In this document: one piece after another, positions 1 through 64,000 of the stretch | How positions within the stretch are numbered: the first letter of the stretch is position 1 | How the letters are laid out: every line of letters begins with the position of its first letter | Assembly: GCA_013289265.1 (NCBI GenBank) | Contig: JABDAH010000007.1 | Coordinates: 1,745 to 65,744, forward strand | Direction of reading: 5' to 3' | DNA length: 64,000 nucleotides | Source of the DNA: Alphaproteobacteria bacterium | Lineage (GTDB): Bacteria; Pseudomonadota; Alphaproteobacteria; UBA9219 | Notes under the pieces: generated by a model | The model's database searches: none | What the model was told of the DNA's origin: nothing | What the model saw: only the letters and a program-made list of their open reading frames with translations | Made by a program: the position numbers and the translations under genes

Positions 1-1179
1 AAATAAAATCGGCAAGGTCTTGCCAATCATGCTTTGGTTGAACTGCTCCTGCTGCGTGCGCAGCAGTTGCTGCAATTCCTGCAGTCGCGCATTTTTAACA
101 TCATCCGCTATCTGGTTCGGCATCACGGCGGCGGGTGTTCCCGGACGGCGGCTATAGGTAAAGGAATAAGCCTGGGCAAAGCCAATGTCGCGGATCAGCC
201 GCATTGTTTCCTGAAAATCGCGGTCGCTTTCGCCGGGAAAGCCAATGATAAAATCAGACGACAGAGCAATATCAGGCCGAACGTTGCGCAGCTTTTCAAT
301 CAGGCGGCGGTAATCATCAGACGTATGCTTGCGGTTCATCGCATCCAGAATGGGATCGGAGCCGCTTTGCACCGGCAAATGCAAAAACGGCATCAGTTGA
401 GGCAAGTCGCGATGCGCTGCGATCAGCTCATCATCCATATCACGCGGGTGCGAGGTCATGTAGCGCAGGCGTTTCAGGTTCGGGATTTCCGCAAGCCGGA
501 AGAAGAGCCGCCCAAGACCCCAGACTTTGCCGTCAGGCCCTTCGCCGTGGAAAGCATTAACATTCTGTCCCAGCAAAGTGATCTCGCGCGCCCCGCCTTC
601 CACCAGTTTTTCTGCTTCGGCAATCAGCGATGCGACGCTACGTGAATATTCAGCGCCACGCGTATAGGGAACCACACAAAAGCTGCAAAACTTATCGCAC
701 CCTTCCTGAATAGAAAGAAAGACGCTGACACCCGCATCGGCATGGGCCGTGGGCAACTGATCAAACTTCGCTTCGGTCGTAAAATCGGTATTGAGAATAA
801 TGCCTGCGCCGCGACTGACCTTGGCGATCATTTCCGGCAGTTGATGATAAGTCTGCGGTCCGAAAACCATATCAACATAAGGCGCGCGGCGCTGGATTTC
901 CGGTCCTTCGGCTTGAGCTACGCAACCGGCGACAGCAACCATCATGCGTTCGCCGCGGTCAGCCTTGGCTTTTTGATGCGGGCGCAAACGGCCCAGTTCC
1001 GAGAAAAGTTTTTCGGTGGCTTTTTCACGGATATGACATGTATTGAAAATAACCAGATCGGCATCCGCCATATCGTCCGTTGCGGCATAGCCCAGCGGCG
1101 CCACGACATCGGCCATACGGCCACTGTCGTATACATTCATCTGGCAGCCCCAGGTTTTGACGAACAGCTTTTTGGTCAT
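1..1179 (-). CDS. miaB: tRNA methylthiotransferase MiaB, N-terminal ~393 codons (C-terminus lies beyond the window start)
   Basis: Absent from the ORF track because it runs off the window. My minus-strand translation from the ATG at 1179 reads [62 protein letters not shown] (MiaB N-domain plus radical-SAM CxxxCxxC). The ATG overlaps the olsA stop (ATGA). Plus-strand ORFs 34..645 and 742..1188 are antisense shadows. Confidence 0.9.
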
Positions 1180-2033
1180 GCGGATTGAGCGAGCTTCGCT
1201 GCGATGCGCTTGACGGATTCCGACGCTTCGATGCTGGTGACACCGCGCCCCGTCAGGCATTGCTCTACACCCTTTGCGACTTGCTGGTGGCAAAAGGCAG
1301 ACAAGACCTTACGATCGCTGAAATCCTTCGGCGATACAGGAGGATGAAATACAATATCAATTGTAAAACGCCCCATCTTAAAAGCATTCCATAAATGCGG
1401 CACCAAGGTCATATCGCCGTACCACGCATAGAGCGGGCGCAAGTCCCGCGTCATCGGCATGCCGTCCAGACCGCTGCATGTTACAGAAACAGGCTGCACC
1501 AGAACGGGAAAATCGCCCTGCACGATGCTGAACAGGCTGCTCTTAAACGGCAGCACTGACAGGCCAACGGTGGAAGTTCCTTCGGGGAACAAAATCAGGC
1601 TCTGGCCTTTTTGCAAAAGCTCCCGCAAGCCATCGCTTTGCTCGGCCGCGCGCGTTGCTTGCCGAATGACAAAAACGGTGCGCTGCAGCTTGGACAGAAA
1701 ACCAAAGAACGGCCATCCGGCCACTTCGGATTTGGCAACGAAAGGAGCCGGGATCAACGCGCCGAGAACAGGTATATCGAGATAGGAGGTGTGGTTCGAT
1801 ACATAGAGCACCGGCTTACTGGTTTCCAGAATGCCGTGCGTGCGCAGCTTCATGCCCAGAATACGCACTAGCGTACGATATAAAAAAAGCGACACATGGT
1901 ACGAATCTTTTTTGCGCTTCAGATAATAAGCCTGCACCGGCATCAGTGTGAGAATGAGCAGCAGGAAACCGGTCAACCGCACCGCGCCGTTTAAAACCGG
2001 GCCGATATTCGATAATGTTTGCTTATTGAGCAT
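1176..2033 (-). CDS. olsA: PlsC-family lyso-ornithine-lipid O-acyltransferase (OlsA-like)
   Basis: ORF track 1176..2066. I start it at the internal ATG (residue 12), which is preceded by AGGAAG. Acyltransferase motifs NHTSYLDI (HX4D) and FPEGTS are present. It lies 13 nt downstream of the olsB-like gene. Confidence 0.7.
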
Positions 2034-2046
2034 CAGGTCTAACTTC

Positions 2047-2892
2047 CTATTCCACCGGCAGGACAATGTCTTTTTTGTTGCTGCGTTCGTAATGCTTGAT
2101 GTATCGGCTGGTGATCAGATCGGTTTTGACGATGATGAAAACATCAACGCTGTTCCATTGCGGATCGATCACGGCACCGTCACCGACAAAACCGCCGACA
2201 CGGATATAGCCCTTGATTAAGGGCGGCAGGCTGTTGCTGCCGCTGCGTGGATCCAGCTTCATATCGTTGAATGCGGCGTTGGGGTCAAAAGCTTCGCGTG
2301 GCAGCAGGCGCATATCGACGTAACGTTCCGGCAAAGCCTTGGCAAGCAAGGCGGGCGGCGCGAGATGATGATAATAGAGATAAGACAAAGGCAGGGCATG
2401 CGCTTTGGGATCAATTCCCGGAAGGCTGGCACAACCGAACATCAGTCGCACATCGTGCTGAAACACATAAGCGGTCAGCCCCTTCCACAGGGTTTGCATC
2501 ACCTGCCCGGTGCGATATTCGGCATCGATACAGGAACGGCCAAGTTCCAGAATCTCGCCGGGATATTCCAGCAAAGGCGAAATGTCATATTCGTTGCGTG
2601 AATAAAAACCGCCGCACTTGTTGGCGGCTTCACGACGAATTAAACGGTATGTGCCGATAACTTTATTTTCCTGCCGCGCGTTATCGATGACCAGCAGATG
2701 ATCGCAATGCTCATCAAATTCGTCGAAGTCGCGTTTGCGTGCCGCCATCTCAGGCGACGGCTTGGCGCCCATCCCTTCATAGAATACGCGATAACGCAAC
2801 GCTTGCGCCGCATCGATTTCTTCCGGTGATATCGCCAACCTGACTTCCAGGTTACTAAAGCGCGACGATTCGGTATCTGGGGAATCGGTCAT
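2047..2892 (-). CDS. olsB: GNAT/hemolysin-like ornithine N-acyltransferase (OlsB-like)
   Basis: ORF track, 281 aa. N-terminus reads LEVRLAISPEEIDAAQALRYRVFYEGMGA, with ...GTYRLIRRE...LELGRSCI. This is typical of OlsB and it is paired with a PlsC-type gene. Confidence 0.7.
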   Translation of the reverse strand: MTDSPDTESSRFSNLEVRLAISPEEIDAAQALRYRVFYEGMGAKPSPEMAARKRDFDEFDEHCDHLLVIDNARQENKVIGTYRLIRREAANKCGGFYSRNEYDISPLLEYPGEILELGRSCIDAEYRTGQVMQTLWKGLTAYVFQHDVRLMFGCASLPGIDPKAHALPLSYLYYHHLAPPALLAKALPERYVDMRLLPREAFDPNAAFNDMKLDPRSGSNSLPPLIKGYIRVGGFVGDGAVIDPQWNSVDVFIIVKTDLITSRYIKHYERSNKKDIVLPVE

Positions 2893-3052
2893 TTTTTACC
2901 TAAATAGAGTTCCGGAATGGATACGCCCTGGAGAATCAAATGCAATCAACGCGCATTTACTACCATAGAAAAAGGCCGTGCCGCTACCACAAGCATCAGC
3001 CACATGCTTTTCCAGGGTCCCGAAAAACATATACCAATCAATAGGATAGATT

Positions 3053-3484
3053 TTAGGCTGCTTTTTGCCGTACAGGACGGCGCGACGCCGATGTGCCAAG
3101 CCCTATCTGCTTGGCCAGCTTGCTGCGCTGCTTGGCGTAGTTAGGGGCAACCATCGGATAGTCAGCCGGCAGGTTCCAGCGTTCGCGATATTGCTCTGGC
3201 GTCAGGCCGTAAGAAGTCTTGATGTGGCGCTTCAGCATCTTCAGCTTTTTGCCATCTTCGAGGCAAACAATGTAATCCGGGAAAATGGATTTTTTTGGAG
3301 ATACAGCCGGCTCGGGACGGTTATCGGTCACACTGCTTTGACCGAGCTTGGTGAGGCCCTGATAAACACTGGACATGAGCGAAGCGACATCGCCAGCAGC
3401 TACGGTATTATTGCTGACATAGGCTGCAACGACTTGCGCCGTCAAAGCAGCAAGGCGTTCAGACGGGGAAAGAGTCTCTGGCAT
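3053..3484 (-). CDS. mucR: Ros/MucR family zinc-finger transcriptional regulator
   Basis: ORF track 3053..3499 (TTG). The internal ATG at residue 6 has GGAGA upstream. Sequence reads PDYIVCLEDGKKLKMLKRHIKTSYGLTPEQYRERWNLPADYPMVAPNYAKQRSKLAKQIGLG. Confidence 0.9.
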   Translation of the reverse strand: MPETLSPSERLAALTAQVVAAYVSNNTVAAGDVASLMSSVYQGLTKLGQSSVTDNRPEPAVSPKKSIFPDYIVCLEDGKKLKMLKRHIKTSYGLTPEQYRERWNLPADYPMVAPNYAKQRSKLAKQIGLGTSASRRPVRQKAA

Positions 3485-3601
3485 ATTGTTTATCTCCAAA
3501 ATACTGCTGGGCAGGTTTATGTCATAGAAGAAGGGCGCACTTATGCCTGCGGGCGAAGGCTTAAGTCAAGACCGCAGGTGATAAAAAATCTATCGGTATA
3601 G

Positions 3602-4288
3602 TTAATTTGCGCCTTCAGCGCCGCCCTGCAGTTGCTGATGCATCATTGTCAGCAACCCGTCGATCTGACCACCGTTGCGCTGGATCACGGCAGCATACTC
3701 CTGACGTTGTGTGACGCTGAGGCTGACACCTTCAACGACAACGTCGATAACGCCAAGCTTGTTATTGCGGTTGCGAACACGCCAGTCAATTGTTGTTGGG
3801 GTTGAACCATCCGGATGGGTGATCTGGCTGTTAACTATAAAATCCTTTTCGCTCTCGGCGCGCGCGCCGGTAACCGTGAAGCCTTCGCCTGTGTAAAGAG
3901 TCAGGCGGTCGCCGTAGCTTTTGATAACCAGAGCTTCGAACAGGTTCATATATTCTTTCTGTTGCTCAGGCGTTGCCGCATTCCAGGTGCGCCCAATGAC
4001 AAAACGGCCAATGGTCATGAGGTCAAACGAATCCTGCAAGATCAGGCGAAACTTATCGGTGCGCTGGGTTTGGCTGATATTCTTGTTCGCAATAACGCCT
4101 ATAGCCCTGTCGCCAAGGCTTTGAATGAACTTTCCGGCCGGCGTTTTTATGGCCTGATCATGGGTTTGAGCCGAAGGGGCCGCATCATCCGTTTGGGCTG
4201 CCACGGGAGCAGCCAGAAGTCCCCCAACCAAAACCAATGAAACAGCCAAAAAAGCCATTCGCGAAAAAGGGCGCAACATAGGACGCAT
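3602..4288 (-). CDS. MlaC/Ttg2D-family periplasmic phospholipid-binding protein
   Basis: ORF track, 228 aa. Signal peptide ends ...LLAAPVAAQT. Sequence includes FRLILQDSFDLMTIGRFVIGRTWNAATPEQQKEYMNLFEALVIKSYGDRL...LGVIDVVVEGVSLSVTQRQEY. Confidence 0.75.
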   Translation of the reverse strand: MRPMLRPFSRMAFLAVSLVLVGGLLAAPVAAQTDDAAPSAQTHDQAIKTPAGKFIQSLGDRAIGVIANKNISQTQRTDKFRLILQDSFDLMTIGRFVIGRTWNAATPEQQKEYMNLFEALVIKSYGDRLTLYTGEGFTVTGARAESEKDFIVNSQITHPDGSTPTTIDWRVRNRNNKLGVIDVVVEGVSLSVTQRQEYAAVIQRNGGQIDGLLTMMHQQLQGGAEGAN

Positions 4289-4577
4289 TCAGATCTCCTG
4301 AGGGGCAATACCAAAGAATCAAACCAGCACACTGATATATAACGGGTAAAAATGGCAAAACAAAGTGCCAATTCGGACTAGTTAAATACTCTTTATTTGT
4401 AGGGCAAAAGTAAGGCTATGACTTACTTAGGTGTGGCTTTTGGGAAATAACTACCAAGAACTCAAAATGCCATGATGAATCTGCATTGACGCCCTTCTTT
4501 CGACATGCTTTTTTGCTCTACTACTCAGTAACGGCCCACCCGGGCCCGATTATACACTCCATGGAAAGGATCTTAAG

Positions 4578-4781
4578 ATGCGTTCGATGAAACTTTTGGT
4601 TGCTGCTGCTCTGGTTGCCGCTCTGGTTGCTGGCCCTGTTATGGCTCAAGATGCTATGACCGGCGCTCCTGCAACGGAAACAACAAAGCCTGTCAAGCAC
4701 CACAAGAAGCACACTGGCAAGAAGCACAGCCATAAGAAGGCGACAGCTGCTCCTGCTCCAGAAGCAACACCAGCTCAGTAA
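4578..4781 (+). CDS. Small secreted His/Lys-rich protein (Asr/acid-shock-protein-like composition)
   Basis: ORF track, 67 aa. Signal peptide MRSMKLLVAAALVAALVAGPVMA. Mature part contains KPVKHHKKHTGKKHSHKK. RBS GGAAAGGA lies upstream and an intrinsic terminator lies downstream. Confidence 0.7.
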   Translation: MRSMKLLVAAALVAALVAGPVMAQDAMTGAPATETTKPVKHHKKHTGKKHSHKKATAAPAPEATPAQ

Positions 4782-4812
4782 GAGTTGCGTTAAAGTCTTC
4801 GAAGACATTTAA

Positions 4813-4849
4813 ACCGCCGCGCATGGGACGTCCTCGCGGCGGTTTTTTT
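4813..4849 (+). terminator. Rho-independent terminator after the small His/Lys-rich gene
   Basis: ACCGCCGCG-(13 nt)-CGCGGCGGT followed by T7. Coordinates read by eye, +/-2 nt. Confidence 0.8.
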
Positions 4850-4859
4850 GTGACCGAAA

Positions 4860-4924
4860 AGTGGTCGGAGAAAAAAGTGATCAGAGATTAGGGACCAAGG
4901 TCATCTCTTTTTTCTCTGACCACT
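4860..4924. repeat. About 22-bp imperfect inverted repeat between the terminator and the folC stop
   Basis: Left arm AGTGGTCGGAGAAAAAAGTGAT and right arm ATCTCTTTTTTCTCTGACCACT (2 mismatches, ~21-nt spacer). On the minus strand the hairpin is followed by TTTT, so it could terminate folC. Confidence 0.5.
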
Positions 4925-4933
4925 GACCACCTA

Positions 4934-6247
4934 TTACTCTCCTGCATTATATTTCAACACATCACCCGCCAAGTAAAGCGAACCACAAATCAGTATTCGC
5001 GCATTTGGTACTTGCTGCGTGATTTCGGAAATCGCCGCCCTGACCGATACGGCTTCTTTTACTTTTTGAATTCCACTATCACGCACTTTAGTTGCGAGAT
5101 CACTGGCCGTAAAACCAGCAACTTTATTTGGAATAGTCACTGTGCGCACCAATGCAATATGTGGCAGGAGCGGTTGCAAAAATTCCTGCGGTTTTTTGGT
5201 GGTGAGCATGCCATAGATAAGACAAAGCGGTTTGGGGTTTGCGCCGTCTTGCAGCGCCCATTTTTGCGCCTGTATTGCCAGTACTTCACCTGCTGAATCA
5301 TTATGACCGCCGTCCAGCCAAAGCTCCGCATTTTGTGGCACCAGATCCGCCAAAACGCCCTGTTTTATTGGCTGCAAACGCGCTGGCCATTCGGCTGTTT
5401 GCAAGCCTTTGGCGATCACTTCCTGACTCAGCGGCTTTGGCAAAACCAACAACACCGCAATAGCAAGCCCGGCATTCTGGAACTGATGCGCACCAAGCAA
5501 TGCGGGCGCTGGCAAATCATAATGGCGATGCGCATCGTCAAAATAAAAACCGGCACTTGTCGGTGTTACGCGCCAGCTATCACCACCCATAAAAAGTGGT
5601 GCTTTTATTTCCGCTGCAGCTTCGCGCAAACTGCTGATGCTTTCTGCATCCGACTGCGCGCTGGTAAAGCATGGTACGCCTGTTCGCATGATGCCGGCTT
5701 TCTCCCGCGCGATCTGCGTCAGCGTATGACCAAGGAAATCTCGATGATCGTAAGACAATCGCGTAATGAGTGTCGCGAGTGGTTTCTCCACCACATTGGT
5801 GGCGTCCAGCCTGCCGCCCAAACCTGTTTCCAGAATAACAAAGTCAGCGGGCGTGCGCGAAAAAGCGGCAAAGGCAACGGCAGTGATCGCTTCGAAAGCG
5901 CTGACTTGCGCTTCCTGATCTTTATCCTGACACACGGTCAGGAGTTCAACCAATTCTTCTTCACTGATCAGCTTGCCTGCAATGCGGATACGTTCATGAA
6001 AACGCACAAGATGCGGCGATGTATAGACATGGACCTTGTAGCCAGCCGCTTCCAGTATCGCACGCAGAAAAGCGCAGGTGGAACCTTTGCCATTCGTACC
6101 CGCAACGTGGAACACCGGCGGTAAATGCTGGTGAGGATTGCCGAGTCTTTTCAGAAACTCGAAATAGGCCGGAGTCAGCGCCTGCCGGTTATCGATATGG
6201 CTACGATGCAGCGAAAAACGCTCGAGAATATCGGCGGATGTAGGCAT
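4934..6247 (-). CDS. folC: Bifunctional folylpolyglutamate synthase / dihydrofolate synthase
   Basis: ORF track 4934..6283. I start it at the internal ATG (residue 13, MPTSADILERF), which avoids overlap with accD. Mur-ligase P-loop HVAGTNGKGST is present. Confidence 0.9.
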   Translation of the reverse strand: MPTSADILERFSLHRSHIDNRQALTPAYFEFLKRLGNPHQHLPPVFHVAGTNGKGSTCAFLRAILEAAGYKVHVYTSPHLVRFHERIRIAGKLISEEELVELLTVCQDKDQEAQVSAFEAITAVAFAAFSRTPADFVILETGLGGRLDATNVVEKPLATLITRLSYDHRDFLGHTLTQIAREKAGIMRTGVPCFTSAQSDAESISSLREAAAEIKAPLFMGGDSWRVTPTSAGFYFDDAHRHYDLPAPALLGAHQFQNAGLAIAVLLVLPKPLSQEVIAKGLQTAEWPARLQPIKQGVLADLVPQNAELWLDGGHNDSAGEVLAIQAQKWALQDGANPKPLCLIYGMLTTKKPQEFLQPLLPHIALVRTVTIPNKVAGFTASDLATKVRDSGIQKVKEAVSVRAAISEITQQVPNARILICGSLYLAGDVLKYNAGE

Positions 6248-6254
6248 ATCTGCC

Positions 6255-7172
6255 CTATCCGCGCTTGATGCTCCGCGCACCATGCGGAACCGGCCCTGTC
6301 AGCAACATGGTATTGGCCGAGGGTTCCTTACGCAGCATGCGCAAAATGCGGACTAGCGTATCGCGCAGGTCTTTACGCTCCACCACAATATCGACCATGC
6401 CATGCTCACGTAGATATTCGGCGCGCTGGAAACCGGAGGGCAACGTCTCACGGATTGTGCTTTCGATCACGCGGGCTCCGGCAAAACCGATCTGCGCGCC
6501 CTTTTCAGCAATATGAATATCGCCGACCATGGCAAAGGAAGCTGTAACGCCGCCCGTTGTCGGGTCGGTCAGCAACACGATGTATGGCAGGCCTGCAGCT
6601 TTCACTTCATTCACTGCGATAATGGTGCGTGGCATCTGCATCAGCGACAAAGCGCCTTCCTGCATGCGCGCGCCGCCGGATGCCGGGACAAGGATCAAAG
6701 CAGATTTGGTCGCGACGGCACGACGCGCGGCAGTGACAATTGCCTCCCCCACGCCGAGGCCCATCGAACCACCCATAAAAGTAAAATCAAAAGCGGCGAT
6801 AACAGTTTTCACGCCGCCCATGGCGCCCTCACCGATCACAATCGCATCGCGGCGGCCAGTTTTGTTGCGCGCATCGCGCAAGCGCTCGACATAGCGTTTC
6901 TGATCACGGAACTGCAGCGGATCGATCAGCATTTTCGGTAGATCGATTTCCTTATACTTGCCACCGTCGAACATGATCTCGAGACGGCGCACAGCGCCGA
7001 CCTTCAGGTGAAAGCCGCAGGTCGGGCAAACATTCAGGTTTTCTTCCAGCTCGCGCCGAAATAGCATAGCGCTGCAACCTGGGCATTTCTCCCACAGGTT
7101 ATCAGGCACTTCTTTTTTCGGGCCGACAAGGGCGCGAATTTTTGGACGAACAAAATTAGTGAGCCAGTTCAT
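6255..7172 (-). CDS. accD: Acetyl-CoA carboxylase carboxyltransferase beta subunit
   Basis: ORF track, 305 aa. Begins MNWLTNFVRPKI. Zinc ribbon CPGCSAMLFRREL..VCPTCGFH, then GGSMG and GGARMQEG. Confidence 0.95.
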   Translation of the reverse strand: MNWLTNFVRPKIRALVGPKKEVPDNLWEKCPGCSAMLFRRELEENLNVCPTCGFHLKVGAVRRLEIMFDGGKYKEIDLPKMLIDPLQFRDQKRYVERLRDARNKTGRRDAIVIGEGAMGGVKTVIAAFDFTFMGGSMGLGVGEAIVTAARRAVATKSALILVPASGGARMQEGALSLMQMPRTIIAVNEVKAAGLPYIVLLTDPTTGGVTASFAMVGDIHIAEKGAQIGFAGARVIESTIRETLPSGFQRAEYLREHGMVDIVVERKDLRDTLVRILRMLRKEPSANTMLLTGPVPHGARSIKRG

Positions 7173-7184
7173 GTAATTTCTGCC

Positions 7185-8045
7185 TTATGGAGTTACAGTA
7201 TTCGGCGCATAAGTAGGCGCCGGCGGTATCGAAGCCGGGTCCACACGCCGCAGGATATCGGCTAGCACCCCCTTATTCGTGAGGGAGATAATGGCACTAT
7301 CAATCAAATTCTTCAAATCGGTCTCACCTTGCTTGACGGAGAAGACAGAACCATAGACATGCAGGACCTGTCCCACCGTTTTTAGCTTGCCGGGGTTTTG
7401 CGCATCATAGGATTTAAAGAAGCCGTAGTCGACAAAGGTCGCATCGGCCTTGCCGGTAGCAACTTCCATGAAAATCTGCGAGGCATCGGCGTTTTGCGGC
7501 AGGGCGTCGATCTTCGCTTTTGGGAAGTCGCTCTGCGCGATGCTCTGGGTCACGTCACCGTCAACGGCTGCTGTGGTGAATGACGAATCGTTCAACTTGT
7601 CATAACCTTGATCGAAACGTGGATCGTTCGCACGGGCCACGACATAAACTTTGTGATAATGCACCGGCAAAGTAATGGTCGCATTCTTGAAACGGCCGGG
7701 ATCGGGCCAAACCGTCTGGCACATGACATCATAGCGGTTAGTATTCAACCCATCGATATAATTGCCAAACCCGACTTCCTCGACCCATTCGATTTTAAGT
7801 CCGAGTTCTTTGCCAATTTCAGTAAAGATGTCGTGATTGAAACCTGAAACCTCGCCCGTATTCGGGTCTTTGCGCATAAAAGGCGGCCATAGCGCATAGC
7901 CGCAGCGTATAGTCCCGGTGCGCAAAATGCGTTGATAGGCCGTTTCCTGTTTTTCCTGAACAGCGGATGGCTGATAATGTTGCATCCAGTACTGGCTGCC
8001 CGCAAAACCAAGAACAACTGCCACAATAAGCGCTACAAATTTCAT
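7185..8045 (-). CDS. Family-3 (polar amino-acid type) ABC substrate-binding protein, orphan
   Basis: ORF track, 286 aa. N-terminal anchor/signal; sequence includes TIRCGYALWPPFMRKDPNTGEVSGFNHDIFTEIGKELGLKIEW. No permease or ATPase gene is adjacent. Confidence 0.75.
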   Translation of the reverse strand: MKFVALIVAVVLGFAGSQYWMQHYQPSAVQEKQETAYQRILRTGTIRCGYALWPPFMRKDPNTGEVSGFNHDIFTEIGKELGLKIEWVEEVGFGNYIDGLNTNRYDVMCQTVWPDPGRFKNATITLPVHYHKVYVVARANDPRFDQGYDKLNDSSFTTAAVDGDVTQSIAQSDFPKAKIDALPQNADASQIFMEVATGKADATFVDYGFFKSYDAQNPGKLKTVGQVLHVYGSVFSVKQGETDLKNLIDSAIISLTNKGVLADILRRVDPASIPPAPTYAPNTVTP

Positions 8046-8054
8046 GAGATGCCC

Positions 8055-8294
8055 TTAAGTACGGGTTTCGTGTTGTTTGGCGTAAGTATCAATCAACGCC
8101 CGCATCATGCGCTGATACGGGATATGCGCGCGCTTAGCTTGCTTTTTAAAAAACTCCAGACTTTCACGTGTTACCTCTAGCGTAATTTTGATATTAGATT
8201 CACGCTTGATGAGCTGGCTGGGCGGCGGAAGCGTATCTTTGATACGCTCACCTATATGCAGTACTTCATCTGTATATTTGATTTTCTTTTTCAT
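8055..8294 (-). CDS. brnA: BrnA-type antitoxin (CopG/RHH-like)
   Basis: ORF track 8055..8330. I start it at the internal ATG (residue 13, MKKKIKYTDE). Sequence has ..LPPPSQLIKRESNIKITLEVTRESLEFFKKQAKRAHIPYQRMMRALI. It overlaps the brnT 3' end. Confidence 0.75.
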   Translation of the reverse strand: MKKKIKYTDEVLHIGERIKDTLPPPSQLIKRESNIKITLEVTRESLEFFKKQAKRAHIPYQRMMRALIDTYAKQHETRT

Positions 8295-8559
8295 AATGTT
8301 TCTTTCCCTGTCTCCAATAACCCGCGCCAAAAATCCGGATTCTTTTGCGCCTAAGGGTATAACGAACCGTCAAGATAGCGCCGTCAACCTTGCCAAAGCA
8401 GAAGAATCTTTTCTCACCTTTTTCATGCTGTATATCACGCACGATAATACGATTAGGATCCTCAAAAGCATTTTGCGCAGCTTCGAATGAGACGCCATGC
8501 TTAAGCTGATTAATAATATTTTTAACCTCATCCCACTCGAAGTCTACCGGCTCGGTCAT
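8266..8559 (-). CDS. brnT: BrnT-type toxin (DUF497 ribonuclease family)
   Basis: ORF track, 97 aa. Sequence FEWDEVKNIINQLKHGVSFEAAQNAFEDPNRIIVRDIQHEKGEKRFFCFGKVDGAILTVRYTLR..IRIFGAGYW. Confidence 0.8.
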   Translation of the reverse strand: MTEPVDFEWDEVKNIINQLKHGVSFEAAQNAFEDPNRIIVRDIQHEKGEKRFFCFGKVDGAILTVRYTLRRKRIRIFGAGYWRQGKKHYEKENQIYR

Positions 8560-8566
8560 TAGATTA

Positions 8567-8596
8567 CCATATATTTATATGGCTAAAAAGCCATAT
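8567..8596. promoter_or_regulatory. Nested palindromes (candidate BrnTA autoregulatory operator) with a -10-like box
   Basis: CCATATA-TT-TATATGG overlaps ATATGGC-TAAAAA-GCCATAT, 8-37 nt upstream of the brnT ATG. A minus-strand TATAAT lies at about 8595-8600. Coordinates +/-2 nt. Confidence 0.5.
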
Positions 8597-8614
8597 TATA
8601 ACCCATTCATATCT

Positions 8615-9475
8615 TTAGGCTTTTTGAATAGCCTGAGCCAGTGTTTCGACAAAACCCAGAACATCTGTAACCAAGCCGGGCCTGGCTTTGCCTTCGGCAT
8701 CGAGGTTGGCAGCAATACGGCTGATGATTGCGCTGCCAACAACAACGGCATCGGCATTTTGCGCGATTGTTTTTACCTGTTCCGGCGTTGTGATGCCAAA
8801 ACCAACCGCTACAGGCAGCGAGGTTGACTTACGCAATTCAGCAATCGCAGTCTGCACTGGCGTAGCGCTGACGGCCTTGCTGCCGGTAATACCAGTCATG
8901 GATACATAATAGAGAAAACCGCTGGCGCTGCGCAAAACCGCTGGCAAACGTTTGGCATCCGTCGTCGGCGTGACGAGGCGAATAAAGTTTAGCCCATGCC
9001 GCATAGCTGGCGCGCAAAGCTCGCCATCTTCTTCTGGTGGCAGATCGACAACAATCAGTCCGTCCACGCCAGCGTTTTTGGCATCAGTCAGAAATTTCTC
9101 TACACCATATGCATAAATAGGATTGTAGTAACCCATCAGCACAAGCGGCGTTGCCTGATCATTCTTGCGGAAACCGCGCACGAGATCCAAAATCTTGCCG
9201 AGCTTGATGCCTGCCTTGAACGCGCGCAAATTCGCAGCCTGAATAGTGGGGCCATCTGCCATCGGATCGCTGAATGGCATACCGAGTTCGATGATATCGA
9301 CACCCGCCTTTGGAAGGCCTGCCAGCAATTGCGCAGTGGTTTCCAGATCAGGGTCACCTGCCGTGATGAATGTCACTAGGCCACTTTTCTTCTGATCCTT
9401 GAGGGTTGCGAAACGCGCGGATATGCGGCCACTGTCAGCCTGCATGGCTGGTTGGGGGGAGAGGGCAGGGTTCAC
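8615..9475 (-). CDS. trpA: Tryptophan synthase alpha chain
   Basis: ORF track, 286 aa. The GTG start overlaps the trpB stop (GTGA); an alternative ATG lies at 9445. Sequence includes [29 protein letters not shown]. Confidence 0.92.
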
Positions 9476-10695
9476 AATTTCACTCCCAATTTATTCGCCA
9501 CCGTGAAAATATCCTTATCGCCGCGGCCGCTGAGGTTTACCACCATCAGATGATCTTTCGGCAATGTCGGCGCGAGTTTCTCGACATAAGCCAAAGCATG
9601 CGCCGATTCCAATGCCGGGAGAATACCTTCCAGCTTGCCACACAGTTTGAAAGCCTCAATCGCTTCATCATCTGTGGCAGGCACATATTTCACGCGCTCA
9701 GCGTCATTCAGCCATGCATGTTCCGGCCCGATGCCGGGATAATCAAGGCCCGCAGAAATCGAATGCGCTTCCTGAATCTGGCCGTCATCATCCTGCAGGA
9801 AATAGCTACGCATACCGTGCAAAATGCCAGCCTTGCCGCCAGCGAGTGACGCTGCATGCATGCCGGTATCGAGGCCGTGCCCGGCAGCTTCTACGGCGTA
9901 CATATCAACGGTTGGCTCATTCAAAAATTCATAAAACAGGCCGATGGCGTTTGAGCCGCCACCAACACACGCCACAAGTGAATCCGGCAAACGGCCTTCG
10001 GCTTCCATAATCTGTTCGCGCGTTTCGCGTCCAATGATGGATTGAAAATCGCGCACCATCATCGGGTAAGGATGCGGACCGCCGACGGTGCCGATGATGT
10101 AGAATGTATCTTCGACATTGCTGACCCAGTCGCGCAACGCTTCGTTCATGGAATCTTTCAGCGACTTGGAGCCGGAAGTGACCGGCTTCACCTCCGCGCC
10201 CAGCAAGCGCATGCGGAACACATTGGGTTTCTGGCGTTCTATATCCAGTTCACCCATATAAACGGTGCAGGGCAGGTTAAACAAAGCCGCGACGGTTGCG
10301 GTAGCGACGCCGTGCTGGCCCGCGCCTGTTTCAGCGATGATGCGTTTTTTGCCCATGCGCTTGGCGAGCAGAATCTGCCCCATGCAATGATTGATCTTGT
10401 GCGCGCCGGTGTGATTGAGTTCTTCGCGCTTGAAATAGATTTTAGCGCCGCCCAGTTTTTCGGTCAGGCGCTGCGCGTAGAAAAGCGGCGAAGGGCGCCC
10501 TACATAATGCTTCAAATAATAATCAAGCTCCGCCTGAAAAGTGGGATCAGCCTTGGCAGCCTTATAGGCTTCTTCGACGGCCAGAACCAAAGGCATCAGC
10601 GTTTCAGCCACAAACCGGCCGCCATAAAGGCCAAAATGGCCGTTTTCGTCCGGGCCTGAGCGGTAAGAATTCAGTTTTTTCGACATATTTTGCAT
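9472..10695 (-). CDS. trpB: Tryptophan synthase beta chain
   Basis: ORF track, 407 aa. Sequence includes [40 protein letters not shown]. The start may be the ATG 9 nt downstream (MSKKLNSY). Confidence 0.95.
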
Positions 10696-10813
10696 GGCCG
10701 CACCATAGCGGATTTGCGCGGCTGGTCAAAGACCGCGATTAGGCCTTATTTTCAGCCGATTTCACAATGGATAGCTTATGCGAAAATAGGCCAGTTTTGT
10801 CCAAGGGTGCGCT

Positions 10814-11221
10814 ATGGGCAAAAACACACAACAACTGGCACAAGTCGAAATCACCAGCAATATTGCCCATATTAATGCCAAACTTAAACGCAGTGGCCGC
10901 GCTTCCCTCTCCGTGGACAGCCAAAATTCCTATCTGGACCGCTTAACCGCCGTAGCGATTATCTTTTCGGATATTCCCGGGGCAGAAGATGTTGTCAAAT
11001 TATGCCATGATGGGCTTACAACACTTTTCCAGAAATGGCCTTTTGAGCCTGAAGAAACCTTGGAATATATTCAGCTCTTACACGAACAGCTCACAGATAC
11101 AAACAGCGCACAGAAACGGCTTGAGGTTAGGAATTTGCTGGTTCTTTTGAATGACATTCAAAAACAGAGAGGAATAGCTGAGCTAAGAAAAAGGCGGAGA
11201 GTTGCTGACCTGCACCATTAG
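10814..11221 (+). CDS. Hypothetical protein (135 aa, predicted helical, basic C-terminus)
   Basis: ORF track only; I recognise no motif. It is the only long ORF in this interval and converges on the next gene with a 4-nt overlap. Confidence 0.45.
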   Translation: MGKNTQQLAQVEITSNIAHINAKLKRSGRASLSVDSQNSYLDRLTAVAIIFSDIPGAEDVVKLCHDGLTTLFQKWPFEPEETLEYIQLLHEQLTDTNSAQKRLEVRNLLVLLNDIQKQRGIAELRKRRRVADLHH

Positions 11222-12342
11222 TTCTGAACATCCAGCGTTGATCCCGTCGCAGGCGCACTATTAGCCACGCCTTTATATTGGCCGATTGCTTTCATCATGA
11301 TCATATCGTCGATCAGATTTTGCGGCAGCGGGTTCTTATTGGTTGTCGCGGCAGCTGTTGTGGCGGCCTGAGGTGCTGGAGCAGTTGCAGTACCCGCGGT
11401 TGCCGGCGCCTGTACGTCCGCCGCAGAATTCGCCGCTGTAGCTGTTGATGTTGCAGGCGCTGGGGCCATCGGCGGTAGCGGATGCGGGCCATTCATCATC
11501 GGGTTCGTGTAAATCGTATGACCAAGGCGCATGGCATGCGAACCCTGCGACAAAGCGATGATACGGTTCTGATCTTCAAGACTGTTTGCCGGCGCCATCA
11601 CACCGCCGTAAGCCTGCCGGTTCAAAGGAAAAGATTTACCCTGCATTATGGGTGTTGCGGCATCAGCGACTGCTTTACTAGCAACATCAGTAGTTGCGCC
11701 AACTGCTGTTGGACTCGCTGCGATACCGCCAGTTGCCCCCGCCAAAGTCAGATTCTGATCCGCCGTTTTCGGAATGGATTGATTGAGATTTTGTGTGGGC
11801 GCGGATAAAGGTGCTGGGGTTACAGGGGTTGCTGCTGCCGTGGACAGGGCAGCAGGGGCTGCTTTATCGTCCACTTGCGCGACCTGTGTTGCTGGGGCGG
11901 CCACTTTGCTGTCGACACCAAACAGGCTGGCCAGAACTGCGCCAGTTCTGTCATGACCGGTTTGCGATTCATTGACAGCATCCGCTACCGCGCTTGTACC
12001 ACCGATAACGGCGGAGACAACGCCAAGTGCGCCGCCATACATAATGTCACCAGCGACACGCGAAACCGGGTTAATACTGTCGCCTGTTACGGCGCGGTAC
12101 ACGGAACTGACAACAGGGATATGCTGCAACGGATTGACCATATCCAGAAAATCGCCAAAGCTGAAATCAGCGGCGTCGCTGACCTGCGATGCGCTGCGGT
12201 CAAACTTTGTATAGCGCCTGGCATCGACATCCGTCGCCGCCGTTGCGCTGCTGGTATCGGCAGTACGATTAAAATTAGCTGCTGCCGGTTTATAATCGGC
12301 GGCGTCAAACGTACCGGCAAGAACTGGGCTTATTTCGTGCAT
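11218..12342 (-). CDS. Hypothetical protein with a Gly/Ala-rich hydrophobic central segment and an Ala/Thr/Pro-rich low-complexity C-half
   Basis: ORF track, 374 aa. Sequence includes FSFGDFLDMVNPLQHIPVVSSVYRAVTGDSINPVSRVAGDIMYGGALGVVSAVIGG, then long A/T/P runs. No family assignment possible by eye. Confidence 0.6.
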   Translation of the reverse strand: MHEISPVLAGTFDAADYKPAAANFNRTADTSSATAATDVDARRYTKFDRSASQVSDAADFSFGDFLDMVNPLQHIPVVSSVYRAVTGDSINPVSRVAGDIMYGGALGVVSAVIGGTSAVADAVNESQTGHDRTGAVLASLFGVDSKVAAPATQVAQVDDKAAPAALSTAAATPVTPAPLSAPTQNLNQSIPKTADQNLTLAGATGGIAASPTAVGATTDVASKAVADAATPIMQGKSFPLNRQAYGGVMAPANSLEDQNRIIALSQGSHAMRLGHTIYTNPMMNGPHPLPPMAPAPATSTATAANSAADVQAPATAGTATAPAPQAATTAAATTNKNPLPQNLIDDMIMMKAIGQYKGVANSAPATGSTLDVQN

Positions 12343-12462
12343 TTGTCTCTCCCGACCCTATAATTTGCAAGGCGCGTGCCATAATTTATTGTTGTTTTCC
12401 AATATGTTGGTGTTTAAGTTGGGGGAGCCCTACGGCAGTTTTTGCCCTTTCCGCGAGTTGCC

Positions 12463-13128
12463 ATGCCTATTCACCTCCTCATTGCCAACAATGCTTTGCT
12501 GAGTGCTGTCACGGAGCAGCTGCAATCCGCGGGGATAGAAAGCGTTTTGGCGCCAAAAGACTTTGGCGCTCCCATCAAATCGGATGATTGCGCGGCGATC
12601 ATTATGGACGACGAAACTTCCGACAAAAAGATTTTCAAAGCCCTGAGTGACGTAGCCGCCGAAGGAAAGAAAAAACGTCTTTTTCTATTGGGTGACATTC
12701 CGAAAGATTGCGATACGAATCTGGTAACTGAATCTTTTGCCAAACCTTTGCGACTTGGGCATCTGTTATCGCGACTGCAATTTTACCTGCAAACAGCATC
12801 GCGGCTTAATAACACGGCGGTTATTTTCGGTCCTTATCGTTTTGAGCCGCAGAACCGCCAGGTTGTGGATCAGAATACGAATACTATTATTCGCCTGACC
12901 GAAAAGGAAACCGCCCTGCTCGACCAACTCAGCCAAAGTGGTGGCGCTGTCTCGCGCGAGGATTTGCTCGCCGGCATCTGGGGTTATACTAACCAGATCG
13001 ATACCCATACTCTGGAGACGCATATTTACCAACTACGCCGCAAGCTTGACCCGCAGAGCAGCGGCGCAAACTGGCTGATCAACGAACAGGGTTCTTACCG
13101 ATTGTACCGCGGCGAGGTTGTTAAATGA
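12463..13128 (+). CDS. OmpR/PhoB-family winged-helix regulator with a degenerate (atypical) receiver domain
   Basis: ORF track 12442..13128 (TTG). The internal ATG at residue 8 gives MPIHLLIANNALL. The C-terminal half reads FGPYRFEPQNRQVV..LTEKETALLDQL..VSREDLLAGIWGY..THTLETHIYQLRRKL. The acidic pocket is NN instead of DD. Confidence 0.8.
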   Translation: MPIHLLIANNALLSAVTEQLQSAGIESVLAPKDFGAPIKSDDCAAIIMDDETSDKKIFKALSDVAAEGKKKRLFLLGDIPKDCDTNLVTESFAKPLRLGHLLSRLQFYLQTASRLNNTAVIFGPYRFEPQNRQVVDQNTNTIIRLTEKETALLDQLSQSGGAVSREDLLAGIWGYTNQIDTHTLETHIYQLRRKLDPQSSGANWLINEQGSYRLYRGEVVK

Positions 13129-13721
13129 TAAAGGTTATTCCTTTTTTCGTTTTCATATTTCTATTCGCCCTCACCGGCTGCGGCAGTGGCGGTTCTGCAT
13201 CCCATAAAGCCGACAGGTTTTCAGCCTCATATGGCATGGCAAAGACAAGGCCCGACTCTATCGCAGCGCGACGCATTGTAATGGTTGAAACGCATAGCGG
13301 CGAAAGGCTGGATACAGTTTATTATCATGACGGCGCTTACGACAAAAAAGAACTGCGGAAAATCAATCTGCTGTTTCGCGACCGCCACGCCAATCAGATC
13401 GGTGAGATTGACCCGGAGTTGATTGACTATCTGGTCGATATTCGCACGCGTTTTAATTTGCCACCAACTGTTACCTTCCAGATTTTAAACGGCTACCGCA
13501 CGCGCGAAACTAACGCGATGATGTCGCGCAGCAATAAAAACGTGGCGATTGAAAGCCTGCATATTCATGGCTGGGCAGTTGATTTTCGGGTTCCCAATGT
13601 CGACGGTCGCGCCATTTGTGAGATTGCCAAAACCATGCAACGTGGCGGCGTGGCTTTTTACCCCAAATCAAACCATGTGCATGTGGATCTGGGCAATATC
13701 CGGACCTGGAAAGAAAAGTAA
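13125..13721 (+). CDS. DUF882 / peptidase M15A-family lipoprotein
   Basis: ORF track, 198 aa. Lipobox FALTGCGS. Sequence includes ILNGYRTRETNAMM..ESLHIHGWAVDFRVP..GGVAFYPKSNHVHVDLG. ATGA overlap with the regulator gene. Confidence 0.85.
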   Translation: MIKVIPFFVFIFLFALTGCGSGGSASHKADRFSASYGMAKTRPDSIAARRIVMVETHSGERLDTVYYHDGAYDKKELRKINLLFRDRHANQIGEIDPELIDYLVDIRTRFNLPPTVTFQILNGYRTRETNAMMSRSNKNVAIESLHIHGWAVDFRVPNVDGRAICEIAKTMQRGGVAFYPKSNHVHVDLGNIRTWKEK

Positions 13722-13727
13722 GGCGCT

Positions 13728-14411
13728 TTACGCGTGTCCTGCACCAGCGGCGGCGCGTTCCAGCATGCCAAGCCATTTTTCAGGCGGCATCTGGCCATAA
13801 GGACCTTTATCCGAACGCCAGAATTTGACCAATTGCGGAAACTGATTGGCGTCGCCCTTGCGGCCGCGAACCATCTGTTTATCAAGCGGCATCAGGCGCA
13901 CGCCGTCCAATTTAATAATGGCCTGCTTTATTTCGTCGTCAGCCAAGGATTCATGCAGGATAGTTGCTAATAGCAATGGATCATCGCTGCCGAGGCGCTT
14001 CTTGGCATCTGTGCGGCGCGACATCAGCGCATCGAAAGCACGCGTCGCCAGCTCCACAATTTGCCCTTCATCACTGCGGGCAACATAAATGGCTCGGACA
14101 ATGTGATTAAGCTCCGCCTGCGCAATTTCCGGCAGCCAGATCAGAACACCGGAGCCCATCATCCCAGCGCGTTCCAGCATGACGCATTGTTCGCAGAAAG
14201 TGCAGCTGGTAACGAGGTCTTGATCAGCGGTATCGCAAGCAATGACACGCTGATACTGCTCCGACCGGAAACCACAAAAACGGCAGGTATAATCATCCCG
14301 TTTCAGGGTTTTTTCGATTTGGGATTTGGTGAGTTGGGGAGAGCTTTTAGAAGCTCCCTTCTCGGCGTCAGGGTTTCGCCTGACGCCGAGAGTAAGCGGG
14401 AGGAAGGTCAC
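13728..14411 (-). CDS. icmJ: IcmJ/DotN-family zinc-binding T4BSS protein
   Basis: ORF track, 227 aa (GTG start). Sequence KRDDYTCRFCGFRSEQYQ...LVTSCTFCEQCVMLE...GVLIWLPEIAQAELNHIVRAIY closely mirrors the Cys motifs and the LIYLPELTQAELN segment I recall from Legionella DotN. Confidence 0.85.
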   Translation of the reverse strand: MTFLPLTLGVRRNPDAEKGASKSSPQLTKSQIEKTLKRDDYTCRFCGFRSEQYQRVIACDTADQDLVTSCTFCEQCVMLERAGMMGSGVLIWLPEIAQAELNHIVRAIYVARSDEGQIVELATRAFDALMSRRTDAKKRLGSDDPLLLATILHESLADDEIKQAIIKLDGVRLMPLDKQMVRGRKGDANQFPQLVKFWRSDKGPYGQMPPEKWLGMLERAAAGAGHA

Positions 14412-14442
14412 ATTATTCCATTCAACTTAAACAATCACGCGC

Positions 14443-14823
14443 TTAGAACGTGAAGGTCGAAAGACCACCAGAACCTTGCAGTGTGTTGTTGGCAGTGCTG
14501 TTCAGAACATGCATCAGTGAAGGCATCGCGAGCAAAGCAGCGCCTGCGCCTGTACGAGCAAAGCCGTGCGACATGCTGCCTTGGGTTGGGTTTTCAGCAT
14601 GATGCTTGAACTTCATCACGCCGCCGATGACCAGAACGCCGCCGATAACATAGCAAGCGAAGCTGAGCAATTGCAGGACTGGCGTAAAGACGCTGTCACG
14701 GCTGGCCGTAACGCTACTTGATAATTGCGCGAAGGCATCACCTGAGATGGGCGCTGCTGCTGCAATGACGGCTGCCATCAACAGACCTTGAACCCACAGA
14801 TTTGTAAGATTTGCTTTTTTCAT
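14443..14823 (-). CDS. icmD: IcmD/DotP-like small inner-membrane T4BSS protein
   Basis: ORF track, 126 aa. Strong RBS GGAGGAGGAA, a signal peptide, then one TM-loop-TM unit: ACYVIGGVLVIGGVMKFKHHAENPTQGSMSHGFARTGAGAALLAM. It sits between icmC and icmJ. Confidence 0.7.
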   Translation of the reverse strand: MKKANLTNLWVQGLLMAAVIAAAAPISGDAFAQLSSSVTASRDSVFTPVLQLLSFACYVIGGVLVIGGVMKFKHHAENPTQGSMSHGFARTGAGAALLAMPSLMHVLNSTANNTLQGSGGLSTFTF

Positions 14824-15004
14824 AGTTTCCTCCTCCTGTTTTGAATTCGATTAAACTTTTAAAGGCAATTTACCTATTAACAAATTTACCGGCAAAATGT
14901 TAACGAGGCCTTAAATCACCCACCACTTTTCTTACTTTTTGCAGGTTACCATAAATTCAAAACCCCTGCAATTACTTGCACCTTATAGCGCTATGTCCTT
15001 GTTT

Positions 15005-16033
15005 TTAGGTCACAAATTGTGTCCCCATAGTCAAGTCTACAACTTCCATAAAAAGATAGATATTCATGGCCATGACACCACCAATTATATGGGTCACGCC
15101 TTGGGCAAAAGTCACCTGCCCAACACCTTCGACGGCGTTACGGATTATATTCCAGCCACGCACAAAACTGATGAAGCCAACCAGCTGGAAGAATGTCAGG
15201 GCCGCTTTCATGGCGACCTTGAAGTGCGTGGTATCACCCAACTTGTTGACAGCTGTCCATTGCAAACTTTCAAAAGCGAGCATGCCTCCATTAACATGTG
15301 CGCCCATAACGCTGGCCATGACTACATCGACGCTCTGGCCAATAACAACCAGAGCGGTGCCGATAATTAAATTTGAAACAATATGGCTAATTGAGTTGGT
15401 GCGGGCATCATTGCCGTATTTGGCGGCTTTCATCAGGCCACGAATAATAAGGAAAACACCTAACACAACGGCTACGGCCGATACTAAAGTCGTAAGCGGT
15501 TGCTGTATATTCCCCACAAAGTTTGCCAACATGATATCCAGCGGCACGGCCTGCCCTTGCGCCGCCACAGTACCGTCCATCATATCAACGCAGTTGCCTA
15601 GAAATGAGCCGCCGGCATCAATCTTAAGGGTATTAGCGAAAGTGATACTGTCGCCGAAATTTTTGCCGAGAAATAATGTCTGGACCAACGTGCCGATAAC
15701 ATGTGGTAGAGCGCCGAGGAAAGCGCCCATCGTTAAAAGCGCTACCGTTTTATGATGAGGATGCTGCTGTGGACTTTCGTGATGCATGCGCAAATGCATG
15801 AGTCCTTGAATAACAAAAACGGCACCCGCAACATAAGCTACCCCATAAAACACCTTAAAAAAGGGCGTCATATTGTCAGCGACGGTACAGAACATTTCAC
15901 CCATTGTGGTCGCAGCCATCGCTGAGTGGGTGTTCAAAACCGTCAGTAAAAAAGTTGCAGAAAAGAAGGCCAGGGCACCGATGAGGCGCTGGCGGCTAAT
16001 GCCGCAGAAAAGGCGTGAAAAAAGCAACTTCAT
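15005..16033 (-). CDS. icmC: IcmC/DotE-like polytopic membrane protein with three IcmD-like hairpin units
   Basis: ORF track, 342 aa. Signal peptide, then three repeats of hydrophobic helix-G[LW]M/N-polar loop-helix: ..VFVIQGLMHLRMHHESPQ.., ..VFLIIRGLMKAAKYGNDA.., ..FISFVRGWNIIRNAVEGV... It sits between icmG and icmD. Confidence 0.65.
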   Translation of the reverse strand: MKLLFSRLFCGISRQRLIGALAFFSATFLLTVLNTHSAMAATTMGEMFCTVADNMTPFFKVFYGVAYVAGAVFVIQGLMHLRMHHESPQQHPHHKTVALLTMGAFLGALPHVIGTLVQTLFLGKNFGDSITFANTLKIDAGGSFLGNCVDMMDGTVAAQGQAVPLDIMLANFVGNIQQPLTTLVSAVAVVLGVFLIIRGLMKAAKYGNDARTNSISHIVSNLIIGTALVVIGQSVDVVMASVMGAHVNGGMLAFESLQWTAVNKLGDTTHFKVAMKAALTFFQLVGFISFVRGWNIIRNAVEGVGQVTFAQGVTHIIGGVMAMNIYLFMEVVDLTMGTQFVT

Positions 16034-16161
16034 AAAGCCTCAAATAGGTCGGGTCGTAAAAATTTGCCTTAATTTAATTAACTCTAGCCCATTCTGCCAA
16101 GGAAAAGCTTAAAAAGCTTTTAATTTTTTAGGTTTCTTGCGTCCCGTCAAAGGCTTATAGC

Positions 16162-17349
16162 CTATCTAATGGTGCCTTGAGAGCCTTCAACCACCCAAAT
16201 ATCGCCTGTTTGATGAATAGCGCGGACGGCACCTACGCCCGGAAGGCTGTCACCAACCCTCACCCGGCGCAATTCTGGTGTGAAAGAATCCTGCGCAACC
16301 CAGGCCTCATCCGGGCTTGCAGCCCTTAGAACCCAGCTAGGCGCCATAATCGCAGGTTTTTCCTGCGGCAACATCGCCATTCTATGGGACGTTTTCTTGA
16401 CAACAGTCTTATGGCTGTAATGCGATTTATAAGAAGTGTGGTGGGTTTTGCCGACATAGGCTTTATGAGGGGCCGCATCAAAACCAGCATTGGCATCTAT
16501 AGAACTTGCAGGCGCTGCATGCTGAACCTGCATCAATTTCTGTTCGATTTTGCTGAGCCTGTCATCCAAAGCCGGGCTGGAACCGGTATCAGCAGAAGCC
16601 GTTCGGGAGGCAAGCGCGGCATTCACTTGCGTTAGTTGCTGAGTGGCCTGAGCCAGGGATTTTTGTAAATCCTCAACACGATTGGAAAGTGCGACAATAC
16701 GCGCATCTTCTGTCGAGCTTGCTTGCGGCGCAATTGATGAAGGCGGCGGCACAATAGCAGGTGCTGTTTGAACGGGCGCCGGTGCAGCGACCGCAACTGG
16801 CGCAGGCAGTGGTGCTGGCATTGCCATCGGAGCAGCAGCAGGTTTGGGTGGCAGTGCCACTGCTGTGGCATCTGGCGTTGCAGAAGCTGGAGCAGCTGAA
16901 ATGGGTTTCGCAGGTATATCAGCAACGGGTGCCAAGGCTGTGGTTGGCGCGACATCTGAGACAGGCGCTTTATTGGCATTATCCGTTGGAGCAGGCGCTG
17001 ATGGTTGCACAGTTTCAGGCGGCGTTGCATCTGCTGTTTGTGTTGAGAGCGGCGGTACTTCAGCGATCGGCATCTGCGCATCGGATGAACCACCGAATTG
17101 CCAGTAAAGCACAGCGCCCAAAATCAGCAGACCACCGACACCGGCTGCGATAGGAATCAGCATCGATTTTTTGGCCGCAACAGTTTGTTCGGTGCCCGTC
17201 TCGTCATGCGCATCTGCTTCTTCGGAAACCGTAGCGGATTCTTCGCCGACGTGAAAATCGTCAACTGGCGGCTCACCGCCCCAGTTTTCAGTTTCTGTCG
17301 CGATCTGTTCCTGATCTGCTGTCCCTTCGGACTCGTATTTGTCAGTCAT
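16162..17349 (-). CDS. icmG: IcmG/DotF-like bitopic T4BSS protein
   Basis: ORF track, 395 aa. Acidic N-terminus, one TM (LIPIAAGVGGLLILGAVLYWQF), an Ala/Pro-rich spacer, coiled-coil segments, and a C-terminal beta domain PDEAWVAQDSF..VRVGDSLPGVGAVRAIHQTGDIWVVEGSQGTI. The call rests on position plus that C-terminal pattern. Confidence 0.65.
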   Translation of the reverse strand: MTDKYESEGTADQEQIATETENWGGEPPVDDFHVGEESATVSEEADAHDETGTEQTVAAKKSMLIPIAAGVGGLLILGAVLYWQFGGSSDAQMPIAEVPPLSTQTADATPPETVQPSAPAPTDNANKAPVSDVAPTTALAPVADIPAKPISAAPASATPDATAVALPPKPAAAPMAMPAPLPAPVAVAAPAPVQTAPAIVPPPSSIAPQASSTEDARIVALSNRVEDLQKSLAQATQQLTQVNAALASRTASADTGSSPALDDRLSKIEQKLMQVQHAAPASSIDANAGFDAAPHKAYVGKTHHTSYKSHYSHKTVVKKTSHRMAMLPQEKPAIMAPSWVLRAASPDEAWVAQDSFTPELRRVRVGDSLPGVGAVRAIHQTGDIWVVEGSQGTIR

Positions 17350-17378
17350 TGTCCTGCTCCTGCGCTGATGGACGCGAA

Positions 17379-18938
17379 TTAGTGAATGTAAGTTGTGCCA
17401 TAACCTCCGGGAGCTGTTCCCGGCATGGTTGAATAAGGTGAGACCGTATTGGATTGCGGATTGGCATAGTTAGGATAAGGAACATTTGGCGTTTGGGGTG
17501 CGCCGTAGCCAGCTACATTGGTGCCCGGATAAGCGCCCGCCAGATAAGGGTTAGCTGCGCCTGTCGCACCCATTCCTAAACCGGGATAGCTTCCCAATCC
17601 AGGAGCAGCGCCGTAAGGATAGGCCTGCTGCTGTTGCTGCTGGATTTGCTGAACGGTTTGATCAACCACAGACGTCGTGAAAAACAGGCCCATTGGTGTG
17701 CTGGCGGCAACACGTACCAAAGGTTTGGTCTGGTTAGCCTGATTCTGGAAGAACTGGCTCATCGTTTGCGCGCCCTGACCTAAACCTTGAAACAGGCCTT
17801 GACGATAACCTTCCTGGGATTGCGAAATAATGGTCGCTTGTCCATTCGTCGTCGTTGTGGAATTACCCGTTCCCAATGCTTGGCCAAAGCCTTGAAGGAA
17901 ACCAGCGGCTGCCGGAAGAATGACACGCGTCAGATAACGCTGGTCAACCTCGGTTGCCATACCGCCCAAAGTCGTATCAGGGTTAAGCGCGATAGCATTG
18001 ATGGGGTAATCCTTGCCCTTGAAGTGCACCAGCGTGAATTGCAGGACGAGGTAATCGGCATAACCGTTTGCGACCTGGAACTGCCCCACTGCGCGCGCGC
18101 CTGAAAAAGGGCCAGACACGATCTGCGCCAGAATAGGGCCCGGCACATCCGAATTCGCTTCGGTCAAAAGCTGCGCATAGCTAACGGTACCCGCAGGCAG
18201 AAGAACTTTTGCAGGTTCCTGCGCAGCCGCACCATTTGCGCCGGAAGCAGTTGAGCCATCTGCCGATGCGCCGGCACGTTTCTCCGCGGCCGCTTTCAGA
18301 TCTTCAGGCTTGGTGACGATTACTGATTTCACGCCTGCAGGGGTCCAGCCATCAATAAGTTGGGACATCTGGCGTTGCATCGCCATGGCAAGCGTATCAT
18401 CAAACTGTTCCGCCTGCGCTGCGCGGGCGGGGGCCTGTTGAATCAACTGTTGTTGCTGGATTTGCTGCTTCTGGGTTTGCTGCTGATCCTGCTTCAGATG
18501 TTCGATTTCTGCCTTCAGTTCGTTAAGCGGATCGCCTTTTTTCGCATCGCCATTCAGAGCATTCATGTCGGTGCTTTGGCCGATAGGCGTCGGCAAGGCG
18601 CTGCCGCCTGTTTGCATCGCCTGATTTTCACGGTCGCGGTTAGCCATGTCGGTTTGCTGCTGCATATAAGGTGATGCAGGGCCGCCCGGCGCGCCGTTAA
18701 TGGTCGGCGGGTTAACAAGGCGCGATGTATTTTTCGATGCCGAACTGCCGCCAAAGAAACTCATCCCCGCAGCGACAATTGCAGCCACCGCTGTCATCAG
18801 CACAACTAGTTTGAATAGGGGGCGCGAACGCCAGGCTTCCGCCAGATTGGCGCGGGCACCCGGTGGCTGATGCGTTAATTCTTCGGACTGATTAAAATCC
18901 TGCTGATCAAAATCATCGTTATTTGTCATGATCATCAT
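17379..18938 (-). CDS. icmE: IcmE/DotG-like T4BSS core protein (VirB10/TrbI-like C-terminal domain)
   Basis: ORF track 17379..18971. The start is ambiguous, with ATGs at residues 12, 13 and 15 inside the icmK 3' end. It has a TM (LFKLVVLMTAVAAIVAAGMSFF), Q-rich coiled coil, LLPAGTVSYAQLLTEANSDVPGPILAQIVSGPFSGARAVGQFQV...INAIALNPDT..GMATEVDQRY, then a Q/Y/P/G-rich tail. Confidence 0.8.
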   Translation of the reverse strand: MMIMTNNDDFDQQDFNQSEELTHQPPGARANLAEAWRSRPLFKLVVLMTAVAAIVAAGMSFFGGSSASKNTSRLVNPPTINGAPGGPASPYMQQQTDMANRDRENQAMQTGGSALPTPIGQSTDMNALNGDAKKGDPLNELKAEIEHLKQDQQQTQKQQIQQQQLIQQAPARAAQAEQFDDTLAMAMQRQMSQLIDGWTPAGVKSVIVTKPEDLKAAAEKRAGASADGSTASGANGAAAQEPAKVLLPAGTVSYAQLLTEANSDVPGPILAQIVSGPFSGARAVGQFQVANGYADYLVLQFTLVHFKGKDYPINAIALNPDTTLGGMATEVDQRYLTRVILPAAAGFLQGFGQALGTGNSTTTTNGQATIISQSQEGYRQGLFQGLGQGAQTMSQFFQNQANQTKPLVRVAASTPMGLFFTTSVVDQTVQQIQQQQQQAYPYGAAPGLGSYPGLGMGATGAANPYLAGAYPGTNVAGYGAPQTPNVPYPNYANPQSNTVSPYSTMPGTAPGGYGTTYIH

Positions 18939-20094
18939 CCCGCAGCAGCTGCGCCCGAACCATGGCGCCATTATCAGACATCAAAAGTACCGGCGCATCG
19001 CCGATATCATAAACATTCGTGCCATCGCCGGACGACACGCTGGAATTCCACGATGGCGACAGCAAGGTCAAAGGCGTGCGCACCATAACACGGTCGCCGA
19101 TCATCCAGGCTTTGGTACGTGCATCGACGCCGCTAACTTTCATTTGCTTGGCTCCACTCGGCGGCGCGTTTTCCAGAACCAGCATCATGCTTTCGCTGCC
19201 TGCTTCGAGGCGCGGATTTTGTATGAGCGGCGCTTTCGCGCCCGGTCCCATTTTACCGATGCGGGCATCGTAACGCAGATCAACATTGGGGCCACCCGCA
19301 GACAGCCGGAAAATAACCGGTGTCGGCAGATCTTTCAGAAGCACGGAGAGATTGCCATTACCAACGCGGCTTAAAGGCATGATGCGAACGACATGCGAAC
19401 CGGAAGATGTGGGAGAAACTTCAAAATTACCGCCCACACCTACATCGAGGATAGGCCAAGGCTCGCCAGTAGCATCGACCATATTGACGGTCGTGACATA
19501 ACCAGCGGCCAGATTAAGTTGCGGCGGCGTAACGCCGGGATCCAGCGACAAGGTCGCGATCCGCACTTCGCCCTTGGGCGTGCCACTTGAAGGCGACTGC
19601 GATGCATCCTGCGTCTGTTCCAGTTTATGCATGAATTCGTGGATCTGGTCCGGCGAAAGCGGCAGCAATCCTGCGGAAGCACGGCCATAGGATTTTTCGT
19701 TATGCTCCAGTTCCCGACGATGCTGATCTTGCTCTATCTGCGCTTGCGCCTGCATGGCAGCTTGCTCAGCTTGTACCGATAGCTGGTTCGGGTCATTGCT
19801 GAAAGCGGTCGCTGGTGGCGGCACGGGAAGTTTGATACCCGCCGTCGCATCGGAAGTAATAGAAGATGTCGCCGGTTGCACGATTTGCGGCGGTGCGGCT
19901 TGCGGCGTGATGGCGCCATTACCGCTTGGCGAAGCAGTAGTTGTCGTTGCCACAGGCATTGCGTAAGGATTAGCCGCCGCATTCGCCGGAGCCGATTGCT
20001 GGGCAAAACCTGCGTGCGGCACAAGAAGGGCAGCACCCAACATGCCTGCCTGCAGCAAGAAACGGGTTTTTAAATGGATCGCACTTTCTTTCAA
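18919..20094 (-). CDS. icmK: IcmK/DotH-like periplasmic/outer-membrane T4BSS core protein
   Basis: ORF track, 391 aa (TTG start). Signal peptide ..LLVPHAGFA|QQ, an A/P/T-rich linker, LLPLSPDQIHEFMHKLE, and a beta-rich C-half: LNLAAGYVTTVNMVDATGEPWPILDVGVGGNFEV..NLSVLLKDLPTPVIFRL. Confidence 0.8.
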   Translation of the reverse strand: MKESAIHLKTRFLLQAGMLGAALLVPHAGFAQQSAPANAAANPYAMPVATTTTASPSGNGAITPQAAPPQIVQPATSSITSDATAGIKLPVPPPATAFSNDPNQLSVQAEQAAMQAQAQIEQDQHRRELEHNEKSYGRASAGLLPLSPDQIHEFMHKLEQTQDASQSPSSGTPKGEVRIATLSLDPGVTPPQLNLAAGYVTTVNMVDATGEPWPILDVGVGGNFEVSPTSSGSHVVRIMPLSRVGNGNLSVLLKDLPTPVIFRLSAGGPNVDLRYDARIGKMGPGAKAPLIQNPRLEAGSESMMLVLENAPPSGAKQMKVSGVDARTKAWMIGDRVMVRTPLTLLSPSWNSSVSSGDGTNVYDIGDAPVLLMSDNGAMVRAQLLRDDDHDK

Positions 20095-20252
20095 AACACT
20101 TTACCTCGAATAAGGAGCTTTAAATTGAACAAGTCTCGAATCAGCCCGCCCGGTCCCCCAACCTACCTCTTTCAGCAAATCTAGGTTAACAGCAAGTTTA
20201 CATATAACCAACTTCACAGCAAAGCACAGCCTCAAAGAAAGCCCTTCGGCTT

Positions 20253-20987
20253 TTAATTATTTATTGTCCAGGTATCAATGCCGATGCCGGAGGGGTTTTG
20301 TTCCGGTTTTACGCGGATAATCGTCAAATCGATGACCGCTTTTTCGTGCCGGTTGACATTATTATTGGTGGCATAGGTCATAATGACGGGCATTTGCACC
20401 CGCCATTGGTAAATCTGCTTTTCGTTAACACCTTGCATTACAATCACGGGTGTATTCGAGGGTACCGTCGTCAAAACCAGCTGGCTGTTCTTAAACGCCT
20501 CGCCGATTTTCTGCCGATCAAAGGCTTTGGCAAAGGCGTCCCAGCCTTCCGGCGTAAAGCGGGGGCGCTGGGCTTTTAACTTCTGCTCGTAATCACCGAA
20601 ACCGACCGTCATGATTTCCGTCACACTGGTGGTGGCCCAGGACAAAATCGCGCGGTTGGTCATATTCGGCATCGTCAAAGGCACCAGCTGTACCAATTCG
20701 CTTTTATTGTTTCTCAAATAATATTGATAAACCGGCGCAGCAAATGGTGACGCCAGTAACAGCAGGAACGACAAAATCGCTATTGCTATTGACTGACTGG
20801 TTACGCGTCGCACAAGCCTTTGATGCTTTAAGCTTTCAGCTTGCTCATCCAGCACGCTGTCCACCAGCACCGGATCTTGCAGAAATGAAAAATACGATTG
20901 GGTAGAGCTCACCAAAGGCGGTGACTTTTTTTTCGCAGAGTTCGATGCCTTAGCAGCGGCATTTGAAGATGAAGGCTTGGCTATCAT
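20253..20987 (-). CDS. Second IcmL/DotI-family protein (full-length tandem paralogue)
   Basis: ORF track 20253..21146. I start it at the internal ATG (residue 54, MIAKPSS), which overlaps the icmL stop as ATGA. It has a TM (IAIAILSFLLLLASPF) and a periplasmic domain alignable to icmL (RFTPEGWDAFAKAF..LVLTTVPS..IIRVKPEQNPSGIGIDTW against NFTPTGWESFTKAL..LVVTTEIN..IVRVSTLQNPDGISIEQW). Confidence 0.75.
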   Translation of the reverse strand: MIAKPSSSNAAAKASNSAKKKSPPLVSSTQSYFSFLQDPVLVDSVLDEQAESLKHQRLVRRVTSQSIAIAILSFLLLLASPFAAPVYQYYLRNNKSELVQLVPLTMPNMTNRAILSWATTSVTEIMTVGFGDYEQKLKAQRPRFTPEGWDAFAKAFDRQKIGEAFKNSQLVLTTVPSNTPVIVMQGVNEKQIYQWRVQMPVIMTYATNNNVNRHEKAVIDLTIIRVKPEQNPSGIGIDTWTINN

Positions 20988-21622
20988 TTGCCGTTCGGGT
21001 TCAAGGCAACCCACTGCTCGATGCTGATGCCGTCCGGATTTTGCAATGTTGAAACACGAACAATGCGCAAGAACAGATTTGTCATGATCGGTTGCGGAGC
21101 TTCGTTGCCATCGAAACGAATGGTGATGGGGAATTTGAGATCCCATGTGTAGATGCCGTTGCGAACATCGGCATTGGTGATTTCCGGCGCCGAATTAATT
21201 TCAGTTGTTACAACCAGTTTGCGCGCTTCAATCGCTTCGATGATCTTGGAATCTTTCAGGGCCTTGGTGAAGCTTTCCCAGCCTGTCGGCGTGAAATTAA
21301 CGGAGACCTGCTGCAAACGTTCGCGGTAATCCTTGTAATCAAACCGCATGACATTTTGCGCTGTGGCCGCAGCCCAGGCGACAACTTCCGCCTGACTGCG
21401 ATAGGGCTCGTTCATCGGTACGATATTGATAATGCGGCCATCAGCAGTGGTTGCGAAATAAACCTGCCGCGTCTGCATCGTCAAAAGCAGGCTGACGAGA
21501 CCTGCAATCAAAAGCGCAATGACAATGGCCTGAATAATACTGACGCGCAGAAGCAGGCGATAACCATCGCGGTAAAAAGCGTTGCGGTTAAGAACCGTTG
21601 CGACTGCATCCTTTAAAGCCAT
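20984..21622 (-). CDS. icmL: IcmL/DotI (TraM-like) inner-membrane T4BSS protein
   Basis: ORF track, 212 aa. RBS AGGAAG. Sequence includes VLNRNAFYRDGYRLLLRV, a TM, QVYFATTADGRIINIVPMNEP and NFTPTGWESF. It closely resembles the Legionella IcmL strings I recall (NEFYRDNYR, ATTADGRII). Confidence 0.88.
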   Translation of the reverse strand: MALKDAVATVLNRNAFYRDGYRLLLRVSIIQAIVIALLIAGLVSLLLTMQTRQVYFATTADGRIINIVPMNEPYRSQAEVVAWAAATAQNVMRFDYKDYRERLQQVSVNFTPTGWESFTKALKDSKIIEAIEARKLVVTTEINSAPEITNADVRNGIYTWDLKFPITIRFDGNEAPQPIMTNLFLRIVRVSTLQNPDGISIEQWVALNPNGK

Positions 21623-21637
21623 GAATACTTCCTTTGA

Positions 21638-22111
21638 CTAAACCGGTACGTGGAGTTCCGGCAATGCACTGGCCGATTCATATTCTGATGATCCCTTGCA
21701 GCTTGGGCAAATACGGTTTTGCCGTCCCGCTGATTCAAACTTGTTGAGACACATAAGGCAAATGCGCGGCGATGTCGTAACGACAGTATCCGTAGCTTCC
21801 CGCGTAACACGGTTTGGCATACGTTGCGGCATAAAAGGCGATTCACGATTCTCCGTCTGACGGCGACCGGGCTTACGGCCCGGGGCCGAGCGTCGCGGCA
21901 AACCCAGCCTTGCGGCGCGCGTCATAATCGCCGGAATTGAACGGTTGAGCGCTTCGGCGATCATTTGCGGTGTATTATTTTGCAGCCACATATCGCGCAG
22001 GATTTTATCCTGATCCTGCCAGCTTGGCCCCAAGGCTAGCCCTCCGCCGGTCCCTGTTGCGGTGGCAGTGGCCTCGGCTTCATCCTGGGGCAATAAGTCC
22101 GATGAACTCAC
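21638..22111 (-). CDS. GcrA-like HTH protein with a C-terminal Cys4 zinc ribbon
   Basis: ORF track, 157 aa (GTG start, GGAG upstream). WQDQDKILRDMWLQNNTPQMIAEALNRSIPAIMTRAARLGLPRR matches the GcrA N-terminal pattern (W..e....L..lW....s..qIA..L.....rnAv.gk..RLGL..R). The C-terminus reads RICLMCLNKF..RICPSCK. Its stop lies 15 nt upstream of the icmL start. Confidence 0.65.
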   Translation of the reverse strand: MSSSDLLPQDEAEATATATGTGGGLALGPSWQDQDKILRDMWLQNNTPQMIAEALNRSIPAIMTRAARLGLPRRSAPGRKPGRRQTENRESPFMPQRMPNRVTREATDTVVTTSPRICLMCLNKFESAGRQNRICPSCKGSSEYESASALPELHVPV

Positions 22112-22413
22112 TTCTTGTGACTCCTGAATGTTTTTTTCTTAACACGCTCAATTATGCAACTAATTCTACTTGATAGCCGGCCAATGAAGGACAAACCCTT
22201 CAAAGGCTTGTGAAACTAATTCCCTTAAGCAGTTAGCCCTGAAATCCTCAAACTTTTCTTAACATTTTTAGAAAGTTTGTAGGCATTTTTGACTTAAGCC
22301 ACAAAATCAGAGAATAATTATTCAAAATCAAATAGATAGATATTTTTATTTTATAATTATTTCTTTTTGAGAACAATAATGAGAATCATTTGCATAACTG
22401 GGCGGGACAAATT
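22112..22413. promoter_or_regulatory. AT-rich divergent control region between the icm operon and the 22414..25602 operon
   Basis: About 300 nt without ORFs, visibly AT-rich (e.g. ATAGATAGATATTTTTATTTTATAATTATTTCTTTTT). An 11-bp direct repeat TTTTCTTAACA occurs at ~22134 and ~22254. CTTAAG palindromes occur at ~22224 and ~22282. Confidence 0.6.
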
Positions 22414-22872
22414 ATGGTGGTGACGTTTTCACCTCCAAATGATGCCGCCATGTCACTTACCTCGCCACCCTCTCTTCAAATCAATCCGGCGAATAACAAG
22501 CGTTTTGCCCGGCTAATGTTGAAGAATATCTCGCCCGAAGTTCGGCGAGCAGTGGAAGCTCTCTGGGAAAATTATGAAGCACTTGACCTCATCGTAATAA
22601 CGACATCGGAGGCTGCCGCTGACGACCTTCTCGCCGCCATGCCAGTGATCGAAGGTGTGGAAGATGAAATCCGGCAAATGGTCACAGAGCTTGTTGATGA
22701 CCTGCGCACCAACTTTAAAGACGCCGCCGATATGCCGCTGCGCCTGCGCTTTGCCTATCAGAATGAAGATGAATTGATCGACCAGGTCCTGCCGCGCTCC
22801 GCAGCAAGGCTCGTTGTTATGCCGATTGACCAAGATATCAGCCTTCACACCAACATTAAGGAAGACAACTGA
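22414..22872 (+). CDS. Hypothetical acidic protein (152 aa)
   Basis: ORF track 22390..22872 (TTG). The internal ATG at residue 9 has GGGA upstream. The protein is Asp/Glu-rich and looks helical. Its stop overlaps the next start (TGATG). No recognisable family. Confidence 0.55.
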   Translation: MVVTFSPPNDAAMSLTSPPSLQINPANNKRFARLMLKNISPEVRRAVEALWENYEALDLIVITTSEAAADDLLAAMPVIEGVEDEIRQMVTELVDDLRTNFKDAADMPLRLRFAYQNEDELIDQVLPRSAARLVVMPIDQDISLHTNIKEDN

Positions 22873-25250
22873 TGCCCAGCACGAACTCGATGACCGCTTT
22901 TGATGCGGATAATTTTGCGGCGGCGCAACAGGCCAATCGCATCATGCTGGTCGCTGAAATTCCGTCGCAGGCCGATATCGAAGAAGCACAACGGGATGCT
23001 CATAACGCTGGCAATGATGGCTTCGATGAAGCAGGGTTGGAAACTTACAAGCAAACAACGAGTAATATTCTAGCGCATCTAAAAAGCATCAATCAGGCGA
23101 TTGCAGATTCTTACCAATCCTTCGAAGTCGGCGCGACTATTACCAACCTGCTGAACTCTACCCGGTCCATGCTGCAAAGCGTCACTCACTATGGCAGCAA
23201 AGTTAGAGATAATAACTCTAGAGAAACGCGCACATTGCGCCAAAGCGCAAACCTGTATGAACAGCAACTGGTAAGAGCCAGCAACAACGCAAGCCTCTCG
23301 CAAAGCACACGCATGGCTTTGCGCGCCAGCCTGCAACAACTGCGCAAAACCAATGTCAGCGGTCCCAATATCCGCGCGGCTATGGTTAATAAAGCGACAC
23401 CACGCGCTTCTATTACAGCACCAACATTAAAGGTAACGGCAAGGACGGTGAATAGCTCTCAACCAGCAGCACCTCAACAAACAGCAAAAGCCACACCTGC
23501 AACAAAGAATATCGCTTCAATACTCGCCGATAAACCTGTAACGCGCACGATAACGGGCATAACTCCAACAATACCTGCCACTGCAATTACCGGAAAAACA
23601 GGCGCCGCCACGACCAGCAAGACCCCTTCTGCGTCAGTTCCTATTCAGGCCGCAAAAGCAGGCGCCTCCATCAGCTTCCTTACTCCCACTACAAAAGAAA
23701 CACGCTCTACTCTCAATGGTTCACCCCTAACACGAGAGACGGGTAAGTTTGCGGCACTTAAATCGGAATTCCCTAAGGCCGTAGATAAATCCACTGCAAC
23801 AGCGACTTCCTTGGCAAAAGCTGAGGCTAAAACACCCACACCCCCAACTGCTGCCAATACCGAAAAAGCAACTACCTCAATAGCCGATTCCAAATCAGCA
23901 CCAAAAGGAACCGCTACTGCTGCAGCCAATGTGGTAGCGGCCAATACAACGACAACACCCGCAACCCAAACTACTACAGCTGCTGTTGTGGCTTCCCTCA
24001 CTGCCGCCGATAAAAGCATCACGACACCTGCTGCGCAAAAACCCGCAATGACTACAGGGCAAGCTGTTGCTGATGTCACCGTCAACCTTACTGCAACAAA
24101 AGCAACAACAGCATCCACAGCGGCTAACCCAGCAACTGTTGTTATGTCAGATGCCAAGGTTATGCCTGTAACCGCACCTATCGCTGCCATTTCAGAAAAA
24201 GCTGCACCGCCTGTCAGCCAACCCGTTTTGGTTGATGTCACTAAAGTAGCCGTCAGCACTGCTGGCGAAAAAAAATCTGCGCCCGTTCAGACAGCCGAAC
24301 GTCCAAGCACTCCAAACATAACCACAATAGATTCAACAAAAATAGGCTCAGCACCAGTAGCCGCTCCTGCGGTTGCAAATCCTACCGTCGTTACCGCTGC
24401 TGCAACCAATCAAGCACTACCTATTGTCTCCACTGACACATCTTCGGATCTGGCCGTTACTCCGGCAAAGGTAGCAACAACTCCTGAGCTAACGACTGTA
24501 AGTTATACAGACGCAGGGAAGCCCGTAGCTCTAACAACGGGAGACACGGCCCCGCCAGTTGTAACAACCAGCGCCCCTCTTATCACAGCCAATCCACTGC
24601 CCGCTGTAGATGGTACAAATGTCGCTCTTCCAACATATACACCGACGCCGCCTGTTGTTGGCCCCCATCCCACCAACGAAACACCTGCACCTTTTGTACC
24701 ATCTACGCCACCAATCACGCCGCAAGTAATCGATAGAGCTCCGGATCCTGTTGTGCTCCCCGCCCCTTCCGTGCCGCTGCAAACTATCGAACAACCCAAG
24801 GCGCTAGAGACCAATAATCCGCCACCAAATCTGCGCGTAGATCCCGAACCCCAACTACCCGTCGCTTCACATGATTCAAATGACTCCAGACAGCCAAACT
24901 TGCTTACAAACCACGAACAGCAGCTTGAGCAGCGTCAAGCCTCCGATACAAAAATGGATTTCCGGGAAACTCGGCAGGACCTCGTGCGGAATGATGTTGG
25001 TCGTTTTGAAGAAGTCAAAACTACAGCCAGCGAGTCACTCCCCGTTGAAGTGCGCCTTGAGAATATCAACTCGGAAATCAAGGCGTTCAAAGCGCTGCAT
25101 GGAGACGATTACAAAAACGTCGAAGGCTACAAAGACCTTATTCAAAAGCGCGAAGAAGTTTTGGACGAAAAGAAGAAAAAGGGAAACGGAGAAGCAGTAC
25201 GTCCTCCTTGTGCCGGTAATTGCAATAAATGTTTAACGCCAACTTGCTGA
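22872..25250 (+). CDS. Large Thr/Ala/Pro-rich low-complexity protein with a helical N-domain and a C-terminal Cys4 motif
   Basis: ORF track, 792 aa. No TM or signal peptide evident. About 470 central residues are T/A/P/V-rich. The C-terminus reads ...KREEVLDEKKKKGNGEAVRPPCAGNCNKCLTPTC. Confidence 0.7.
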   Translation: MPSTNSMTAFDADNFAAAQQANRIMLVAEIPSQADIEEAQRDAHNAGNDGFDEAGLETYKQTTSNILAHLKSINQAIADSYQSFEVGATITNLLNSTRSMLQSVTHYGSKVRDNNSRETRTLRQSANLYEQQLVRASNNASLSQSTRMALRASLQQLRKTNVSGPNIRAAMVNKATPRASITAPTLKVTARTVNSSQPAAPQQTAKATPATKNIASILADKPVTRTITGITPTIPATAITGKTGAATTSKTPSASVPIQAAKAGASISFLTPTTKETRSTLNGSPLTRETGKFAALKSEFPKAVDKSTATATSLAKAEAKTPTPPTAANTEKATTSIADSKSAPKGTATAAANVVAANTTTTPATQTTTAAVVASLTAADKSITTPAAQKPAMTTGQAVADVTVNLTATKATTASTAANPATVVMSDAKVMPVTAPIAAISEKAAPPVSQPVLVDVTKVAVSTAGEKKSAPVQTAERPSTPNITTIDSTKIGSAPVAAPAVANPTVVTAAATNQALPIVSTDTSSDLAVTPAKVATTPELTTVSYTDAGKPVALTTGDTAPPVVTTSAPLITANPLPAVDGTNVALPTYTPTPPVVGPHPTNETPAPFVPSTPPITPQVIDRAPDPVVLPAPSVPLQTIEQPKALETNNPPPNLRVDPEPQLPVASHDSNDSRQPNLLTNHEQQLEQRQASDTKMDFRETRQDLVRNDVGRFEEVKTTASESLPVEVRLENINSEIKAFKALHGDDYKNVEGYKDLIQKREEVLDEKKKKGNGEAVRPPCAGNCNKCLTPTC

Positions 25251-25284
25251 TTATCAATTGGCCCAAAAACAAGGGGATATTGTA

Positions 25285-25602
25285 ATGTTTAGTGTTATTT
25301 CCAAAATACCAGATATTGAAACTGATGACGCCGATGGTCTTGAAAGGATTATGAGACACATCAATAATGATCACCGTTTTGAATATATGCAAAGAGATGG
25401 CGGCGGACTGTCGATATTAAGTTTTAAAAAAGACAACCTAGTCTTGACTATGCAAGGCAATTGCGGTGGCTGCACCGTGATCAAAATTGCCGGAACAAGA
25501 CGTCATGTCCAGTTAAGCCTTGAAGAAGATTTTGGTGAGGTAACGGTTACTTTTCAAGAGATGGCTCTAAACACTGCCCCCACCCCTATACCAGATCCGT
25601 AA
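25285..25602 (+). CDS. NifU/Nfu C-terminal-domain-like small protein
   Basis: ORF track 25258..25602 (TTG). The internal ATG at residue 10 has GGGGA upstream. YMQRDGGGLSILSFKKDNLVLTMQGNCGGCTVIKIAGTRRHVQLSLEE fits the Nfu pattern DGGd.el......v.v.l.GaC.gC. Confidence 0.55.
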   Translation: MFSVISKIPDIETDDADGLERIMRHINNDHRFEYMQRDGGGLSILSFKKDNLVLTMQGNCGGCTVIKIAGTRRHVQLSLEEDFGEVTVTFQEMALNTAPTPIPDP

Positions 25603-25613
25603 AGCCAAGTTGT

Positions 25614-26084
25614 TTACCGCCCGCTATTGTCTTTAAAATCCAGCGTATATTCCTTTGTATTGGCGCCGATATCGATTTCCTGAAAGCCGCGGGTGACGGC
25701 GCCTTTGCTTTCGCAATCGCCGTCACCTTCTATCTGGAAGGGTTTCCTATCCGTGCAGAACTGATATTTGCCGTTCCAGACAAAGGGCTCTTTGTCCTTA
25801 TCCGGGCGCACCAGGGATGTCGCGTAATAAAAATAGAACCGGTCAGTTAACAATCCGCCCAAAACCTTGGAACATTGCCCCGGTTCCAGCCGCCACCAGC
25901 CTTGCGATGTCCAAACATCCTCGTTCCGGCGGCCCAAAGCAGCCTCGATAGGGTTCTGGGTACGGTTGCAGAAGGTCATTGCCGCCCTGGCTGGGGCAGT
26001 AAAACTTCCCAATATCAAAGCTATGCAGGCCATTTTAAGGAGAATGGGCCGCACACCGCTGCGTGAAGAATGTCTTAACATCAT
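25614..26084 (-). CDS. DUF1036 domain protein (secreted)
   Basis: ORF track, 156 aa. Signal peptide ..FTAPARA. Sequence includes MTFCNRTQNPIEAALG..WTSQGWWRLEPGQC..RFYFYYA..FCTD..F.IEGDGDCESKG..GFQEIDIG. Confidence 0.75.
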   Translation of the reverse strand: MMLRHSSRSGVRPILLKMACIALILGSFTAPARAAMTFCNRTQNPIEAALGRRNEDVWTSQGWWRLEPGQCSKVLGGLLTDRFYFYYATSLVRPDKDKEPFVWNGKYQFCTDRKPFQIEGDGDCESKGAVTRGFQEIDIGANTKEYTLDFKDNSGR

Positions 26085-26206
26085 GATAGTTAGACAGAAT
26101 CGTTAAGTTTAACCTGTTGGCAACCAAATGCAGGTACCACAGATAGACTACCTCACAAAAGTTTTTGCGCAATGAGTTCTCGCGCACCTCATCATCGGAG
26201 TTTTAT

Positions 26207-28903
26207 ATGACCACCCAGACCGGACATGATACGCTGAAAACCCGTCAGACATTGACCGTCGGCGGCAAAACCTATGATTATTTCAGCATCAAGGAAGCCG
26301 AAAAAGCTATCGGCGATGTCTCGGCCCTGCCTTTCAGCATGAAGGTTCTGCTGGAAAACCTGCTCCGCTTCGAAGATGGCCGTTCTGTTACTGTTGACGA
26401 TATCAAGGCTCTCGCCGGCTGGCTGAAGGAACGCAAAAGCGATACCGAAGTCGCCTACCGCCCGGCCCGTGTGCTGATGCAGGATTTTACCGGCGTTCCC
26501 GCTGTAGTCGATCTGGCGGCCATGCGCGAAGCCACTATTGCCCTGGGCGGCGATCCAAAACGTATTAACCCGCTCTGCGCCGTTGATCTTGTGATCGATC
26601 ACTCGGTTATGGTCGATAGCTTTGGCTCCGCCGATGCTTTCGCCAAAAATGTCGCGCGTGAGTTTGAGCGCAACTATGAACGTTATGCTTTCCTGCGCTG
26701 GGGTCAGGGCGCTTTCAACAATTTCCGCGTTGTGCCACCCGGTACCGGTATTTGCCATCAGGTTAACCTCGAATATCTGGCACAGACTGTCTGGACCGAT
26801 ATCGACCAGAACGGCAAGAATGTTGCCTATCCCGATACCTGCGTTGGTACTGATAGCCACACGACAATGATCAACGGCCTTGCCGTTCTTGGTTGGGGTG
26901 TTGGTGGTATTGAAGCCGAAGCCGCGATGCTCGGCCAACCCGTTTCCATGCTGATTCCTGAAGTTGTCGGTTTCAAACTGACCGGCAAAGCCAAAGAAGG
27001 CACCACGGCGACCGATCTTGTTCTGATGGTCACGCAGATGCTGCGCAAAAAAGGCGTGGTCAATAAATTCGTCGAATTCTTCGGCCCCGGCCTTGACAAT
27101 ATGTCGCTGGAAGATCGCGCGACCGTCGCCAATATGGCGCCGGAATATGGCGCAACCTGCGGCATTTTCCCAATCGATATCAAGACAATCGAATATCTGA
27201 CCTTCACCGGTCGCGACCCGGAACGTGTAGCGCTGGTAGAAACCTATGCCAAAGCACAAGGCATGTGGCGCGATGCATTCTCCCCCGACCCTGTTTTCAC
27301 CGATATGCTGGAACTGGATCTGGGTAATGTTGAACCATCGCTCGCAGGCCCCCGCCGTCCGCAAGATCGTGTAACCCTAAGCAGCGCGGCCACCGAGTTC
27401 GAAAAAGAACTGCCGAGCTTCAAGGTCGACGCCGCATCACGCGACAAACAAATTATCGTCGCAGGCACCGATTACACAATTACGCATGGCGATGTCGTTA
27501 TTGCAGCAATCACCAGCTGCACAAATACATCAAATCCAAGTGTGTTATTGGCTGCAGGTCTTCTCGCGCGCAAAGCCCTGGCGAAGGGTTTGAAAGTCAA
27601 GCCTTGGGTCAAAACTTCTCTCGCGCCGGGAAGCCAGGTTGTCACCGATTACCTGAACAAAGCCGGTTTGCAGGCTGACCTTGATGCGCTTGGCTTCAAC
27701 CTCGTCGGTTATGGTTGCACCACCTGCATTGGCAACTCAGGCCCATTGCCTGAAAATATTTCTGCCGCTATCGAACAGGGCGACCTTGTTGCCGCCGCCG
27801 TCCTTTCCGGCAACCGCAACTTCGAAGGCCGCGTCAATCCGCATTGCAAAGCTAATTATCTGGCCTCACCGCCACTCGTTGTCGCTTATGCTCTGGCCGG
27901 TTCGATGGCGATCGACATCACCAAGGAACCTCTGGGCAAAGGCTCCGACGGACAGCCAGTTTATCTGAAAGATATCTGGCCGACCAACGACGAAATCCTG
28001 AAAGCCATTCGTTCATCGCTGACGCCCGCGATGTATGTGGAGCGTTATTCCAATGTCTTTGCCGGCACCACCGAATGGCAAAATGTCAAAACGGCTACCG
28101 GCGTGACCTACAAGTGGAATAACCAATCCACCTATGTGAAGCTGCCACCTTTGTTCGAAAATATGCCGCGCCCCGGCATGGTCAATGATTTCGGCAATGC
28201 GCGATTGCTGGCACTACTAGGCGATTCCATCACCACCGACCATATCTCGCCCGCAGGCGACATCAAGAAATCCAGCCCTGCCGGCAAATATTTGATGGAG
28301 CACAAGGTCGAACCGTCAGAATTTAATTCCTACGGCGCGCGTCGCGGTAATCATGAAGTCATGATGCGCGGCACCTTCGCTAATATTCGCATCAAGAATG
28401 AATTGATGGGCGGGGCCGAAGGCGGCAACACCAAACATTTCCCAAGCGGCGATGTCATGTCGATTTACGATGCCGCCATGCGTTACCAGAAAGAACGCGT
28501 GCCGTTGATCATTATCGCTGGCAAGGAATATGGCACTGGTTCGTCCCGCGACTGGGCCGCCAAAGGCACCAAGCTGCTGGGTGTGCGCGCCGTTATCGCT
28601 GAAAGCTTTGAGCGTATTCACCGATCCAACCTTGTGGGCATGAGTGTTTTGCCGCTGGTGTTCAAGAACGGTATGACACGCAAAGACCTGAACCTGACTG
28701 GCGCCGAAGCTTTCTCGATTACAGGTGTTGCCAAAGGCATCACCCCGCATATGGATGTAACCCTGACCATCACAAGGGCTGGCGGCGTTACGGAAAGCAT
28801 TGCCCTGCTATGCCGTATCGATACGCTGGATGAGGTCGAATATTACCGGAATGGCGGTATTCTGCCCTACGTTCTGCGCGATCTTATTAAAAAGGCGGTT
28901 TAG
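26207..28903 (+). CDS. acnA: Aconitate hydratase A
   Basis: ORF track 26165..28903. I start it at the internal ATG (residue 15, [14 protein letters not shown]). Sequence includes [53 protein letters not shown]. Confidence 0.95.
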
Positions 28904-29100
28904 ACATCCAAAAGCATGGTGTAAATGCAACACTCCTATCCAAATAAAGTGGATATTATCGATTTTAACCAATTGGTTAGGATTGACGGTGAATATGGGC
29001 CGGACTAAAAGCCCGGCCTGACCGCCACATCAATTGCAGTCTCCTCGAAGATCCAAGACCCCCGAACAACTCTCTCCCTGTATACTAGAAAGGTAATGTC

Positions 29101-29625
29101 ATGAAATCCGCATCGAAGTTCCTCGTTCTCCTCGCTTTCGCGTCAGTCCTCGGCGTAAGCCTGTCAGCTCACGCTGACGTCTGCGGCGAAACCGGCTTTC
29201 CAAAGCCAAAGCTCATTCAGTCACGTGATGTCTGCTCATCACACCTGATCAACCACCCGAACCTGGCCGCTGCGACCGAAATCTACACAGTAGTTTATTT
29301 CGACACAGCTTCCAGCAAGCTGGCCCCTAAGGAAGAAGCTAAGCTGAAAGACGTTGCTGCTATCCTGAAGAGCCCATCCTTCAAGGGTGCCCATGTTGCC
29401 GTTCAAGGTTACACAGACAACAAAGGCAAAGAAGCTACCAACCAGCGTCTGTCCTACCACCGCGCTCTGGCCGTTGTTCACACACTGGTCAAGAAGTACG
29501 GCGTTCCAGCTTCGATGCTGTCAGCTCAAGGCTTCGGCAAAGAAAACCCAATTGCTGACAACAGCACCGCTGAAGGCCGCGCTCATAACCGCCGCGTCAG
29601 CTTCGCTGGCCTGCCAGTTAGATAA
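29101..29625 (+). CDS. OmpA-family peptidoglycan-binding protein (secreted)
   Basis: ORF track, 174 aa. Signal peptide ..SLSAHA|DV. OmpA_C pattern VVYFDTASSKL..VQGYTDNKG....NQRLSYHRALAV...L...GV....L.AQGFGKENPIADNST.EGRAHNRRV. Confidence 0.85.
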   Translation: MKSASKFLVLLAFASVLGVSLSAHADVCGETGFPKPKLIQSRDVCSSHLINHPNLAAATEIYTVVYFDTASSKLAPKEEAKLKDVAAILKSPSFKGAHVAVQGYTDNKGKEATNQRLSYHRALAVVHTLVKKYGVPASMLSAQGFGKENPIADNSTAEGRAHNRRVSFAGLPVR

Positions 29626-29671
29626 GTTTGGTTTAGTAAGTTAAGTCAGTTAGTTTTAGTGGGAAAATAAG

Positions 29672-29699
29672 AAGGGGGCCTTAGAAGGCCCCCTTTTTT
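29672..29699. terminator. Bidirectional rho-independent terminator between convergent genes
   Basis: AAGGGGGCC-TTAGAA-GGCCCCCTT followed by T-run on the plus strand and preceded by A-rich sequence. It lies between the ompA-like stop (29625) and the minus-strand stop (29715). +/-2 nt. Confidence 0.8.
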
Positions 29700-29714
29700 A
29701 TTACTTATAATCAG

Positions 29715-30546
29715 CTATTTCCCGCGCCATTTAGCCAGAATACCCAGCAGCTTGCTGACAAAGGCATCATTAATACCAAACACACCCTTCAGCCAGTTAT
29801 AGAGCGATAGCGCTTTCTTATCGAGATAGATCAGGATGGCTTGCGCCCCGTCCCCCGGCCTTGCGCGGTAATTGGTAGCGATCTTGCGCGGCAACACCGC
29901 TTCCTCCGTAAAATAATAGAGCGCGATGGATTTGCGCGTCGTCGTTTCCGGACAGGTTAGCGGGTGCGGATGGCCGTGATAGGAATCCGGATCGGTATTA
30001 AAGATCACGCAGCGATTAAACACCGGCAGCACGCGTTTAAAACAGCGCTGCATATCGCGGGTCCAGAGCTCCAGATGGCCGCCGTAACCCTCCTGCCAGC
30101 CCTCATTGAGGTAAACCAGTACATTGACCCTGCGCCGCCACATACGGTGGTGTGGGTGCACAGTAAAATCGGCATGAATATTCAGGTGCCCACCGGCCTT
30201 GATTTGATGCAGCCCACCGCCTTCGAGGTCAGGATCGGGCTTGAGATTGGGAATGCCCGTTAGTTCGCTGAGCCATTCAACAAAAGCGGCGCTGTTAAGC
30301 TCGTCAATAATGGCCAGCAGTTTAGGGGGAATGGCGGCGCGTTTGTTGAGGCCGCCTTTATTTTCATTCACATGCTGGTAATTGATCCAGTCAGGACCAC
30401 CCAATGGCGGGAAAGTCGCCAGCGCTTCGCGTAACGCAGGGATAGCCAGAAAATCATCCAGCAGGATGTGCGGAAATTGTTCTGCCGTCTGGTAAGTTTT
30501 TTTTCAGACTTGGCAACGCCGCCTTTTGAGCTTTGAGATCGAACAT
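29715..30546 (-). pseudogene. 2OG-Fe(II) oxygenase (prolyl-hydroxylase-like family) interrupted by a frameshift in an A8 tract
   Basis: ORF track 29715..30404 starts at TTG, inside the conserved N-terminal region. The same frame stays open upstream as KKTYQTAEQFPHILLDDFLAIPALREALATFPPL, back to a TGA immediately 5' of the A8 run (plus-strand T8 at ~30497-30504). An ATG at 30546, 4 nt after the upstream gene's stop, opens MFDLKAQKAALPSLKK in the other frame. Removing one A fuses the two. The HxD...H core reads LNIHADFTVHPH...SYHGH. Confidence 0.65.
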
Positions 30547-30549
30547 GGA

Positions 30550-31362
30550 TTAATGTCTTTCGGCCGCACGCTGCAGCGCCGTCACATCATCCATGCTTAG
30601 TTTCGGCAGCCGCGCTTCAGGCCTGTCGTCATAGATGGCAAGGCTGATAAAACCCATTTTCTGCAGCAGATATTCGATAGAAGTTTGCACGACGCCAAGA
30701 CCGTAGATCACACTGCGGCGGAAACTGAGCGACGAGGCATCGTCAAAATATTTGGTGGGGCAACTGATCTCACCAATGCGAAAGCCGAAATGCACAGCCT
30801 GCGTCAGCATCTGGTTGTCGAACACAAAATCATCCGAGATGGCGCCGAGTGGCAGTGTTTCCAGCACTTTCCGGCTCCAGGCGCGGTAGCCGGTATGATA
30901 TTCGGAAAGCTTCTGTCCGATCAGCGCATTCTGGAATGTCGTCAAAAAACGGTTGGCAATATATTTCCAAAGCGGCATGCCGCCGACCAGAGCGCCGACG
31001 CCGAGCATGCGCGAACCCAGCACAACATCGAACTGGTCCGATGCGATCATCGACGCCATCGCCGTCACAAGCCGCGGTGTATATTGGTAATCCGGATGCA
31101 GCATGACGATAATATCGGCACCCTTCGCCAGCGCCACCGCATAACAGGTTTTCTGGTTCGCGCCGTAGCCGCGATTCTGTTCGTGCCGGATCGTTAATAT
31201 ACCCAGGCTTTGGGCCATTTTGACGGTCTCGTCCTTACTGGCGTCATCGACCAGAATAACGTCATCGACGATATCATGCGGGATTTCGTCAAAGGTTTGC
31301 TTCAACGTCTTGGCCGCATTATAGGCGGGCAGAACCACCGCTATCTTTTTATTCGCCAGCAT
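30550..31362 (-). CDS. Family-2 glycosyltransferase
   Basis: ORF track 30550..31431. I start it at the internal ATG (residue 24, MLANKKIAVVLPAYNAAKT). Sequence includes DVILVDDASKDET..NRGYGANQK (GT-A DxD region). Confidence 0.85.
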   Translation of the reverse strand: MLANKKIAVVLPAYNAAKTLKQTFDEIPHDIVDDVILVDDASKDETVKMAQSLGILTIRHEQNRGYGANQKTCYAVALAKGADIIVMLHPDYQYTPRLVTAMASMIASDQFDVVLGSRMLGVGALVGGMPLWKYIANRFLTTFQNALIGQKLSEYHTGYRAWSRKVLETLPLGAISDDFVFDNQMLTQAVHFGFRIGEISCPTKYFDDASSLSFRRSVIYGLGVVQTSIEYLLQKMGFISLAIYDDRPEARLPKLSMDDVTALQRAAERH

Positions 31363-31476
31363 CACGACTCCTGTTAACCAAGCCCAAACTGCGACAGCGT
31401 GGCGTCTTCTGTCAATCACGACAACCCTCATAAGAGACTTGAGTTAACAAGCGATTCGCGCTCAATCTCGGGATGC

Positions 31477-32700
31477 ATGGCGTCATCCATCAAAATACCG
31501 CCGCGGCCCAAAGCCGTTCTGGTTATCACGCCCTACTATGCCGATCACGGCGGTAGTACTGAGCGTATTGCCGGAAGACTGATCGCTGATATGGCGTCCA
31601 ATACCCAGCCGGATGCCGCATCGCTGCATTTCACCTGGGCTGCCAGCAAATGCGCCTCCGGCCTTAAAACCAAAATCGCCATGCCTGTGGAAGGCAAGAA
31701 CCTGTTGATGCTGCCGATGCGCACGCTCAACCAGCTGGAACAGTTCTTTAGTCTGCGCTGGCCGATCTGGACAAGGCGCAGCCTGCGCCAGTTATACCGG
31801 GCCGTTGAAGGCGTTGACTGTCTTTGGCTGCATGACACTTTCTCGCTTGGCAGCTGGCTCGCCTTCCGCATGGCAAAGAAACAGCACAAGCCTATCCTGA
31901 TTACCAAGCATAGCGGTCTGACCAAGCATCCGGGTTTCCTGCAACGCGCGTGGGCGACGGGCATCGACTGGCTGATCACCCGCAAAATGCTGCGTCAAGT
32001 GCAGCAGACGGTTTTTAGCGGCGATGCCTCGGCCGAATATTACTACCGCCGCGTCGGCTTTACTTCCCCGGTTAAAATTATTCCCAACGGCGTTGATTTC
32101 AGCGTCTTCCACCCACCATTACGGGAAATGCGCAGGGTCCTGCGCGCCCGCTTTGCCCTGCGCCGCGAACAGCCGGTTTTGCTTTTTGTGGGGCGCTTTA
32201 CGGCGGAGAACGGCCTTCCGGTCCTGCGGGAGCTCGCGAAACTTTTGCCTGACTGGCGTTTCTGGCTGGCGGGCGAAGGCCCGCTTAACCCGGAAAAATG
32301 GTTCCTGCCCAATCTGCAGGTCTTCCGCGGCCGCCGCGATGCCGACCTGGCTGAGCTTTATCAGTCTGCCGATTTGCTTTTGATGCCTGGCTACAAGCCC
32401 GGCTTTCCACTAGCGGCACAGGAAGCAATGGCTTGCGGGCTGCCCGTCATGTGTGGACCTGCCATTTCGGAAGGCAGCGATTTCGCTAAACCCTATTTAT
32501 GGGTGGTGAATGTCGATGCGGCATCGCCAAAGCAAACGGCGTCAGTATGGGCTTCGAAGCTTAAAATAGGCCGGTCGCTACTACCTCTGACTGAAGCCAA
32601 GACGGAACTGTCGGATTTCGCCGCCGCTTGCTGGGAATGGCCTAAAATCGCGGGATATTATGCGGAAGCGTTGCGCGATCTTTGTCAGCGAAGCGCCTAG
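31477..32700 (+). CDS. Family-4 (GT-B) glycosyltransferase
   Basis: ORF track 31399..32700. I start it at the internal ATG (residue 27). Sequence includes LLFVGRFTAENGLPVL...SADLLLMPGYKPGFPLAAQEAMACGLPVM. Confidence 0.8.
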   Translation: MASSIKIPPRPKAVLVITPYYADHGGSTERIAGRLIADMASNTQPDAASLHFTWAASKCASGLKTKIAMPVEGKNLLMLPMRTLNQLEQFFSLRWPIWTRRSLRQLYRAVEGVDCLWLHDTFSLGSWLAFRMAKKQHKPILITKHSGLTKHPGFLQRAWATGIDWLITRKMLRQVQQTVFSGDASAEYYYRRVGFTSPVKIIPNGVDFSVFHPPLREMRRVLRARFALRREQPVLLFVGRFTAENGLPVLRELAKLLPDWRFWLAGEGPLNPEKWFLPNLQVFRGRRDADLAELYQSADLLLMPGYKPGFPLAAQEAMACGLPVMCGPAISEGSDFAKPYLWVVNVDAASPKQTASVWASKLKIGRSLLPLTEAKTELSDFAAACWEWPKIAGYYAEALRDLCQRSA

Positions 32701-32716
32701 AATATACTTTTATCAT

Positions 32717-33280
32717 TTACATCAAATTCTCTTCTACCTTCTGGCAGAGATAATGATAGAGGCAGATATGCACCTGCTGGATCATCGGCGTTTCTTTTGA
32801 AGCGACATCGATCAGGATATCGCAGCCCTGTTTCATTTTGCCACCACCTTCGCCGGTCAAGCCGATTGTGATCATGCCTTTTTTCTTGGCCTCTGCCATT
32901 GCCTGCAGGACATTGGCAGAATTGCCCGATGTGCTAATGCCAAGCAAAACGCCGCCGCTTTCCCCAAACGCCTCGACCTGCCGCGAAAAGACGGTTTCAT
33001 AGCTGTAATCGTTAGCCCATGCTGTCAGCACCGCCGGATTAGATGACAGCGCAAGGCATTTAAGCGCCGGGCGTTCTTTCAGAAAACGCCCGACCAATTC
33101 ACCCGCAATATGCAGGGAATCCGAAGCCGAGCCGCCATTGCCGCAAACCAGCAAAATCTTATGGGCGCGAAAAGCAGCCGTAATGGCATCAATAGCTTTT
33201 TCGGTCTGAATCATAGCATTCGTTTGCATGGTCGCTTCGATAACGGCCATTGATTTGCGTAAATAATCCGGGAGGGTCAT
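32717..33280 (-). CDS. gmhA: SIS-domain D-sedoheptulose-7-phosphate isomerase, copy 1
   Basis: ORF track, 187 aa. Sequence includes ILLVCGNGGSASDSLHIAGELVGRF...LLGISTSGNSANVL. Confidence 0.85.
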   Translation of the reverse strand: MTLPDYLRKSMAVIEATMQTNAMIQTEKAIDAITAAFRAHKILLVCGNGGSASDSLHIAGELVGRFLKERPALKCLALSSNPAVLTAWANDYSYETVFSRQVEAFGESGGVLLGISTSGNSANVLQAMAEAKKKGMITIGLTGEGGGKMKQGCDILIDVASKETPMIQQVHICLYHYLCQKVEENLM

Positions 33281-33390
33281 GAAATGCTATCCTGTGTTTT
33301 GGGGCATGAGTCTCATACAATATATCTACCCTCTCAATCAAAGCACATTTATAGTCCTGCCCGAAAGGCAGATTGGACAATAGGGCGACT

Positions 33391-34122
33391 ATGGAACTGG
33401 CGCAGCAAACAACCGTTATCATTCTGGCAGGCGGACGTGGCACGCGTATCGCCGCCCTTGCGCCCGATACACCAAAACCGATGATTACCGTTGCAGAACA
33501 GCCTTTCCTTGAATGGATCATCAAACGGCTGAACCGCGAGCATTTCACGCAAATTCTTCTGTCTATCGGCTACAAAGCTGATGTTGTCATCAAATGGCTG
33601 GAAAGCCGTGCGACTTCGCCGGCGGGTCAAAATCTGCGTTATCATCTGGAACAGCAACCGCTTGGCACCGGCGGCGCGATTGCTGATGCGTTGACAAAAG
33701 TCCACACAGAATATGTTCTCGTTTTAAACGGCGATACTTTGTTGCTGACGGATTTTCTACCTGCGATGCAAAAACTGGTTCAAGGAAAACTCGACGGCGT
33801 TATCATCGCGCGGTCGCTGGAAGATACCGGTCGCTATGGCCGCCTGAATGCAAGCAATGGCCTTTTAAAGGAATTTCAGGAAAAGATGCCGGGCGCGGGC
33901 TTGATTAACGGCGGCATTTACGCGTTCCGTACAGACTGGCTAAAACAGCATATAGGGGCCGGCATTTCCAGTATCGAGGTTGACATCTTCCCCCGCATGC
34001 TGCGCGAGGGAGCTAAAATCGGCGTTGAAGTAACAACGGCGCCCTTCATCGATATCGGCACCCCCGAAAGCCTGGGGGAAGCCAGCGCTTTTGTTACAAC
34101 CCACGCTGAGTATTTTAGGTAA
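33391..34122 (+). CDS. hddC: Sugar-1-phosphate nucleotidyltransferase (HddC-like heptose-1-P guanylyltransferase candidate)
   Basis: ORF track 33373..34122 (TTG), with an internal ATG at residue 7. Sequence includes VIILAGGRGTRIAALAPDTPKPMI..QPLGTGGAI. It is divergent from gmhA copy 1. Confidence 0.7.
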   Translation: MELAQQTTVIILAGGRGTRIAALAPDTPKPMITVAEQPFLEWIIKRLNREHFTQILLSIGYKADVVIKWLESRATSPAGQNLRYHLEQQPLGTGGAIADALTKVHTEYVLVLNGDTLLLTDFLPAMQKLVQGKLDGVIIARSLEDTGRYGRLNASNGLLKEFQEKMPGAGLINGGIYAFRTDWLKQHIGAGISSIEVDIFPRMLREGAKIGVEVTTAPFIDIGTPESLGEASAFVTTHAEYFR

Positions 34123-34143
34123 TTTCTGGCCACACTATTCATA

Positions 34144-36249
34144 ATGCACTCTACTAATCGGAAATCACCCACACTCCATCACGTAAAATATCGTCCGGAT
34201 ATTGACGGGCTTCGCGCCATTGCCGTTATGGCTGTTGTCGGGTTCCATGCGTTTCCGAACTGGATTACGGGAGGATTTATTGGTGTCGATATCTTCTTCG
34301 TTATATCCGGCTTCTTAATCACAACACTTATTCTTGGAAATCTTGATAAAGGATCTTTTTCTTTTGGAGAATTTTATGCACGTCGGATCAAGCGCATCTT
34401 CCCGGCACTATGCCTTGTCCTGCTGACATGCATCACTTTTGGCTGGTTTGCCCTGCGTTCCGATGAATATAAACAACTGGGCCTACACATTATAGGTGGC
34501 GCCGGTTTCATTTCCAATTTTCTTTTGTGGCGGGAAGCCGGTTACTTTGACAGCGTATCAGACACCAAACCTTTATTGCATCTTTGGTCGCTGGGAATTG
34601 AAGAACAGTTTTATATACTCTTTCCACCCCTTCTCTTTCTTTGTCACCGGTACCGCTTTAACCTGCTTAAGATACTTTTACCCCTCATTTTTCTGTCGTT
34701 CGGACTAAATATTGCCGCTGTCCATTCACATGCTGTTGCCGCTTTTTATTCACCCGGAGCACGCTTTTGGGAACTCTTGATCGGCAGCCTGTTAGCCTGG
34801 CTCGTACTTTATAAAAAAGATCTGTTCACAGGCATGGATACTAAAATAAATATACTCACCTTTGGAACAACGGCTTCCAGAGTTCGCAATTTTCTGTCGC
34901 TGCTGAGCTTTTTAGTTATTGTGGCAACTCTTCTAGCCATCAATAAGGAAACTGTGTTTCCGGGCTGGTGGGCACTTGCACCCATTGTCGGCTCGGCACT
35001 CATTATAGCCGGCGGGCCAGAAGCATGGGTAAACCGCACAATTCTCGCGCATCCTTTTTTGGTACGGTGCGGACTATTTAGTTTTCCACTTTATCTCTGG
35101 CACTGGCCTCTCCTATCCTTCCTGCGCATAGGCGCAGGCAGCACCCCATCGTGCTTAGTACGCGTCATGGCGGTTATAGGCAGCGTTATATTGGCGGAAC
35201 TTACTTATCGTTTTCTTGAACGTCCCATCCGGCAAGGCAAACGCCACAAGCCCATCGTTATTATCTTGTGTATTCTGATGGTCTTGGCCGCAGGTATGGG
35301 GTGGGGCGTTTGGAAGTTTTCGTCACGCGCAATTTTTTACAGAAGAATAGACGTTCTTTCGGCTCCGGCGAATGCAATGTATGATATGAGCAAGAAAATC
35401 TTGTTACAGGATAATTCCTGCAAGCATTTCCTCGACATTGATACAACGAATCTGATTTGCAAATCAAACAGCAGCGAACCGGAACTCATGATTCTGGGCG
35501 ACAGCACTGCGCCCTCTTTTAACTACGCAGCTTTTATAGGCCAGATTCCTTTAGCCACACTTGAAGTTGGCCGTCCCGGCTGTTTGCCCTTTATCAATTT
35601 TATTAATTATGGCGCGGGCGAAGCCCCAGAAGAAAAGAAATTCTGCAACATTATGAACAGGACAGCCATTCAGCATTTGGATAGACTAAAGAGTATACAT
35701 ACAGTTGTTTTAGTGAGCTCAGGATCGTTGTTCATTCGTGGGGGGTTTGGCCCCAAGAAAAACGAGCAAAATTGGTCAAAATATAGAATCACGACTTCCG
35801 AAGGAAACTATCAGGGGACAAACCAACAGGCCTTTATTGACGGTTATACTGACATTATACAACATTTGCTCAACACTGGGCGACATGTTGTCTTCGTCAA
35901 GGAAATGCCGGAAATGGAAGAAAGCACGGTGGATTGCCTGACAGTAAGACCTGTCTTTGGTTTTTTACACTCCAAACCCCTGAATTGCAAAACCGATAAA
36001 TCCGTACTTATGGAGTGGCAAAGCCCATATAATGCGGCTGTTGCCGAAATCGTTCGCCAAAATCCCGGCCTTCTCGTTTACGACCCCTTTAACCTCGTCT
36101 GTGACACACAGTCATGTTACGGCGTGCGGGAAGATAAAATCTTTTACTACGACAGCCACCATTTAAGTTTGGATGGTAGTGAGCTTGTTTTAAGGGATTT
36201 CCGATGGTGGCTGCTAACTCACGGTATAAATTTAAAGAACATGCCTTAG
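34144..36249 (+). CDS. Acyltransferase-3 / SGNH-domain O-acyltransferase (OafA-like)
   Basis: ORF track, 701 aa. Sequence includes YRPDIDGLRAIAVMAVVGFH, about 10 TM segments, then a ~300-aa soluble C-terminal domain. Confidence 0.85.
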   Translation: MHSTNRKSPTLHHVKYRPDIDGLRAIAVMAVVGFHAFPNWITGGFIGVDIFFVISGFLITTLILGNLDKGSFSFGEFYARRIKRIFPALCLVLLTCITFGWFALRSDEYKQLGLHIIGGAGFISNFLLWREAGYFDSVSDTKPLLHLWSLGIEEQFYILFPPLLFLCHRYRFNLLKILLPLIFLSFGLNIAAVHSHAVAAFYSPGARFWELLIGSLLAWLVLYKKDLFTGMDTKINILTFGTTASRVRNFLSLLSFLVIVATLLAINKETVFPGWWALAPIVGSALIIAGGPEAWVNRTILAHPFLVRCGLFSFPLYLWHWPLLSFLRIGAGSTPSCLVRVMAVIGSVILAELTYRFLERPIRQGKRHKPIVIILCILMVLAAGMGWGVWKFSSRAIFYRRIDVLSAPANAMYDMSKKILLQDNSCKHFLDIDTTNLICKSNSSEPELMILGDSTAPSFNYAAFIGQIPLATLEVGRPGCLPFINFINYGAGEAPEEKKFCNIMNRTAIQHLDRLKSIHTVVLVSSGSLFIRGGFGPKKNEQNWSKYRITTSEGNYQGTNQQAFIDGYTDIIQHLLNTGRHVVFVKEMPEMEESTVDCLTVRPVFGFLHSKPLNCKTDKSVLMEWQSPYNAAVAEIVRQNPGLLVYDPFNLVCDTQSCYGVREDKIFYYDSHHLSLDGSELVLRDFRWWLLTHGINLKNMP

Positions 36250-36420
36250 CTAACTTCACCTAGCCGACCCCTAACACAAATCGCTTACCCTCGATTCTCT
36301 TTGTTTTCTTGTAATTGAGGGCGAGATATATTGACTTTACCCCACTTAATTGTCACTAAGATGCCTATGCTTATTTGTTGCTAGAATCGCCAATTTTGGC
36401 TCTTGTTGGAGTTCGAAAAT

Positions 36421-37473
36421 ATGCAGAAAACAGCCATTGTTACGGGGATCACGGGCCAGGACGGCGCTTATCTGGCACAGCTACTTCTTGCCAAAAATTA
36501 CAAAGTGTACGGTACCGCACGCCGCTCCAGCGTTGACAATATGCAGCGCCTCAAGCATTTGGGAATTGGCGACCAAGTCGAAGTCATCGGCATGGAACTG
36601 ATGGAGCCTAGCAACATACAGTCCGTTATCGCCGCCATTAAGCCTGATGAATTTTATAATCTTGCCGCACAAAGTTTTGTTGCCGCTTCTTTTGAACAAC
36701 CCCTTTACACCGCCGAAGTGGATGCCTTAGCCGTTACCCGCATTCTGGAATCGCTGCGCCTCAGTTCGCCGAAAACCAGATTTTATCAGGCTTCGACTTC
36801 TGAAATGTTCGGACAGGTTCGCGCCATACCACAAAACGAGGATACCCCTTTTCATCCGCGCAGCCCTTACGCTGTTGCCAAGCTTTACGCGCATCACATC
36901 ACGATCAACTACCGCGAATCTTACGGGATGTATGCCTGCTCCGGCATTCTCTTCAATCATGAGTCGCCCCTGCGCGGTTCCGAATTCGTCACGCGCAAAA
37001 TCACTCGTGGCCTTGCTGCCATTAAGTGCGGCAAGCAGGATCGCATCGAACTTGGCAACATGGATGCCAAGCGTGACTGGGGTTTTGCTGGTGATTATGT
37101 CGCAGGCATGTGGAGCATGCTGCAACAAAAAGAAGCCGATGATTATGTGCTGGCGACAGGCGATACGCACACCGTGCGTGAGTTTGCCGTTCTTGCCGCC
37201 AAACATCTGGGCGTCAATCTGGAATGGCGCGGCGAAGGCGTTAACGAGACCGGCATTGATAGCGCGACAGGCAAAGTATGGATTGCCATCAATCCTAAAT
37301 ATTACCGTCCGGCAGAAGTCAACCTGCTGATCGGCGATCCTTCCAAAGCCAAGACGAAGCTAAACTGGAATCCGTCGGTTCGATTTGAGCAGTTGGTTCA
37401 AATGATGATGGAAGCCGATCTGGCAGCAGAAGAAAAAAATACTGAGAAAAAAACAACCAACATGGCGGCCTAA
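36421..37473 (+). CDS. gmd: GDP-mannose 4,6-dehydratase
   Basis: ORF track 36403..37473 (TTG), with an internal ATG at residue 7. Sequence includes AIVTGITGQDGAYLAQLLLAKNYKVYGTARRSS...FYQASTSEMFG...SPYAVAKLYAHHITINYRESYGMYACSGILFNHESPLRG. Confidence 0.93.
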   Translation: MQKTAIVTGITGQDGAYLAQLLLAKNYKVYGTARRSSVDNMQRLKHLGIGDQVEVIGMELMEPSNIQSVIAAIKPDEFYNLAAQSFVAASFEQPLYTAEVDALAVTRILESLRLSSPKTRFYQASTSEMFGQVRAIPQNEDTPFHPRSPYAVAKLYAHHITINYRESYGMYACSGILFNHESPLRGSEFVTRKITRGLAAIKCGKQDRIELGNMDAKRDWGFAGDYVAGMWSMLQQKEADDYVLATGDTHTVREFAVLAAKHLGVNLEWRGEGVNETGIDSATGKVWIAINPKYYRPAEVNLLIGDPSKAKTKLNWNPSVRFEQLVQMMMEADLAAEEKNTEKKTTNMAA

Positions 37474-37477
37474 TCCA

Positions 37478-38422
37478 ATGAATATTCTTGTGACAGGCAG
37501 CGACGGTTATATCGGCAACGGCTTGGTCAGAAAGCTTCTGGCAGAAGGTCATACCGTTCACTGCGTCGATAAAAAGATTTTCTATAACCTCGAATCTGAC
37601 GGCGTTTCCGGTATTGTGCGCCCCTGCGACGACATCAAGGATATAACTGTCGAGCAACTGCGCCCGATCCAGCACATCATCCATCTGGCCGCTATCAGCA
37701 ACGATCCTGCAGCCGAGTTAGACGCGCGCCTGACATGGGAAACCAATGTTCTGTATACACTGCAGCTTATCGACCGCGCCGTCAAAGCTGGCGTTCCGCA
37801 ATTTACTTTTGCGTCATCAGGTTCGGTTTACGGTTTGAAAGACGAAGACCGCGTCACTGAAGACCTAGAACTGGTGCCATTGACGGATTACAACAAATCC
37901 AAAATGTGCGCCGAGCGCATTCTCCTGAGCTACCGCGATAAAATCGGCCTCACTATCATCCGCCCTGCCACCGTTTGCGGCATCTCAGCGCGTCAACGGC
38001 TCGATGTTGTCGTCAATATTCTGACGTCGCAGGCGCTTAAGAATAAGACCATCAAGCTGTTCGGTGGCGATCAGGTGCGTCCCCATATTCATATGAGCGA
38101 TATGCACGGCCTCTATCTCGCCATCATCAAAAACCCGAAAGCCTATCAGGGCATTTTCAATGCTGGGTTTGAGAATCTAACCAACAAGGAACTAGCCAAT
38201 CTTATCGCCAAATCAACCGGCGCTGCGATTGTGACCACAACATCGAATGACAATCGCAGCTACCGCCTCTGCAGCGACCGCTTGCTGGCCGCAGGCTTTG
38301 TGCCTCAGCACAGCGTCGACGAAGCCGTGAATGACATTACCAACGCGTTTAAGAACGGGTCTTTAAAAGATGGCCCAGAAACGCAGTCTGTACAGTGGCT
38401 GAAAAGTTATTATGGCAAGTGA
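37478..38422 (+). CDS. Extended-SDR NAD-dependent epimerase/reductase (possible GDP-4-keto-6-deoxyhexose reductase)
   Basis: ORF track, 314 aa. Sequence includes MNILVTGSDGYIGNGL...YNKSKMCAE (YxxxK). It starts 5 nt after gmd. Confidence 0.7.
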   Translation: MNILVTGSDGYIGNGLVRKLLAEGHTVHCVDKKIFYNLESDGVSGIVRPCDDIKDITVEQLRPIQHIIHLAAISNDPAAELDARLTWETNVLYTLQLIDRAVKAGVPQFTFASSGSVYGLKDEDRVTEDLELVPLTDYNKSKMCAERILLSYRDKIGLTIIRPATVCGISARQRLDVVVNILTSQALKNKTIKLFGGDQVRPHIHMSDMHGLYLAIIKNPKAYQGIFNAGFENLTNKELANLIAKSTGAAIVTTTSNDNRSYRLCSDRLLAAGFVPQHSVDEAVNDITNAFKNGSLKDGPETQSVQWLKSYYGK

Positions 38423-38460
38423 GAAGGTGATTTCACTTCTCTGTAGGAATTGAGAGAATT

Positions 38461-39576
38461 ATGACAAGCGCACCCATTCCGATTTCTGCAAAGAGTTCAG
38501 TTGATGAAATTGAACTTATGGTTGCGAATTATGTGGCAGAAGAACAAGAAATTTATAAAGAGACCGATCCGCGCATTGTACAGCTGGCTGGGTCCCGGCT
38601 GTTTAACAGCAATGGGTTTCCTAATGCCTGCCTGACCCAAAAAAATCTGGGTTATTATCTCGATTCACAGCAAGAAAACAGGGCCACTCTCTATATGCGC
38701 ACTATTGGTAAAATAGACGCAGAAACGGCAGAAATTCTTAAAGACGCTCTGCGTATTTTAGACAAGGCCAATACCGGAACCCAAGGCGCTGGTGGCGGCG
38801 TTAGCGGATTATTACATGGGCTTTATTGTGCCCTGAATGCGCGCAAGATTCTGCCGCAACCTGAGGCGGATCGTCCTGTGTATACGCTGGAGATTGGCCC
38901 CGGCAGCGGCTGGACGACTTACTTTCTCACCCGTTTTGGTTTTCACACCACAACTGTCGATAGCAACCCCAACCTCATTGCCACGCAACGTTATTTGATG
39001 GGCCAGTTGCCACCAGAATGCGCAGCGCATTATTCGCAACTGTCCTGGTGGAAATTTTATGACATCACCTGCGAGCCGCAACATTCCTATGACATGATGC
39101 TGGCCAATCATATGATTTGCGAAATTTCGCAATGGTCCAGGCTTTATATTGCCAAATGGGCTTCTCTCTATCTGAAGGAGAGCGGCGTCATGTTCTTCCA
39201 GGCTTGGGGCAGCGAAGATTTCTATTCCCGTTATGATGCTATCTACGCGCTTAATGCTCATAACATGGAGCTGTTCTCGCGAACTCGCGGCTCGAAAATA
39301 TTGGGGTCATTTTTCAGAAACAAAGAAGAACTTCCGGAAATTAATTTTTTCAGGAAAACACCACCGAATAGAACGGGCCCACTTCATACCTTTATGACGC
39401 GCATCAAAAGAAGGCTGCTACGACTTATGCCATGGACAGGCGCGGCATGGATCGCGAAATTAGAGGTCTATCACATGGTCACAGGCACGTCGGTTGAGCA
39501 AATTATCCGTGAGAGGGGCTATACGGATGCAGCTTTCACTAACCCGTCATTTCTTTGGGCAAAGATATGTCACTGA
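38461..39576 (+). CDS. Putative class-I SAM-dependent methyltransferase with a ~130-aa N-terminal extension
   Basis: ORF track, 371 aa. Motif-I-like YTLEIGPGSGWTTYFLTRFGFHTTTVD. The rest is unrecognised. Confidence 0.5.
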   Translation: MTSAPIPISAKSSVDEIELMVANYVAEEQEIYKETDPRIVQLAGSRLFNSNGFPNACLTQKNLGYYLDSQQENRATLYMRTIGKIDAETAEILKDALRILDKANTGTQGAGGGVSGLLHGLYCALNARKILPQPEADRPVYTLEIGPGSGWTTYFLTRFGFHTTTVDSNPNLIATQRYLMGQLPPECAAHYSQLSWWKFYDITCEPQHSYDMMLANHMICEISQWSRLYIAKWASLYLKESGVMFFQAWGSEDFYSRYDAIYALNAHNMELFSRTRGSKILGSFFRNKEELPEINFFRKTPPNRTGPLHTFMTRIKRRLLRLMPWTGAAWIAKLEVYHMVTGTSVEQIIRERGYTDAAFTNPSFLWAKICH

Positions 39577-40799
39577 TTTCTACGCCTAGCCTGTTTATTT
39601 CACATAGAAGAATGATAGTTGATATAGCGCTTCTGCTCTTCGCCCGCCTCTCTCCACGATTTTTCTCAATTGCCCTTATTATACGTTATCCGGGATATCT
39701 GCGGCATATGGGCATTAGCCGCAAAAGACTACTCAGGAAACTGCGTAAAAAAAGCTACTTCCAGTCTGGGTATCGTGATGATTTTTCTGAAACCTGGCTC
39801 ATTACCGTGCAGCCTCATATGCGCGAAAAAACCATACTCAAGACCTTTGGGCAAAGAATTACCCGCATTATAACGCTGGGGGATGAAGGTCTGTCCGCTT
39901 TTGCTAATCGCGATATTGCCCTTCAATCCATACCGCGTGATTGGATTGCTGCATGGCTGCTTATTCTTGCGAATTTTGGGCAGGAACGCCTTTTTATTCT
40001 CAGTGGCCTGTCGGATTTATGGTTTATGCCACTCAAGGTTCATATGCACAGAACCCATATGGCATTTGATGCTTATGATACCATAGCGGAATACAAAAAC
40101 GGCGCGCTGATGCCCGTTTTGAACAGACTTAACTACAGATTGGGCAGACATTATTTTATACGCGATGCGCGCTTTAAGCAGGCTTTACGCCGTAGCGGCA
40201 ATTGGAGCACGAGTGTTTGTTATGTCCCTGATGCAATGCAGATGGATGTCATTGAAGCGACCGCCCTGATACAGAAATTTCAGCCCACAGAAAAAATTAA
40301 ATTTGTTAGCGCCGGTTGGGTAACGACCGAAGGTGATGGCGGCATTCTGCGTTCATTCAAGCTTATACGCTCCATCTGGCCACAGGCTGAGCTACATTTG
40401 TGCCTGACTCAATTTATGCGTCAGGAAGACCCGTTATTTGCCCCCCTGATCGCCTATATGAGCGCGAATGAAGGGTGCCATGTACATGCGAACCTGCAGG
40501 GCGAAGCCTATCAAACAATGCTTGATGAGGCCCATGTCGGCTTGAATTTGCATGATCCCAATGTTTTCGACGAGAGTTATGCGGACTTCTCCGCTGCCAT
40601 GGTCCGCCGCAGTCCCAGCGCCCGCATTCTTGACTTCGCAGCCCGGGGCTGTGTACTAATGACGACCAAAGAACAACGCTACAGTCAGCACGTATTTAAA
40701 CTGCATTCCCCTCATAAAGCCGTGATTCACTTAACACCAAAAACGAGGCCAGAAGAATTAACGGCACTTTTTGACGGTATCCGCACGCGCGCTCAATGA
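39567..40799 (+). CDS. Hypothetical protein (about 410 aa), possible GT-B-like enzyme
   Basis: ORF track 39555..40799 (TTG), with an internal ATG at residue 5. No diagnostic motif seen. It overlaps both neighbours (ATGA at 40796). Confidence 0.5.
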   Translation: MSLISTPSLFISHRRMIVDIALLLFARLSPRFFSIALIIRYPGYLRHMGISRKRLLRKLRKKSYFQSGYRDDFSETWLITVQPHMREKTILKTFGQRITRIITLGDEGLSAFANRDIALQSIPRDWIAAWLLILANFGQERLFILSGLSDLWFMPLKVHMHRTHMAFDAYDTIAEYKNGALMPVLNRLNYRLGRHYFIRDARFKQALRRSGNWSTSVCYVPDAMQMDVIEATALIQKFQPTEKIKFVSAGWVTTEGDGGILRSFKLIRSIWPQAELHLCLTQFMRQEDPLFAPLIAYMSANEGCHVHANLQGEAYQTMLDEAHVGLNLHDPNVFDESYADFSAAMVRRSPSARILDFAARGCVLMTTKEQRYSQHVFKLHSPHKAVIHLTPKTRPEELTALFDGIRTRAQ

Positions 40800-42055
40800 T
40801 TGCTATCGATATTACAAAATTTCTGAAAAGTTTGCCGCAGGTGCGCGGCCCAGCGGTTTTTCTTAACGCCTTGATTTTTGCATCACTCGACCGGGATATA
40901 CATTTGGCTTTTAATCCGCATTATGTTGGTAGCCAGCTTTACTTCCAGGTTGTGGCGGCCAAAGATTTCCCGACCTTTTGGGAGAGACAAGTAGCTTCAT
41001 ATTACATGCATCATTCGTCACGCTTTAACTTGCGGAGAATCTTGCGGTTTGTGCGCGATCTGATGGTTAAGTTTCACCCCCAATTGGCTGTACGCTACAA
41101 GCTTTTTCAGAAAGCGCGCGGGCGTAGCTCGGTCAATGAATATGCGGCATCTGTGGTTCATCATTCTTCAATCAAACAGATGCTGAGTTTTCTCTCCTCC
41201 GACAGCATGTGGGGGCTGCCGATGCCGGAAACAAAGAAAACTTTGTTTCTCTATGACATTACCTTTTTTGAAATCCTGCGGATGATTTCCTCGCCGGTTA
41301 ATTATAGCTCGAGCCCTTTTATTGTTGGCCACATCATTGATGTTAACCGGGCGATATCGGAAGCGCACAGCATTATGGTACCCACACATTACTTAGCGGA
41401 ACAATTGCCGCATCATTTCCCAGCCGCCGGCAATCGCCCTATAGATGTTGTGCCATTGGCATCAAAAATGTCCGACGGCGCCCTTATGTTCAAGCCGCTT
41501 AAGAAAGACAACACCAGAAATTCTGCGCTTGTTGTTTGCGGTTTCGACGGTTTTAAAAATGACAATAAAGGCATGGGCGCCATTCTGGATATAATATGCC
41601 TTTATAAGAAAATTTATGGCGCTGAAAAGCCCCTGCATTTCACGCTCATCACACCTCAACTTTATGAGCTTAAGCAAAGAATTGAGGATCTTGATATTTC
41701 TGACTGCATCACGCTTAGATCCTGCATTCCGGTTTCGGAATTGATCCGGGAATATAAGCAAGCCAAATTCTTGTGGGTACATTCTATCGATGAGGGTTTT
41801 TGTTTACCGGTCCTGGAAGCCTCTAAACTCGGTACCCCCGTTGTTGTATCAGACGTGCCACCCTTACATGAAATTTGGGACAATACCGTCAACTACATCG
41901 ACGTTTTCAATCGCTATGAAGCCGTTAATCAGCTTTATAACTACAATAACCGCAAGGGCCTAGCAGCTAAAGGTGCAAACACACTTCACGCACAGAATTA
42001 TACGATCGAGAAAACGGCTGAAGGTGTCTGGTCGGCGCTGGCCAGGGTTGCCTGA
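40796..42055 (+). CDS. Family-4 (GT-B) glycosyltransferase
   Basis: ORF track, 419 aa. Sequence includes KFLWVHSIDEGFCLPVLEASKLGTPVVVSDVPPLHEIW (E-x7-E region). Confidence 0.75.
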   Translation: MIAIDITKFLKSLPQVRGPAVFLNALIFASLDRDIHLAFNPHYVGSQLYFQVVAAKDFPTFWERQVASYYMHHSSRFNLRRILRFVRDLMVKFHPQLAVRYKLFQKARGRSSVNEYAASVVHHSSIKQMLSFLSSDSMWGLPMPETKKTLFLYDITFFEILRMISSPVNYSSSPFIVGHIIDVNRAISEAHSIMVPTHYLAEQLPHHFPAAGNRPIDVVPLASKMSDGALMFKPLKKDNTRNSALVVCGFDGFKNDNKGMGAILDIICLYKKIYGAEKPLHFTLITPQLYELKQRIEDLDISDCITLRSCIPVSELIREYKQAKFLWVHSIDEGFCLPVLEASKLGTPVVVSDVPPLHEIWDNTVNYIDVFNRYEAVNQLYNYNNRKGLAAKGANTLHAQNYTIEKTAEGVWSALARVA

Positions 42056-42074
42056 CCCCCATGGAATATGCCCA

Positions 42075-43280
42075 ATGACATCTAAGACAGTTTATTATCT
42101 TGATGCCGGTATTGTTAACAATGTCGGACACAATCTGGAAACAGTCGAGTTCCTCAAAAAATATCTTGGACAACATGCCGATTGCACAGTTGTTGCCGGA
42201 AAGAAATTTGCTGGCAGCGTGGATGGCATACGCGTGTTACCTTTATTGCGTTATGGCTCCCCCCACTGGTCGATGCCAAGCCGCAAGATGCGTTATCTGA
42301 TGGGACTAAGAAGGCGCCTGCGCCTTCCATTCATCGATCATGTTGTTCCCTTGATTAAAGTGAGGGAAATGAAGCAAGAGTTGAGCACACTGTCGTTCCC
42401 AAAAAATGCGCAGATCATCATCAACTCGGTTGAACTGGATGATGCCTATATGCAGTGCGAAGCATTATGGTCGCTGGAACCGACCTTAAACATCAAAGTT
42501 ATTCTGCACTATTCGCCGTTCGATGCGCATTCGGTCATTGTACGACCCAAATTGAAAAGAGCACTGAAAGGGATCAGTAAGCTCTCGCCACAAGATAACC
42601 GCATTACATTCTATGCTGATACAGATAAGCTTTGTCAGGTCTATGCAGCGCTGTTACAGCGGCCGGTAACTTTATTGCCTATCCCCCACGCCAAACGGGG
42701 TGGGAATACCCCCAGAGACAACCCGTCGTCGCCCTACCGGGTAGTTTATTTTGGCACCTATTCCGAGGCCAAAGCCCCTCACTTAATTCCTGAAATCATA
42801 CGCCTGATCCATAAAGACGTGGCGCTGGACTGGTCGGTGTATATTACCTACATCACCAAAAACCCTATCATCGACTCTTTTGAGAGAGAATTACGAACTC
42901 TGGAAACAAAAACCGGAAAATCCATCTATCACACCGGCCCTTTCAGCACACAACACATTGAAGACATCTTTGATCAGAGCGATATTTTTCTGGTTCCCTA
43001 CCACTCCCATGATTACGAGTTGCAATCCTCCGGCGTCGTGATGGAAGCACTGGTATCCGGCAAGGTACCTTTGGTATCGCGATCAATGGCTGATGCCGCT
43101 CTATTGGCCAGGATCGATCCACATCTCGTTTTCCGCCCCAACAATGAAATGGATATTGCGGACAATCTTGAATATATCGCGAAAAACTATTCTGAAATAA
43201 GGGCGAAACTGCGCCCCTTGCAACAACAGATGGAAGCCTTTCATAATCCCGAGACTTTTATCAAAATCTTGCTGGCATAG
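42075..43280 (+). CDS. Uncharacterised GT-B-like protein (paralogue of 55456..56733)
   Basis: ORF track 41973..43280. I start it at the internal ATG (residue 35, MTSKTVYYLDAGIVNNVGHNLETVEFLKKY). The C-terminal region reads IFLVPYHSHDYELQSSGVVMEALVSGKVPLVS. Confidence 0.55.
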   Translation: MTSKTVYYLDAGIVNNVGHNLETVEFLKKYLGQHADCTVVAGKKFAGSVDGIRVLPLLRYGSPHWSMPSRKMRYLMGLRRRLRLPFIDHVVPLIKVREMKQELSTLSFPKNAQIIINSVELDDAYMQCEALWSLEPTLNIKVILHYSPFDAHSVIVRPKLKRALKGISKLSPQDNRITFYADTDKLCQVYAALLQRPVTLLPIPHAKRGGNTPRDNPSSPYRVVYFGTYSEAKAPHLIPEIIRLIHKDVALDWSVYITYITKNPIIDSFERELRTLETKTGKSIYHTGPFSTQHIEDIFDQSDIFLVPYHSHDYELQSSGVVMEALVSGKVPLVSRSMADAALLARIDPHLVFRPNNEMDIADNLEYIAKNYSEIRAKLRPLQQQMEAFHNPETFIKILLA

Positions 43281-43288
43281 GCCCTTAC

Positions 43289-43888
43289 ATGATTGTCGGA
43301 TTGGATCTGGACAACACGATCGTCGATTGCGACACTCTGTTTCAACATCAAGCGGAGGATTTGCTTGGATGTTCGCTCGCAGGAAAATCGCGCGAAGATG
43401 TACGCGCGCTTGTACGCAGTGAACGGGGCGATCATTTCTGGACCCAAATTCAAGCCGAAGTGTATGGCCCGCTCTATCAGGAATGCCCGCCCTGCAACGG
43501 CGCTCTTGAGACAATCGCTCAGATTGCGGCTTCACCACGCGTAACGGATATTATGATTATCAGCCACAAAACCAGGACCGACTCTGCTGGCAAGAATTAC
43601 AAGCTTCGCGACTATGCTACCGCATGGATAGAACGCCATTTGTTTGGCAAAACCTCTTTGACCAAATCCCATATTCACTTCGCAGAAACTATCGGTGAAA
43701 AACTCCAATTGGTTGCCACCAAGGAATGCGATTTTTTCCTCGACGATCTTACCGATATCATCCTGCCATTGCAGAACAGAATTCCCCACCCCGTTCTGTT
43801 TAATCGTGACGCAAAGAATCACCCGATGAAAGACAGCCTGCGCATTTGTGACTGGCCAGCCTTTGGGGCTTTTGTGCTCAATGGCTAG
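43289..43888 (+). CDS. HAD-superfamily hydrolase/phosphatase
   Basis: ORF track, 199 aa. N-terminal MIVGLDLDNTIVDC (DxDxT nucleophile motif). Confidence 0.7.
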   Translation: MIVGLDLDNTIVDCDTLFQHQAEDLLGCSLAGKSREDVRALVRSERGDHFWTQIQAEVYGPLYQECPPCNGALETIAQIAASPRVTDIMIISHKTRTDSAGKNYKLRDYATAWIERHLFGKTSLTKSHIHFAETIGEKLQLVATKECDFFLDDLTDIILPLQNRIPHPVLFNRDAKNHPMKDSLRICDWPAFGAFVLNG

Positions 43889-44834
43889 TCCCGACATCAC
43901 CCAGGATCTGACCCAAATCTTTGGACCTGGAGAATTTACTACTCAGCCGGGACGCGGCAATAGCAGTGTAGGCGTCTGGAATGGGCAGCATCGTTATTTT
44001 GTCAAAGTCTATCCGCAGGATGATAGCTGGAACCGCCGCGCTTCGGAAAAACAGGCGATTGATTACTATCGCCGCCACGGCATAACCAATGTGCCAGAGA
44101 TTCATCACAGCCATGTTGCACTGAATTACAGCGTTTTCAGCTATATCGATGGCACGCCGTACTATGATGTGACGGCGGATGCTTTTGAGCAAATTCAATT
44201 ATTTTTGAGCAAGATAATGAATTTGTCCGCCATTGACGATTTCGTCAGCGAAGCCAAGGAGGCTTTCTTCACCACGACAACCTTAAAGAGCCACATTGAT
44301 AAACGCCTAGTATTCTTGCGCACAATTGATGATCCTATGCTGCAAGAATACCTCAAAGACGGCATAGACGACTGCCTGACTGCTATTAACTATAATGACT
44401 TCCCAGACCGCGACTTTGGCAAAAAGGCCATTATCAGCCCGTCCGATTTCGGCACGCATAACAGTCTCCTGACCGGTGATAAAAGGCTTTATTTCATTGA
44501 TTTTGAGTATGCCGGCCGGGACTCTTTTTTCAAGTTAATGAGTGACATTTACTGGCATCCAGGCAGTAATCTGACGTTAAATCAACGCTCGGAGCTAATA
44601 GCGCCCTATTTAACCGATGCTGAAGATCGTTCGATTTACAGGCTTGTACGGCTGCTTATGGGCATCAAATGGTCTTTATTATTGCTAAATGAATTTATTC
44701 CTTTTAATTTGCAAAGACGCATGAAGGCATCGGGTGATGCAATGGCTGATGCGCAAAAAATTAAAACACAACAGCTTGTAAAATCAAAGAATGTTCTAAG
44801 GCAGGTAATTGATGACTGGCGCTGCGGCATCTAA
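43881..44834 (+). CDS. Choline/ethanolamine-kinase-like (APH-fold) small-molecule kinase
   Basis: ORF track 43848..44834. The internal ATG at residue 12 overlaps the HAD gene stop. Sequence includes ISPSDFGTHNSLLTGDKRLYFIDFEYAGRD (HN..l...// IDFEYa pattern). Confidence 0.65.
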   Translation: MASPDITQDLTQIFGPGEFTTQPGRGNSSVGVWNGQHRYFVKVYPQDDSWNRRASEKQAIDYYRRHGITNVPEIHHSHVALNYSVFSYIDGTPYYDVTADAFEQIQLFLSKIMNLSAIDDFVSEAKEAFFTTTTLKSHIDKRLVFLRTIDDPMLQEYLKDGIDDCLTAINYNDFPDRDFGKKAIISPSDFGTHNSLLTGDKRLYFIDFEYAGRDSFFKLMSDIYWHPGSNLTLNQRSELIAPYLTDAEDRSIYRLVRLLMGIKWSLLLLNEFIPFNLQRRMKASGDAMADAQKIKTQQLVKSKNVLRQVIDDWRCGI

Positions 44835-46383
44835 GAAAACAACAAACTTGCACTCCGTCATTGATGCAGATGCAGCTGGTCCTTCGTCCCTCCCTTCAGG
44901 CGGCGCCCGTAAACTTGTCGGGTTGCAGGGACTAAGCGATATACGCAATCGTTATCCAGATCAGAAAATTGGTCTCTGTCACGGCGCATTCGATGCCATC
45001 CATATTGGCCATATCGAACATATGGAAGAATCCAAAGCACAGTGCGACATTCTGGTAGTTAGTATTACCGGTGACCAGTTTATCACCAAACACCCGCGCG
45101 GTGTTTACCACTCGGCAGCACAACGGGCACAAATGATGGCCAGCCTGTCGGTGGTCGATTTCGTTTACATCGATAATAATCCTGAGGCCATTGAAGTTCT
45201 GCAAAACCTTAAACCGGATTTTTATTTCAAGGGCGTCGATTATGACAAGCAGCTTGAAAAGAACCCGGCCCTGAAACGCGAAGCTGATGCCTGCATGGAA
45301 AATGGCGGCCAGATCGTTTTCACGCAGTCACGCAAACATAGCTCCTCTTACCTGCTGAATAATTTTCTGGACGAGAAGCGCATTATTATTGGCGCCTATC
45401 TGAAGAAATATGGCATTAGCGCCAACGGCGACTATTTAGATGGTATCTACAATGCTTTGGCGACAGCCAATATTCTTCTGCTCGGCGAAGCCATTCTGGA
45501 CGTCTATACTTATGGTTCGCTGACAGGCGTATCCAGTAAATACACGGCCGCCTCGTTCCTGGAAACCAGCACAAAAATGATGGCTGGCGGTTTACTGGTT
45601 CTCATCCCCCTGCTGTCGGACTATGTTCAACAAGTAACGGCGCTGGTGCCCGAAGATTACGTAAAAATGGGCCTTTATAAAAAACGCTCCAATGTATCCC
45701 TGCAGGAACAGCCCTTTCCCTTGGTTGAAAAAACACGGTTCATTTCAGCCAAGAAAAAAGAGCGTTTGTTCGAAACAGTGCGCTTTCTGCATGGGAAAAA
45801 CTTTGCCCTCTCTGGCATTGTTGACGAACTTGTACGGCAGGAGGAGCGCTCAGCCGTCCTAATTTATGACTTCGGTCATGGCTTCTTTGACGGTGCCGCC
45901 CTGATGGAAGCTAATCCCAACCAGTTCTATGCCATCAATGTGCAGGCGAATTCGACAAACTATCCCTTCAATGATGTTCGAAAATATAAACATTTTGACC
46001 TGGTAGCTATCGACGAGCGCGAACTGCGACTTACGATGCGCGACAACAAGTCGAACATTGAAGATCTTATCCAGCTGTTTATTGAAACCTCGCCCATGGC
46101 AGACAAGGCTTATTTCTTCTTTACGTTGGGGGAACGTGGGGCCTGGGGCTATCACAAGGGCGAGAAGGTATTTTGCCCTGCCCTTGTTTCAAGCGTTGTT
46201 GACGCTACGGGTAGCGGCGATGTCTTCCATGCCATTGCTACGCTCTTTATTGTATCCGGCATTAATCTGGGCACAGCGCTATTTTTTGCTAGCCTCTATG
46301 CCGGCCTCTATGCCCAGATTGAAGGGCACGACGGAACCGTTACAAAGCCACAGATCATCAAGGCCATAGCCGCCATGCAATAA
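44812..46383 (+). CDS. Bifunctional protein: N-terminal cytidylyltransferase-like (HxGH) domain plus C-terminal PfkB/ribokinase-family kinase
   Basis: ORF track 44809..46383 (TTG then ATG). The N-domain reads IGLCHGAFDAIHIGHIEHMEESKAQCDILVVSITGD. The C-domain ends ..VDATGSGDVFHA (PfkB signature 2). Domain order is the reverse of E. coli HldE. Confidence 0.7.
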   Translation: MTGAAASKKTTNLHSVIDADAAGPSSLPSGGARKLVGLQGLSDIRNRYPDQKIGLCHGAFDAIHIGHIEHMEESKAQCDILVVSITGDQFITKHPRGVYHSAAQRAQMMASLSVVDFVYIDNNPEAIEVLQNLKPDFYFKGVDYDKQLEKNPALKREADACMENGGQIVFTQSRKHSSSYLLNNFLDEKRIIIGAYLKKYGISANGDYLDGIYNALATANILLLGEAILDVYTYGSLTGVSSKYTAASFLETSTKMMAGGLLVLIPLLSDYVQQVTALVPEDYVKMGLYKKRSNVSLQEQPFPLVEKTRFISAKKKERLFETVRFLHGKNFALSGIVDELVRQEERSAVLIYDFGHGFFDGAALMEANPNQFYAINVQANSTNYPFNDVRKYKHFDLVAIDERELRLTMRDNKSNIEDLIQLFIETSPMADKAYFFFTLGERGAWGYHKGEKVFCPALVSSVVDATGSGDVFHAIATLFIVSGINLGTALFFASLYAGLYAQIEGHDGTVTKPQIIKAIAAMQ

Positions 46384-46385
46384 GG

Positions 46386-47561
46386 CTAGCCGTGTATATA
46401 AAAGAAAAGTGAAATTACGCATAGAATAGCAACAGCGCCACTCATTATGCCACTGGCGACGAAGGCATTTTTTACCTGGAGAGAGCTTCGTGTAGCAATC
46501 CAGCGCCTGCACGGCTTATCGACAAAGGCAAGGGTGAGGGCGGAAACCCCCAACACAACCATTGTAACAACATATTGGTTCGACAAATGGAACTGGTAAT
46601 TCAGCGCAATGAGCAAAGGATAGTGGAGAATAAAAAGTGGATAAGAAATTTCGCCCAGATAGTTAAGTAAAACCGTCAGCCATTGGTTGAGCATTGGTAG
46701 CTTATTTGCGAAGAAAACCAATGTTGAGAATATGTAAAGTGTATAAAGCGAATATTTTCCACCTAAGGGCAGGTAATGATTCAGTAAGACACAGAGAAAA
46801 AGAGGAAAAGTAATTCCCCATACTGCCGACTGATGAAAATAAAAATAGAAACCACAGCCCCAGGCAAAGAACAATGCCAATGCGGCAGTACCGTGTGACA
46901 TATTCGCAAAGTATGGCAATCCAAGATTTTCATGAAACCAATAAAAAACGGCCGATGCGATAATGAGCAAAAGAAACAGAATATGTTTTTTAGATTGAAC
47001 AATTAAAAATAACAAAGGTGCCGTGATGTAGAAAAGCGCCTCTACGGCCAAGGACCAAGAAGTACCGATAATCTGGTCGCCAATAACCCCGTTTAACATT
47101 AAATAATTGATTAGTATTCGCCCAACCTGGGGCAAGGGACCATGCTTCGTGCCGTCGGCAGTAAAAATATCGACCGACATGTAAGCGGCGAGGAAAGCCA
47201 CATAAAATGTTAATGACACCGCAAAAACCGGATAAATCCGGCCAAGTCGTCTTGCATAAAAACCCGACATCTCGCGATTAAAAGAACTGGCAATCGAATA
47301 ACCGGAAATAATCAGAAAGACGAGGATCGCAGCAAATGGCCCCAGTTGGAACAAACGGTAGGTAAACGCTTCGTGTCGAGCCAGCAATCCATAATGCCCG
47401 GCATAGATGATATAAGCCATTATGAAGCGAATAAGCGCCAGATAAGAGAATTGGCTATTCTTATTATGATGAATGGCAGACGGCGCGGTATCGCGATGAA
47501 AGAATGTCACGCGATTAAGTTTTAAAGAAATCATAATCGCCGCTATAACCAACTTCGGCAA
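46386..47561 (-). CDS. Acyltransferase-3 family membrane O-acyltransferase
   Basis: ORF track, 391 aa, with about 10 hydrophobic segments. The start is uncertain (alternative ATG at residue 10). It overlaps the upstream methyltransferase 3' end. Confidence 0.7.
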   Translation of the reverse strand: MPKLVIAAIMISLKLNRVTFFHRDTAPSAIHHNKNSQFSYLALIRFIMAYIIYAGHYGLLARHEAFTYRLFQLGPFAAILVFLIISGYSIASSFNREMSGFYARRLGRIYPVFAVSLTFYVAFLAAYMSVDIFTADGTKHGPLPQVGRILINYLMLNGVIGDQIIGTSWSLAVEALFYITAPLLFLIVQSKKHILFLLLIIASAVFYWFHENLGLPYFANMSHGTAALALFFAWGCGFYFYFHQSAVWGITFPLFLCVLLNHYLPLGGKYSLYTLYIFSTLVFFANKLPMLNQWLTVLLNYLGEISYPLFILHYPLLIALNYQFHLSNQYVVTMVVLGVSALTLAFVDKPCRRWIATRSSLQVKNAFVASGIMSGAVAILCVISLFFYIHG

Positions 47562-48174
47562 ACAACTCTTCCCATTCCGATTCGCGCATAATGGTTTTGG
47601 CGACGAGATTCCAGCTTTCCAACTGTTCCCGTTCTTTCAAGTTTTTATAGCCGTTAACTTTGATAAAAGCTGGACCCTTTGAAACACGCATGATTTCCTT
47701 AAGGGATTGCCGCACGCCCTGTAGATCGAGATTGTGAATAGATGAAATCGCAATCACCAGATCGAAGTTTTTGTCCGGGTAAGGTAGCTTATCGCAACTG
47801 GCCTTCTGCAAATAGGGCGCAACATCCGACATGGCTTTTGATAAAGCGTAATCGGAGATATCGATACCGGCCACTTCCAGCGAGGGCATGGCCAGTTTGA
47901 AGTCATGCAACATAAAACCTTTACCGCAACCGACATCCAGGATCTTGGCGCCCGGCTTCAAGTCGTAATAATAAATAAAATCCCTGACGACCTCGGTAAA
48001 AAATTTGGGATTGTAATGATAACCGCCATACCCAAAGCGCCGCTCGGTATCGAAATAGATTTCATCGAACCGCTGCGCTTTTTCACGATCTTCCTGCGTT
48101 ACTTTGACGCGTTCCGATGTAATTTCTTTGCGCGCAGTCTTCGGGTATTTCCGCATCAGGAAAGTGTTTATCAT
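47515..48174 (-). CDS. Class-I SAM-dependent methyltransferase
   Basis: ORF track, 219 aa. Motif I reads KILDVGCGKGFMLHDF. There is a 4-nt overlap with glf. Confidence 0.8.
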   Translation of the reverse strand: MINTFLMRKYPKTARKEITSERVKVTQEDREKAQRFDEIYFDTERRFGYGGYHYNPKFFTEVVRDFIYYYDLKPGAKILDVGCGKGFMLHDFKLAMPSLEVAGIDISDYALSKAMSDVAPYLQKASCDKLPYPDKNFDLVIAISSIHNLDLQGVRQSLKEIMRVSKGPAFIKVNGYKNLKEREQLESWNLVAKTIMRESEWEELFAEVGYSGDYDFFKT

Positions 48175-49286
48175 TTTAGCTCCTCATAAATGCCAAGCGC
48201 CTGCTCGACACAATCATCGATATCCACCTGATAGTCGTATTTGCCGGCGCGACCGATGGAATACACATTCTTGCCAAGCCGCTTCGCATATTCGTCGTGA
48301 ATGGCACGGAACTTCTTGATCGGCAACGGATAATGCTTGCCGTTGGTGGAAGGCACTTCGAGCCCCAACAATGTACTGGGCGATTTATAGCCCGAGAGTT
48401 TCTTATATTCGACAATGCGGGTATAGGGTTCGGCGTTGGCATAATAGACGAAGAATACATCCTCAGGAAAAGCATGTTCTGTCGGCAAGATAATCGTCGT
48501 CAGATCACGACCCACGAAAGGCAGTTCGCCCAGATCTTCCTTCAGCACCATATCGAGCGCGATGGTATTGACGATTTTGTCATATTTCTTCGGCAAGCCT
48601 TTAACGACGATTTCGCACGTATCGGGACGGATTTCATCGATGGGACAACGCAGATGAAAGGTCGCGAAATCCTGTACCTTGTCAAAGAAATCATTATACC
48701 CGTTGAGCGCGATCGGGTAGGCCGATATGGCCTCGCTCCAGGCGTGCGAGGAGTCTTTCTTGATCGGGGTGCCCTTTGGTGACCAGTTAAAGGTATCGAT
48801 CTGCTTGTTATTCTCAAGCCGCCACATTTTTTTGGAATAGGTGTCGATGAATTTTGAATAGAGAATGGTTCCGACCTTGGAGATCCAGTATTCCTCGAAA
48901 TTCTTCGGCTCCGTAATCTCGACACCCTCAATCGCGTCCAGCTGCTCTTGAATTTCCTTGCCGCGTTTCATGCGTGGAATGTCGCTGGCACTGATCGGGT
49001 AATTGAAAAAGTCAGCTTCTTCTTCCAGATATGTCACGAAGCGATGTTCCAACTTTCGCATCGGCACAATGGAATGCAGATAGTCAAACACTTCCTGCTT
49101 CTTGGTCAGAAAATGGCGGGGCCCGAAAGTATAAGGATGGCCGCCACGGAAATGCGTACGCACGCCAGCGCCTATGGTATTGCCGCCCTCAAAAATTTCT
49201 ATTTCCCAGCCGCCGAGGCGCTGAAATTGATAAGCTGCGGCGCAACCTGCCGTGCCCGCACCGATAATCGCTACTTTTTTCGCCAT
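48171..49286 (-). CDS. glf: UDP-galactopyranose-mutase-like FAD-dependent pyranose/furanose mutase
   Basis: ORF track, 371 aa. Sequence includes KVAIIGAGTAGCAAAYQF (GxGxxG), ..GGHPYTFGPRHFLT..FFNYPI.. consistent with the Glf family. Confidence 0.7.
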   Translation of the reverse strand: MAKKVAIIGAGTAGCAAAYQFQRLGGWEIEIFEGGNTIGAGVRTHFRGGHPYTFGPRHFLTKKQEVFDYLHSIVPMRKLEHRFVTYLEEEADFFNYPISASDIPRMKRGKEIQEQLDAIEGVEITEPKNFEEYWISKVGTILYSKFIDTYSKKMWRLENNKQIDTFNWSPKGTPIKKDSSHAWSEAISAYPIALNGYNDFFDKVQDFATFHLRCPIDEIRPDTCEIVVKGLPKKYDKIVNTIALDMVLKEDLGELPFVGRDLTTIILPTEHAFPEDVFFVYYANAEPYTRIVEYKKLSGYKSPSTLLGLEVPSTNGKHYPLPIKKFRAIHDEYAKRLGKNVYSIGRAGKYDYQVDIDDCVEQALGIYEELK

Positions 49287-49315
49287 CTAACTCAACGCCT
49301 TTTTCAACTGTGGGT

Positions 49316-49768
49316 TTATAGAAATTTTCTTAATTCTTGGCGGCGTTCATCATTCCGCTTGATCATATCGGCGACCTGAAGCACTTTTGCCATCTCTTTC
49401 AATTCATCGTTAGTACGCGCTATTTTCTTTTCCAGCACAAAATGAAAGGTTAGTTTCTTTTGTTGCTGGATATCGAGAATATTTTTCATTTTGCCCGCAT
49501 CCTTGGGCATCATGTGGAAAGAATACATGACGATATTTCCACCAGGCTCAATCGATGTCAGCGTACTGAACAGCTGCATATAACAGCGGGAGAAAATATG
49601 CTCACATTGCGGCATATTATAGCTGAAGTTCATGAGGTTGGCATATTCACGCAGACAGGAATTCTGGGCAGGCACGGGCATTATAAAAGGCCCAAACTGC
49701 TGCGGCGTAACATAGCCCGTAATAGCCAGGGGCTCAGAAGAGGATGTTTTCATTATAAGCCAAGCCAA
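49316..49768 (-). CDS. Hypothetical protein (about 145-150 aa) inside the sugar operon
   Basis: ORF track only. It overlaps the 3' end of the upstream dioxygenase gene. No motif recognised. Confidence 0.5.
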   Translation of the reverse strand: MAWLIMKTSSSEPLAITGYVTPQQFGPFIMPVPAQNSCLREYANLMNFSYNMPQCEHIFSRCYMQLFSTLTSIEPGGNIVMYSFHMMPKDAGKMKNILDIQQQKKLTFHFVLEKKIARTNDELKEMAKVLQVADMIKRNDERRQELRKFL

Positions 49769-50510
49769 TTTTTGTTACTGGCGACATAAACAAAGGTTCA
49801 TAAAAAGTGCCAGTCGTACGTTCATGGGGCACCGCCGCATATTCAGGACTAAAAAGCGATTTGAAACGGCAGTTCAGGGATATGCGGGTTTTATCCGTCT
49901 TATTCAACTGATTGCCATGAAAGAGGGTTGAGCTGAATAAAATACAGTCACCCATCTTGGCATTGGCGATTACCGCATCCTTTTTATTGTCTTCGAACAA
50001 TTCGTTCATGCCTCGATGCTGGTAACTGGGCAAGGCGTCGTAAATTTTCTGACTTTCAGGAGGATGAAAAATATACATGGCGTTGCTGTCAAACGCATCC
50101 GTTACGGCCGTCCATAAGACACATTCAAACTGGCTTTGCCCGCTCATCGTATCGGAATGCATCATAAGGACGGAGCCAGCGTCGTTGGGCATCTGAATGC
50201 TGAGGCATAGTTTGATCTGTATTGAAATATCAGGACCAAACATGGCGCTTAGCTGATCCGCCGCCAGGGAATAATAATCCTTCTTCCAGTTCGGCAGCGC
50301 ATTCAAGGCGTTAAAAATTTTGACGCGCAAAGGGTTGATCTGTTCAACTGTTACATATTTATGGAGAAGATTAAGATCTTCGATGGGATAGCCAACAAAT
50401 TCTTCGGCGACGTCTTTAAAAACCTTCCGGAAACGCGCAAAAGTTTCGGGCTGTGCATTGGGAAAAACGGCGTAGCGATTGCGTTCAAAAGTATCCAGAA
50501 AAACACTCAT
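49734..50510 (-). CDS. PhyH-like Fe(II)/2-oxoglutarate dioxygenase
   Basis: ORF track, 258 aa. Sequence includes LMMHSDTMSG (HxD) ...LFHGNQLNKTDKTRISLNCRF (distal His and Arg). Confidence 0.65.
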   Translation of the reverse strand: MSVFLDTFERNRYAVFPNAQPETFARFRKVFKDVAEEFVGYPIEDLNLLHKYVTVEQINPLRVKIFNALNALPNWKKDYYSLAADQLSAMFGPDISIQIKLCLSIQMPNDAGSVLMMHSDTMSGQSQFECVLWTAVTDAFDSNAMYIFHPPESQKIYDALPSYQHRGMNELFEDNKKDAVIANAKMGDCILFSSTLFHGNQLNKTDKTRISLNCRFKSLFSPEYAAVPHERTTGTFYEPLFMSPVTKIGLAYNENILF

Positions 50511-51418
50511 GCTGCCTGTCCTTTTTCACGGGCTTCTAGAAGAAAGTCTTTAACGACCTTCAACGCATTGTAGGGCGGAAATGACAATGGCTTATAGATG
50601 CTTGTAAGGGTTTGAGCCGGAGCGGTCGCAGGAACTTCGTCCCATAAATCATAGTCAGCCGCTTTTAAAATAGCGCGTAAATTACTGCTTTCGGAAGCAA
50701 ATATATTTGTCGTTAGGCACGCAGTCGAGCCCTTTCCGGTGAAGCCCTTAAAGGCCTCAAATAAAGCCCAACCGGGGCACACGGCATTGAAGGCAGCATC
50801 AGGATTAGCGATTTTGAGGCGAGCTTTTTGTTCTATCGCCAGTTTCCATTTGGATATGAAATTATATTTCACACCGTCGACAAGAAGAACCGGGACCCTT
50901 AGGCCCAACATATTAATTTTTGTCTGGCTATGAAGGGTTGCCATCTCGTGCTCAAACACCAGCTTGGATAAGCCGTAGGGATCGAGATGGGTTTTCTCGC
51001 TCATTTCGTTCAGAACGCTACCTTTGGTGCGATTGTAAACGGCGCTGGAAGATAGATAGAAAATATCTTTCAAATTGCCCGAACCGGCCATGTGCTGGAA
51101 AAGCGCCATCACACCATATACGTTACCGGCATAATAATTATCGAGGGAGCCACTCATATTATTACCCGGCGTAACAGAGGCCAGATGGATAACTGTATCG
51201 ATCGTTTTTAAAGCTGGCAAAGCGAGCATTTCCGCAGACAAATTAGAAAAATCAATTTGCAACGGCTTCAAGCGCGGGAGATTGAAAGCTGGTGCGTTTT
51301 TATTGTAGGCCGCATAAAGAGTCGCGTTCGGAAAATCCTGCGTCAAGCATTTGCAGAAGAATGCGCCGATAGGGCTGCTCGCGCCAGTAATGAGGATATT
51401 TTCAGCTGCCATAACCAC
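50507..51418 (-). CDS. NAD(P)-dependent epimerase/dehydratase-family protein
   Basis: ORF track, 303 aa. Sequence includes ILITGASSPIGAFF...YGLSKLVFE (YxxxK). There is a 4-nt overlap with the downstream gene. Confidence 0.7.
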   Translation of the reverse strand: MVMAAENILITGASSPIGAFFCKCLTQDFPNATLYAAYNKNAPAFNLPRLKPLQIDFSNLSAEMLALPALKTIDTVIHLASVTPGNNMSGSLDNYYAGNVYGVMALFQHMAGSGNLKDIFYLSSSAVYNRTKGSVLNEMSEKTHLDPYGLSKLVFEHEMATLHSQTKINMLGLRVPVLLVDGVKYNFISKWKLAIEQKARLKIANPDAAFNAVCPGWALFEAFKGFTGKGSTACLTTNIFASESSNLRAILKAADYDLWDEVPATAPAQTLTSIYKPLSFPPYNALKVVKDFLLEAREKGQAA

Positions 51419-51420
51419 TC

Positions 51421-51987
51421 CTACTTTATGTGTTCTTCCATCATCCGCATGGCGGCGTGGGCGATCATCAACTGCAGATCTTCGGCAACCTGCATATCGT
51501 CCAGTTCCGCATGCAGCAAAATATCAACCATTGCCTTGGCCTTGCCGCCATTAAAGCCCAGCATGCCAAGTGTCTTTGCGCTGCGGGCTTTGGCCACTTC
51601 CAGCGCCTTGATGATATTGGGTGAATTACCGCTACCACTCAGAACAACCAGCAGATCATTCGGCTTTAGTTTATTTTCCAGCTGGTGCGAGAAAATCTTG
51701 TCATAGCCGATATCGTTGGCGAGACATGTCAGGACAGAGCTGTTGGCGGGCAAAGCTTCCACATTGAACCGGCGGCCTGCATCGCAATAACCATAGGTAA
51801 AGTCGTTAGCCATATGGATGGCATTAGCCGCACTGCCGCCATTGCCGCAAATATAAATCACGCCACCTTTGCTTTTGGCTTCCAGCATCGCCTCTTTCAG
51901 CATACCGCCCCAAAGCGTAAGGGACTTGCGAATATCGACCGCCTCCCACGCCTGAAGGTATTTTTCCATATCCGTTAGTGTCGTCAT
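51421..51987 (-). CDS. gmhA: SIS-domain phosphoheptose isomerase, copy 2
   Basis: ORF track, 188 aa. Sequence includes IYICGNGGSAANAIHMANDF...LLVVLSGSGNSPNII. Confidence 0.8.
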   Translation of the reverse strand: MTTLTDMEKYLQAWEAVDIRKSLTLWGGMLKEAMLEAKSKGGVIYICGNGGSAANAIHMANDFTYGYCDAGRRFNVEALPANSSVLTCLANDIGYDKIFSHQLENKLKPNDLLVVLSGSGNSPNIIKALEVAKARSAKTLGMLGFNGGKAKAMVDILLHAELDDMQVAEDLQLMIAHAAMRMMEEHIK

Positions 51988-52904
51988 TGGATCATCTCTT
52001 TAATTGTTTGCTCAATCGATTGGCGGTCTAACCCGTTTACCTTCAAAGCGGATGGCCGCAACACTGTGGTATTAAATTCCGCTTCCGTCACGCATTTGAT
52101 TTCAACTATGGGCAGTTTCTGCTTTTTCTGTATAGCAGCCGCTAGAATTGAATTTGCCAGCGATCCTACAAGACGATTTTCTTCCAAAAACAGTACCTTA
52201 TCCAGCATGGGGGACACATCTTCTGAAAGATAAGCATGCCAGTCAATAACAGAACGTACGGCAACCGATGCCTGCCCCTGCAGCGCTTTCCTAGCTTCCA
52301 GCGCTTCTTCGGTAATAGCGCCGTGAGTGATGATTTCTACATCTGTTCCCGGCCAATATTTATAACTTCCGTGATGCGTGAAATCGGGAAAATCCGCAAA
52401 AAGCTTACGCTCGCCGCCTTTCTGCAAACGCAAATAGCAGGGTGCTGGTACGACCTCATCAGCAAAAAATTTATCGGTCAGATCGGCGACATCCTGCGCA
52501 TCACAAGGTGTATAAATACGCATATTGGGCAAAACATGCAGTAAGGCCAGGTCTTCAATTCCGTAATGCGTGAAGCCCAGAGAGTCATAAGCAAAACCTG
52601 CACCGACACTGCAGACGATGAGAGGCGATTTGGAATAGGCAACATCGACGCGCAGCTGGTCATGCACGCGTGAAGTAATAAAAGGGTTGATGGTATAAAC
52701 CATGCTCGTAGCATTGAGCGCAGATGAAAAGGCCGCAGCGTACGAAACCATATGCTGTTCGCTAATGCCAAAATTATGGAATTGGTTTGGCCTTTCCACA
52801 CGCAGAGCATCGAACACACCAAAACCGATATCGCCGCAAAACAAATGATGTTTGGGGTTTTTCGCAAAACATTTTGCGAGAGTGACACCGAGTGCTTTTC
52901 TCAC
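51984..52904 (-). CDS. Transketolase, C-terminal (pyrimidine-binding) subunit
   Basis: ORF track, 306 aa. Sequence includes FHNFGISEQHMVSYAAAF... There are 4-nt overlaps on both sides. Confidence 0.8.
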   Translation of the reverse strand: MRKALGVTLAKCFAKNPKHHLFCGDIGFGVFDALRVERPNQFHNFGISEQHMVSYAAAFSSALNATSMVYTINPFITSRVHDQLRVDVAYSKSPLIVCSVGAGFAYDSLGFTHYGIEDLALLHVLPNMRIYTPCDAQDVADLTDKFFADEVVPAPCYLRLQKGGERKLFADFPDFTHHGSYKYWPGTDVEIITHGAITEEALEARKALQGQASVAVRSVIDWHAYLSEDVSPMLDKVLFLEENRLVGSLANSILAAAIQKKQKLPIVEIKCVTEAEFNTTVLRPSALKVNGLDRQSIEQTIKEMIQ

Positions 52905-53734
52905 GCTACCCCTGCCTTTAACTCTGCTTCCATGCGCTGCAAATCCTGTTCAGACGCGCGCTTGGCGTGCCACTCAGTAACACCTTCGGTAAAGCTGATG
53001 CCCTTGCCCTTCAGGGTATTGGCATTGATGAAAAAGGCCTGATTTACAGCCTCCATTTTATCAATAATCTGCCGCAACGCCTCAACATTATGCCCGTCGA
53101 CTGAAGCGCATTGAATGCTGAAATCCTTGATCTTGGCCTCGATCGGCTCAATCGGGCGGATATCCTGCGTGGCGCCAAGTGATAGAAATTTGTTGTTGTC
53201 GAGAATGATCGTTAGCGGGAATTTGTCATCGTGGCTGAGGTGCAGCAAGGCTTCCCAGTTGGAGCCTTCATGCATTTCGCCGTCGCCGAGAATGCAGGTC
53301 ACGCGACCTGACTTGCCAGCAAAGCGCAAGGCACCCGCAAGCCCCATGCTAATGGAAAGCCCGTGCCCCAGAGAGCCCGTTGACCAGCCGATGCCAAGCG
53401 ATGGATCACGCTTGATGTGGCCCATAAAGGCGCCGCCGTCCTTGCAGTAAGTCGCCAGTTTTTCATCCGGGACAATGCCGATGGCATTGAGCAAAGCATA
53501 AACTGCAAGCCCGCAATGGCCCTTACTGAGAACCAAAGTGTTGCGATCGATAAAGTCTTTGAATGAGAGTTTTTTGGCGATGACCGGCGCATAATAGGCC
53601 ACCAATATTTCGGTGACCGAGAAGGAGCCGCCGAAATGCACACTGCCAACGCTACGCGCGGTTTTGATAATATTCAGGCGAGTTTGACGGGCAATTGAGT
53701 CGTACATTTGGAATCGAAATAAGGTCAGTGCCAT
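52901..53734 (-). CDS. Transketolase, N-terminal (TPP-binding) subunit
   Basis: ORF track, 277 aa. Sequence includes HFGGSFSVTEIL..LSKGHCGLAVYA..GSLGHGLSISMGLA..ILGDGEMHEGSNWEA. Confidence 0.85.
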   Translation of the reverse strand: MALTLFRFQMYDSIARQTRLNIIKTARSVGSVHFGGSFSVTEILVAYYAPVIAKKLSFKDFIDRNTLVLSKGHCGLAVYALLNAIGIVPDEKLATYCKDGGAFMGHIKRDPSLGIGWSTGSLGHGLSISMGLAGALRFAGKSGRVTCILGDGEMHEGSNWEALLHLSHDDKFPLTIILDNNKFLSLGATQDIRPIEPIEAKIKDFSIQCASVDGHNVEALRQIIDKMEAVNQAFFINANTLKGKGISFTEGVTEWHAKRASEQDLQRMEAELKAGVA

Positions 53735-53845
53735 AAGGCGAAAGCGTTATAACATGCATGAAAAGGGGCGCAAATCTTATTTAAAACAGCTGCAAATGCG
53801 TAAAACATATTGTGGGAAGCAGGTTAAGTGGTTATAGCATCTGCC

Positions 53846-54595
53846 ATGTCCGGCTATATCAAATTAGAGAATGTTAACGTCTCGGGTGTCGATACGCTGA
53901 CCCGTGCCTCCAGCCTGCGACAATGGTTTATCAAGCGCAAAAGCATGCGCTCGACCCACATTCCCATTTTGCGTGACATCAATTTTACCGCACAGTCAGG
54001 CGACCGAATCGCCCTGATCGGCATGAATGGCAGCGGCAAATCTTCCATGCTCAAGGTTATTTCAGGCAATTACCCTATCGAGTCAGGTACACGCGAGGTG
54101 CAAGGCTCCATCGTGCCTCTGATCGAAATGGGCGCGGGGTTCGAGTCCGAAATCACAGGACGCGCCAATATCAAGCTTTCCTTCGCTTACCGCGGAAGGT
54201 TGCGCGAATACTCGAAAGATCTGGAAGAACAGATCATCGCTTTCTCCGAGCTAGGCGCTAAAATTGATCTACCCCTTAAAACCTATTCATCAGGCATGCA
54301 ATCGCGCCTAGCTTTTTCATCCGCCATTTTTCAGCATCCCGAAATTCTGCTGCTCGACGAAGTGCTGGCGGCAGGTGACGCCGGTTTTTCCGAGAAATCG
54401 ACCAAGCTACTACTCTCCAAAATCGATCAGGCCCAAATCACGATTATCGTCAGCCATAGTCTTGATCAGGTAAAAAAAATCTGTAATCGATTTATTTTGC
54501 TAAGCCAGGGCCGTATTATCAATGACGGAGCCGCCAATGATGTTATCCGTCAATATGAAAAAGATATTTTGGGCCTATCGGAACAGGCTGCCTGA
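53846..54595 (+). CDS. wzt: Polysaccharide-export ABC transporter ATP-binding protein (Wzt/KpsT/TagH type, short form)
   Basis: ORF track 53828..54595 (GTG), with an internal ATG at residue 7. Walker A GMNGSGKSS, signature YSSGMQSRLAF, Walker B ILLLDE. There is no C-terminal extension. Confidence 0.85.
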   Translation: MSGYIKLENVNVSGVDTLTRASSLRQWFIKRKSMRSTHIPILRDINFTAQSGDRIALIGMNGSGKSSMLKVISGNYPIESGTREVQGSIVPLIEMGAGFESEITGRANIKLSFAYRGRLREYSKDLEEQIIAFSELGAKIDLPLKTYSSGMQSRLAFSSAIFQHPEILLLDEVLAAGDAGFSEKSTKLLLSKIDQAQITIIVSHSLDQVKKICNRFILLSQGRIINDGAANDVIRQYEKDILGLSEQAA

Positions 54596-55399
54596 TTAAA
54601 GATAGTAAACGTAGTTCCGTCCGCCGATACGGTAAAGCGTGTAACCGAAAGCCAGTGACAGGCACATAACAATCCAGAGTTTGAGAAGTACGAACGCATC
54701 CGGTATCTGCTGCCTGTAAACCAATGTGATGGAAGGTTCCAACAGGATATAAAGCGGATTCCATTCCATAATTTTCTGTGCTTTTGCGGGCAACATCGTG
54801 ATGGGATAGAGAACAGCGCTAACCCATATAAGCATATTCATTGCAATGATGATCGCGTCCTTGAGGTCCTGCACATAGGGTACGACATAAGCAATGCCCA
54901 CACACAGGCACATCACCGTCAGTAGCACGGGGATGAAATAGAGTGGCAGTAGAAACACATGCCATGACAGCGGCAGCCCAATCAGCAGCGCGATAACGGC
55001 CATCCCGATAAATCCGACCATGTAGCTGTAGGCATTCTTCAGGATATCGGCGACAGGAAAGACCGAAGAAGAAATCATACAACGCTTCAAGGTCTCGGCG
55101 TTCGCAATCAGGGAATAGGTGGACGACGAAAGGCTGACCGACAGGAATGTCCATAAGGGAAGCGTGGCCAAAAGATAGGTAGCGTAAGTACGCGGATCGC
55201 TATGCATGATCGTCGGCATAATCAATGTATAGATGCACATCATGGCGATGGAAGGCAGCAACAGCCACAAAGCTCCCAAAAACGAATTGCGATATTGCCG
55301 TGCCACGCCGCAAGAAGCGATCAGCACCGCCGATCGCCAGTAATAAGGGTTGATAAATAACTTGAATTGCTCGGCAAACTTCAAATTCATGATCAGCAC
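54596..55399 (-). CDS. wzm: ABC-2 type polysaccharide-export permease (Wzm/KpsM type)
   Basis: ORF track, 267 aa (GTG; alternative ATG 9 nt downstream). It has six hydrophobic segments. Sequence includes RQYRNSFLGALWLLL. Its stop abuts the wzt stop. Confidence 0.8.
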   Translation of the reverse strand: MLIMNLKFAEQFKLFINPYYWRSAVLIASCGVARQYRNSFLGALWLLLPSIAMMCIYTLIMPTIMHSDPRTYATYLLATLPLWTFLSVSLSSSTYSLIANAETLKRCMISSSVFPVADILKNAYSYMVGFIGMAVIALLIGLPLSWHVFLLPLYFIPVLLTVMCLCVGIAYVVPYVQDLKDAIIIAMNMLIWVSAVLYPITMLPAKAQKIMEWNPLYILLEPSITLVYRQQIPDAFVLLKLWIVMCLSLAFGYTLYRIGGRNYVYYL

Positions 55400-55455
55400 A
55401 TTTTCCGGAAGTTAAACAATATTGCCTGTCTTTCTATACCCCTTACCTCTTCACT

Positions 55456-56733
55456 TTACGACATTAAACATTGATAGAATTCGCCAAGGATTGTCTGGAA
55501 ATCGAATGTTTTGCCGCATTCTCTGGCTGCCGTTTCCAAGCCCCCGTAGCGATCAAGCACCTGTCGTACGGCGCTTGCCAGATTACCGGGCGTGAAGCTT
55601 TGCACGGCATCCGCCGGTACGGATTTAGCAAACCATGTGGATGCCGGCACCACAGCAACCTTCCCTGCCGCCGTTGCCTGCATCAAAATGCCGGAACTGC
55701 GGCGCCGGTAACGCGCGGCATCGTAAGGCAAAAGGATGATGTCACCCTTCATCAATAGATCGATAAAGGCTTCCTGCGATAAGGCGGTATCATACAAAAA
55801 CACTTGCGACATTTTCTGTAATTTCCGGATAGCGGCTTCCACCTCACCCTCATAAAGATCGGGCGGCACATAACTCTGAAAATGAAATTCCAATTCACTA
55901 AACGCAGGATAGCTGTGCGCTAACTCCTCAAGTAACAAGGGTAACAGTTGAAACCCCTTTTCCGTTCGCGCATCGCCAAGATAAACAAGGGTTTTGGCTG
56001 TGCCCTTGGGCGCGGTAAGTCGCTGGCGGATCAGTGACACATCGCAAATCACAGGTACCGTCTTAACATCGAGGCCGAATTGGTCTCGGTAGGCATCGGC
56101 CAAGGCCCATGTGTCGGCAAAGAAAAACAGCTTCTTGCCCTGCAGATAAGCGAGCGGCGCGAGTGCTTCACAAAGCCCTGTCATGCTCGCTTCTTCCGGC
56201 TCACGCCGCAGCATAACAAGGAGGCGCGGACATTCTTCTATGGCAATACCGGCTAAGGCGGCACTAAGGCTACGCAATTCTTCCGTATGAACCGTCTGGA
56301 TAAAAACAGAGTCATTGCCACCGGCATGGCAGCGACGAATAGCAGCTACACATTCTGCGCCAAATGGCAAAGTTTTGAGTGAAGGAGTAGCGGTATGCAT
56401 TTTCTTAGAAAACGTCAAAAAGCGGCGCAAAAATTTGCCGCCTTTATAAACCGCTTTCATGAAGGCCAGTAGTGAGCGCGGCAGCTTTGAAAAGCGCTGA
56501 TTAATATGTCGATACAAGGCGGGTCGGTAAATATCGGCGCTGGTTAAACTAAACCACGGTATAAAATCGGCGAAGCTGCAAATGAGGGATGTTGAGGCGG
56601 AAGCGTGGGTGAAAACAGATACCTTGTGGTCATATCCACTGAAATATTTTGCAATCGACGTATCATATTCCCAGTAATGACCGCCAAAATTTCGCAGATT
56701 CTGGTCAATGAGTATAAATTGTGAGCTTGTCAT
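55456..56733 (-). CDS. Uncharacterised GT-B-like protein (paralogue of 42075..43280)
   Basis: ORF track, 425 aa. The N-terminus MTSSQFILIDQNLRNFGGHYWEYDTSIAKYF parallels the other copy. The C-terminal region reads IILLPYDAARYRRRSSGILMQATAAGKVAVV. Confidence 0.55.
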   Translation of the reverse strand: MTSSQFILIDQNLRNFGGHYWEYDTSIAKYFSGYDHKVSVFTHASASTSLICSFADFIPWFSLTSADIYRPALYRHINQRFSKLPRSLLAFMKAVYKGGKFLRRFLTFSKKMHTATPSLKTLPFGAECVAAIRRCHAGGNDSVFIQTVHTEELRSLSAALAGIAIEECPRLLVMLRREPEEASMTGLCEALAPLAYLQGKKLFFFADTWALADAYRDQFGLDVKTVPVICDVSLIRQRLTAPKGTAKTLVYLGDARTEKGFQLLPLLLEELAHSYPAFSELEFHFQSYVPPDLYEGEVEAAIRKLQKMSQVFLYDTALSQEAFIDLLMKGDIILLPYDAARYRRRSSGILMQATAAGKVAVVPASTWFAKSVPADAVQSFTPGNLASAVRQVLDRYGGLETAARECGKTFDFQTILGEFYQCLMS

Positions 56734-56760
56734 GTCGCTACGCAGCGCCGCGGATTCGAT

Positions 56761-57828
56761 TTAAGCCACGGAGGAAACAAGTAACGCATCCGGTGCTGCT
56801 GCAGCGGCGGTAAAGTTTTCCCCCGGTAATTGAGCATAGGTCAGGACGGTCGTCCCCTGCATATCAAGGTCAACTTCAAGAATGCGTTCCGGCTCAAAGG
56901 AGCGAATAAAAGATTGACGTTTTTCCGGCGGCACCACGAATAGCAGGAAACCGCCACCGCCCGCACCGCACAGCTTACCGCCGTAGGCGCCACGACGGCG
57001 CCCCTCGTCGTAAAGCTCGTCAATCGCGCTGTTGCTCATAGCGTCTGAAAAACCGCGCTTTCTTTTCCAACCTTCATGCATAAGCTCGCCGAAAGAACGG
57101 ATGAAAGTTTGGGGGCTATCTTCCTCAAGAATTTTCAGCCCTTCCTGAGCCATTTCGTAATAACGCGCCAGATCTTTATCGAGGCTACCACTTTGCGTCG
57201 CCTCCATTTGTTCTTTCAGCACCTGCGGCGCACTACGCGTCTGGCCAGTAAAAACAAGGACGAGAGAATCCAGAAAATAACGCAGACGGTCGGCGGTCAT
57301 CAGAACCGGGCTGATGCGGGTGCGCCCTCCTGTGAGGTAGAAAAAGTTCAGGCCGCCAAAAGCAGCATGCAGCTGATCCTGCACGCCGCAAACATGTTTC
57401 AGCTTATCGCGTTCGAGATCGATCGCCATCTGCGCGATTTGCAATTTGGTCATCGGCTTATTGTTAAGCGTCGCCAACAAATTGATAAGCCCGACCATAA
57501 AACTGCCGGAACTCCCTAACCCCGATTGAGCCGGAAGGTTAGCCAAGGTCGACATATCAAGTGGGTGAGTGTGTTTAAAGGCTTCCAACGCCACGCGCAA
57601 TGCCGGGTGTTTGATGTCACTTATATTCGCCACACGCTCTAACTGAGAATAAGCCAGAGTAAATTCATGGCTTTGGAAAGCGGGACGGCGCAAAGCATTG
57701 ATGTAAATATAGCGGTTGATCGCCATGCCGAGAACGGCGGCTGGCTTATCCATAAAATATTCGGGATAGTCGGTGCCGCCGCCAAAGAAGCTGATCCTTA
57801 AAGGGGTCCGTACTGTAATATAGCCCAT
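56761..57828 (-). CDS. hddA: GHMP-family sugar kinase (D-glycero-D-manno-heptose-7-phosphate kinase, HddA-like)
   Basis: ORF track, 355 aa. N-terminus MGYITVRTPLRISFFGGGTDYPEYF. GHMP motif LPAQSGLGSSGS. Confidence 0.75.
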   Translation of the reverse strand: MGYITVRTPLRISFFGGGTDYPEYFMDKPAAVLGMAINRYIYINALRRPAFQSHEFTLAYSQLERVANISDIKHPALRVALEAFKHTHPLDMSTLANLPAQSGLGSSGSFMVGLINLLATLNNKPMTKLQIAQMAIDLERDKLKHVCGVQDQLHAAFGGLNFFYLTGGRTRISPVLMTADRLRYFLDSLVLVFTGQTRSAPQVLKEQMEATQSGSLDKDLARYYEMAQEGLKILEEDSPQTFIRSFGELMHEGWKRKRGFSDAMSNSAIDELYDEGRRRGAYGGKLCGAGGGGFLLFVVPPEKRQSFIRSFEPERILEVDLDMQGTTVLTYAQLPGENFTAAAAAPDALLVSSVA

Positions 57829-57938
57829 CGCGCAGTCCTGAAAATAAGGCGGAAGCCTTAAAGTTAATCGCCGGGAAAGATAGCCCTAACCCCCATCCTT
57901 GTCGATGATAAGTTACATAAAGCTGGCTTGAAAAGCGC

Positions 57939-58850
57939 CTATACCAGGCCCGAATTAGCAAACCAATCAATGGTTTGCTTTAGCCCCTCCCGCAAAGGGA
58001 TGGGTTTGAAATCCGGCACGATGGTTTTGAGCTTATGAGTATCCAGACATTTGGACTTCGCGCCAACATAACGCGACGTGTCATACTGAATAAGGGCCGG
58101 ATCATAGCCAACACAGGCGCAGATAGATTCCGCAAATTGCCGGATGGTAAACTCCTCACCCGCGCCAATATTGACCAGATCATTTTCCGTCTTGTCATTG
58201 ACCCGAAAGGTTAAATCGATGAAATCGTCAACGAATACGAGTTCGCGTTTCTGGTAACCGTCGCCCCATAGCGTCACTGGCTCACCGAATTTCTTGCCGC
58301 GCAGAATCTTGCGGATCAGATCGAAAATAAAATGCATCTGGCGCGCATCGGTATGATAGCCGGGGCCGTAAAGCGTCGAGGGTATTAGGCATAGGTATCT
58401 CAGACCGTATTGCTTTGATAAAGCCAGCAACCCCGCATAGAGCATGCGTTTGGTCTGGGCATATGTGAACAGGCTGTCGATCGGCGTGCCCGTCATATAG
58501 TTTTCTTCAACCAGTGGCAGGTCGGGATCATAGGAACAGCTGGTGCCCATGCAAACCAGCTTGGCCTGCGGCTGATCTGCCTGCCACCAGGTTAGAACAT
58601 TGGTATTGATCTGCTGATTAATGATCCATTGTTCGCCGGGATGGCGGAGGCAGAAATCACCAGCCTGCGTCCATGCCGCCAGATGAAAAATCTGGTCGTA
58701 TTTCGTTGCTGAAAAGGCCTGCAGCGCATTTTGCTTCGTCAAATCGCATTTCTTGGAGCCAAGACGTTCAACCGCATGGCCTGCCTGCTCTAAACGAATG
58801 CAAAGAGCCGTGCCCATAAAGCCAGTCGCACCGGTGACAAGGATTTTCAC
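57939..58850 (-). CDS. GDP-L-fucose-synthase-like (Fcl-type) epimerase/reductase
   Basis: ORF track, 303 aa (GTG overlapping the upstream stop, with GGAGGA RBS). Sequence includes MKILVTGATGFMG..FHLAAW..LVCMGTSCSYD..YAQTKRM. Confidence 0.65.
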   Translation of the reverse strand: MKILVTGATGFMGTALCIRLEQAGHAVERLGSKKCDLTKQNALQAFSATKYDQIFHLAAWTQAGDFCLRHPGEQWIINQQINTNVLTWWQADQPQAKLVCMGTSCSYDPDLPLVEENYMTGTPIDSLFTYAQTKRMLYAGLLALSKQYGLRYLCLIPSTLYGPGYHTDARQMHFIFDLIRKILRGKKFGEPVTLWGDGYQKRELVFVDDFIDLTFRVNDKTENDLVNIGAGEEFTIRQFAESICACVGYDPALIQYDTSRYVGAKSKCLDTHKLKTIVPDFKPIPLREGLKQTIDWFANSGLV

Positions 58851-60061
58851 GCGGCATCCTCCTTCGGATTGACCGGGAAATAAAACTCCACACCTGCATC
58901 CAGCAATTTCTTATTGTTTGCCAGAATTTCCTTCTTAAAATTCCACGCCAAAACATAATAAACGTCAGGTGGCGTTAGCCTATCATCTTCCATTACCACC
59001 GGAATATGCATGCCAGGCGAATAAAGCCCGTTCCGCAGCGTATTTTTCTCCACCAGATAATCGATATAGTTCGTGCCGACGCCAAAATAATTCAGCATCG
59101 TATTGCCTTTGACCGGCGCGCCCATGCCGTAGATCCGTTTGCCCTCGGCCTTTTTCTTGTTGAGATAAACCAGATTCTCCGCCTTCATCACTTCGATGCG
59201 GCGGGCAAATTCCTGATAGGTCTGGAAATCATTGACATGCGAGTCAGCTTCTTCCTTGCGCATTGCCTGCAGCTGGTCGGAAACAGGGCGCTTACCGCGA
59301 TGACCGACATATCCGATGATCGAACCGCCATGAATGGGCGACAGGCTGGCATCAAACATTTCCAGCCCGTGACGGTTCAGTAATTTTTCGATGGTTTCCA
59401 GCGTGTAGTAAAGCAGATGTTCGTGATAAATCTGATCGAAAGCCAGATTTTCAATAATGCTTTTCATGTACAGGAACTGCACAACAAAAACGCCGTCTTC
59501 CTTCAGGCCGAATTTGATTGCCTCGCATACTGAATGCAGTTCCTCCAGATGAAAGAAAACGCCGGAAGCATTGAAGACATCAAATTGCTTGCCGATGCTT
59601 TGCATTGTTTCGAGGTTAAAGAACGCATTGAGCGTTTCAATTCCGGCATCGTTGGCGATTTTGGCCGTTGTCTTTGATGATTCAACACCGAGAACATCGT
59701 AGCCCAGTTCCTTGAAATGTTTTAGCTGCGTACCATCATTCGAGCCGATATCGAGGATCGATTTCTGCTTCGCACCTGTAAAAAATTTCCGGTCAACATC
59801 CTGCGCGACGCGGTGAAAATGCTGCGACAGTGATTTAGTGACGCCAGATAAATATGTGTGGTCACCAAACATGATTTCTTTTTTAACCGTAAAATCAAGC
59901 TGCGACGTATGGCAATCGTGACAGTACAGGAGCCGCAAAGGATAGAACGGTTCTTTGCCGACATCAGCCTTTTTCAGGAAATTATTGCACCAAGGCTGTT
60001 CGCCAAGGTCAACGGCGAGAGCAAGATTTTTGGAATCGCAAACGCGGCAAATCATCAGCAA
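58847..60061 (-). CDS. Sugar C-methyltransferase (TylCIII-like, N-terminal Zn ribbon plus SAM MTase plus C-methyltransferase C-domain)
   Basis: ORF track, 404 aa. Sequence includes CRVCDS..LLYCHDCHTSQL (Cys4), ILDIGSNDGTQLKHFKELGYDVLGVESS, and a long C-terminal domain. Confidence 0.7.
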   Translation of the reverse strand: MLMICRVCDSKNLALAVDLGEQPWCNNFLKKADVGKEPFYPLRLLYCHDCHTSQLDFTVKKEIMFGDHTYLSGVTKSLSQHFHRVAQDVDRKFFTGAKQKSILDIGSNDGTQLKHFKELGYDVLGVESSKTTAKIANDAGIETLNAFFNLETMQSIGKQFDVFNASGVFFHLEELHSVCEAIKFGLKEDGVFVVQFLYMKSIIENLAFDQIYHEHLLYYTLETIEKLLNRHGLEMFDASLSPIHGGSIIGYVGHRGKRPVSDQLQAMRKEEADSHVNDFQTYQEFARRIEVMKAENLVYLNKKKAEGKRIYGMGAPVKGNTMLNYFGVGTNYIDYLVEKNTLRNGLYSPGMHIPVVMEDDRLTPPDVYYVLAWNFKKEILANNKKLLDAGVEFYFPVNPKEDAA

Positions 60062-60064
60062 GCC

Positions 60065-61003
60065 CTAGACATTCGCATAAACGGAATTACGCAACATGGT
60101 ATAGCCGCGGATCAGCTCATCAATACCGGCATCCAGTGACCAGTCGGGTTTCCAGCCGGTTTTCTCGATCTTGTCGTTCGATACGATATAATCGCGCTTA
60201 TCCGGATCTTCGCCGATTGGCGCTTCCAGATAAACAAAGCCGGGGACATGCTCCTTGATCTTGGCGCAAAGCTGCAGCTTGGACAGGTTGGCGGTAGAAA
60301 GCCCCAGATTATAAGCTTGGCCGACCATCTTGTCGTAATTATCCATGCCGTGGACAAAGGCCTTCACCACATCACGGATATGGATGTAGTTGCGGCGGAA
60401 ATGGCCTTCGAAAATCACCACGGTGCGATCAGTTAGCGCGCGCCAGGTTATATCATTGACCAAAAGATCAAGCCGCATGCGCGGCGCCATACCAAATACA
60501 GTCGCCAGACGGAAAGAAATACCGCGACCACTTTCCAGTACGGCTTGTTCGGCTTCCATCTTTGATGTGCCGTAGAGCGAGATAGGGCGCAGCGGCGTTT
60601 CTTCGGTACAGAGAGCCTCTTTATCACCGATACCGTAGCCTGAATTGGTGGTCGGATAAATCAGGCGCTGATTTTTGCTGACTTTCTTTGCAATCATACG
60701 CACAGCGTCACTATTGATCGTCTGCGCGTTCAGCGGATCGCGCTTGCACAGGGGCGCGCCGACAAGAGCCGCCAAAGGAATGATGATATCAGCCTTGTTC
60801 ATGAGGCTCTGAACCAGCGTCTCATCACGCACATCGCCTTTGACAGGCAGGAAGTGGGGATTGGCGCAGGAAAGCGCCAATGCCGTATCGCCGCGCTGGA
60901 ACGTATCAAGCACCGTAACGGCATAACCTTTGTCTAAAAGCGCCGGAACGAGGATAGAGCCGATATAGCCGGCGCCGCCGGTAACCAGTACATTTTGTGG
61001 CAT
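60065..61003 (-). CDS. Extended-SDR NAD-dependent epimerase/dehydratase
   Basis: ORF track 60065..61096. I start it at the internal ATG (residue 32, MPQNVLVTGGAGYIGSIL). Sequence includes YGTSKMEAE (YxxxK). Confidence 0.75.
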   Translation of the reverse strand: MPQNVLVTGGAGYIGSILVPALLDKGYAVTVLDTFQRGDTALALSCANPHFLPVKGDVRDETLVQSLMNKADIIIPLAALVGAPLCKRDPLNAQTINSDAVRMIAKKVSKNQRLIYPTTNSGYGIGDKEALCTEETPLRPISLYGTSKMEAEQAVLESGRGISFRLATVFGMAPRMRLDLLVNDITWRALTDRTVVIFEGHFRRNYIHIRDVVKAFVHGMDNYDKMVGQAYNLGLSTANLSKLQLCAKIKEHVPGFVYLEAPIGEDPDKRDYIVSNDKIEKTGWKPDWSLDAGIDELIRGYTMLRNSVYANV

Positions 61004-61124
61004 GAATGTCGTCCAAAAGATAAGAAGAACAGCCTGTTTCCAGGCCCTAAATAGTCTCAGCAGGGTTAGAATAACGCCGAAAGACTGGCAAGTCATTATT
61101 ATCAGTTCTTGGCCTTAAAGGCGG

Positions 61125-62570
61125 TTACAGGGTCTGTAGCGACGCCTTGCCACCCTTGACCAATTGAACGCGGCCATACTTGTCAGAAAAACGCACAATA
61201 TCGTCTTCGCCCAGATACTCACCCGACTGGACCTCGACCAGATGCAGGTCAACCTTGCCGGGGTTGCTGAGACGATGCTTGGAGCCTTTGGGAATAAAAA
61301 CCGACTCATTTTCAAAAAGGCTTTTGGTGACGTCATCACATTCGACCAGAGCCGTTCCATCCACCACCACCCAATGTTCCGCGCGGTGGTGATGCATTTG
61401 CAGCGACAGCGCCTGCCCCGGCTTGACGACAATATGCTTGACCTGAAAACGGTCGCCAGCGGCAACGCCTTCATACGACCCCCATGGGCGCAGAACGCGG
61501 CGATGTGCCGTTGCTACGCTGTGTTTTTGCTCATCCAGCATCGCTACCAGTGGTTTAACATCCTGACTGCGGTCACGCGGCGCAACCAGAACGGCATCCT
61601 TGGTCGCCACCACCGTTACATTCTTCATACCGATAATTCCTATAACCGGACCTTCTGAACGCAGATAGGAATTATGCACATCAAGTGCCGTAACGGGTCC
61701 CTGCATTACATTGCCATCGGCGTCTTTTTCGCCCAGCTGCCACAGCGCCTGCCACGACCCAACATCACTCCACCCCATAGAACAAGGCACAACGACGCCT
61801 GCCTTGGTATTTTCCATTACCAGATAATCAAAAGAGATATTTCGCAGTTTTTCGTACGCTGCGCGTTCTAAAATCCGGCAACCAAGGTCCGTATGTGCAG
61901 CACTAAGGGCCGTGAAGCAAAGATCGATCTGGTCCGGCGCCAGTTGGCGGATTTCCTCGACCAGCACTTTCGGGTTGTACAGGAAAATGCCGCTGTTCCA
62001 CAAAGCGCCTTGCGCCATCAAGGCTTCCGCCTTTTTTGCTTCAGGTTTTTCCACGAACTTGCAAATGGTCTCGACCTGATCCCAATCGGTAGCTTCGCCG
62101 CGTTCAATATAACCATAACCGCTTTCCGGATATTCCGGTTTGATGCCAAATAAAGCGATTCGTCCGGCAGCAGCAGCTGTAGCGGCCTTTTCCACTGCAG
62201 TAAAAAACGCGCCGGGATCCTTGATCACATGGTCGGAAGGAAGCAGCAGATGCAGAACATCTTCATCCTGTTCTGCCAGTGCCGCCGTCAGGGCCGCGCC
62301 CGCTGTGTTACGTCCGCAAGGCTCCAGTAAAACGGTGGTTCCTTCGGACGGATGCCGCGCCAGAATATCCAGAATAAAAAATTTGTGGTCTTCATTAGCA
62401 ATCAGGGTTGGCGGCGCAAACAGGCCAGACTCGCCAAGCATTGCAACTGTGGTCGTTAATAATGAATAATCGCCGAATAAATGCGCGAACTGTTTGGGTT
62501 GATCCTGACGCGAGACGGGCCACAACCGCGTGCCCGAACCGCCAGACAGAATAATAGGGCGAATCTTCAT
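61125..62570 (-). CDS. manC: Mannose-1-phosphate guanylyltransferase / mannose-6-phosphate isomerase (type II PMI)
   Basis: ORF track 61125..62882. I start it at the internal ATG (residue 105, MKIRPIILSGGSGTRLWPVSR). The C-terminal cupin reads RPWGSYEGV..VKHIVVKPGQALSLQMHHHRAEHWVVV. Confidence 0.9.
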   Translation of the reverse strand: MKIRPIILSGGSGTRLWPVSRQDQPKQFAHLFGDYSLLTTTVAMLGESGLFAPPTLIANEDHKFFILDILARHPSEGTTVLLEPCGRNTAGAALTAALAEQDEDVLHLLLPSDHVIKDPGAFFTAVEKAATAAAAGRIALFGIKPEYPESGYGYIERGEATDWDQVETICKFVEKPEAKKAEALMAQGALWNSGIFLYNPKVLVEEIRQLAPDQIDLCFTALSAAHTDLGCRILERAAYEKLRNISFDYLVMENTKAGVVVPCSMGWSDVGSWQALWQLGEKDADGNVMQGPVTALDVHNSYLRSEGPVIGIIGMKNVTVVATKDAVLVAPRDRSQDVKPLVAMLDEQKHSVATAHRRVLRPWGSYEGVAAGDRFQVKHIVVKPGQALSLQMHHHRAEHWVVVDGTALVECDDVTKSLFENESVFIPKGSKHRLSNPGKVDLHLVEVQSGEYLGEDDIVRFSDKYGRVQLVKGGKASLQTL

Positions 62571-62690
62571 CTGAGATAATTCCACTTTCAATGGCGCCAT
62601 TTTGCCGCCACATAAAACAACTTGCCAGACAAAAGACAGGGCTGCAATAAAGGAACACCCCCATGAATTTACTGGCTGCCGGGCAACATT

Positions 62691-63071
62691 ATGATCAATC
62701 TCCTCCTTATCTTTATTGGCGGCGGTACAGGTTCCGTCGCCCGCTACAGCATGATGAATCTGATCAGCCGCCAGACGGGGCCCGGCGCTTTCCCCTGGCA
62801 TACGCTCGGCGTTAATATTCTGGGGGCTTTTGTTATAGGCATATTGATGGAAGTCTTGGCGCTTCGTTTGTCGATGCCGCAACCCTCGCGGCTACTGCTC
62901 GTGACCGGATTTCTCGGCGGTTTTACCACTTTCTCCGCCTTCTCGCTGGAGTCGGCTCTACTGCTGGAAAAAGGCGATTATATGAATATGGCAGCCTATA
63001 TCGCGGCTTCAGTCATCGGCACCATTGTGGCCGTTTTTATTGGCAGTCAATTAATGAAAACGATTTTGTAA
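62691..63071 (+). CDS. crcB: Fluoride channel CrcB/FluC
   Basis: ORF track, 126 aa. Sequence includes IGGGTGSVARY..GFLGGFTTFSAFSLE. Confidence 0.9.
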   Translation: MINLLLIFIGGGTGSVARYSMMNLISRQTGPGAFPWHTLGVNILGAFVIGILMEVLALRLSMPQPSRLLLVTGFLGGFTTFSAFSLESALLLEKGDYMNMAAYIAASVIGTIVAVFIGSQLMKTIL

Positions 63072-63686
63072 TCAGGCCTGCACCGATTTGAAGAAAGCGG
63101 CAAGGCAAGCTGGCCCCATTTTGGCCAGATCAAAATCTTTGGGGTTTTCCAGACTGCGATTTATCAGCCCCGACATCAACGCCTGCAGGCTGACTGCCGC
63201 CAATTGCGGTGGCCAATGCGGCTGCAGCATTTTGCGTTTATGTGCCTGCGTAAACAAACGCTGGAACCGGTCCAGCATACGATTTTTACAATCGCGGCGA
63301 CGGTCCATAATCGCGGCCATGTCCTCCACATATTCACAACGAAGCATCAAAATAGACACCACGCGCTGGCGGCGTTTATCCGTCACTATTAATTTTAGTG
63401 AATCGCAACATGCCTTTTGCAAATCGTCCAGGGGTGTGGCGCTGGCATTGGACGCCAGATGTTCCAGCACATCTTCCTGCGGCAGGAAAATGCGGTTCGA
63501 CATCGCCTCGCAAATTTCGATTTTGTCGCGGAAATGCCAATAAACAGCGCCACGCGTGACTTTGGCCGCGCGGGCGATCTGTTCCAGTGAGGTGCGGGCA
63601 ACGCCATGTTTATAAAATACCTTCTCCGCAGCGTTCAGCAATGCATTGCGGGTTTTTTCTGCCTCATCTTTGGTCCGTCGCGCCAT
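63072..63686 (-). CDS. TetR/AcrR-family transcriptional repressor
   Basis: ORF track 63072..63755 (TTG). I start it at the internal ATG (residue 24, MARRTKDEAEKTRNALLNAAEKVFYKHGVARTSLEQIARAAKVTRGAVYWHF). Confidence 0.88.
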   Translation of the reverse strand: MARRTKDEAEKTRNALLNAAEKVFYKHGVARTSLEQIARAAKVTRGAVYWHFRDKIEICEAMSNRIFLPQEDVLEHLASNASATPLDDLQKACCDSLKLIVTDKRRQRVVSILMLRCEYVEDMAAIMDRRRDCKNRMLDRFQRLFTQAHKRKMLQPHWPPQLAAVSLQALMSGLINRSLENPKDFDLAKMGPACLAAFFKSVQA

Positions 63687-63749
63687 GTTTTTTATATTCT
63701 TCTTTCCTGGAATCTTTTCCTGCTGCACTGCATTTTTCGGGTTGCATAC

Positions 63750-63767
63750 ATACAATCATGAATGTAT
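63750..63767. promoter_or_regulatory. Near-palindrome in the tetR / efflux-gene divergent region (candidate TetR operator)
   Basis: ATACAaTCATGAaTGTAT (central TCATGA, 2 mismatches). It lies between the tetR start and the OMF start. +/-2 nt. Confidence 0.4.
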
Positions 63768-63789
63768 ACAGAAACGGTCCTTTTTGCCA

Positions 63790-64000
63790 ATGAGTTTTTT
63801 CGTGCGTCTTCCCCTTCTTCTTTGCGCCGCATCCGCTGCGGCCCTTTTGACTGGCTGCGCGGTCGGGCCGAATTTCGAACGCCCCGCGACCCAGACGCCC
63901 GGACAATATGACAGTAGCGATTTACCCGCCGGTACAACAGCCACAGCCAATCCGAACGGCACCCCACAGGCATTTGCGGCAGGTCAGGATATCCCGGCTG
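63790..64000 (+). CDS. NodT-family efflux outer-membrane lipoprotein, N-terminal fragment (continues past the window end)
   Basis: Absent from the ORF track (no stop in the window). My translation from ATG 63790 reads MSFFVRLPLLLCAASAAALLTGCAVGPNFERPATQTPGQY. This has a lipobox LTGC followed by the GPxFxRP motif typical of OMF lipoproteins. Confidence 0.75.
   Translation, partial: MSFFVRLPLLLCAASAAALLTGCAVGPNFERPATQTPGQYDSSDLPAGTTATANPNGTPQAFAAGQDIPA

Follow-up and report, generated by a model that had tools for sequence, protein, structure and literature searches.

Type IVB secretion systems (T4BSSs) with the gene order icmL-K-E-G-C-D-J are known from Dot/Icm region II of Legionella pneumophila and Coxiella burnetii. 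IncI1 plasmids (R64/ColIb-P9) and pND6-2-type MPF-I systems carry the counterparts TraM, N, O, P, Q, R, T and U, together with TrbA and TrbC, in the same order. The kib T4BSS of Pseudomonas putida IsoF is non-conjugative, is used contact-wise against bacteria, and lies on a low-GC genomic island of 67 kb that has an integrase and for which an effector-immunity pair has been identified (PMC9519443). In marine Micavibrionales, pT4SSi calls were made by MacSyFinder, that is, virB4/icmB and at least six accessory genes without a relaxase (Needham et al. 2022, PMC9418006). Those calls concern the clade and the system described here, and the PGAP/IMG names 'DotH/IcmK' and 'IcmB' already stand on related metagenome-assembled genomes (MAGs). 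The system is already known, then, from automated annotation and from MacSyFinder matches in Micavibrionales, in one published sentence. That earlier mention does not cover its anatomy, its dispersal, the genes particular to this lineage or a possible connection with predation (PMC9418006).

We analysed a stretch of 64 kb, hereafter the window. It carries a block of genes that is the proximal locus of a T4BSS, and this T4BSS is standard equipment of a large uncultured Micavibrio-related alphaproteobacterial clade. As in Legionella and Coxiella, the system is chromosomal, has no relaxase and is split across more than one locus; the order of region II is kept, and icmB follows it in relatives. 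DotI, DotH, DotG, DotF and DotN, and DotM and DotL of relatives, are homologous to the Legionella proteins, as supported by solved Legionella structures, although identity to the Legionella/Coxiella proteins is only about 20-35%. DotI and DotG score nearer the Legionella proteins than the IncI ones. In contrast to Legionella, DotG is half as long, has no long repeat region and carries a tail of low complexity at its C-terminus. A second DotI paralogue of full length replaces the short DotJ/IcmM, DotE is a fused duplicate, and a GcrA-like regulator heads the operon. DotM and DotL follow IcmB in relatives instead of preceding icmN-L, and IcmS/W/Q/R/T, DotA-D and DotU/IcmF were not found here. 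Unlike Legionella and Coxiella, the organism belongs to the alphaproteobacteria, and no eukaryotic host is known for it. In contrast to IncI1 and pND6-2, there is no relaxase, oriT or plasmid backbone and the block sits within core genes; unlike kib, the genes are native, dispersed and clade-wide.

The nine-gene operon

The nine genes form an operon on the minus strand (13728-22111) in the order GcrA-like regulator, DotI, second DotI paralogue, DotH, DotG, DotF, double DotE/TraQ-like membrane protein, IcmD-like protein and DotN. They encode the two DotI proteins of the inner membrane, an envelope-spanning core of DotH, DotG and DotF, the membrane proteins DotE and IcmD, DotN and the regulator. 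All nine ORFs are intact and show translational coupling. An earlier note on this DNA had quoted family-diagnostic strings and coordinates, all of which are present in the ORF translations. The junctions that it described were also confirmed: reading the sequence showed that the start of the second DotI paralogue overlaps the DotI stop in an ATGA (20984-20987), DotH and DotG overlap by 11 nt, and the stop of a convergent MepK/DUF882 gene lies 6 nt from the DotN stop. Upstream of the operon lies a divergent, AT-rich intergenic region of 278 bp (22112-22389, unstranded), presumed to be the promoter region; its sigma-70-like matches are weak, lie on both strands and are no more frequent than in shuffled sequence.

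The first gene (21638-22111) had been counted as one of nine Dot/Icm proteins. Eight of these were assigned, DotF and IcmD weakly by sequence, but the ninth is ruled out: its product (157 aa, basic, pI 9.2) combines a GcrA-like helix-turn-helix DNA-binding domain at the N-terminus with an invariant zinc ribbon (CxxC...CxxC) at the C-terminus. Pfam GcrA was matched by 21 of the 22 family members (best E=1.4e-6, profile positions 3-83 only), and the family profile found Caulobacter crescentus GcrA (7ye1, E=3.4e-4). The position of the gene, whose stop is 15 nt upstream of the DotI start, is kept in 22 relatives, and one orthologue scores weakly as GcrA. The product is a putative dedicated regulator of the operon.

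DotI/IcmL (20984-21622, 212 aa) has an N-terminal transmembrane (TM) helix and a periplasmic domain. It scores 161.5 bits with PF11393 and 165.6 bits with NF038072, and matches Legionella DotI (3wz4) at E=1.2e-20 against 1.2e-12 for R64 TraM. A single IcmL/DotI had been claimed; the family assignment holds, but two genes are present. The second, full-length paralogue (20253-20987, 244 aa) scores 129.4 bits with PF11393 over profile positions 16-177, and two DotI-family genes occur in every full block among the relatives. DotH/IcmK (18919-20094, 391 aa), an outer-membrane core component with a signal peptide, scores 237 bits with PF12293 and matches IcmK in 6x62 at E=5.4e-42; 404 homologues have identities of 54-84%. 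DotG/IcmE (17379-18929, 516 aa as called) consists of an N-terminal TM helix, a Q-rich linker, a VirB10/TrbI domain and a low-complexity G/Y/P/N tail of about 80 aa; the large majority of about 40 orthologues have a tail of this kind. It scores 52 bits with PF03743 (TrbI) and 161 bits with NF033900 against 78 bits for TraO, and matches Legionella DotG in the PDB at E=4.7e-23.

The DotF/IcmG-like protein (16162-17349, 395 aa) is weak by sequence. It has an acidic N-terminus, one TM helix, an A/P-rich linker, a coiled coil and a small C-terminal beta-domain. A profile of 40 orthologues found DotF (7muc_AF) colinearly at E=3.1e-5. Furthermore, the last 110 aa were modelled with a pLDDT of 75-89 across the beta-domain, and its two best Foldseek PDB matches were the two DotF chains in 7muc, with probabilities of 0.97-0.98 and target-normalised TM-scores of 0.57-0.71. 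The protein that the earlier note named IcmC is DotE/IcmC-TraQ-like, but it is a duplicated form: this polytopic inner-membrane protein (15005-16033, 342 aa) has two DUF6750/TraQ-like halves, with 46.7 bits to PF20535 in two stretches and 61.7 bits to NF033883 (TraQ) at residues 168-336. The pND6-2 protein in the TraQ position matches its orthologues. The IcmD/DotP-like small membrane protein (14443-14823, 126 aa) has a weak DUF6750 match (19 bits, below the cut-off), clusters with the 342-aa family and occurs in one to four copies in relatives. DotN/IcmJ (13728-14411, 227 aa), a zinc-binding subunit of the coupling complex, is the last gene of the block here. It is assigned by PDB matches (5x1h at E=1.9e-21, 6sz9 and 7ovb, all about 2e-21) with the CxxC...CxxC cysteine motifs aligned, and NF038221 is just below its cut-off (96.3 bits against 100).

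Distribution and the distal half

The earlier note regarded such systems as atypical of the lineage. This was wrong: among 49 species-representative loci related to the window, 27 have the full block and all 49 have parts of it. These loci are labelled only Alphaproteobacteria, Proteobacteria/Pseudomonadota, Rhodospirillales, Rhodospirillaceae, Bdellovibrionales or Micavibrio; the clade assignment comes from record titles, AcnA similarity being non-discriminating. The Bdellovibrionales label arises because NCBI places Micavibrio in that order. T4BSS proteins of Micavibrio are only 60-65% identical to those of the window. The flanks in the window are, as stated before, trpBA, accD, folC-like, MucR, DUF1036 and AcnA, and across relatives they include gltX, comEC, lexA, groEL, dnaA, secA and acnA. 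The block is found in dozens of MAGs amid housekeeping genes, often adjoining acnA, and this synteny is kept across genera. GC is 0.524 in the block and 0.520 in the left flank, and RSCU values of the block correlate with those of the core genes at 0.94, compared with 0.95 among the core genes themselves. Together with dN/dS values of 0.09-0.24 (DotH, DotG, DotN, DotF), this composition and setting mean that the block is neither a recent acquisition nor a relic. It is the norm for the clade and looks vertically inherited.

No IcmB, DotM, DotL, T2SSE-type ATPase, relaxase or integrase was found in the 64 kb, as agreed by Pfam/NCBIfam scans of essentially all window ORFs and tblastn with proteins of relatives, and the window has no T4SS gene outside the operon. 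In many relatives, DotN is directly followed by IcmB/DotO (L011, L014, L026, L033, L043, L047, L050, L059, L060, L066, L072, L074-L079, L089), after which come DotM, a small protein with a TM segment, DotL, GT4 and Wzy. DotM of relatives scores 169 bits with NF033890 and matches 6sz9_B at E=6e-24, DotL matches 6sz9_A at E=3.7e-132, and IcmB, named so by NCBI and JGI, scores 739 bits to the pND6-2 protein in the TraU position. In other relatives, this distal half is a separate operon. Both halves were seen apart and intact within two single sister MAGs, CAYMGM01 (L029 and L052) and JAYRGC01 (L042 and L057).

The metagenome from which the window comes also contains contig Ga0206891_10034 (42.6 kb, locus L073), with acnB-IcmB-DotM-x-DotL. 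Its GC is 0.507, against 0.504 for the window. Its tetranucleotide correlation with the window (0.68) exceeds that of every other locus and is as high as the one between the window's own halves, although this measure discriminates poorly at 20 kb and other relatives reach 0.63-0.67. L075 is the nearest relative of both, with a DotN 67% identical to that of the window and an IcmB 89% identical to that of L073. Because the contig matches the window in composition and nearest relative, the missing half most likely exists. Thus, the organism probably carries it on Ga0206891_10034 next to acnB, although the link is circumstantial, and a recent rearrangement probably cut the cluster exactly after dotN. 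P0125 was not in the Logan assembly of the matching run. Earlier claims that the system is chromosomal, intact, unlinked to relaxase or integrase and split over several loci are therefore supported, the split directly in the two sister MAGs and probably for the organism of the window. That the locus is native, clade-wide and split is, in our judgement, very probable.

Possible targets of the system

With moderate confidence, we favour the full reading of an ancient, vertically inherited, non-conjugative Dot/Icm-type T4BSS, standard in the clade and aimed at prey. The machine would, with less certainty, assemble in the envelope. DotL-DotM-DotN would recruit protein substrates, which would be pushed through the DotG/DotH/DotF channel upon cell contact, so that toxic or lytic effectors might be delivered into a prey bacterium at the attachment site. 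The GcrA-like protein may tie expression to the cell cycle of the predator. Bacterial prey as the target, taken alone, is a tentative proposal. It is put first because those members of the clade that have been cultured live as obligate epibiotic predators on Gram-negative bacteria. To our knowledge, predation within the clade is known only for the genus Micavibrio. This counts against the favoured reading, as do the distance of the Micavibrio T4BSS proteins from those of the window (60-65% identity), the failure to find DotA-D and IcmT in the fetched loci, and the fact that these loci yielded no candidate for an effector, an immunity gene or an IcmS/IcmW adaptor. The kib system, which kills bacteria (PMC9519443), is a precedent and a functional model.

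The reading in which a host-associated organism delivers its effectors to a protist or another eukaryote, as Legionella and Coxiella do, is unlikely, and the host- or protist-associated lifestyle that the earlier note took the block to imply does not follow from it. Every characterised chromosomal Dot/Icm system with DotL-DotM-DotN targets eukaryotic cells, DotI, DotG, DotL and DotM have better scores with the Legionella proteins than with their IncI homologues, and Needham et al. placed the pT4SSi matches of Micavibrionales among 'relatives of described pathogens' (PMC9418006). One ankyrin-repeat gene and one Sel1-repeat gene lie near IcmB in L057 and L091, with faint or weak matches only. 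However, a eukaryote-like effector repertoire was not seen, the MAGs were recovered from sludge, groundwater, biofilm and peat and show no sign of a host, and the tryptophan biosynthesis and large LPS/polysaccharide region encoded in the window do not fit the profile of a reduced symbiont. The cultured members, Micavibrio, attack bacteria and not eukaryotes (PMC3189940). A prey bacterium thus seems a more plausible target than a protist.

A different output, either uptake of prey macromolecules or a surface/adhesion structure, is improbable. It would accord with the GT4 glycosyltransferase and Wzy_C protein conserved directly after DotL, with the unusual DotG tail, which could reach the cell surface, and with the fact that no effectors were identified in the loci examined. 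But no importing T4BSS is known, the DotL-DotM-DotN coupling complex is a hallmark of substrate export, and the GT4/Wzy linkage may be mere synteny with envelope genes. We give very little weight to decay, in which the break after dotN cost the cluster its ATPase half and left non-functional genes behind. IcmB, DotM and DotL are missing from the 64 kb yet follow DotN in L075, and no fetched locus yielded DotA, DotB, DotC, DotD or IcmT; against this stand the intact, coupled ORFs under dN/dS of 0.09-0.24, the matching IcmB-DotM-x-DotL operon in the same metagenome and the sister genomes holding both halves. An ordinary conjugative MPF-I (IncI-like) element or ICE remnant for DNA transfer is hardly credible: although all the genes correspond to IncI Tra genes (TraM, N, O, P, Q, R, T), two relatives have a type IVb pilus cluster like that of R64 next to DotHGF and one lineage has an inserted TraX, the window and inspected flanks of relatives lack a relaxase, nickase accessory gene, integrase and replication gene, composition is native with conserved core-gene synteny, and DotH is at most 34% identical to any plasmid copy.

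Against the favoured reading, the genome paper of M. aeruginosavorus ARL-13 reported no evidence of a T4SS (PMC3189940), and the genes concerned are expressed at a low level in that strain. In its favour, the ARL-13 expression table lists GMV_383 as 'icmO', with neighbours sized like the small TM protein and DotM, and the expression indices of these genes are low but non-zero.

The nine-gene block and its surroundings

The block consists of nine consecutive, tightly packed ORFs on the minus strand (window 13728-22111). The earlier note treated the nine together as a Dot/Icm block. This held for DotI, DotH, DotG, DotF and DotN, which were assigned by profile and structure searches, but not for the ORF at 21638-22111. 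DotI/IcmL (20984-21622) reached 161.5 bits with PF11393 (cut-off 27.7) and 165.6 bits with NF038072, and a PDB comparison favored Legionella DotI (3wz4, E=1.2e-20) over TraM of the conjugative plasmid R64 (1.2e-12). A second full-length DotI paralogue lies at 20253-20987 (PF11393, 129 bits). There are two DotI-family genes where the note counted a single IcmL, and its single 'IcmC' is a duplicated form. DotH/IcmK, the outer-membrane core protein (18919-20094), matched PF12293 with 237 bits and 6x62 with E=5.4e-42. DotG/IcmE (17379-18929) has a VirB10/TrbI C-terminal domain (PF03743, 52 bits) and matched Legionella DotG in the PDB with E=4.7e-23; it scored 161 bits with NF033900 versus 78 bits with IncI TraO. 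The NF033900 score falls short of the equivalog cut-off (750 bits), as this DotG has no long N-terminal repeat region. DotN/IcmJ, the zinc-binding subunit of the coupling complex (13728-14411), matched 5x1h, 6sz9 and 7ovb with E of ~2e-21; both of its CxxC motifs align with those of IcmJ/DotN in the PDB, and NF038221 gave 96.3 bits against a cut-off of 100.

The assignment of the next two membrane proteins is tentative. The DotE/IcmC-TraQ-like protein of 342 aa (15005-16033) is made of two DUF6750/TraQ-like halves (DUF6750, 46.7 bits, cut-off 27; TraQ, 61.7 bits, cut-off 80), and the IcmD-like protein of 126 aa (14443-14823) matched DUF6750 with 19 bits, under the cut-off; position and topology fit in both cases. 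The ORF at 16162-17349 is the weakest assignment of the block, and we identify it as DotF/IcmG with moderate confidence. As a single-sequence query it gave no match. A profile built from 40 orthologues matched Legionella DotF colinearly (E=3.1e-5). Furthermore, the C-terminal 110 residues were modelled from the single sequence; this model had a pLDDT of 75-89 across the beta-domain, and its best two matches among 350,542 PDB chains were both 7muc DotF chains (probability 0.97-0.98, target-normalised TM-score 0.57-0.71, but E=0.12-0.28).

The junctions are as previously described: the ATGA overlap (20984-20987), the overlap of icmK/icmE (DotH/DotG), which is 11 nt, and the 6-nt gap between the stop codon of dotN and that of the convergent MepK/DUF882 gene. 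The order L-K-E-G-C-D-J is present in the window up to J, and in more than 20 related loci IcmB (B) directly follows DotN (J).

The first gene of the operon (21638-22111, minus strand) encodes a GcrA-like protein of 157 aa. Its N-terminal domain matched the GcrA profile in 21 of 22 orthologues, weakly but consistently (best E=1.4e-6, covering positions 3-83 of 155 only), and the family matched the GcrA structure 7ye1 with E=3.4e-4. The C-terminus is an invariant Cys4 zinc ribbon, which replaces the sigma-70-binding half of GcrA. As a speculation, this gene might couple transcription to a dimorphic cell cycle. Promoter and terminator scans revealed nothing above shuffled controls.

Essentially all window ORFs of at least 100 aa were scanned with Pfam or NCBIfam. 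To the left of the block are genes for MiaB-like, acyltransferases, MucR, MlaC, FolC-like, AccD, TrpA/TrpB, an OmpR-type regulator and MepK; to the right are a NifU-like protein, DUF1036, AcnA and OmpA. The OmpR-type winged-helix protein lies between trpB and mepK, and no receiver domain was detected in it. A large LPS/O-antigen or capsule-type polysaccharide biosynthesis region occupies ~29000-64000, with genes for GDP-mannose dehydratase, epimerases, GT1/GT2/GT4, methyltransferases, UDP-galactopyranose mutase, an ABC-2 exporter and the heptose pathway. Its GC content (0.46-0.49) is below that of the remaining window (0.50-0.55).

The block and the distal half in relatives

A search with DotH gave 404 homologues at E<=1e-5. 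Identity was 54-84% among the 120 matches listed, all of which came from metagenomes or MAGs; the named records among them are 'DotH/IcmK family' proteins of Alphaproteobacteria, Pseudomonadota or Bdellovibrionales bacterium. A scan at one genome per species yielded 49 loci, all from MAGs, with the titles Alphaproteobacteria, Proteobacteria or Pseudomonadota bacterium, Rhodospirillales, Rhodospirillaceae, Bdellovibrionales bacterium, Micavibrio aeruginosavorus and Micavibrio sp. The label 'Bdellovibrionales' arises because NCBI taxonomy still places Micavibrio in that order. Going by record titles, we provisionally take the clade to be the GTDB order Micavibrionales. AcnA similarity (Azospirillum, 74-75%, versus MAGs, 80-89%) does not discriminate taxonomically. 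Identical copies of the window's IcmL protein occur in two data sets, Logan run SRR8424010 and JGI metagenome 3300020802 (contig Ga0206891_10095).

The window-type block was present in 27 of the 49 loci: GcrA-like, DotI, DotI2, DotH, DotG, DotF, DotE-like, IcmD-like (1-4 copies) and DotN. These full blocks are flanked by housekeeping genes such as gltX, comEC, lexA, flgE, groEL and parE, and acnA adjoins the block in L003, L011, L038, L049 and L050, as in the window, and also in L089 from the metagenome scan. Most of the other 22 loci (L004-L010, L015-L018, L020-L023, L027, L031) carry DotH-DotG-DotF only, between dnaA and secA; L012, L019, L024, L048 and L051 have different flanks, and L048 also has a DotE-like gene. 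The DotE-to-DotN segment is plastic (L026/L066:7297-8100; L029:15274-17887; L028, L033, L043, L046, L050), with 1-4 IcmD-like copies, a TraX gene (PF05857) inserted between DotE and DotN in one lineage, and a tandem duplication of IcmD-DotN in L029. Beside dnaA-DotH-DotG-DotF, L004:376-7242 and the same positions of L010 hold an R64/pND6-type type IVb pilus cluster (TcpQ/PilL-like, PilN secretin lipoprotein, PilO, a 292-aa protein and PilQ-type T2SSE ATPase); a cluster of this type is absent from the window. After the VirB10/TrbI domain, where the alignment with Legionella DotG ends, DotG has a low-complexity tail of 70-110 aa rich in G/Y/N/P/S/Q; in the window it makes up the last ~80-90 aa (17379-17650). 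The tail, in which 'YPGTTVNGYG...VPYPNY' is frequent, occurs in the great majority of ~40 clade orthologues (e.g., L003, L011, L044; not L036) and could be surface-exposed.

The distal half of the system was recognised in relatives. IcmB directly follows DotN in L011, L014, L026, L033, L043, L047, L050 and many metagenome contigs. IcmB (~1000 aa) is so named by NCBI/JGI and scored 739 bits with the TraU-position protein of the plasmid pND6-2. It is followed by DotM/IcmP (NF033890, 169 bits; 6sz9_B, E=6e-24 for DotM of L073), by a clade-specific single-TM protein of 150-226 aa without family match, which always lies between DotM and DotL, and by the coupling ATPase DotL/IcmO (~810 aa; 6sz9_A, E=3.7e-132 for DotL of L073; TrbC-type, 370 bits). 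The small TM protein (L052:14512-15192, L054:14411-15037, L059:7730-8179, L066:14380-14901, L073:14312-14806) has a conserved N-terminal domain and the C-terminal motif G(V/I)PLPADEVL.PPP. DotL is usually followed by genes for GT4 glycosyltransferase and Wzy_C (O-antigen-ligase-like) proteins; GT4 occurs there in several genera (L052, L054, L059, L060, L066, L073), often with Wzy_C beside it. This may indicate a functional tie to envelope glycans, or mere synteny.

In L052, L054, L057, L064 and L073, IcmB-DotM(-x-DotL) is an operon of its own that is surrounded by unrelated core genes, and IcmB stands alone in L082 and L086. IcmB of L086 (10001-12987) is apparently frameshifted at ~12613, which is an assembly error or a pseudogene. 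Two pairs of loci share a MAG, namely L029 (block) with L052 (IcmB operon) in CAYMGM01 and L042 with L057 in JAYRGC01, so these genomes demonstrate directly that the system can be split within a single genome.

Every characterised T4BSS that we know of contains DotA, DotB, DotC, DotD and IcmT. The ORF scans with Pfam/NCBIfam found no DotB ATPase, DotC/DotD lipoproteins, DotA or IcmT in the window. A phmmer search of every ORF in ~90 fetched loci with DotB, DotC, DotD and IcmT of pND6-2 found nothing relevant, the sole matches being the type IVb pilus ATPases of L004 and L010.

Native composition and the second locus of the window organism

The earlier note proposed a chromosomal T4BSS split over several loci, and this was largely right: the system is chromosomal and native, and its split was seen in two MAGs. 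The comparisons of GC content and codon usage suggested there gave 0.524 for the block versus 0.520 for the left flank, and an RSCU correlation of r=0.94 between block and core (core half versus half, 0.95). dN/dS of DotH, DotG, DotN and DotF against orthologues in L003, L013, L011, L014 and L044 was 0.09-0.24, with dS saturated. The block is native, not foreign, and is selected, not decaying. A conjugative MPF-I element (IncI-type plasmid or ICE) was rejected, since relaxase, integrase and replication genes were found neither in the 64 kb nor in any inspected flank of relatives and GC and RSCU are core-like. A relic was rejected because the nine ORFs are intact and translationally coupled, because of the dN/dS values, because a matching IcmB-DotM-x-DotL operon is present in the metagenome of the window, and because sister genomes keep the two halves apart but intact. 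The note was also right that the 64 kb hold neither the T4BSS ATPases nor a coupling protein, and no relaxase or integrase: the Pfam/NCBIfam ORF scans were negative, and tblastn of the window with IcmB, DotM, DotL and the pilus ATPase of relatives gave no match.

Where is the distal half in the window organism? Among the 19 loci from a metagenome scan with IcmB of L011 was L073, a 42.6-kb contig (Ga0206891_10034) belonging to the metagenome that also contains the JGI contig of the window. Its order is acnB, a 109-aa ORF, IcmB, DotM, a 164-aa TM protein, DotL, GT4 and Wzy_C, with no DotN upstream. GC content is 0.507 in L073 versus 0.504 in the window. The tetranucleotide z-score correlation between the two is 0.68, the highest of the loci tested and equal to that of one window half against the other, but weak by itself because other relatives reach 0.63-0.67. 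More telling for this link is L075, a short contig in which DotN and IcmB are still adjacent. By protein identity, L075 is closest both to the window (DotN 67%, IcmD 69%; DotN <=59% in other loci) and to L073 (IcmB 89%, DotM 70%; IcmB <=82% in other full-length loci). We therefore consider it quite probable that the window organism carries its distal half on Ga0206891_10034 and that a fairly recent break directly behind dotN divided the cluster. The DotN-IcmB spacer of L075 showed no homology to the DNA upstream in L073 or downstream in the window, and the exact matches of the IcmB candidates P0174, P0180, P0212, P0122, P0158, P0202 and P0162 all came from other samples. On the side of the presumed breakpoint, where relatives carry IcmB, the window has a segment seen only in its own contigs (10814-13128). 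It holds a 135-aa ORF and an A/T/P-rich 374-aa ORF, neither with a significant family match; the latter gave one sub-threshold NCBIfam match (16 of 256 bits).

Known systems and possible function

The system is a divergent member of the known T4BSS kind, with ~33% identity to plasmid DotH homologues. Following established Dot/Icm knowledge, DotI/DotI2 would form the inner-membrane platform and DotH, DotG and DotF the envelope-spanning core; DotL, DotM and DotN would recruit substrates, and IcmB/DotO would energise the machine.

The reference genome paper of the cultured M. aeruginosavorus strain ARL-13 stated outright that type IV secretion is lacking (PMC3189940). Its expression table nevertheless annotates GMV_383 (2583 bp) as 'icmO' (PMC3189940 supplementary file 4), followed by the hypothetical genes GMV_384 and GMV_385 of 582 and 1215 bp (PMC3189940). 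In size, these two correspond to the small TM protein and to DotM. GMV_383 and the following genes have low but non-zero expression indices (1.7-4.3), and a hypothetical gene of 2994 bp, GMV_1708, lies among flagellar genes (PMC3189940). The latter is an IcmB-sized candidate and, as a size match only, a lead. In one sentence, Needham et al. 2022 reported MacSyFinder pT4SSi matches in seven marine Micavibrionales (PMC9418006). Novelty is thus limited, because PGAP/IMG names and one published MacSyFinder survey already showed the basic fact. The interest lies in the putative tie to epibiotic predation and in lineage-specific features, not in the mere presence of the system. Our literature search found no paper linking Micavibrio predation to a T4BSS. 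P. putida IsoF has a T4BSS that can kill bacteria by contact (PMC9519443).

Judging by the biology of the clade, a prey bacterium would be the likeliest target, at the site of attachment; a eukaryotic target is a serious rival. The pair of DotI proteins, the putative surface tail of DotG and the small DotM-DotL partner might be adaptations to the envelope of bacteria, not to that of eukaryotes. With a bacterial target, the dispersed T4BSS could be the long-sought contact-dependent attack and feeding apparatus of epibiotic alphaproteobacterial predators (Micavibrio and relatives), switched on by a dedicated GcrA paralogue at the transition from attack to attachment and adapted to breach the bacterial envelope; we put this forward as a tentative and rather doubtful proposal. 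We know of no account of how Micavibrio-type epibiotic predators kill and drain prey from outside. A conserved, selected, clade-wide Dot/Icm-type machine is a concrete and testable candidate for such external predation, and neighbors DotL and DotM can be recognised in the ARL-13 gene table. In addition, chromosomally domesticated T4BSSs are extended well beyond Legionellales, with an extreme case in which the genes of one machine are scattered as small modules among housekeeping genes.

No toxic effector with a cognate immunity protein was identified; the sole candidate is a gene pair divergent from the T4BSS operon (22414-25250, plus strand). It encodes an acidic 152-aa protein (pI 4.4), translationally coupled (TGATG) to a 792-aa protein that is A/T/P-rich, lacks a signal peptide and has the Cys-rich end 'CAGNCNKCLTPTC'. 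The arrangement is like that of a chaperone and its substrate. AlphaFold modelled the 152-aa protein with a pLDDT of 40, too low for use, and neither protein, nor the 135-aa ORF, matched PHROGs, Pfam or NCBIfam. The pair is restricted to the closest relatives (L003), and the region 22414-25250 shows strong GC and AT skew.

Follow-up and report, generated by a model that had tools for sequence, protein, structure and literature searches.

A nucleotidyltransferase–kinase fusion of inverted HldE order in an alphaproteobacterial surface-glycan locus, beside a phosphatase–kinase pair linked to split transketolase genes

What do three overlapping genes for a HAD phosphatase, a small-molecule kinase and a nucleotidyltransferase–kinase fusion make in an alphaproteobacterium, and do they belong together? 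The genes lie in a stretch of 64,000 nt (hereafter the window), and an earlier note had read them as one unit of unclear product, yielding either a heptose-activating enzyme of inverted architecture or a pathway to a CDP-linked phospho-substituent. The gene positions and overlaps given there were confirmed by the ORF coordinates:

43289..43888, + strand: HAD phosphatase, capped, with a 5'(3')-nucleotidase-like fold, 199 aa (start MIVGLDLDNT)
43881..44834, + strand: small-molecule kinase of the APH/choline-kinase fold, 317 aa (PF01636)
44812..46383, + strand: nucleotidyltransferase–kinase fusion, a single ORF with two domains
44911..45408, + strand: HldC-like HxGH nucleotidyltransferase domain of the fusion, residues ~35-200 (rfaE_dom_II, 5x9q)
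45421..46380, + strand: HldA-like PfkB sugar-phosphate kinase domain of the fusion, residues ~205-524 (rfaE_dom_I, Foldseek HldA)

The kinase ATG (43881) sits within the stop region of the HAD gene, giving an 8-nt overlap (aATGGCTAG); a longer kinase start, GTG 43848, has no support from homologues, whose matches cover 100% of the 317-aa form. The fusion, ending at 46383, starts at TTG 44809 (524 aa) or ATG 44812 (523 aa), and both starts are inside the 3' end of the kinase gene, whose stop codon is at 44832-44834. The motifs reported earlier were also recovered, THN and IDFEYAG in the kinase ORF, CHGAFDAIHIGHIEH and DATGSGDVF in the fusion ORF. The observation is thus confirmed, and the interpretation given to it is partly supported.

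In E. coli HldE, the kinase is N-terminal and the nucleotidyltransferase C-terminal. The fusion has the inverted order, as had been proposed: Pfam places CTP_transf_like (residues 57-156, 1.1e-11) before PfkB (residues 392-506, 8.7e-13), and with the NCBIfam matches the nucleotidyltransferase spans residues 48-180 and the kinase residues 216-507 (rfaE_dom_I over the latter, 3.4e-11, NCBIfam). In the HldE model, which has 475 positions, the N-terminal domain matches positions 337-465; it also aligns with the C-domain of canonical HldE, which in relatives carries its HxGH at residues ~335-400. Its NCBIfam match to rfaE_dom_II (3e-22, 79 bits) compares with only 38 bits for TagD, and its best PDB sequence match is Burkholderia HldC (5x9q, 6e-10). 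H65, G67, H68, S178 and N184 do not vary among 37 relatives. HxGH is kept, but the position of (F/L)XXGXSTT reads FTxxxx(H/F)SS(S/T), without the Gly; the window fusion has KHSSS where the STT motif is expected, the heptose nucleotidyltransferase motif being altered to FTxxxxxSSS, and compared with canonical HldE an insertion of 7-8 residues follows KGxDY.

On the kinase side, the best PDB sequence match is HldA (4e84, 9.5e-5), and the AF2 model of the fusion (pLDDT 87) retrieves B. cenocepacia HldA as the top seven Foldseek matches (E 1e-18 to 7e-17, TM 0.70-0.77 on target), with ribokinases ranking behind (1e-14). GG, NVQxNSxN, DERE and DxTGxGD are invariant in this domain among the 37 relatives, including G260/G261 and D465, G468, G470 and D471, the residues expected of the PfkB catalytic site of HldE; NVQxNSxNYxFN is the domain's own motif. 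The HldE-family models (NF008454, TIGR02198 and TIGR02199) are all missed by a wide distance from their cut-offs (NF008454, 68 vs 521 bits; domain II, 79 vs 181.5; domain I, 43 vs 345).

The architecture is shared by at least 458 clusters (50% identity, E<1e-30), nearly all of them full length at ~500 aa, and is also encoded on complete plasmids from two cultured bacteria, Azospirillum oryzae and Solidesulfovibrio carbinolicus, which disposes of an assembly artefact joining two genes; the fusion is a real HldE relative with its domains in inverted order. The conserved cassette that the family marks ranges from marine and soil Proteobacteria through to Methanosarcinales, and cultured members of the family are named "PfkB family carbohydrate kinase" in RefSeq. 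In agreement with the earlier note, to which the architecture was not known as a characterised one, no characterised member was found, and no curated NCBIfam model fits the fusion, the HAD protein or the kinase.

Full-length canonical HldE (about 1e-146) is present in five relatives, two of them of the same genus, and it is from relatives that the HldE of this lineage is known, the genome of the window being 63.6% complete. Canonical GmhB is encoded on contig 4 of that genome (147.5 bits). Since same-genus relatives have canonical HldE and GmhB is located elsewhere in the genome, the fusion is an accessory enzyme, extra and locus-specific, and not a replacement of the housekeeping ADP-heptose enzyme. 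In a search of 40 relatives bearing on this status, a match spanning both domains was found in one (G013); 36 matched only over the nucleotidyltransferase region of a ~490-aa ORF and three gave no match.

What might the fusion activate? Its surroundings in the window are as follows:

56761-57828 and 33373-34122: separate GHMP kinase / NTP_transferase-fold set
37478..38422, + strand: HldD-like SDR of the epimerase/dehydratase family (best NCBIfam match TIGR02197 ADP-heptose 6-epimerase, 1.5e-23, below cut-off)
39555..40799, + strand: conserved protein of 414 aa that may be a divergent GT-B glycosyltransferase (Glyco_trans_1_2 only as a weak hint, E 0.012)
41973..43280, + strand: GT4-type glycosyltransferase, 8 nt upstream of the HAD gene (PF13692/PF00534)
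47515..48174, - strand: class I SAM methyltransferase of the cassette, 219 aa (PF13649/PF08241)
48171..49286, - strand: Glf-like NDP-sugar pyranose/furanose mutase (PF03275 GLF, 6e-26)
49316..49768, - strand: LIC12192-family sporadic carbohydrate cluster protein, 150 aa (TIGR04323, 4.9e-34, 117 bits vs 55)
49734..50510, - strand: 2OG-Fe(II) oxygenase, "sporadic carbohydrate cluster" (TIGR04324, 4e-78, 262 bits vs 150)
50507..51418, - strand: second SDR of the cassette, 303 aa (PF01370), recurring in several related loci
51421..51987, - strand: GmhA-like SIS isomerase that usually accompanies the fusion (TIGR00441 gmhA, 2.4e-35, below cut-off)
51984..52904, - strand: split transketolase, C-terminal (pyrimidine-binding) subunit (PF02779/PF02780)
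52901..53734, - strand: split transketolase, N-terminal (ThDP-binding) subunit (PF00456; NF004559, 9e-48)

Among 23 distinct fusion loci of relatives, each with at least 8 kb of sequence, the most constant neighbour is an HldD-like SDR (22/23); a GmhA-like SIS protein and a class I SAM methyltransferase each recur in 15, a GMD-like SDR in 14 and a Glf-like mutase in six. The 414-aa protein matches, at 1e-154, a gene sited between SDR and HAD in a related locus (L001). The locus depends on an ABC transporter (Wzm/Wzt-type), contains methyltransferases and already includes a full GDP-heptose set (GmhA, GHMP kinase and NTP_transferase). In one relative (P0172), a GmhB-type HAD is fused to the nucleotidyltransferase–PfkB pair, giving a triple fusion. 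Because HldC and HldA are the closest matches, GmhA-like and HldD-like proteins the neighbours, and a GmhB-like phosphatase a fusion partner, the protein is read as a domain-swapped analogue of HldE that most likely helps to build a cell-surface sugar, and the heptose-activating option is the better of the two raised by the earlier note. On balance, the fusion is probably a bifunctional sugar-activating enzyme with the HldE activities reversed, serving an NDP-heptose-type sugar and perhaps fed by the HAD phosphatase, the APH kinase and the transketolase.

The second option, a CDP-linked donor (CDP-choline, CDP-ethanolamine or a CDP-polyol), would have the APH kinase act like LicA and the HxGH domain as a cytidylyltransferase; LicA-type kinases and cytidylyltransferases together build CDP-activated phospho-alcohol donors (phosphocholine, phosphoethanolamine). 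The best PDB match of the kinase profile is indeed the pneumococcal LicA choline kinase (4r77, 2.7e-7, N-lobe only), and the HxGH domain also matches ethanolamine-phosphate (4e-8) and glycerol-3-phosphate (8e-8) cytidylyltransferases. Such a donor is nonetheless very unlikely: the rfaE_dom_II score is twice that of TagD, the HxGH domain is part of one polypeptide with an HldA-like sugar kinase, the conserved partners of the fusion are GmhA-like and HldD-like, the APH kinase lacks a PF01633 match and is linked to transketolase genes, and neither a LicD-type, CDP-alcohol or PEtN transferase nor a LicB/LicC/LicD-type partner was found in 29.7-58.8 kb.

Nor do the three genes form the self-contained unit that had been suggested, as the HAD and kinase genes go with split transketolase and the fusion with GmhA-like and SDR genes. 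The HAD ORF has no match of its own in Pfam and NCBIfam. Its identity is borne out by D6, D8, T10, S92/T95, K138 and D152/D153, which represent all four HAD motifs and are invariant in 35 homologues, and by an AF2 model (pLDDT 96.7) that matches HAD folds: the top 14 Foldseek matches in the PDB (E 2e-8 to 8e-7) are either mdN/cdN deoxyribonucleotidases or proteins designed from that scaffold, with TM about 0.65-0.70 for the best mdN/cdN matches. A 66%-identical homologue reaches 25.7 bits against PF06941 NT5C (cut-off 24.8), a model that the window protein itself does not match. An assignment to GmhB (TIGR00213) was rejected, there being no NCBIfam match, a capped, NT5C-like fold where GmhB is capless and histidinol-phosphatase-like, and the GmhB on contig 4. 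The adjacent kinase matches PF01636 APH in Pfam (1.4e-8, 35.2 bits vs cut-off 23.2) and gave no match there to the choline-kinase family PF01633. K42, E56, D189, H193, N194 and D207 are invariant in 36 homologues, and the ATP-binding Lys, the catalytic D...N loop and the metal-binding Asp of APH enzymes are all present.

Elsewhere, the HAD protein is often fused N-terminally to the APH kinase in proteins of 523-549 aa. The two genes mostly adjoin split transketolase genes, in independent loci: split transketolase occurs in all six distinct HAD+APH loci among relatives, plus a JGI contig and one further locus (L062). The HAD phosphatase and APH kinase are thereby a pair of their own, apart from the fusion. 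Judging from this linkage, the kinase may install, and the phosphatase later remove, a phosphate handle on the substrate or product of the transketolase.

Two other roles can be envisaged for the pair. It could correspond to GmhB and HddA, an anomeric kinase with a distal phosphatase, and feed a second nucleotidyltransferase; the locus would then make two NDP-sugars, and the three genes would be adjacent only through operon packing. The APH fold includes several anomeric sugar kinases (MtnK, NahK, AmgK), HAD–APH fusions exist, and several related loci hold a separate NTP_transferase besides the fusion. However, three loci (L001, L030 and L047) have HAD and APH genes but, over some 10 kb, no NTP_transferase, it is transketolase and not any nucleotidyltransferase that the pair goes with, and the HAD fold is nucleotidase-like, not GmhB-like, which together make this reading distinctly improbable. 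Alternatively, the APH kinase could have the completed polymer as its substrate, perhaps in the manner of the chain-terminating kinase WbdD, the HAD protein being unrelated. Chain capping in E. coli O9a combines a methyltransferase with a kinase activity, and the present locus is likewise ABC-transporter dependent and contains methyltransferases; this is extremely unlikely given the repeated fusion of the kinase to a phosphatase, which would undo polymer phosphorylation, and its position beside transketolase genes in loci that have different exporters and lack the transporter genes of the window.

The transketolase itself raises a further alternative. Relative to E. coli TktA, the window enzyme has S385->G, H461->G, D469->L and R520->K and keeps R358, E411 and H473, and all 11 cassette transketolases examined have D469->L, H461->G, S385->G/N and R520->K. 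As these substitutions are shared while the ThDP-binding and catalytic residues are kept, they point to a different acceptor or donor. An altered transketolase of this kind might yield an octulose, nonulose, deoxy or branched ketose phosphate, which the GmhA-like isomerase, PfkB kinase, HAD phosphatase and nucleotidyltransferase would process into a new NDP-linked higher-carbon sugar, in parallel to the lincomycin octose route. It would fit such a product that transketolase, HAD, APH, SIS and fusion share one cassette in the window and its closest relatives, that the SIS partner stays under the GmhA cut-off (122 vs 209 bits), and that a third route to an ordinary heptose seems redundant in a lineage with HldE, GmhB and a GDP-heptose set. 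On the other hand, 13 of the 23 fusion loci have no transketolase in view and most of these keep SIS, SDRs, methyltransferase, PhyH or GLF, so the fusion does not depend on transketolase, and its kinase domain is closest to HldA specifically. A non-heptose product is fairly unlikely. Equally tentative is the idea of a previously undescribed chain-extension route made up of the swapped fusion, the GmhA-like isomerase, the altered split transketolase and the HAD–APH pair. A sugar would first receive a phosphate, then gain two carbons and undergo isomerisation; phosphorylation at C1, loss of the distal phosphate and activation with a nucleotide would follow. If true, many uncultured bacteria and some archaea would use, for their surface glycans, a new NDP-linked sugar that is higher-carbon (C8/C9) or unprecedented in some other way.

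For the preferred heptose-type reading, the data show which domains are present, that their catalytic motifs are intact, how widely the architecture is distributed and which genes are linked; substrates, step order, nucleotide and product we infer. The APH kinase, HAD phosphatase and transketolase would supply an unusual ketose phosphate that enters the isomerase and fusion steps. The GmhA-like isomerase (51421-51987) would make a heptose-type aldose phosphate, whose anomeric hydroxyl would be phosphorylated by the C-terminal HldA-like PfkB domain; a phosphatase would remove the distal phosphate before nucleotide transfer, and the N-terminal HldC-like HxGH domain would join the sugar-1-phosphate to a nucleotide, most likely ATP by homology. 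The NDP-sugar might then be tailored by the SDRs, 2OG oxygenase, methyltransferase and Glf-like mutase of the cassette, placed in the glycan by glycosyltransferases and exported with it by the Wzm/Wzt-type ABC transporter. Several observations weigh against this reading: every HldE-family model scores the fusion far below cut-off, (F/L)XXGXSTT is altered, a GDP-heptose set is already at hand in the locus and HldE in relatives, the HAD fold is nucleotidase-like and not GmhB-like, and the evidence for the HAD/APH/transketolase role is gene linkage.

NDP-heptoses supply units of LPS, capsules, S-layer glycans and antibiotics, and are also ligands of the innate immune sensor ALPK1. Surveys of heptose pathways with HldE-type models would miss or mislabel the reversed-order family and its clusters. 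The family also marks a conserved cassette so far recognised only as the "sporadic carbohydrate cluster": since two genes of the convergent operon pass both cut-offs, this is the cassette on which TIGR04323 and TIGR04324 were built, and no paper describing it was found. Kinase, phosphatase and transketolase are tightly linked, an enzyme association that seems to be new, as no description of it was found either. As cultured carriers of the fusion exist (A. oryzae KACC 14407 and S. carbinolicus DSM 3852), the question is directly testable.

How does the system compare with known ones? The window kinase shares the APH/choline-kinase fold with LicA, its best solved relative; unlike LicA/LicC systems, the window has no PF01633 match, LicB or LicD, its kinase is linked to HAD and transketolase, and the fusion domain is of HxGH type, whereas LicC has the NTP_transferase fold. 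In the lincomycin octose route (LmbR/LmbN/LmbP/LmbK/LmbO), a C-C bond-forming enzyme gives a higher ketose phosphate, which is turned into an NDP-octose by a kinase, a phosphatase, a nucleotidyltransferase and an isomerase of GmhA type; that route uses a transaldolase where the cassette has a split transketolase, its enzymes are separate and differ in fold, and it sits in an antibiotic cluster, whereas the fusion cassette sits in a surface-glycan locus. The GHMP-kinase/NTP_transferase heptose pathway resembles the cassette in its isomerase, anomeric kinase, phosphatase, nucleotidyltransferase, SDR tailoring, FADH2-type pyranose/furanose mutase and surface-glycan setting, and differs in lacking transketolase, APH kinase and 2OG oxygenase. 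The sporadic carbohydrate cluster models name two proteins only, leaving fusion, HAD and kinase without a curated model, and both marker proteins are in the window above cut-offs. According to summaries of the work of Tang et al. (Science, 2024), HENases are monodomain, kinase/NTase or isomerase/kinase/NTase proteins (PMC11461863, PMC11573728), and the commentary text gives the didomain order as kinase/nucleotidyltransferase only (PMC11573728). The fusion nucleotidyltransferase belongs to the same superfamily and is likewise joined to a heptose-type kinase, but comes first, whereas the didomain HENases of these summaries are kinase-first, and (F/L)XXGRSTT, the hallmark of NTP promiscuity in such enzymes, is absent (KHSSS). 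Unlike HldE, finally, the fusion has its nucleotidyltransferase first, an altered STT motif, the insertion after KGxDY and its own NVQxNSxNYxFN motif, and it is an accessory gene of a variable glycan locus, beside canonical HldE in relatives; like HldE, it unites a PfkB kinase with an HxGH nucleotidyltransferase, in the company of GmhA-like and HldD-like partners and, in one relative, of a fused GmhB-like phosphatase.

The HAD phosphatase, APH kinase and nucleotidyltransferase-PfkB fusion genes have the overlapping layout described in the earlier note, and every motif quoted there was found in the ORFs:

43289-43888, plus strand, HAD phosphatase, 199 aa
43881-44834, plus strand, APH kinase, 317 aa from the ATG (328 aa if the GTG at 43848 is used)
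44809/44812-46383, plus strand, fusion, 524/523 aa

The kinase ATG and the HAD stop share an 8-nt overlap, the fusion starts 23-26 nt within the kinase gene and 8 nt separate the HAD gene from a GT4 gene upstream; given these overlaps and this spacing, GT4, HAD, kinase and fusion belong to one tightly packed operon that starts near 36.4 kb. Its end lies 2 nt from a second long operon, which is convergent (46386-53734, minus strand), and with the two stop codons this close (46383/46386) no terminator fits between them.

The reversed order of the HldE halves in the fusion is borne out by both Pfam (CTP_transf_like, residues 57-156; PfkB, residues 392-506) and NCBIfam, whose top models are the HldE halves themselves (rfaE_dom_II, 3e-22, residues 48-180; rfaE_dom_I, 3.4e-11, residues 216-507; both scores are far under cut-off). 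By sequence, the closest solved relatives are Burkholderia HldC (6e-10) and HldA (9.5e-5). The structural comparison that had been proposed agrees: an AlphaFold2 model built with 37 relatives (pLDDT 87, disorder limited to the first 32 residues) has B. cenocepacia HldA as its top seven Foldseek matches (E about 1e-18, with TM scores of 0.70-0.77 on the target); ribokinases rank after HldA (1e-14). HxGH, SSS..N, GG, NVQxNSxN, DERE and DxTGxGD are invariant in an alignment of 37 sequences, so that both active sites look functional. These data show that both domains are intact, the kinase being HldA-like and the nucleotidyltransferase HldC-like. A PAPS-like scheme, with the PfkB domain phosphorylating a nucleotide ribose, was considered and rejected: it found no support, and the kinase is closest to HldA.

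The earlier note had also considered that the fusion might be an assembly artefact, which is ruled out by its recurrence in hundreds of clusters and on finished plasmids. When 1.84 billion representatives were scanned in full with HMMER, at least 458 clusters of the family came up at E<1e-30, nearly all of about 500 aa and aligning end to end. The gene is also carried on complete plasmids of two cultured bacteria, Azospirillum oryzae KACC 14407 (HUE56_RS00840) and Solidesulfovibrio carbinolicus DSM 3852, where RefSeq names it only 'PfkB family carbohydrate kinase'. On these plasmids, it stands among genes for SIS proteins, SDRs, ThDP-enzyme pairs, aminotransferases and radical SAM enzymes, and pseudaminic-acid genes adjoin it on S. 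carbinolicus pDCAR1. The closest named relative (71% identity) comes from an uncultured Rhodospirillaceae MAG; a scan of genome contigs, which returned only 6 loci, added members from Pelagibacteraceae and Woesearchaeota, and a search of a phage collection gave one partial nucleotidyltransferase match and nothing else. On five short soil contigs (L056-L060), the two domains are encoded by adjacent but separate ORFs, ~137 aa for the nucleotidyltransferase and ~300 aa for the PfkB kinase, which keep the order seen in the fusion. These may represent an ancestral state before fusion or assemblies with frameshifts; such adjacent genes hint at an origin of the fusion independent of HldE.

The region from ~30 to 59 kb of the window is an ABC-transporter (Wzm/Wzt-type) glycan locus, with glycosyltransferases, acyltransferases, a GDP-mannose dehydratase and a separate GDP-heptose set. 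A split transketolase (subunits TK_N and TK_C) and a second GmhA-like SIS protein are encoded in the convergent operon, together with an SDR, a 2OG oxygenase, a 150-aa protein, a Glf-like mutase and a methyltransferase. The features that matter here are:

32717-33280, GmhA of the GDP-heptose set, scoring near its cut-off
33373-34122, NTP_transferase of the GDP-heptose set
56761-57828, GHMP kinase of the GDP-heptose set
37478-38422, HldD-like SDR, best NCBIfam model ADP-heptose 6-epimerase (1.5e-23)
49316-49768, minus strand, 150-aa ORF, passes the TIGR04323 (LIC12192 family) cut-off
49734-50510, minus strand, PhyH-like 2OG oxygenase, passes the TIGR04324 cut-off

TIGR04323 and TIGR04324, both matched in the convergent operon, are curated markers of a 'sporadic carbohydrate cluster', and a literature search on this term and on LIC12192 found no paper. 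Two proteins of the region have no significant Pfam family, one of 425 aa (55456-56733, minus strand) and one of 414 aa (39555-40799, plus strand); the latter shows strong conservation within the cassette (1e-154 in the related locus L001) and only a weak GT-B hint (E 0.012).

Neighbouring genes were scored with the window proteins in 39 distinct relatives (at most 90% mutual identity), and counts were taken from the 23 loci with at least 8 kb. The HldD-like SDR is present in 22 of these 23 loci, the GmhA-like SIS and the 219-aa methyltransferase in 15 each, a GMD-like SDR in 14 and the split transketolase in 10, while the GLF and 2OG oxygenase genes are found in 6 each. HAD and APH also occur in 6, always together and always with the transketolase. 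In the 71%-identical relative, TK_N, TK_C, SIS, GLF, MT, SDR314, a 422-aa protein, HAD, APH and the fusion are colinear on one strand. Gene fusions add to this picture. Proteins of 523-549 aa join a homologue of the window HAD (BLASTP 7e-14 and 1e-12) to an APH kinase, and two independent contigs have the order HAD-APH fusion, TK_N, TK_C without a gene in between. HAD-APH fusions of 523-572 aa lie directly beside TK_N/TK_C in L022 (10001-11647), L013 (4648-6363), L034 (7937-9560) and one JGI contig; one of these is carried by a Methanosarcinales MAG. An unfused kinase, 29% identical, overlaps TK_N at a locus with no nucleotidyltransferase-PfkB gene in view. In the triple fusion P0172 (699 aa), a GmhB-type HAD (PNK3P/Hydrolase_like) is joined to an HxGH nucleotidyltransferase and a PfkB kinase, which links the family to the isomerase-kinase-phosphatase-nucleotidyltransferase logic by which heptoses are activated. 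From these fusion and linkage patterns, the three genes, previously read as a single unit, are two sub-modules: HAD and APH go with the transketolase, and the fusion goes with the GmhA-like and SDR genes.

The kinase matches PF01636 (APH, 1.4e-8), and all of 36 homologues keep its ATP lysine, catalytic D...HN loop and IDFEY metal site; one homologue of the kinase (P0274) comes from Bradyrhizobium. Among solved structures, the family profile finds its best match in LicA, a pneumococcal choline kinase (2.7e-7), with the N-lobe alone aligned, so that the former label 'ChoK-like' is correct for the fold and silent on the substrate. The other earlier reading of the locus, a LicA/LicC-type phosphocholine route or another pathway to a CDP-linked phospho-substituent, is a weak alternative to heptose-type activation, and the phosphocholine route was rejected: the nucleotidyltransferase domain scores 79 bits against rfaE_dom_II but 38 bits against TagD and is covalently joined to an HldA-like kinase, the stretch from 29.7 to 58.8 kb yielded no LicD, CDP-alcohol or PEtN transferase, and the APH kinase is linked to genes for transketolase. 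A WbdD-like terminator kinase role for this protein was also considered and rejected.

The four HAD motifs are unchanged across 35 homologues. For the window HAD itself, Pfam and NCBIfam gave no family match (a 66%-identical homologue barely passes PF06941, NT5C), single-sequence PDB searches with the HAD or the kinase gave no meaningful match and the HAD-family profile returned only noise from the PDB; its fold was assigned with AlphaFold2 and Foldseek. The model (pLDDT 96.7) has as its top 14 PDB matches mitochondrial or cytosolic 5'(3')-deoxyribonucleotidases or scaffold-derived designs (E 2e-8 to 8e-7, TM about 0.65-0.70), and the HAD is of the capped type, not the GmhB type. A role as the GmhB of the pathway was rejected on this fold, and is not required since a canonical GmhB is encoded elsewhere in the genome (contig 4, 67676-68161; 147.5 bits, E 2.4e-43).

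The cassette transketolases retain the ThDP residues, the catalytic residues and R358, and are without the H261 loop. Compared with E. coli TktA, S385 is changed to G/N, H461 to G, D469 to L and R520 to K in 11/11 sequences (window 51984-53734, minus strand, and loci L005, L013, L022, L030, L033-L036, L039 and L047). The sugar-binding pocket is thus altered, and the sequences suggest a non-canonical substrate. A literature search for transketolases with O-antigen clusters found nothing specific.

Canonical HldE was not found in the assembled part of the genome, a 1.49-Mb MAG that is 63.6% complete. It is full-length (about 1e-146) in 5/5 relatives tested, two of them of the same genus. In a search of 40 relatives, 37 gave a match, covering only the nucleotidyltransferase region of a ~490-aa ORF in 36 of those 37; a single one of the 40 (G013) carries a swapped-type gene in addition. 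HldE in relatives and GmhB on contig 4 mark the fusion as accessory, an enzyme belonging to a variable glycan locus. With that GmhB and the separate GDP-heptose set, the organism appears to have as many as three heptose-type routes of activation, and because the lineage already has all these enzymes, the sugar made here may well not be ordinary D-glycero-D-manno-heptose; the most novel, though less probable, candidate is a transketolase-derived higher-carbon sugar.

In the proposed pathway, the GmhA-like isomerase would provide an aldose phosphate, to be phosphorylated at C1 by the PfkB domain; a phosphatase would then take off the distal phosphate and the HxGH domain would form the NDP-sugar. 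Tailoring by the SDRs, oxygenase, methyltransferase and mutase could follow, before transfer by GT-B enzymes. To judge from gene linkage, the APH kinase might phosphorylate the substrate or the product of the transketolase, and the HAD might remove this phosphate later.

A literature search on cytidylyltransferase, PfkB and HldE domain order found nothing specific. Commentaries on Tang et al. (Science 2024), PMC11461863 and PMC11573728, give three types of heptose nucleotidyltransferases, in which the kinase precedes the nucleotidyltransferase wherever both are present. The latter source gives (F/L)XXGRSTT as the hallmark of NTP-promiscuous heptose nucleotidyltransferases; in contrast to these, and with no Arg before its serines, the fusion has ...SRKHSSS instead.

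Follow-up and report, generated by a model that had tools for sequence, protein, structure and literature searches.

A conserved cassette of about twelve genes, probably for one unusual nucleotide-activated sugar, in an alphaproteobacterium of lineage UBA9219

Nine chained minus-strand genes in a 64,000-nucleotide stretch of an Alphaproteobacteria bacterium (lineage UBA9219, contig JABDAH010000007.1; hereafter the window) probably make up the larger part of a cassette of about 12 genes that is conserved, horizontally mobile and found again in many uncultured bacteria. Taken jointly with the route proposed below, we consider that this cassette probably makes one unusual nucleotide-activated sugar for a surface polysaccharide, O-antigen or capsule, exported by an ABC transporter. 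All nine open reading frames were verified on the minus strand of the window, where they span 46386-53734, and Pfam and NCBIfam upheld every family guess that a first-pass annotation had made for them:

52901..53734, minus strand: TK-N, N-terminal (PP) subunit of a transketolase-like ThDP enzyme, 277 aa (PF00456, 62 bits)
51984..52904, minus strand: TK-C, C-terminal (Pyr) subunit of the same enzyme, 306 aa (PF02779, 74 bits)
51421..51987, minus strand: GmhA-like SIS-domain sugar-phosphate isomerase, 188 aa (TIGR00441, 122 bits against a cut-off of 209)
50507..51418, minus strand: SDR303, a divergent extended SDR (PF01370, 60 bits; TGxxxxxG and YxxxK in the sequence)
49734..50510, minus strand: Fe(II)/2-oxoglutarate oxygenase of PhyH type, 258 aa (TIGR04324, "sporadic carbohydrate cluster"; PF05721, 33 bits)
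49316..49753, minus strand: LIC12192-family protein, 145 aa from an ATG start (TIGR04323, 117 bits)
48171..49286, minus strand: Glf-family flavoenzyme, putative NDP-sugar pyranose/furanose mutase, 371 aa (PF03275, 92 bits)
47515..48174, minus strand: MT219, class I SAM methyltransferase (PF13649 and PF08241, about 56 bits)
46386..47561, minus strand: AT3-family membrane acyltransferase (PF01757, 60 bits; start codon uncertain)

These genes had been described as one overlapping operon, and the junctions read from the sequence bear this out, with overlaps of 4 nt or longer and gaps of at most 29 nt throughout the 7.35 kb:

52901-52904, minus strand: TK-N/TK-C, 4-nt overlap (GTGA)
51984-51987, minus strand: TK-C/SIS, 4-nt overlap (ATGA)
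minus strand: SIS/SDR303, 2-nt spacer
50507-50510, minus strand: SDR303/oxygenase, 4-nt overlap (ATGA)
49734-49753, minus strand: oxygenase/LIC12192, 20-nt overlap from the ATG at 49753, 35 nt from a TTG
minus strand: LIC12192/Glf, 29-nt spacer
48171-48174, minus strand: Glf/MT219, 4-nt overlap (ATGA)
minus strand: MT219/AT3, overlap of at most 47 nt, or about 20 nt from an in-frame ATG near 47534

For LIC12192 the ATG is the more likely start, because it agrees with where homologues begin and with the 145-aa product in the protein collection. Neither promoter-like matches (8 against 16.0 ± 4.5 expected) nor terminator-like matches (10 against 12.7 ± 3.2 expected) were enriched in the operon, counts which are compatible with a single transcript without proving one. 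Short gene overlaps are commonplace in bacterial operons. The adjacency of the oxygenase and LIC12192 genes, abutting or overlapping, was seen again in every related locus examined, and this repetition, unlike short overlaps as such, exceeds chance.

The view of these genes as one functional unit was supported by their co-occurrence across loci just 25-50% identical. We compared 12 loci having both the oxygenase and the LIC12192 gene, namely the window and 11 others which are 25-88% identical to it. A ThDP enzyme was present in 11 of the 12, and within 10 kb of the SDR303/oxygenase/LIC12192 module likewise in 11; MT219 was present in 11 (orthologues 30-87% identical, adjoining the mutase in the window and in 7 of the 8 other loci having both), the reversed HldE in 10, TK-N and the Glf-like mutase in 9 each and the GmhA-like isomerase in 8. 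The supposed self-sufficiency of the operon did not hold, as the activation genes of the same cassette, those for the reversed HldE, the HAD phosphatase, the APH-family kinase and SDR314, lie on the opposite strand at 37478-46383. These and the other flanking genes are:

37478..38422, plus strand: SDR314, extended SDR and conserved cassette member (best NCBIfam match heptose_epim, 83 bits, under its cut-off)
38461..39576, plus strand: methyltransferase-like protein, 371 aa (PF13489, 40 bits)
39555..40799, plus strand: 414-aa protein, candidate glycosyltransferase
43289..43888, plus strand: HAD-superfamily phosphatase (GmhB analogue), 199 aa (HAD motifs)
43848..44834, plus strand: APH-family kinase, 328 aa (PF01636, 35 bits)
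44809..46383, plus strand: domain-reversed HldE, N-terminal nucleotidyltransferase and C-terminal PfkB kinase, 524 aa (PF01467 and PF00294)
53828-54595, plus strand: Wzt, ABC exporter component (PF00005; NF050108 Wzt/RfbE, 160 bits)
54596-55399, minus strand: Wzm, ABC exporter component (PF01061 ABC-2)

Dot/Icm-type genes are also found in the window, a point in common with Coxiella burnetii. The 414-aa protein had no family match in the Pfam and NCBIfam profile searches; it has a 55% identical orthologue in L004/L005, genes for 413-422 aa hold its position in OrKeB_9R and L004, and it is possibly the glycosyltransferase of the cassette. The gene for the 371-aa methyltransferase-like protein lies immediately downstream of LIC12192 in the close relatives L002 and OrKeB_9R. 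No homologue of the AT3 acyltransferase was found in any related locus compared, so that its place as a pathway member could not be maintained and it appears to be a strain-specific accessory decoration gene outside the conserved cassette.

L004/L005 carries the cassette without oxygenase, LIC12192 and SDR303, and L001 carries these three and a reversed-HldE-like gene without TK or Glf. The two halves can therefore function separately, and SDR303, oxygenase and LIC12192 make up a separable sub-module. The same distribution speaks for a mosaic, an operon merely shared by two or more independent pathways, in which TK, SIS, reversed HldE, HAD, APH, SDR314, Glf and MT would make one sugar, while SDR303, oxygenase, LIC12192 and the 371-aa protein would make or modify another residue or substituent of one and the same polysaccharide. 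In keeping with this, the sub-module in the window is the block between SIS and Glf, which adjoin in L004, and the 371-aa gene stands between SDR314 and the 414-aa gene, which also adjoin there. We nevertheless regard such a mosaic as rather unlikely, since, of the 12 loci with the sub-module, 11 have a ThDP enzyme no more than 10 kb away and 10 have the reversed HldE, among lineages just 25-40% identical, a co-occurrence for which it is difficult to account unless the genes are functionally linked.

Within the single cassette which we favour, the four activation functions of the ADP-/GDP-heptose pathway (GmhA, HldE or HddA/HddC, GmhB) all appear, by family membership, to be represented: SIS isomerase, PfkB kinase, nucleotidyltransferase and HAD phosphatase. 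Unlike in that pathway, the nucleotidyltransferase domain (TIGR02199, rfaE domain II, residues 48-180, 79 bits) precedes the kinase domain (TIGR02198, rfaE domain I, residues 216-507, 43 bits), and the ThDP enzyme, the 2OG oxygenase, LIC12192 and the APH kinase have no place in it. The GmhA label stood as to family, the isomerase matching PDB GmhA entries at E of about 1e-25 and retaining two His and the SGSGNS phosphate loop, but it missed the equivalog cut-off, and in 5 of 5 orthologues Asp replaces the catalytic Glu and Glu replaces Gln175. The HAD phosphatase had no Pfam or NCBIfam match; its motifs I-IV (G-x-D-x-D-N-T, S-H-x-T, K, F-x-D-D-L) are invariant across 9 orthologues, as are SPSDFGxHN and DFEYxG across 9 orthologues of the APH kinase, whose gene adjoins the HAD gene in all loci having both. 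Similarly, the Glf label held for the family but not for the equivalog (TIGR00031, 90 bits against a cut-off of 303); the protein aligns end to end with the UGM 3hdq and retains the YxKFxxxYxxKxW, YTR, YP(L/V)P and GRxxxYxY motifs. With the GmhA-, HldE- and Glf-like proteins all scoring well under equivalog cut-offs, the sugar may be something other than a heptose.

The closest PDB match of SDR314 was 6vo6 (E 9e-24), which we take to be the GDP-heptose C4-dehydrogenase Cj1427, and orthologues with 37-88% identity were found in L004/L005, L006, L010, L013, L018, L021 and L023. In the capsule of Campylobacter jejuni, heptose extensions comprise the C4-dehydrogenase Cj1427, epimerases, reductases and, as the first-pass annotation had correctly noted, GDP-6-deoxy-heptose pyranose/furanose mutases (PMC10680097); the cassette likewise combines SDR tailoring with a Glf-family mutase in a surface-polysaccharide locus. 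The O-antigen region of Coxiella burnetii encodes a phosphoheptose isomerase (CBU0674), an SDR (CBU0676) and a reversed HldE (CBU0678), the last essential for phase I LPS (PMC5843353, PMC5423948, PMC13252051) and, going by its published description, of the same architecture as 44809..46383 (PMC5843353). SDR314 is 38% identical to CBU_0676 and the window Gmd 50% identical to CBU_0689, the window C-methyltransferase just 28% identical to CBU_0691, and both regions adjoin GDP-mannose, C-methyltransferase and Wzm/Wzt genes. We found no evidence in Coxiella for a transketolase-like enzyme, Glf mutase, oxygenase or LIC12192.

Three lost substrate-binding residues, and other ThDP types standing in its place in two loci, suggest that the transketolase-like enzyme may not be a source of sedoheptulose-7-P but may instead move a C2 unit onto the sugar. 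Among solved structures TK-N comes closest to the split transketolase 6yak, matching its N-chain (E 1e-40), and it retains the GDG...N ThDP motif and the equivalents of His26/66/100; TK-C matches 6yaj (E 1e-25) and retains the cofactor Glu (GISEQ), R358 and a basic residue at R520. The canonical substrate-binding residues H461, S385 and D469 are missing from TK-C in 8 of 8 orthologues, where H461 and S385 are Gly and the GEDG motif reads Y-D-x-L-G. D469 sets the acceptor stereochemistry in genuine transketolases. At the cluster place of the transketolase, L023 has a PDH-E1 alpha/beta pair and R8o89anm an ALS-like enzyme. Enzymes of these types put C2 branches on NDP-keto sugars in a ThDP-dependent manner, namely YerE (ALS-like) in yersiniose and AviB1/AviB2 and related PDH-E1-like pairs in antibiotic sugars, and like those systems the cassette has a ThDP enzyme inside an NDP-sugar tailoring cluster. 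We know of no sugar-branching enzyme of transketolase type; the cassette enzyme, being of that type, would deliver a glycolaldehyde (hydroxyacetyl) unit, not an acetyl or hydroxyethyl one.

The earlier proposal that the transketolase makes sedoheptulose-7-P for GmhA is possible and was supported by no result, given the lost residues, the PDH-E1 and ALS-like replacements and the presence of SIS and reversed HldE without any transketolase or other ThDP enzyme in L006 and, by the literature, in Coxiella. A supply role may be put more broadly: from pentose-phosphate intermediates the split enzyme would make the ketose phosphate of the isomerase, be it sedoheptulose-7-P or an unusual heptulose/octulose, or a free ketose which the APH kinase then phosphorylates. 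It would thus be analogous to LmbR/LmbN in the lincosamide octose pathway, where the LmbR transaldolase, the GmhA-like isomerase LmbN, the kinase LmbP, the phosphatase LmbK and the nucleotidyltransferase LmbO act. That pathway resembles the cassette in leading from a C-C bond-forming enzyme through these same functions to an NDP higher-carbon sugar, and differs in using C3 transfer, in serving an antibiotic instead of a polysaccharide and in having neither the oxygenase-LIC12192 pair nor a mutase. In the window 4-nt overlaps link TK-N to TK-C and TK-C to SIS, an order kept in L004 and OrKeB_9R, the transketolase His residues which bind the ketose donor, R358 and the basic residue at position 520 are retained, and loss of H461 and S385 could suit a non-phosphorylated or longer acceptor; moreover, the APH kinase gene is directly upstream of TK-N in L010, L013, L016 and L018, and an FGGY (ketose-type) kinase adjoins the ALS-like enzyme in R8o89anm. 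Against this, besides L006 and Coxiella, the PDH-E1 pair of L023 would yield a 1-deoxy-ketose unusable by an aldose-ketose isomerase, and yet L023 retains SIS and reversed HldE; D469 is lost in 8 of 8 orthologues, and L013 and L016 have Asn at the position which aligns with the 'DGH' His of solved transketolases. We therefore hold a supply role to be a tentative alternative to C2 transfer.

The membership of the remaining pair in the TIGRFAMs 'sporadic carbohydrate cluster', which the first-pass annotation had put forward, was confirmed by NCBIfam profile search, the oxygenase matching TIGR04324 at 262 bits (cut-off 150) and 49316-49753 matching TIGR04323/LIC12192 at 117 bits (cut-off 55), both far over the cut-offs, and the two genes being neighbours within a carbohydrate cluster. 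H118, D120, H198, R209 and R215 of the oxygenase, and with them its facial triad, are invariant across 17 homologues with identities down to 29%. The AlphaFold model of LIC12192 (pLDDT 92) predicts a resolvase-like alpha/beta fold: in a Foldseek search of the PDB the top 19 matches were all catalytic domains of serine recombinases (TM 0.5-0.66, 12-17% identity). These matches might suggest a degenerate recombinase left by a mobile element and unrelated to sugar chemistry, an origin which we judge extremely improbable, since the DNA-binding domain is missing, the resolvase G-Y-x-R-x-S motif is lost, 22 columns are invariant among 16 homologues and the 458 matching sequence clusters are nearly all of about 140 aa. 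Further, LIC12192 adjoins the oxygenase in each locus examined and the two are fused into a single protein in P0159 and P0210, residues 54-263 of P0159 being oxygenase (E 7e-29) and residues 298-419 LIC12192 (E 1e-17). An SDR303-like gene adjoins the pair in L001, L003, L010, L013, L016, L018, L019 and L024. The TIGR04323 and TIGR04324 definitions carry no function, and the 12-gene context, the fusion and the resolvase-like fold are absent from the model names; our literature search found no paper on the cassette or on these three features.

Combined together, these observations allow a route to be proposed, each step being read from family membership and conserved co-occurrence and their order being guesswork. 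The GmhA-like isomerase would convert a ketose phosphate, for which sedoheptulose-7-P of central metabolism would be the simplest candidate, to an aldose phosphate, which would be phosphorylated at C1 by the PfkB domain of the reversed HldE, relieved of its distal phosphate by the HAD phosphatase and converted to an NDP-sugar by the nucleotidyltransferase domain. SDR314 would then oxidise or epimerise the NDP-sugar, and the transketolase-like enzyme would move a two-carbon ketol unit onto this intermediate, for branching or chain extension; alternatively, ketol transfer would come earlier and build the ketose, a supply role which the TK-C/SIS overlap of 4 nt in the window and L004 fits equally well. 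The Fe/2OG oxygenase, in complex with the resolvase-fold LIC12192, would carry out oxidative tailoring with SDR303, after which the Glf-like mutase would contract the ring to a furanose and MT219 would O-methylate the sugar; the APH kinase stands outside these nine steps. The sugar thus made is most likely of heptose type, as suggested by SDR314, whose closest structure is 6vo6 and whose best NCBIfam family is a heptose epimerase.

Nine genes on the minus strand between 46386 and 53734 are, in our estimation rather probably, the larger half of a conserved and mobile cassette of about 12 genes for one unusual NDP-activated sugar, made by a heptose-type route. We computed the family assignments, the co-occurrence of genes and their fusions, and we infer which substrate is used, in what order the steps run and what the product is. 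The first-pass annotation had placed nine ORFs here and named their families from the sequence alone; all nine are present exactly at the coordinates it assigned, and Pfam and NCBIfam matches confirmed every family guess. They encode the two subunits of a split transketolase-like enzyme (TK-N and TK-C), a GmhA-like SIS protein, an SDR (SDR303), an oxygenase, a small protein of the LIC12192 family, a Glf-type mutase, a methyltransferase (MT219) and an acyltransferase (AT3), joined as follows.

Junctions between successive genes of the nine-gene run
52901-52904, minus strand, TK-N and TK-C, 4-nt overlap, read from the sequence
51984-51987, minus strand, TK-C and SIS, 4-nt overlap, read from the sequence
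minus strand, SIS and SDR303, 2-nt spacer
50507-50510, minus strand, SDR303 and oxygenase, 4-nt overlap
minus strand, oxygenase and LIC12192, 20-35-nt overlap depending on the LIC12192 start
minus strand, LIC12192 and Glf, 29-nt spacer
48171-48174, minus strand, Glf and MT219, 4-nt overlap
minus strand, MT219 and AT3, overlap of up to 47 nt, the AT3 start being uncertain

The LIC12192 start is most likely the ATG at 49753 rather than the TTG at 49768, since the product on record has 145 aa and the homologues begin at the same Met. Motif scans found no enrichment of promoter-like or terminator-like matches along the run, and taken alone the overlapping genes are ordinary operon architecture. 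At the distal end, AT3 (ending at 46386) converges with the gene of a 524-aa protein (ending at 46383); the two stop codons are 2 nt apart (46381-46388), so that these two long, convergent operons have no space for terminators between them.

The case for a cassette comes from related loci, which we gathered via homologues of LIC12192, of the oxygenase and of the 524-aa protein (a putative HldE with reversed domains), by a metagenome scan and from contig neighbourhoods, and onto which the window proteins were mapped by tblastn. The homologue sets consist almost only of metagenome proteins, and a scan of genome contigs with the LIC12192 alignment confirmed one locus only, L001. The oxygenase-LIC12192 pair with usable flanks was found in 12 loci (the window, OrKeB_9R, L003, L010, L013, L016, L018, L021, L023, L024, R8o89anm and L001), with identities to the window of between about 25% and 88%. 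A ThDP enzyme accompanies the pair in 11 of the 12 (transketolase-type in nine), an MT219-type methyltransferase likewise in 11, the reversed HldE in 10, a Glf-type mutase in nine and the GmhA-like SIS protein in eight; the genes for a HAD protein and an APH kinase, as a pair, and for a second SDR (SDR314), all three encoded on the plus strand of the window, are also frequent. Because gene order is shuffled between lineages, the association is to be ascribed to function rather than to common descent from one operon. The set is modular: L004 and L005 (55-88% identical to the window) carry the transketolase, SIS, Glf, methyltransferase, SDR314, 414-aa, HAD, APH and reversed HldE genes and lack SDR303, oxygenase and LIC12192, while L001, from an alphaproteobacterial single-cell genome, has an SDR, the oxygenase, LIC12192, a reversed-HldE-like gene and a nucleotidyltransferase and lacks transketolase and Glf. 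Carriers of the cassette belong to freshwater, marine and host-associated lineages.

The remaining partners lie in the convergent plus-strand operon, which encodes SDR314 (37478-38422), a 371-aa methyltransferase-like protein, a 414-aa protein, two glycosyltransferases, a 199-aa protein (43289-43888), the APH kinase and the 524-aa protein (44809-46383); no curated NCBIfam model matched the 371-aa and 414-aa proteins. In the 524-aa protein HldE domain II (adenylyltransferase) occupies residues 48-180 and domain I (PfkB kinase) residues 216-507, and the full-length HldE model NF008454 scores it at 68 bits, short of the equivalog cut-off of 521; judged by its domains, it is an HldE with the domain order reversed. 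HAD motifs I-IV (DxDNT, SHxT, K, DD) of the 199-aa protein are invariant in nine orthologues, and it had no match to GmhB or any other HAD profile (Pfam at E <= 1e-3, NCBIfam at E <= 1e-4). The GmhA-like SIS protein reaches 121.8 bits against TIGR00441 and misses the equivalog cut-off of 209. It keeps the His (H180/H183), but Asp takes the place of the catalytic Glu (E65 in E. coli, E68 in B. pseudomallei) and Glu that of Gln175, both in the window protein and in its four orthologues (5/5); with these exchanges it may differ from GmhA in substrate or stereochemical outcome. Going by these assignments, SIS protein, PfkB kinase, HAD phosphatase and nucleotidyltransferase would match the ADP-heptose route exactly, one for each of its four functions. 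The nearest solved relative of SDR314 is 6vo6, which we take to be Cj1427, a GDP-heptose C4-dehydrogenase, and its best NCBIfam match, which stays below cut-off, is to the family of ADP-heptose epimerases.

The oxygenase and its small neighbour had been tentatively linked to a TIGRFAMs description of a 'sporadic carbohydrate cluster', and the HMM check proved this link right: the oxygenase belongs to TIGR04324 (262.4 bits, E 4e-78, model positions 3-247 of 248, curated cut-off 150) and the 145-150-aa protein to TIGR04323/LIC12192 (116.9 bits, E 5e-34, curated cut-off 55). The window pair thus lies above both curated cut-offs and, as in that description, its genes are neighbours within a carbohydrate cluster. 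The HxD...H iron triad and the 2OG Arg of the oxygenase (H118, D120, H198, R209, R215) are invariant among 17 homologues. The LIC12192 family is rare: a search of 1.84 billion representatives gave 458 clusters at E <= 1e-3, of which 178 remained at E <= 1e-10. Its gene lies directly downstream of the oxygenase gene with a 20-nt overlap, an adjacency seen in all related loci, and in two proteins, P0159 and P0210, oxygenase and LIC12192 are naturally fused, with the domains in the order of the genes. These fusions are strong evidence that the two proteins act together. A third protein, P0094, joins a LIC12192 domain to a C-terminal domain of ~340 aa, which had no Pfam match and carries an H-L-T-K-T-A-G-G-T motif reminiscent of sulfotransferases; from this fusion, LIC12192 may pair with enzymes besides the oxygenase.

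AlphaFold models LIC12192 with confidence (pLDDT 92), and the top 19 Foldseek matches in the PDB are all catalytic domains of resolvases/integrases (serine recombinases), with TM 0.5-0.66 at 12-17% identity and with the long C-terminal helix included in the match. However, LIC12192 reads G-Y-V-T-P-R where resolvases have G-Y-x-R-x-S with the catalytic Ser, its chain stops at residue 145, where the long helix is complete, and has no helix-turn-helix domain, and no Pfam resolvase match was obtained. The idea that LIC12192 is a recombinase was rejected, since it has neither the catalytic motif nor a DNA-binding domain. The homologue alignment instead brings out an invariant polar cluster of the family's own (P-V-P-x-Q-N, R-E-Y, E51, S78, H104-x-x-x-E108), and we read LIC12192 as an enzyme subunit or as a substrate-binding or dimerisation partner of the oxygenase.

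The closest solved relative of the transketolase-like pair is the split transketolase of Carboxydothermus (6yak, E 1e-40, and 6yaj, E 1e-25). Aligned to 6yak, TK-N keeps the ThDP/Mg motif GDGE...NN and the equivalents of His26, His66 and His100; aligned to 6yaj, TK-C keeps the cofactor-activating Glu (GISEQ). Phosphonopyruvate decarboxylase and DXS were rejected as identities, their scores being far weaker than that of transketolase and the transketolase His residues being kept. The first-pass annotation had proposed a self-sufficient route to a modified higher-carbon sugar in which this enzyme provides sedoheptulose-7-P, and TK-C and the SIS protein are indeed translationally coupled. Moreover, several loci have the gene of the APH kinase directly upstream of TK-N, and an FGGY kinase accompanies the ThDP enzyme of R8o89anm, as would also suit a variant in which the enzyme builds an unusual ketose that the APH kinase then phosphorylates. 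Against a supply role, the activation core exists without transketolase, for L006 carries SIS, SDR314-like and reversed-HldE genes without ThDP enzyme, mutase or oxygenase. The sugar-phosphate/acceptor-binding residues of transketolase, which we take to be R358, S385, H461, D469 and R520 (E. coli numbering), are only partly retained in TK-C: R358 is present and a basic residue (Lys or Arg) stands at position 520, while in all eight cassette orthologues H461 and S385 are each replaced by Gly and D469 is lost (Y-D-x-L-G for GEDG). Furthermore, in two distant loci another ThDP enzyme is present instead of the pair, namely a PDH-E1 alpha/beta pair immediately upstream of oxygenase-LIC12192 in L023 (7943-9965) and an ALS-like enzyme beside the FGGY kinase in R8o89anm (genes at 607-2412). 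ALS-like and PDH-E1-like enzymes such as YerE and pairs of the AviB1/B2 type are known to add two-carbon branches to NDP-keto sugars. Taken together, the lost TK-C residues, the PDH-E1 and ALS-like replacements and the transketolase-free activation core make a tailoring role, C2 transfer onto the sugar, somewhat likelier than sedoheptulose-7-P supply; we give tailoring about an even chance and keep supply as a tentative second choice.

The Glf-like protein scores 90.3 bits against TIGR00031 (UDP-galactopyranose mutase; equivalog cut-off 303.75 missed) and 91.8 bits against PF03275 (cut-off 26.3); thus, going by profile scores, both the GmhA-like and the Glf-like proteins are family members and not equivalogs. 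It has GAGTAG near the N-terminus (the FAD-binding GxGxxG), and YTR, GRxxxYxY and YP(L/V)P align with 3hdq. The AT3 acyltransferase is absent from every related locus.

All nine genes are part of a locus for a polysaccharide, about 30 kb long (33.4-62.9 kb), which also encodes a Wzm/Wzt ABC exporter and several glycosyltransferases; GC is 0.45-0.49 across 34001-56000 and 0.52-0.54 in the flanks, the usual pattern for horizontally exchanged O-antigen loci. Other features of the window are listed here.

Further features of the window
33373-34122, plus strand, HddC-like nucleotidyltransferase, 126 bits, below equivalog cut-off
34144-36249, plus strand, second acyltransferase, AT3 plus SGNH fused type, 701 aa
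36403-37473 and 57939-62882, GDP-mannose to 6-deoxy-4-keto to C-methyl branch: ManC, Gmd, TylC3-type C-methyltransferase, Fcl-like reductase and one more SDR
56761-57828, minus strand, HddA-like GHMP kinase, 140 bits, below equivalog cut-off, at the opposite end of the locus from the HddC-like gene
61125-62882, minus strand, 585-aa ManC ORF, TIGR01479 match only from residue 107
13728-21622, minus strand, Dot/Icm-type type IVB secretion genes: IcmJ/DotN, TraQ-like, short DotG/IcmE-like, DotH/IcmK and two IcmL/DotI paralogues

With two acyltransferases the polymer may bear two different O-acyl decorations, and the HddA-like and HddC-like proteins may make up a second route of sugar-1-phosphate activation, of GDP type, that shares the isomerase and phosphatase. 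The listed TTG start of ManC is probably ~100 codons too far upstream. DotH/IcmK matches PF12293 at 237 bits and most Dot/Icm-type genes fall below NCBIfam cut-offs; these genes suggest a host-associated, Legionellales-like organism. No tRNA or Rfam family was found in the window.

In the pathway that we propose, the heptose-type route would yield an NDP-activated sugar. A ThDP enzyme would transfer a C2 unit, the oxygenase-LIC12192 complex would carry out an oxidative step with SDR303, the Glf-type mutase, whose catalytic motifs are intact, would contract the ring, and the sugar would be O-methylated; once finished, it would enter a polysaccharide exported by Wzm/Wzt.

The activation core has a counterpart in Coxiella burnetii, where CBU0678 has the same reversed-HldE architecture and is essential for phase I LPS, its function being described as unknown (PMC5843353; PMC13252051). 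Its loss causes the transition from virulent to avirulent LPS phase (PMC5843353; PMC13252051), its neighbours include CBU0674 (phosphoheptose isomerase) and CBU0676 (SDR), and its acquisition from Alphaproteobacteria has been proposed (PMC5423948). For comparison, the sequences of CBU_0676, CBU_0688, CBU_0689 and CBU_0691 were rebuilt from a paper's supplement. SDR314 is 38% identical to CBU_0676 over 316 residues, Gmd 50% to CBU_0689, the Fcl-like reductase 29% to CBU_0688 and the C-methyltransferase 28% to CBU_0691, and the GDP-mannose/C-methyl branch resembles the proposed virenose route of Coxiella. The likeness of the reversed HldE to CBU0678 is one of domain architecture only, taken from the published description; the match between the two activation modules consists of that architecture and the 38% identity of one neighbouring SDR. 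A split transketolase in the Coxiella O-antigen region was considered and dropped, being unmentioned in the Coxiella literature consulted.

The families of the parts are known already, and so are nucleotide-sugar pathways encoded in O-antigen or capsule loci, the overall kind to which the system belongs. Searches by name for 'sporadic carbohydrate cluster', LIC12192, TIGR04323 and TIGR04324 found no literature, and nothing relevant was found pairing transketolase with O-antigen, capsule, heptose isomerase, mutase or dioxygenase. As no paper was found, four things appear undescribed: the conserved gene combination, a transketolase-like enzyme of non-canonical type, the fusion or coupling of an oxygenase to a resolvase-fold protein, and the extended CBU0678-type module. 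The most far-reaching interpretation, which we consider unlikely, is that the product is a sugar type new to glycans: a furanose derived from a heptose, given a C2 branch or a longer chain by the first transketolase-type enzyme known in nucleotide-sugar tailoring and then acted on by a new two-component oxygenase (Fe/2OG plus resolvase-fold partner), with the CBU0674/0676/0678 module as activation core.

Sugars of surface polysaccharides set serotype, phage susceptibility and immune recognition, and the cassette includes a protein family of no known function with an unexpected fold. If it makes a new sugar, three points of its enzymology would be new: the use of a transketolase-type step to tailor or construct a sugar, an oxygenase that has an obligate small partner, and a divergent GmhA. 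If the core of SIS, SDR314 and reversed HldE is the CBU0674/0676/0678 module, the long-unexplained need for CBU0678 in virulent phase I LPS would become directly testable, and tractable homologues from the cassette could settle what CBU0678 activates.
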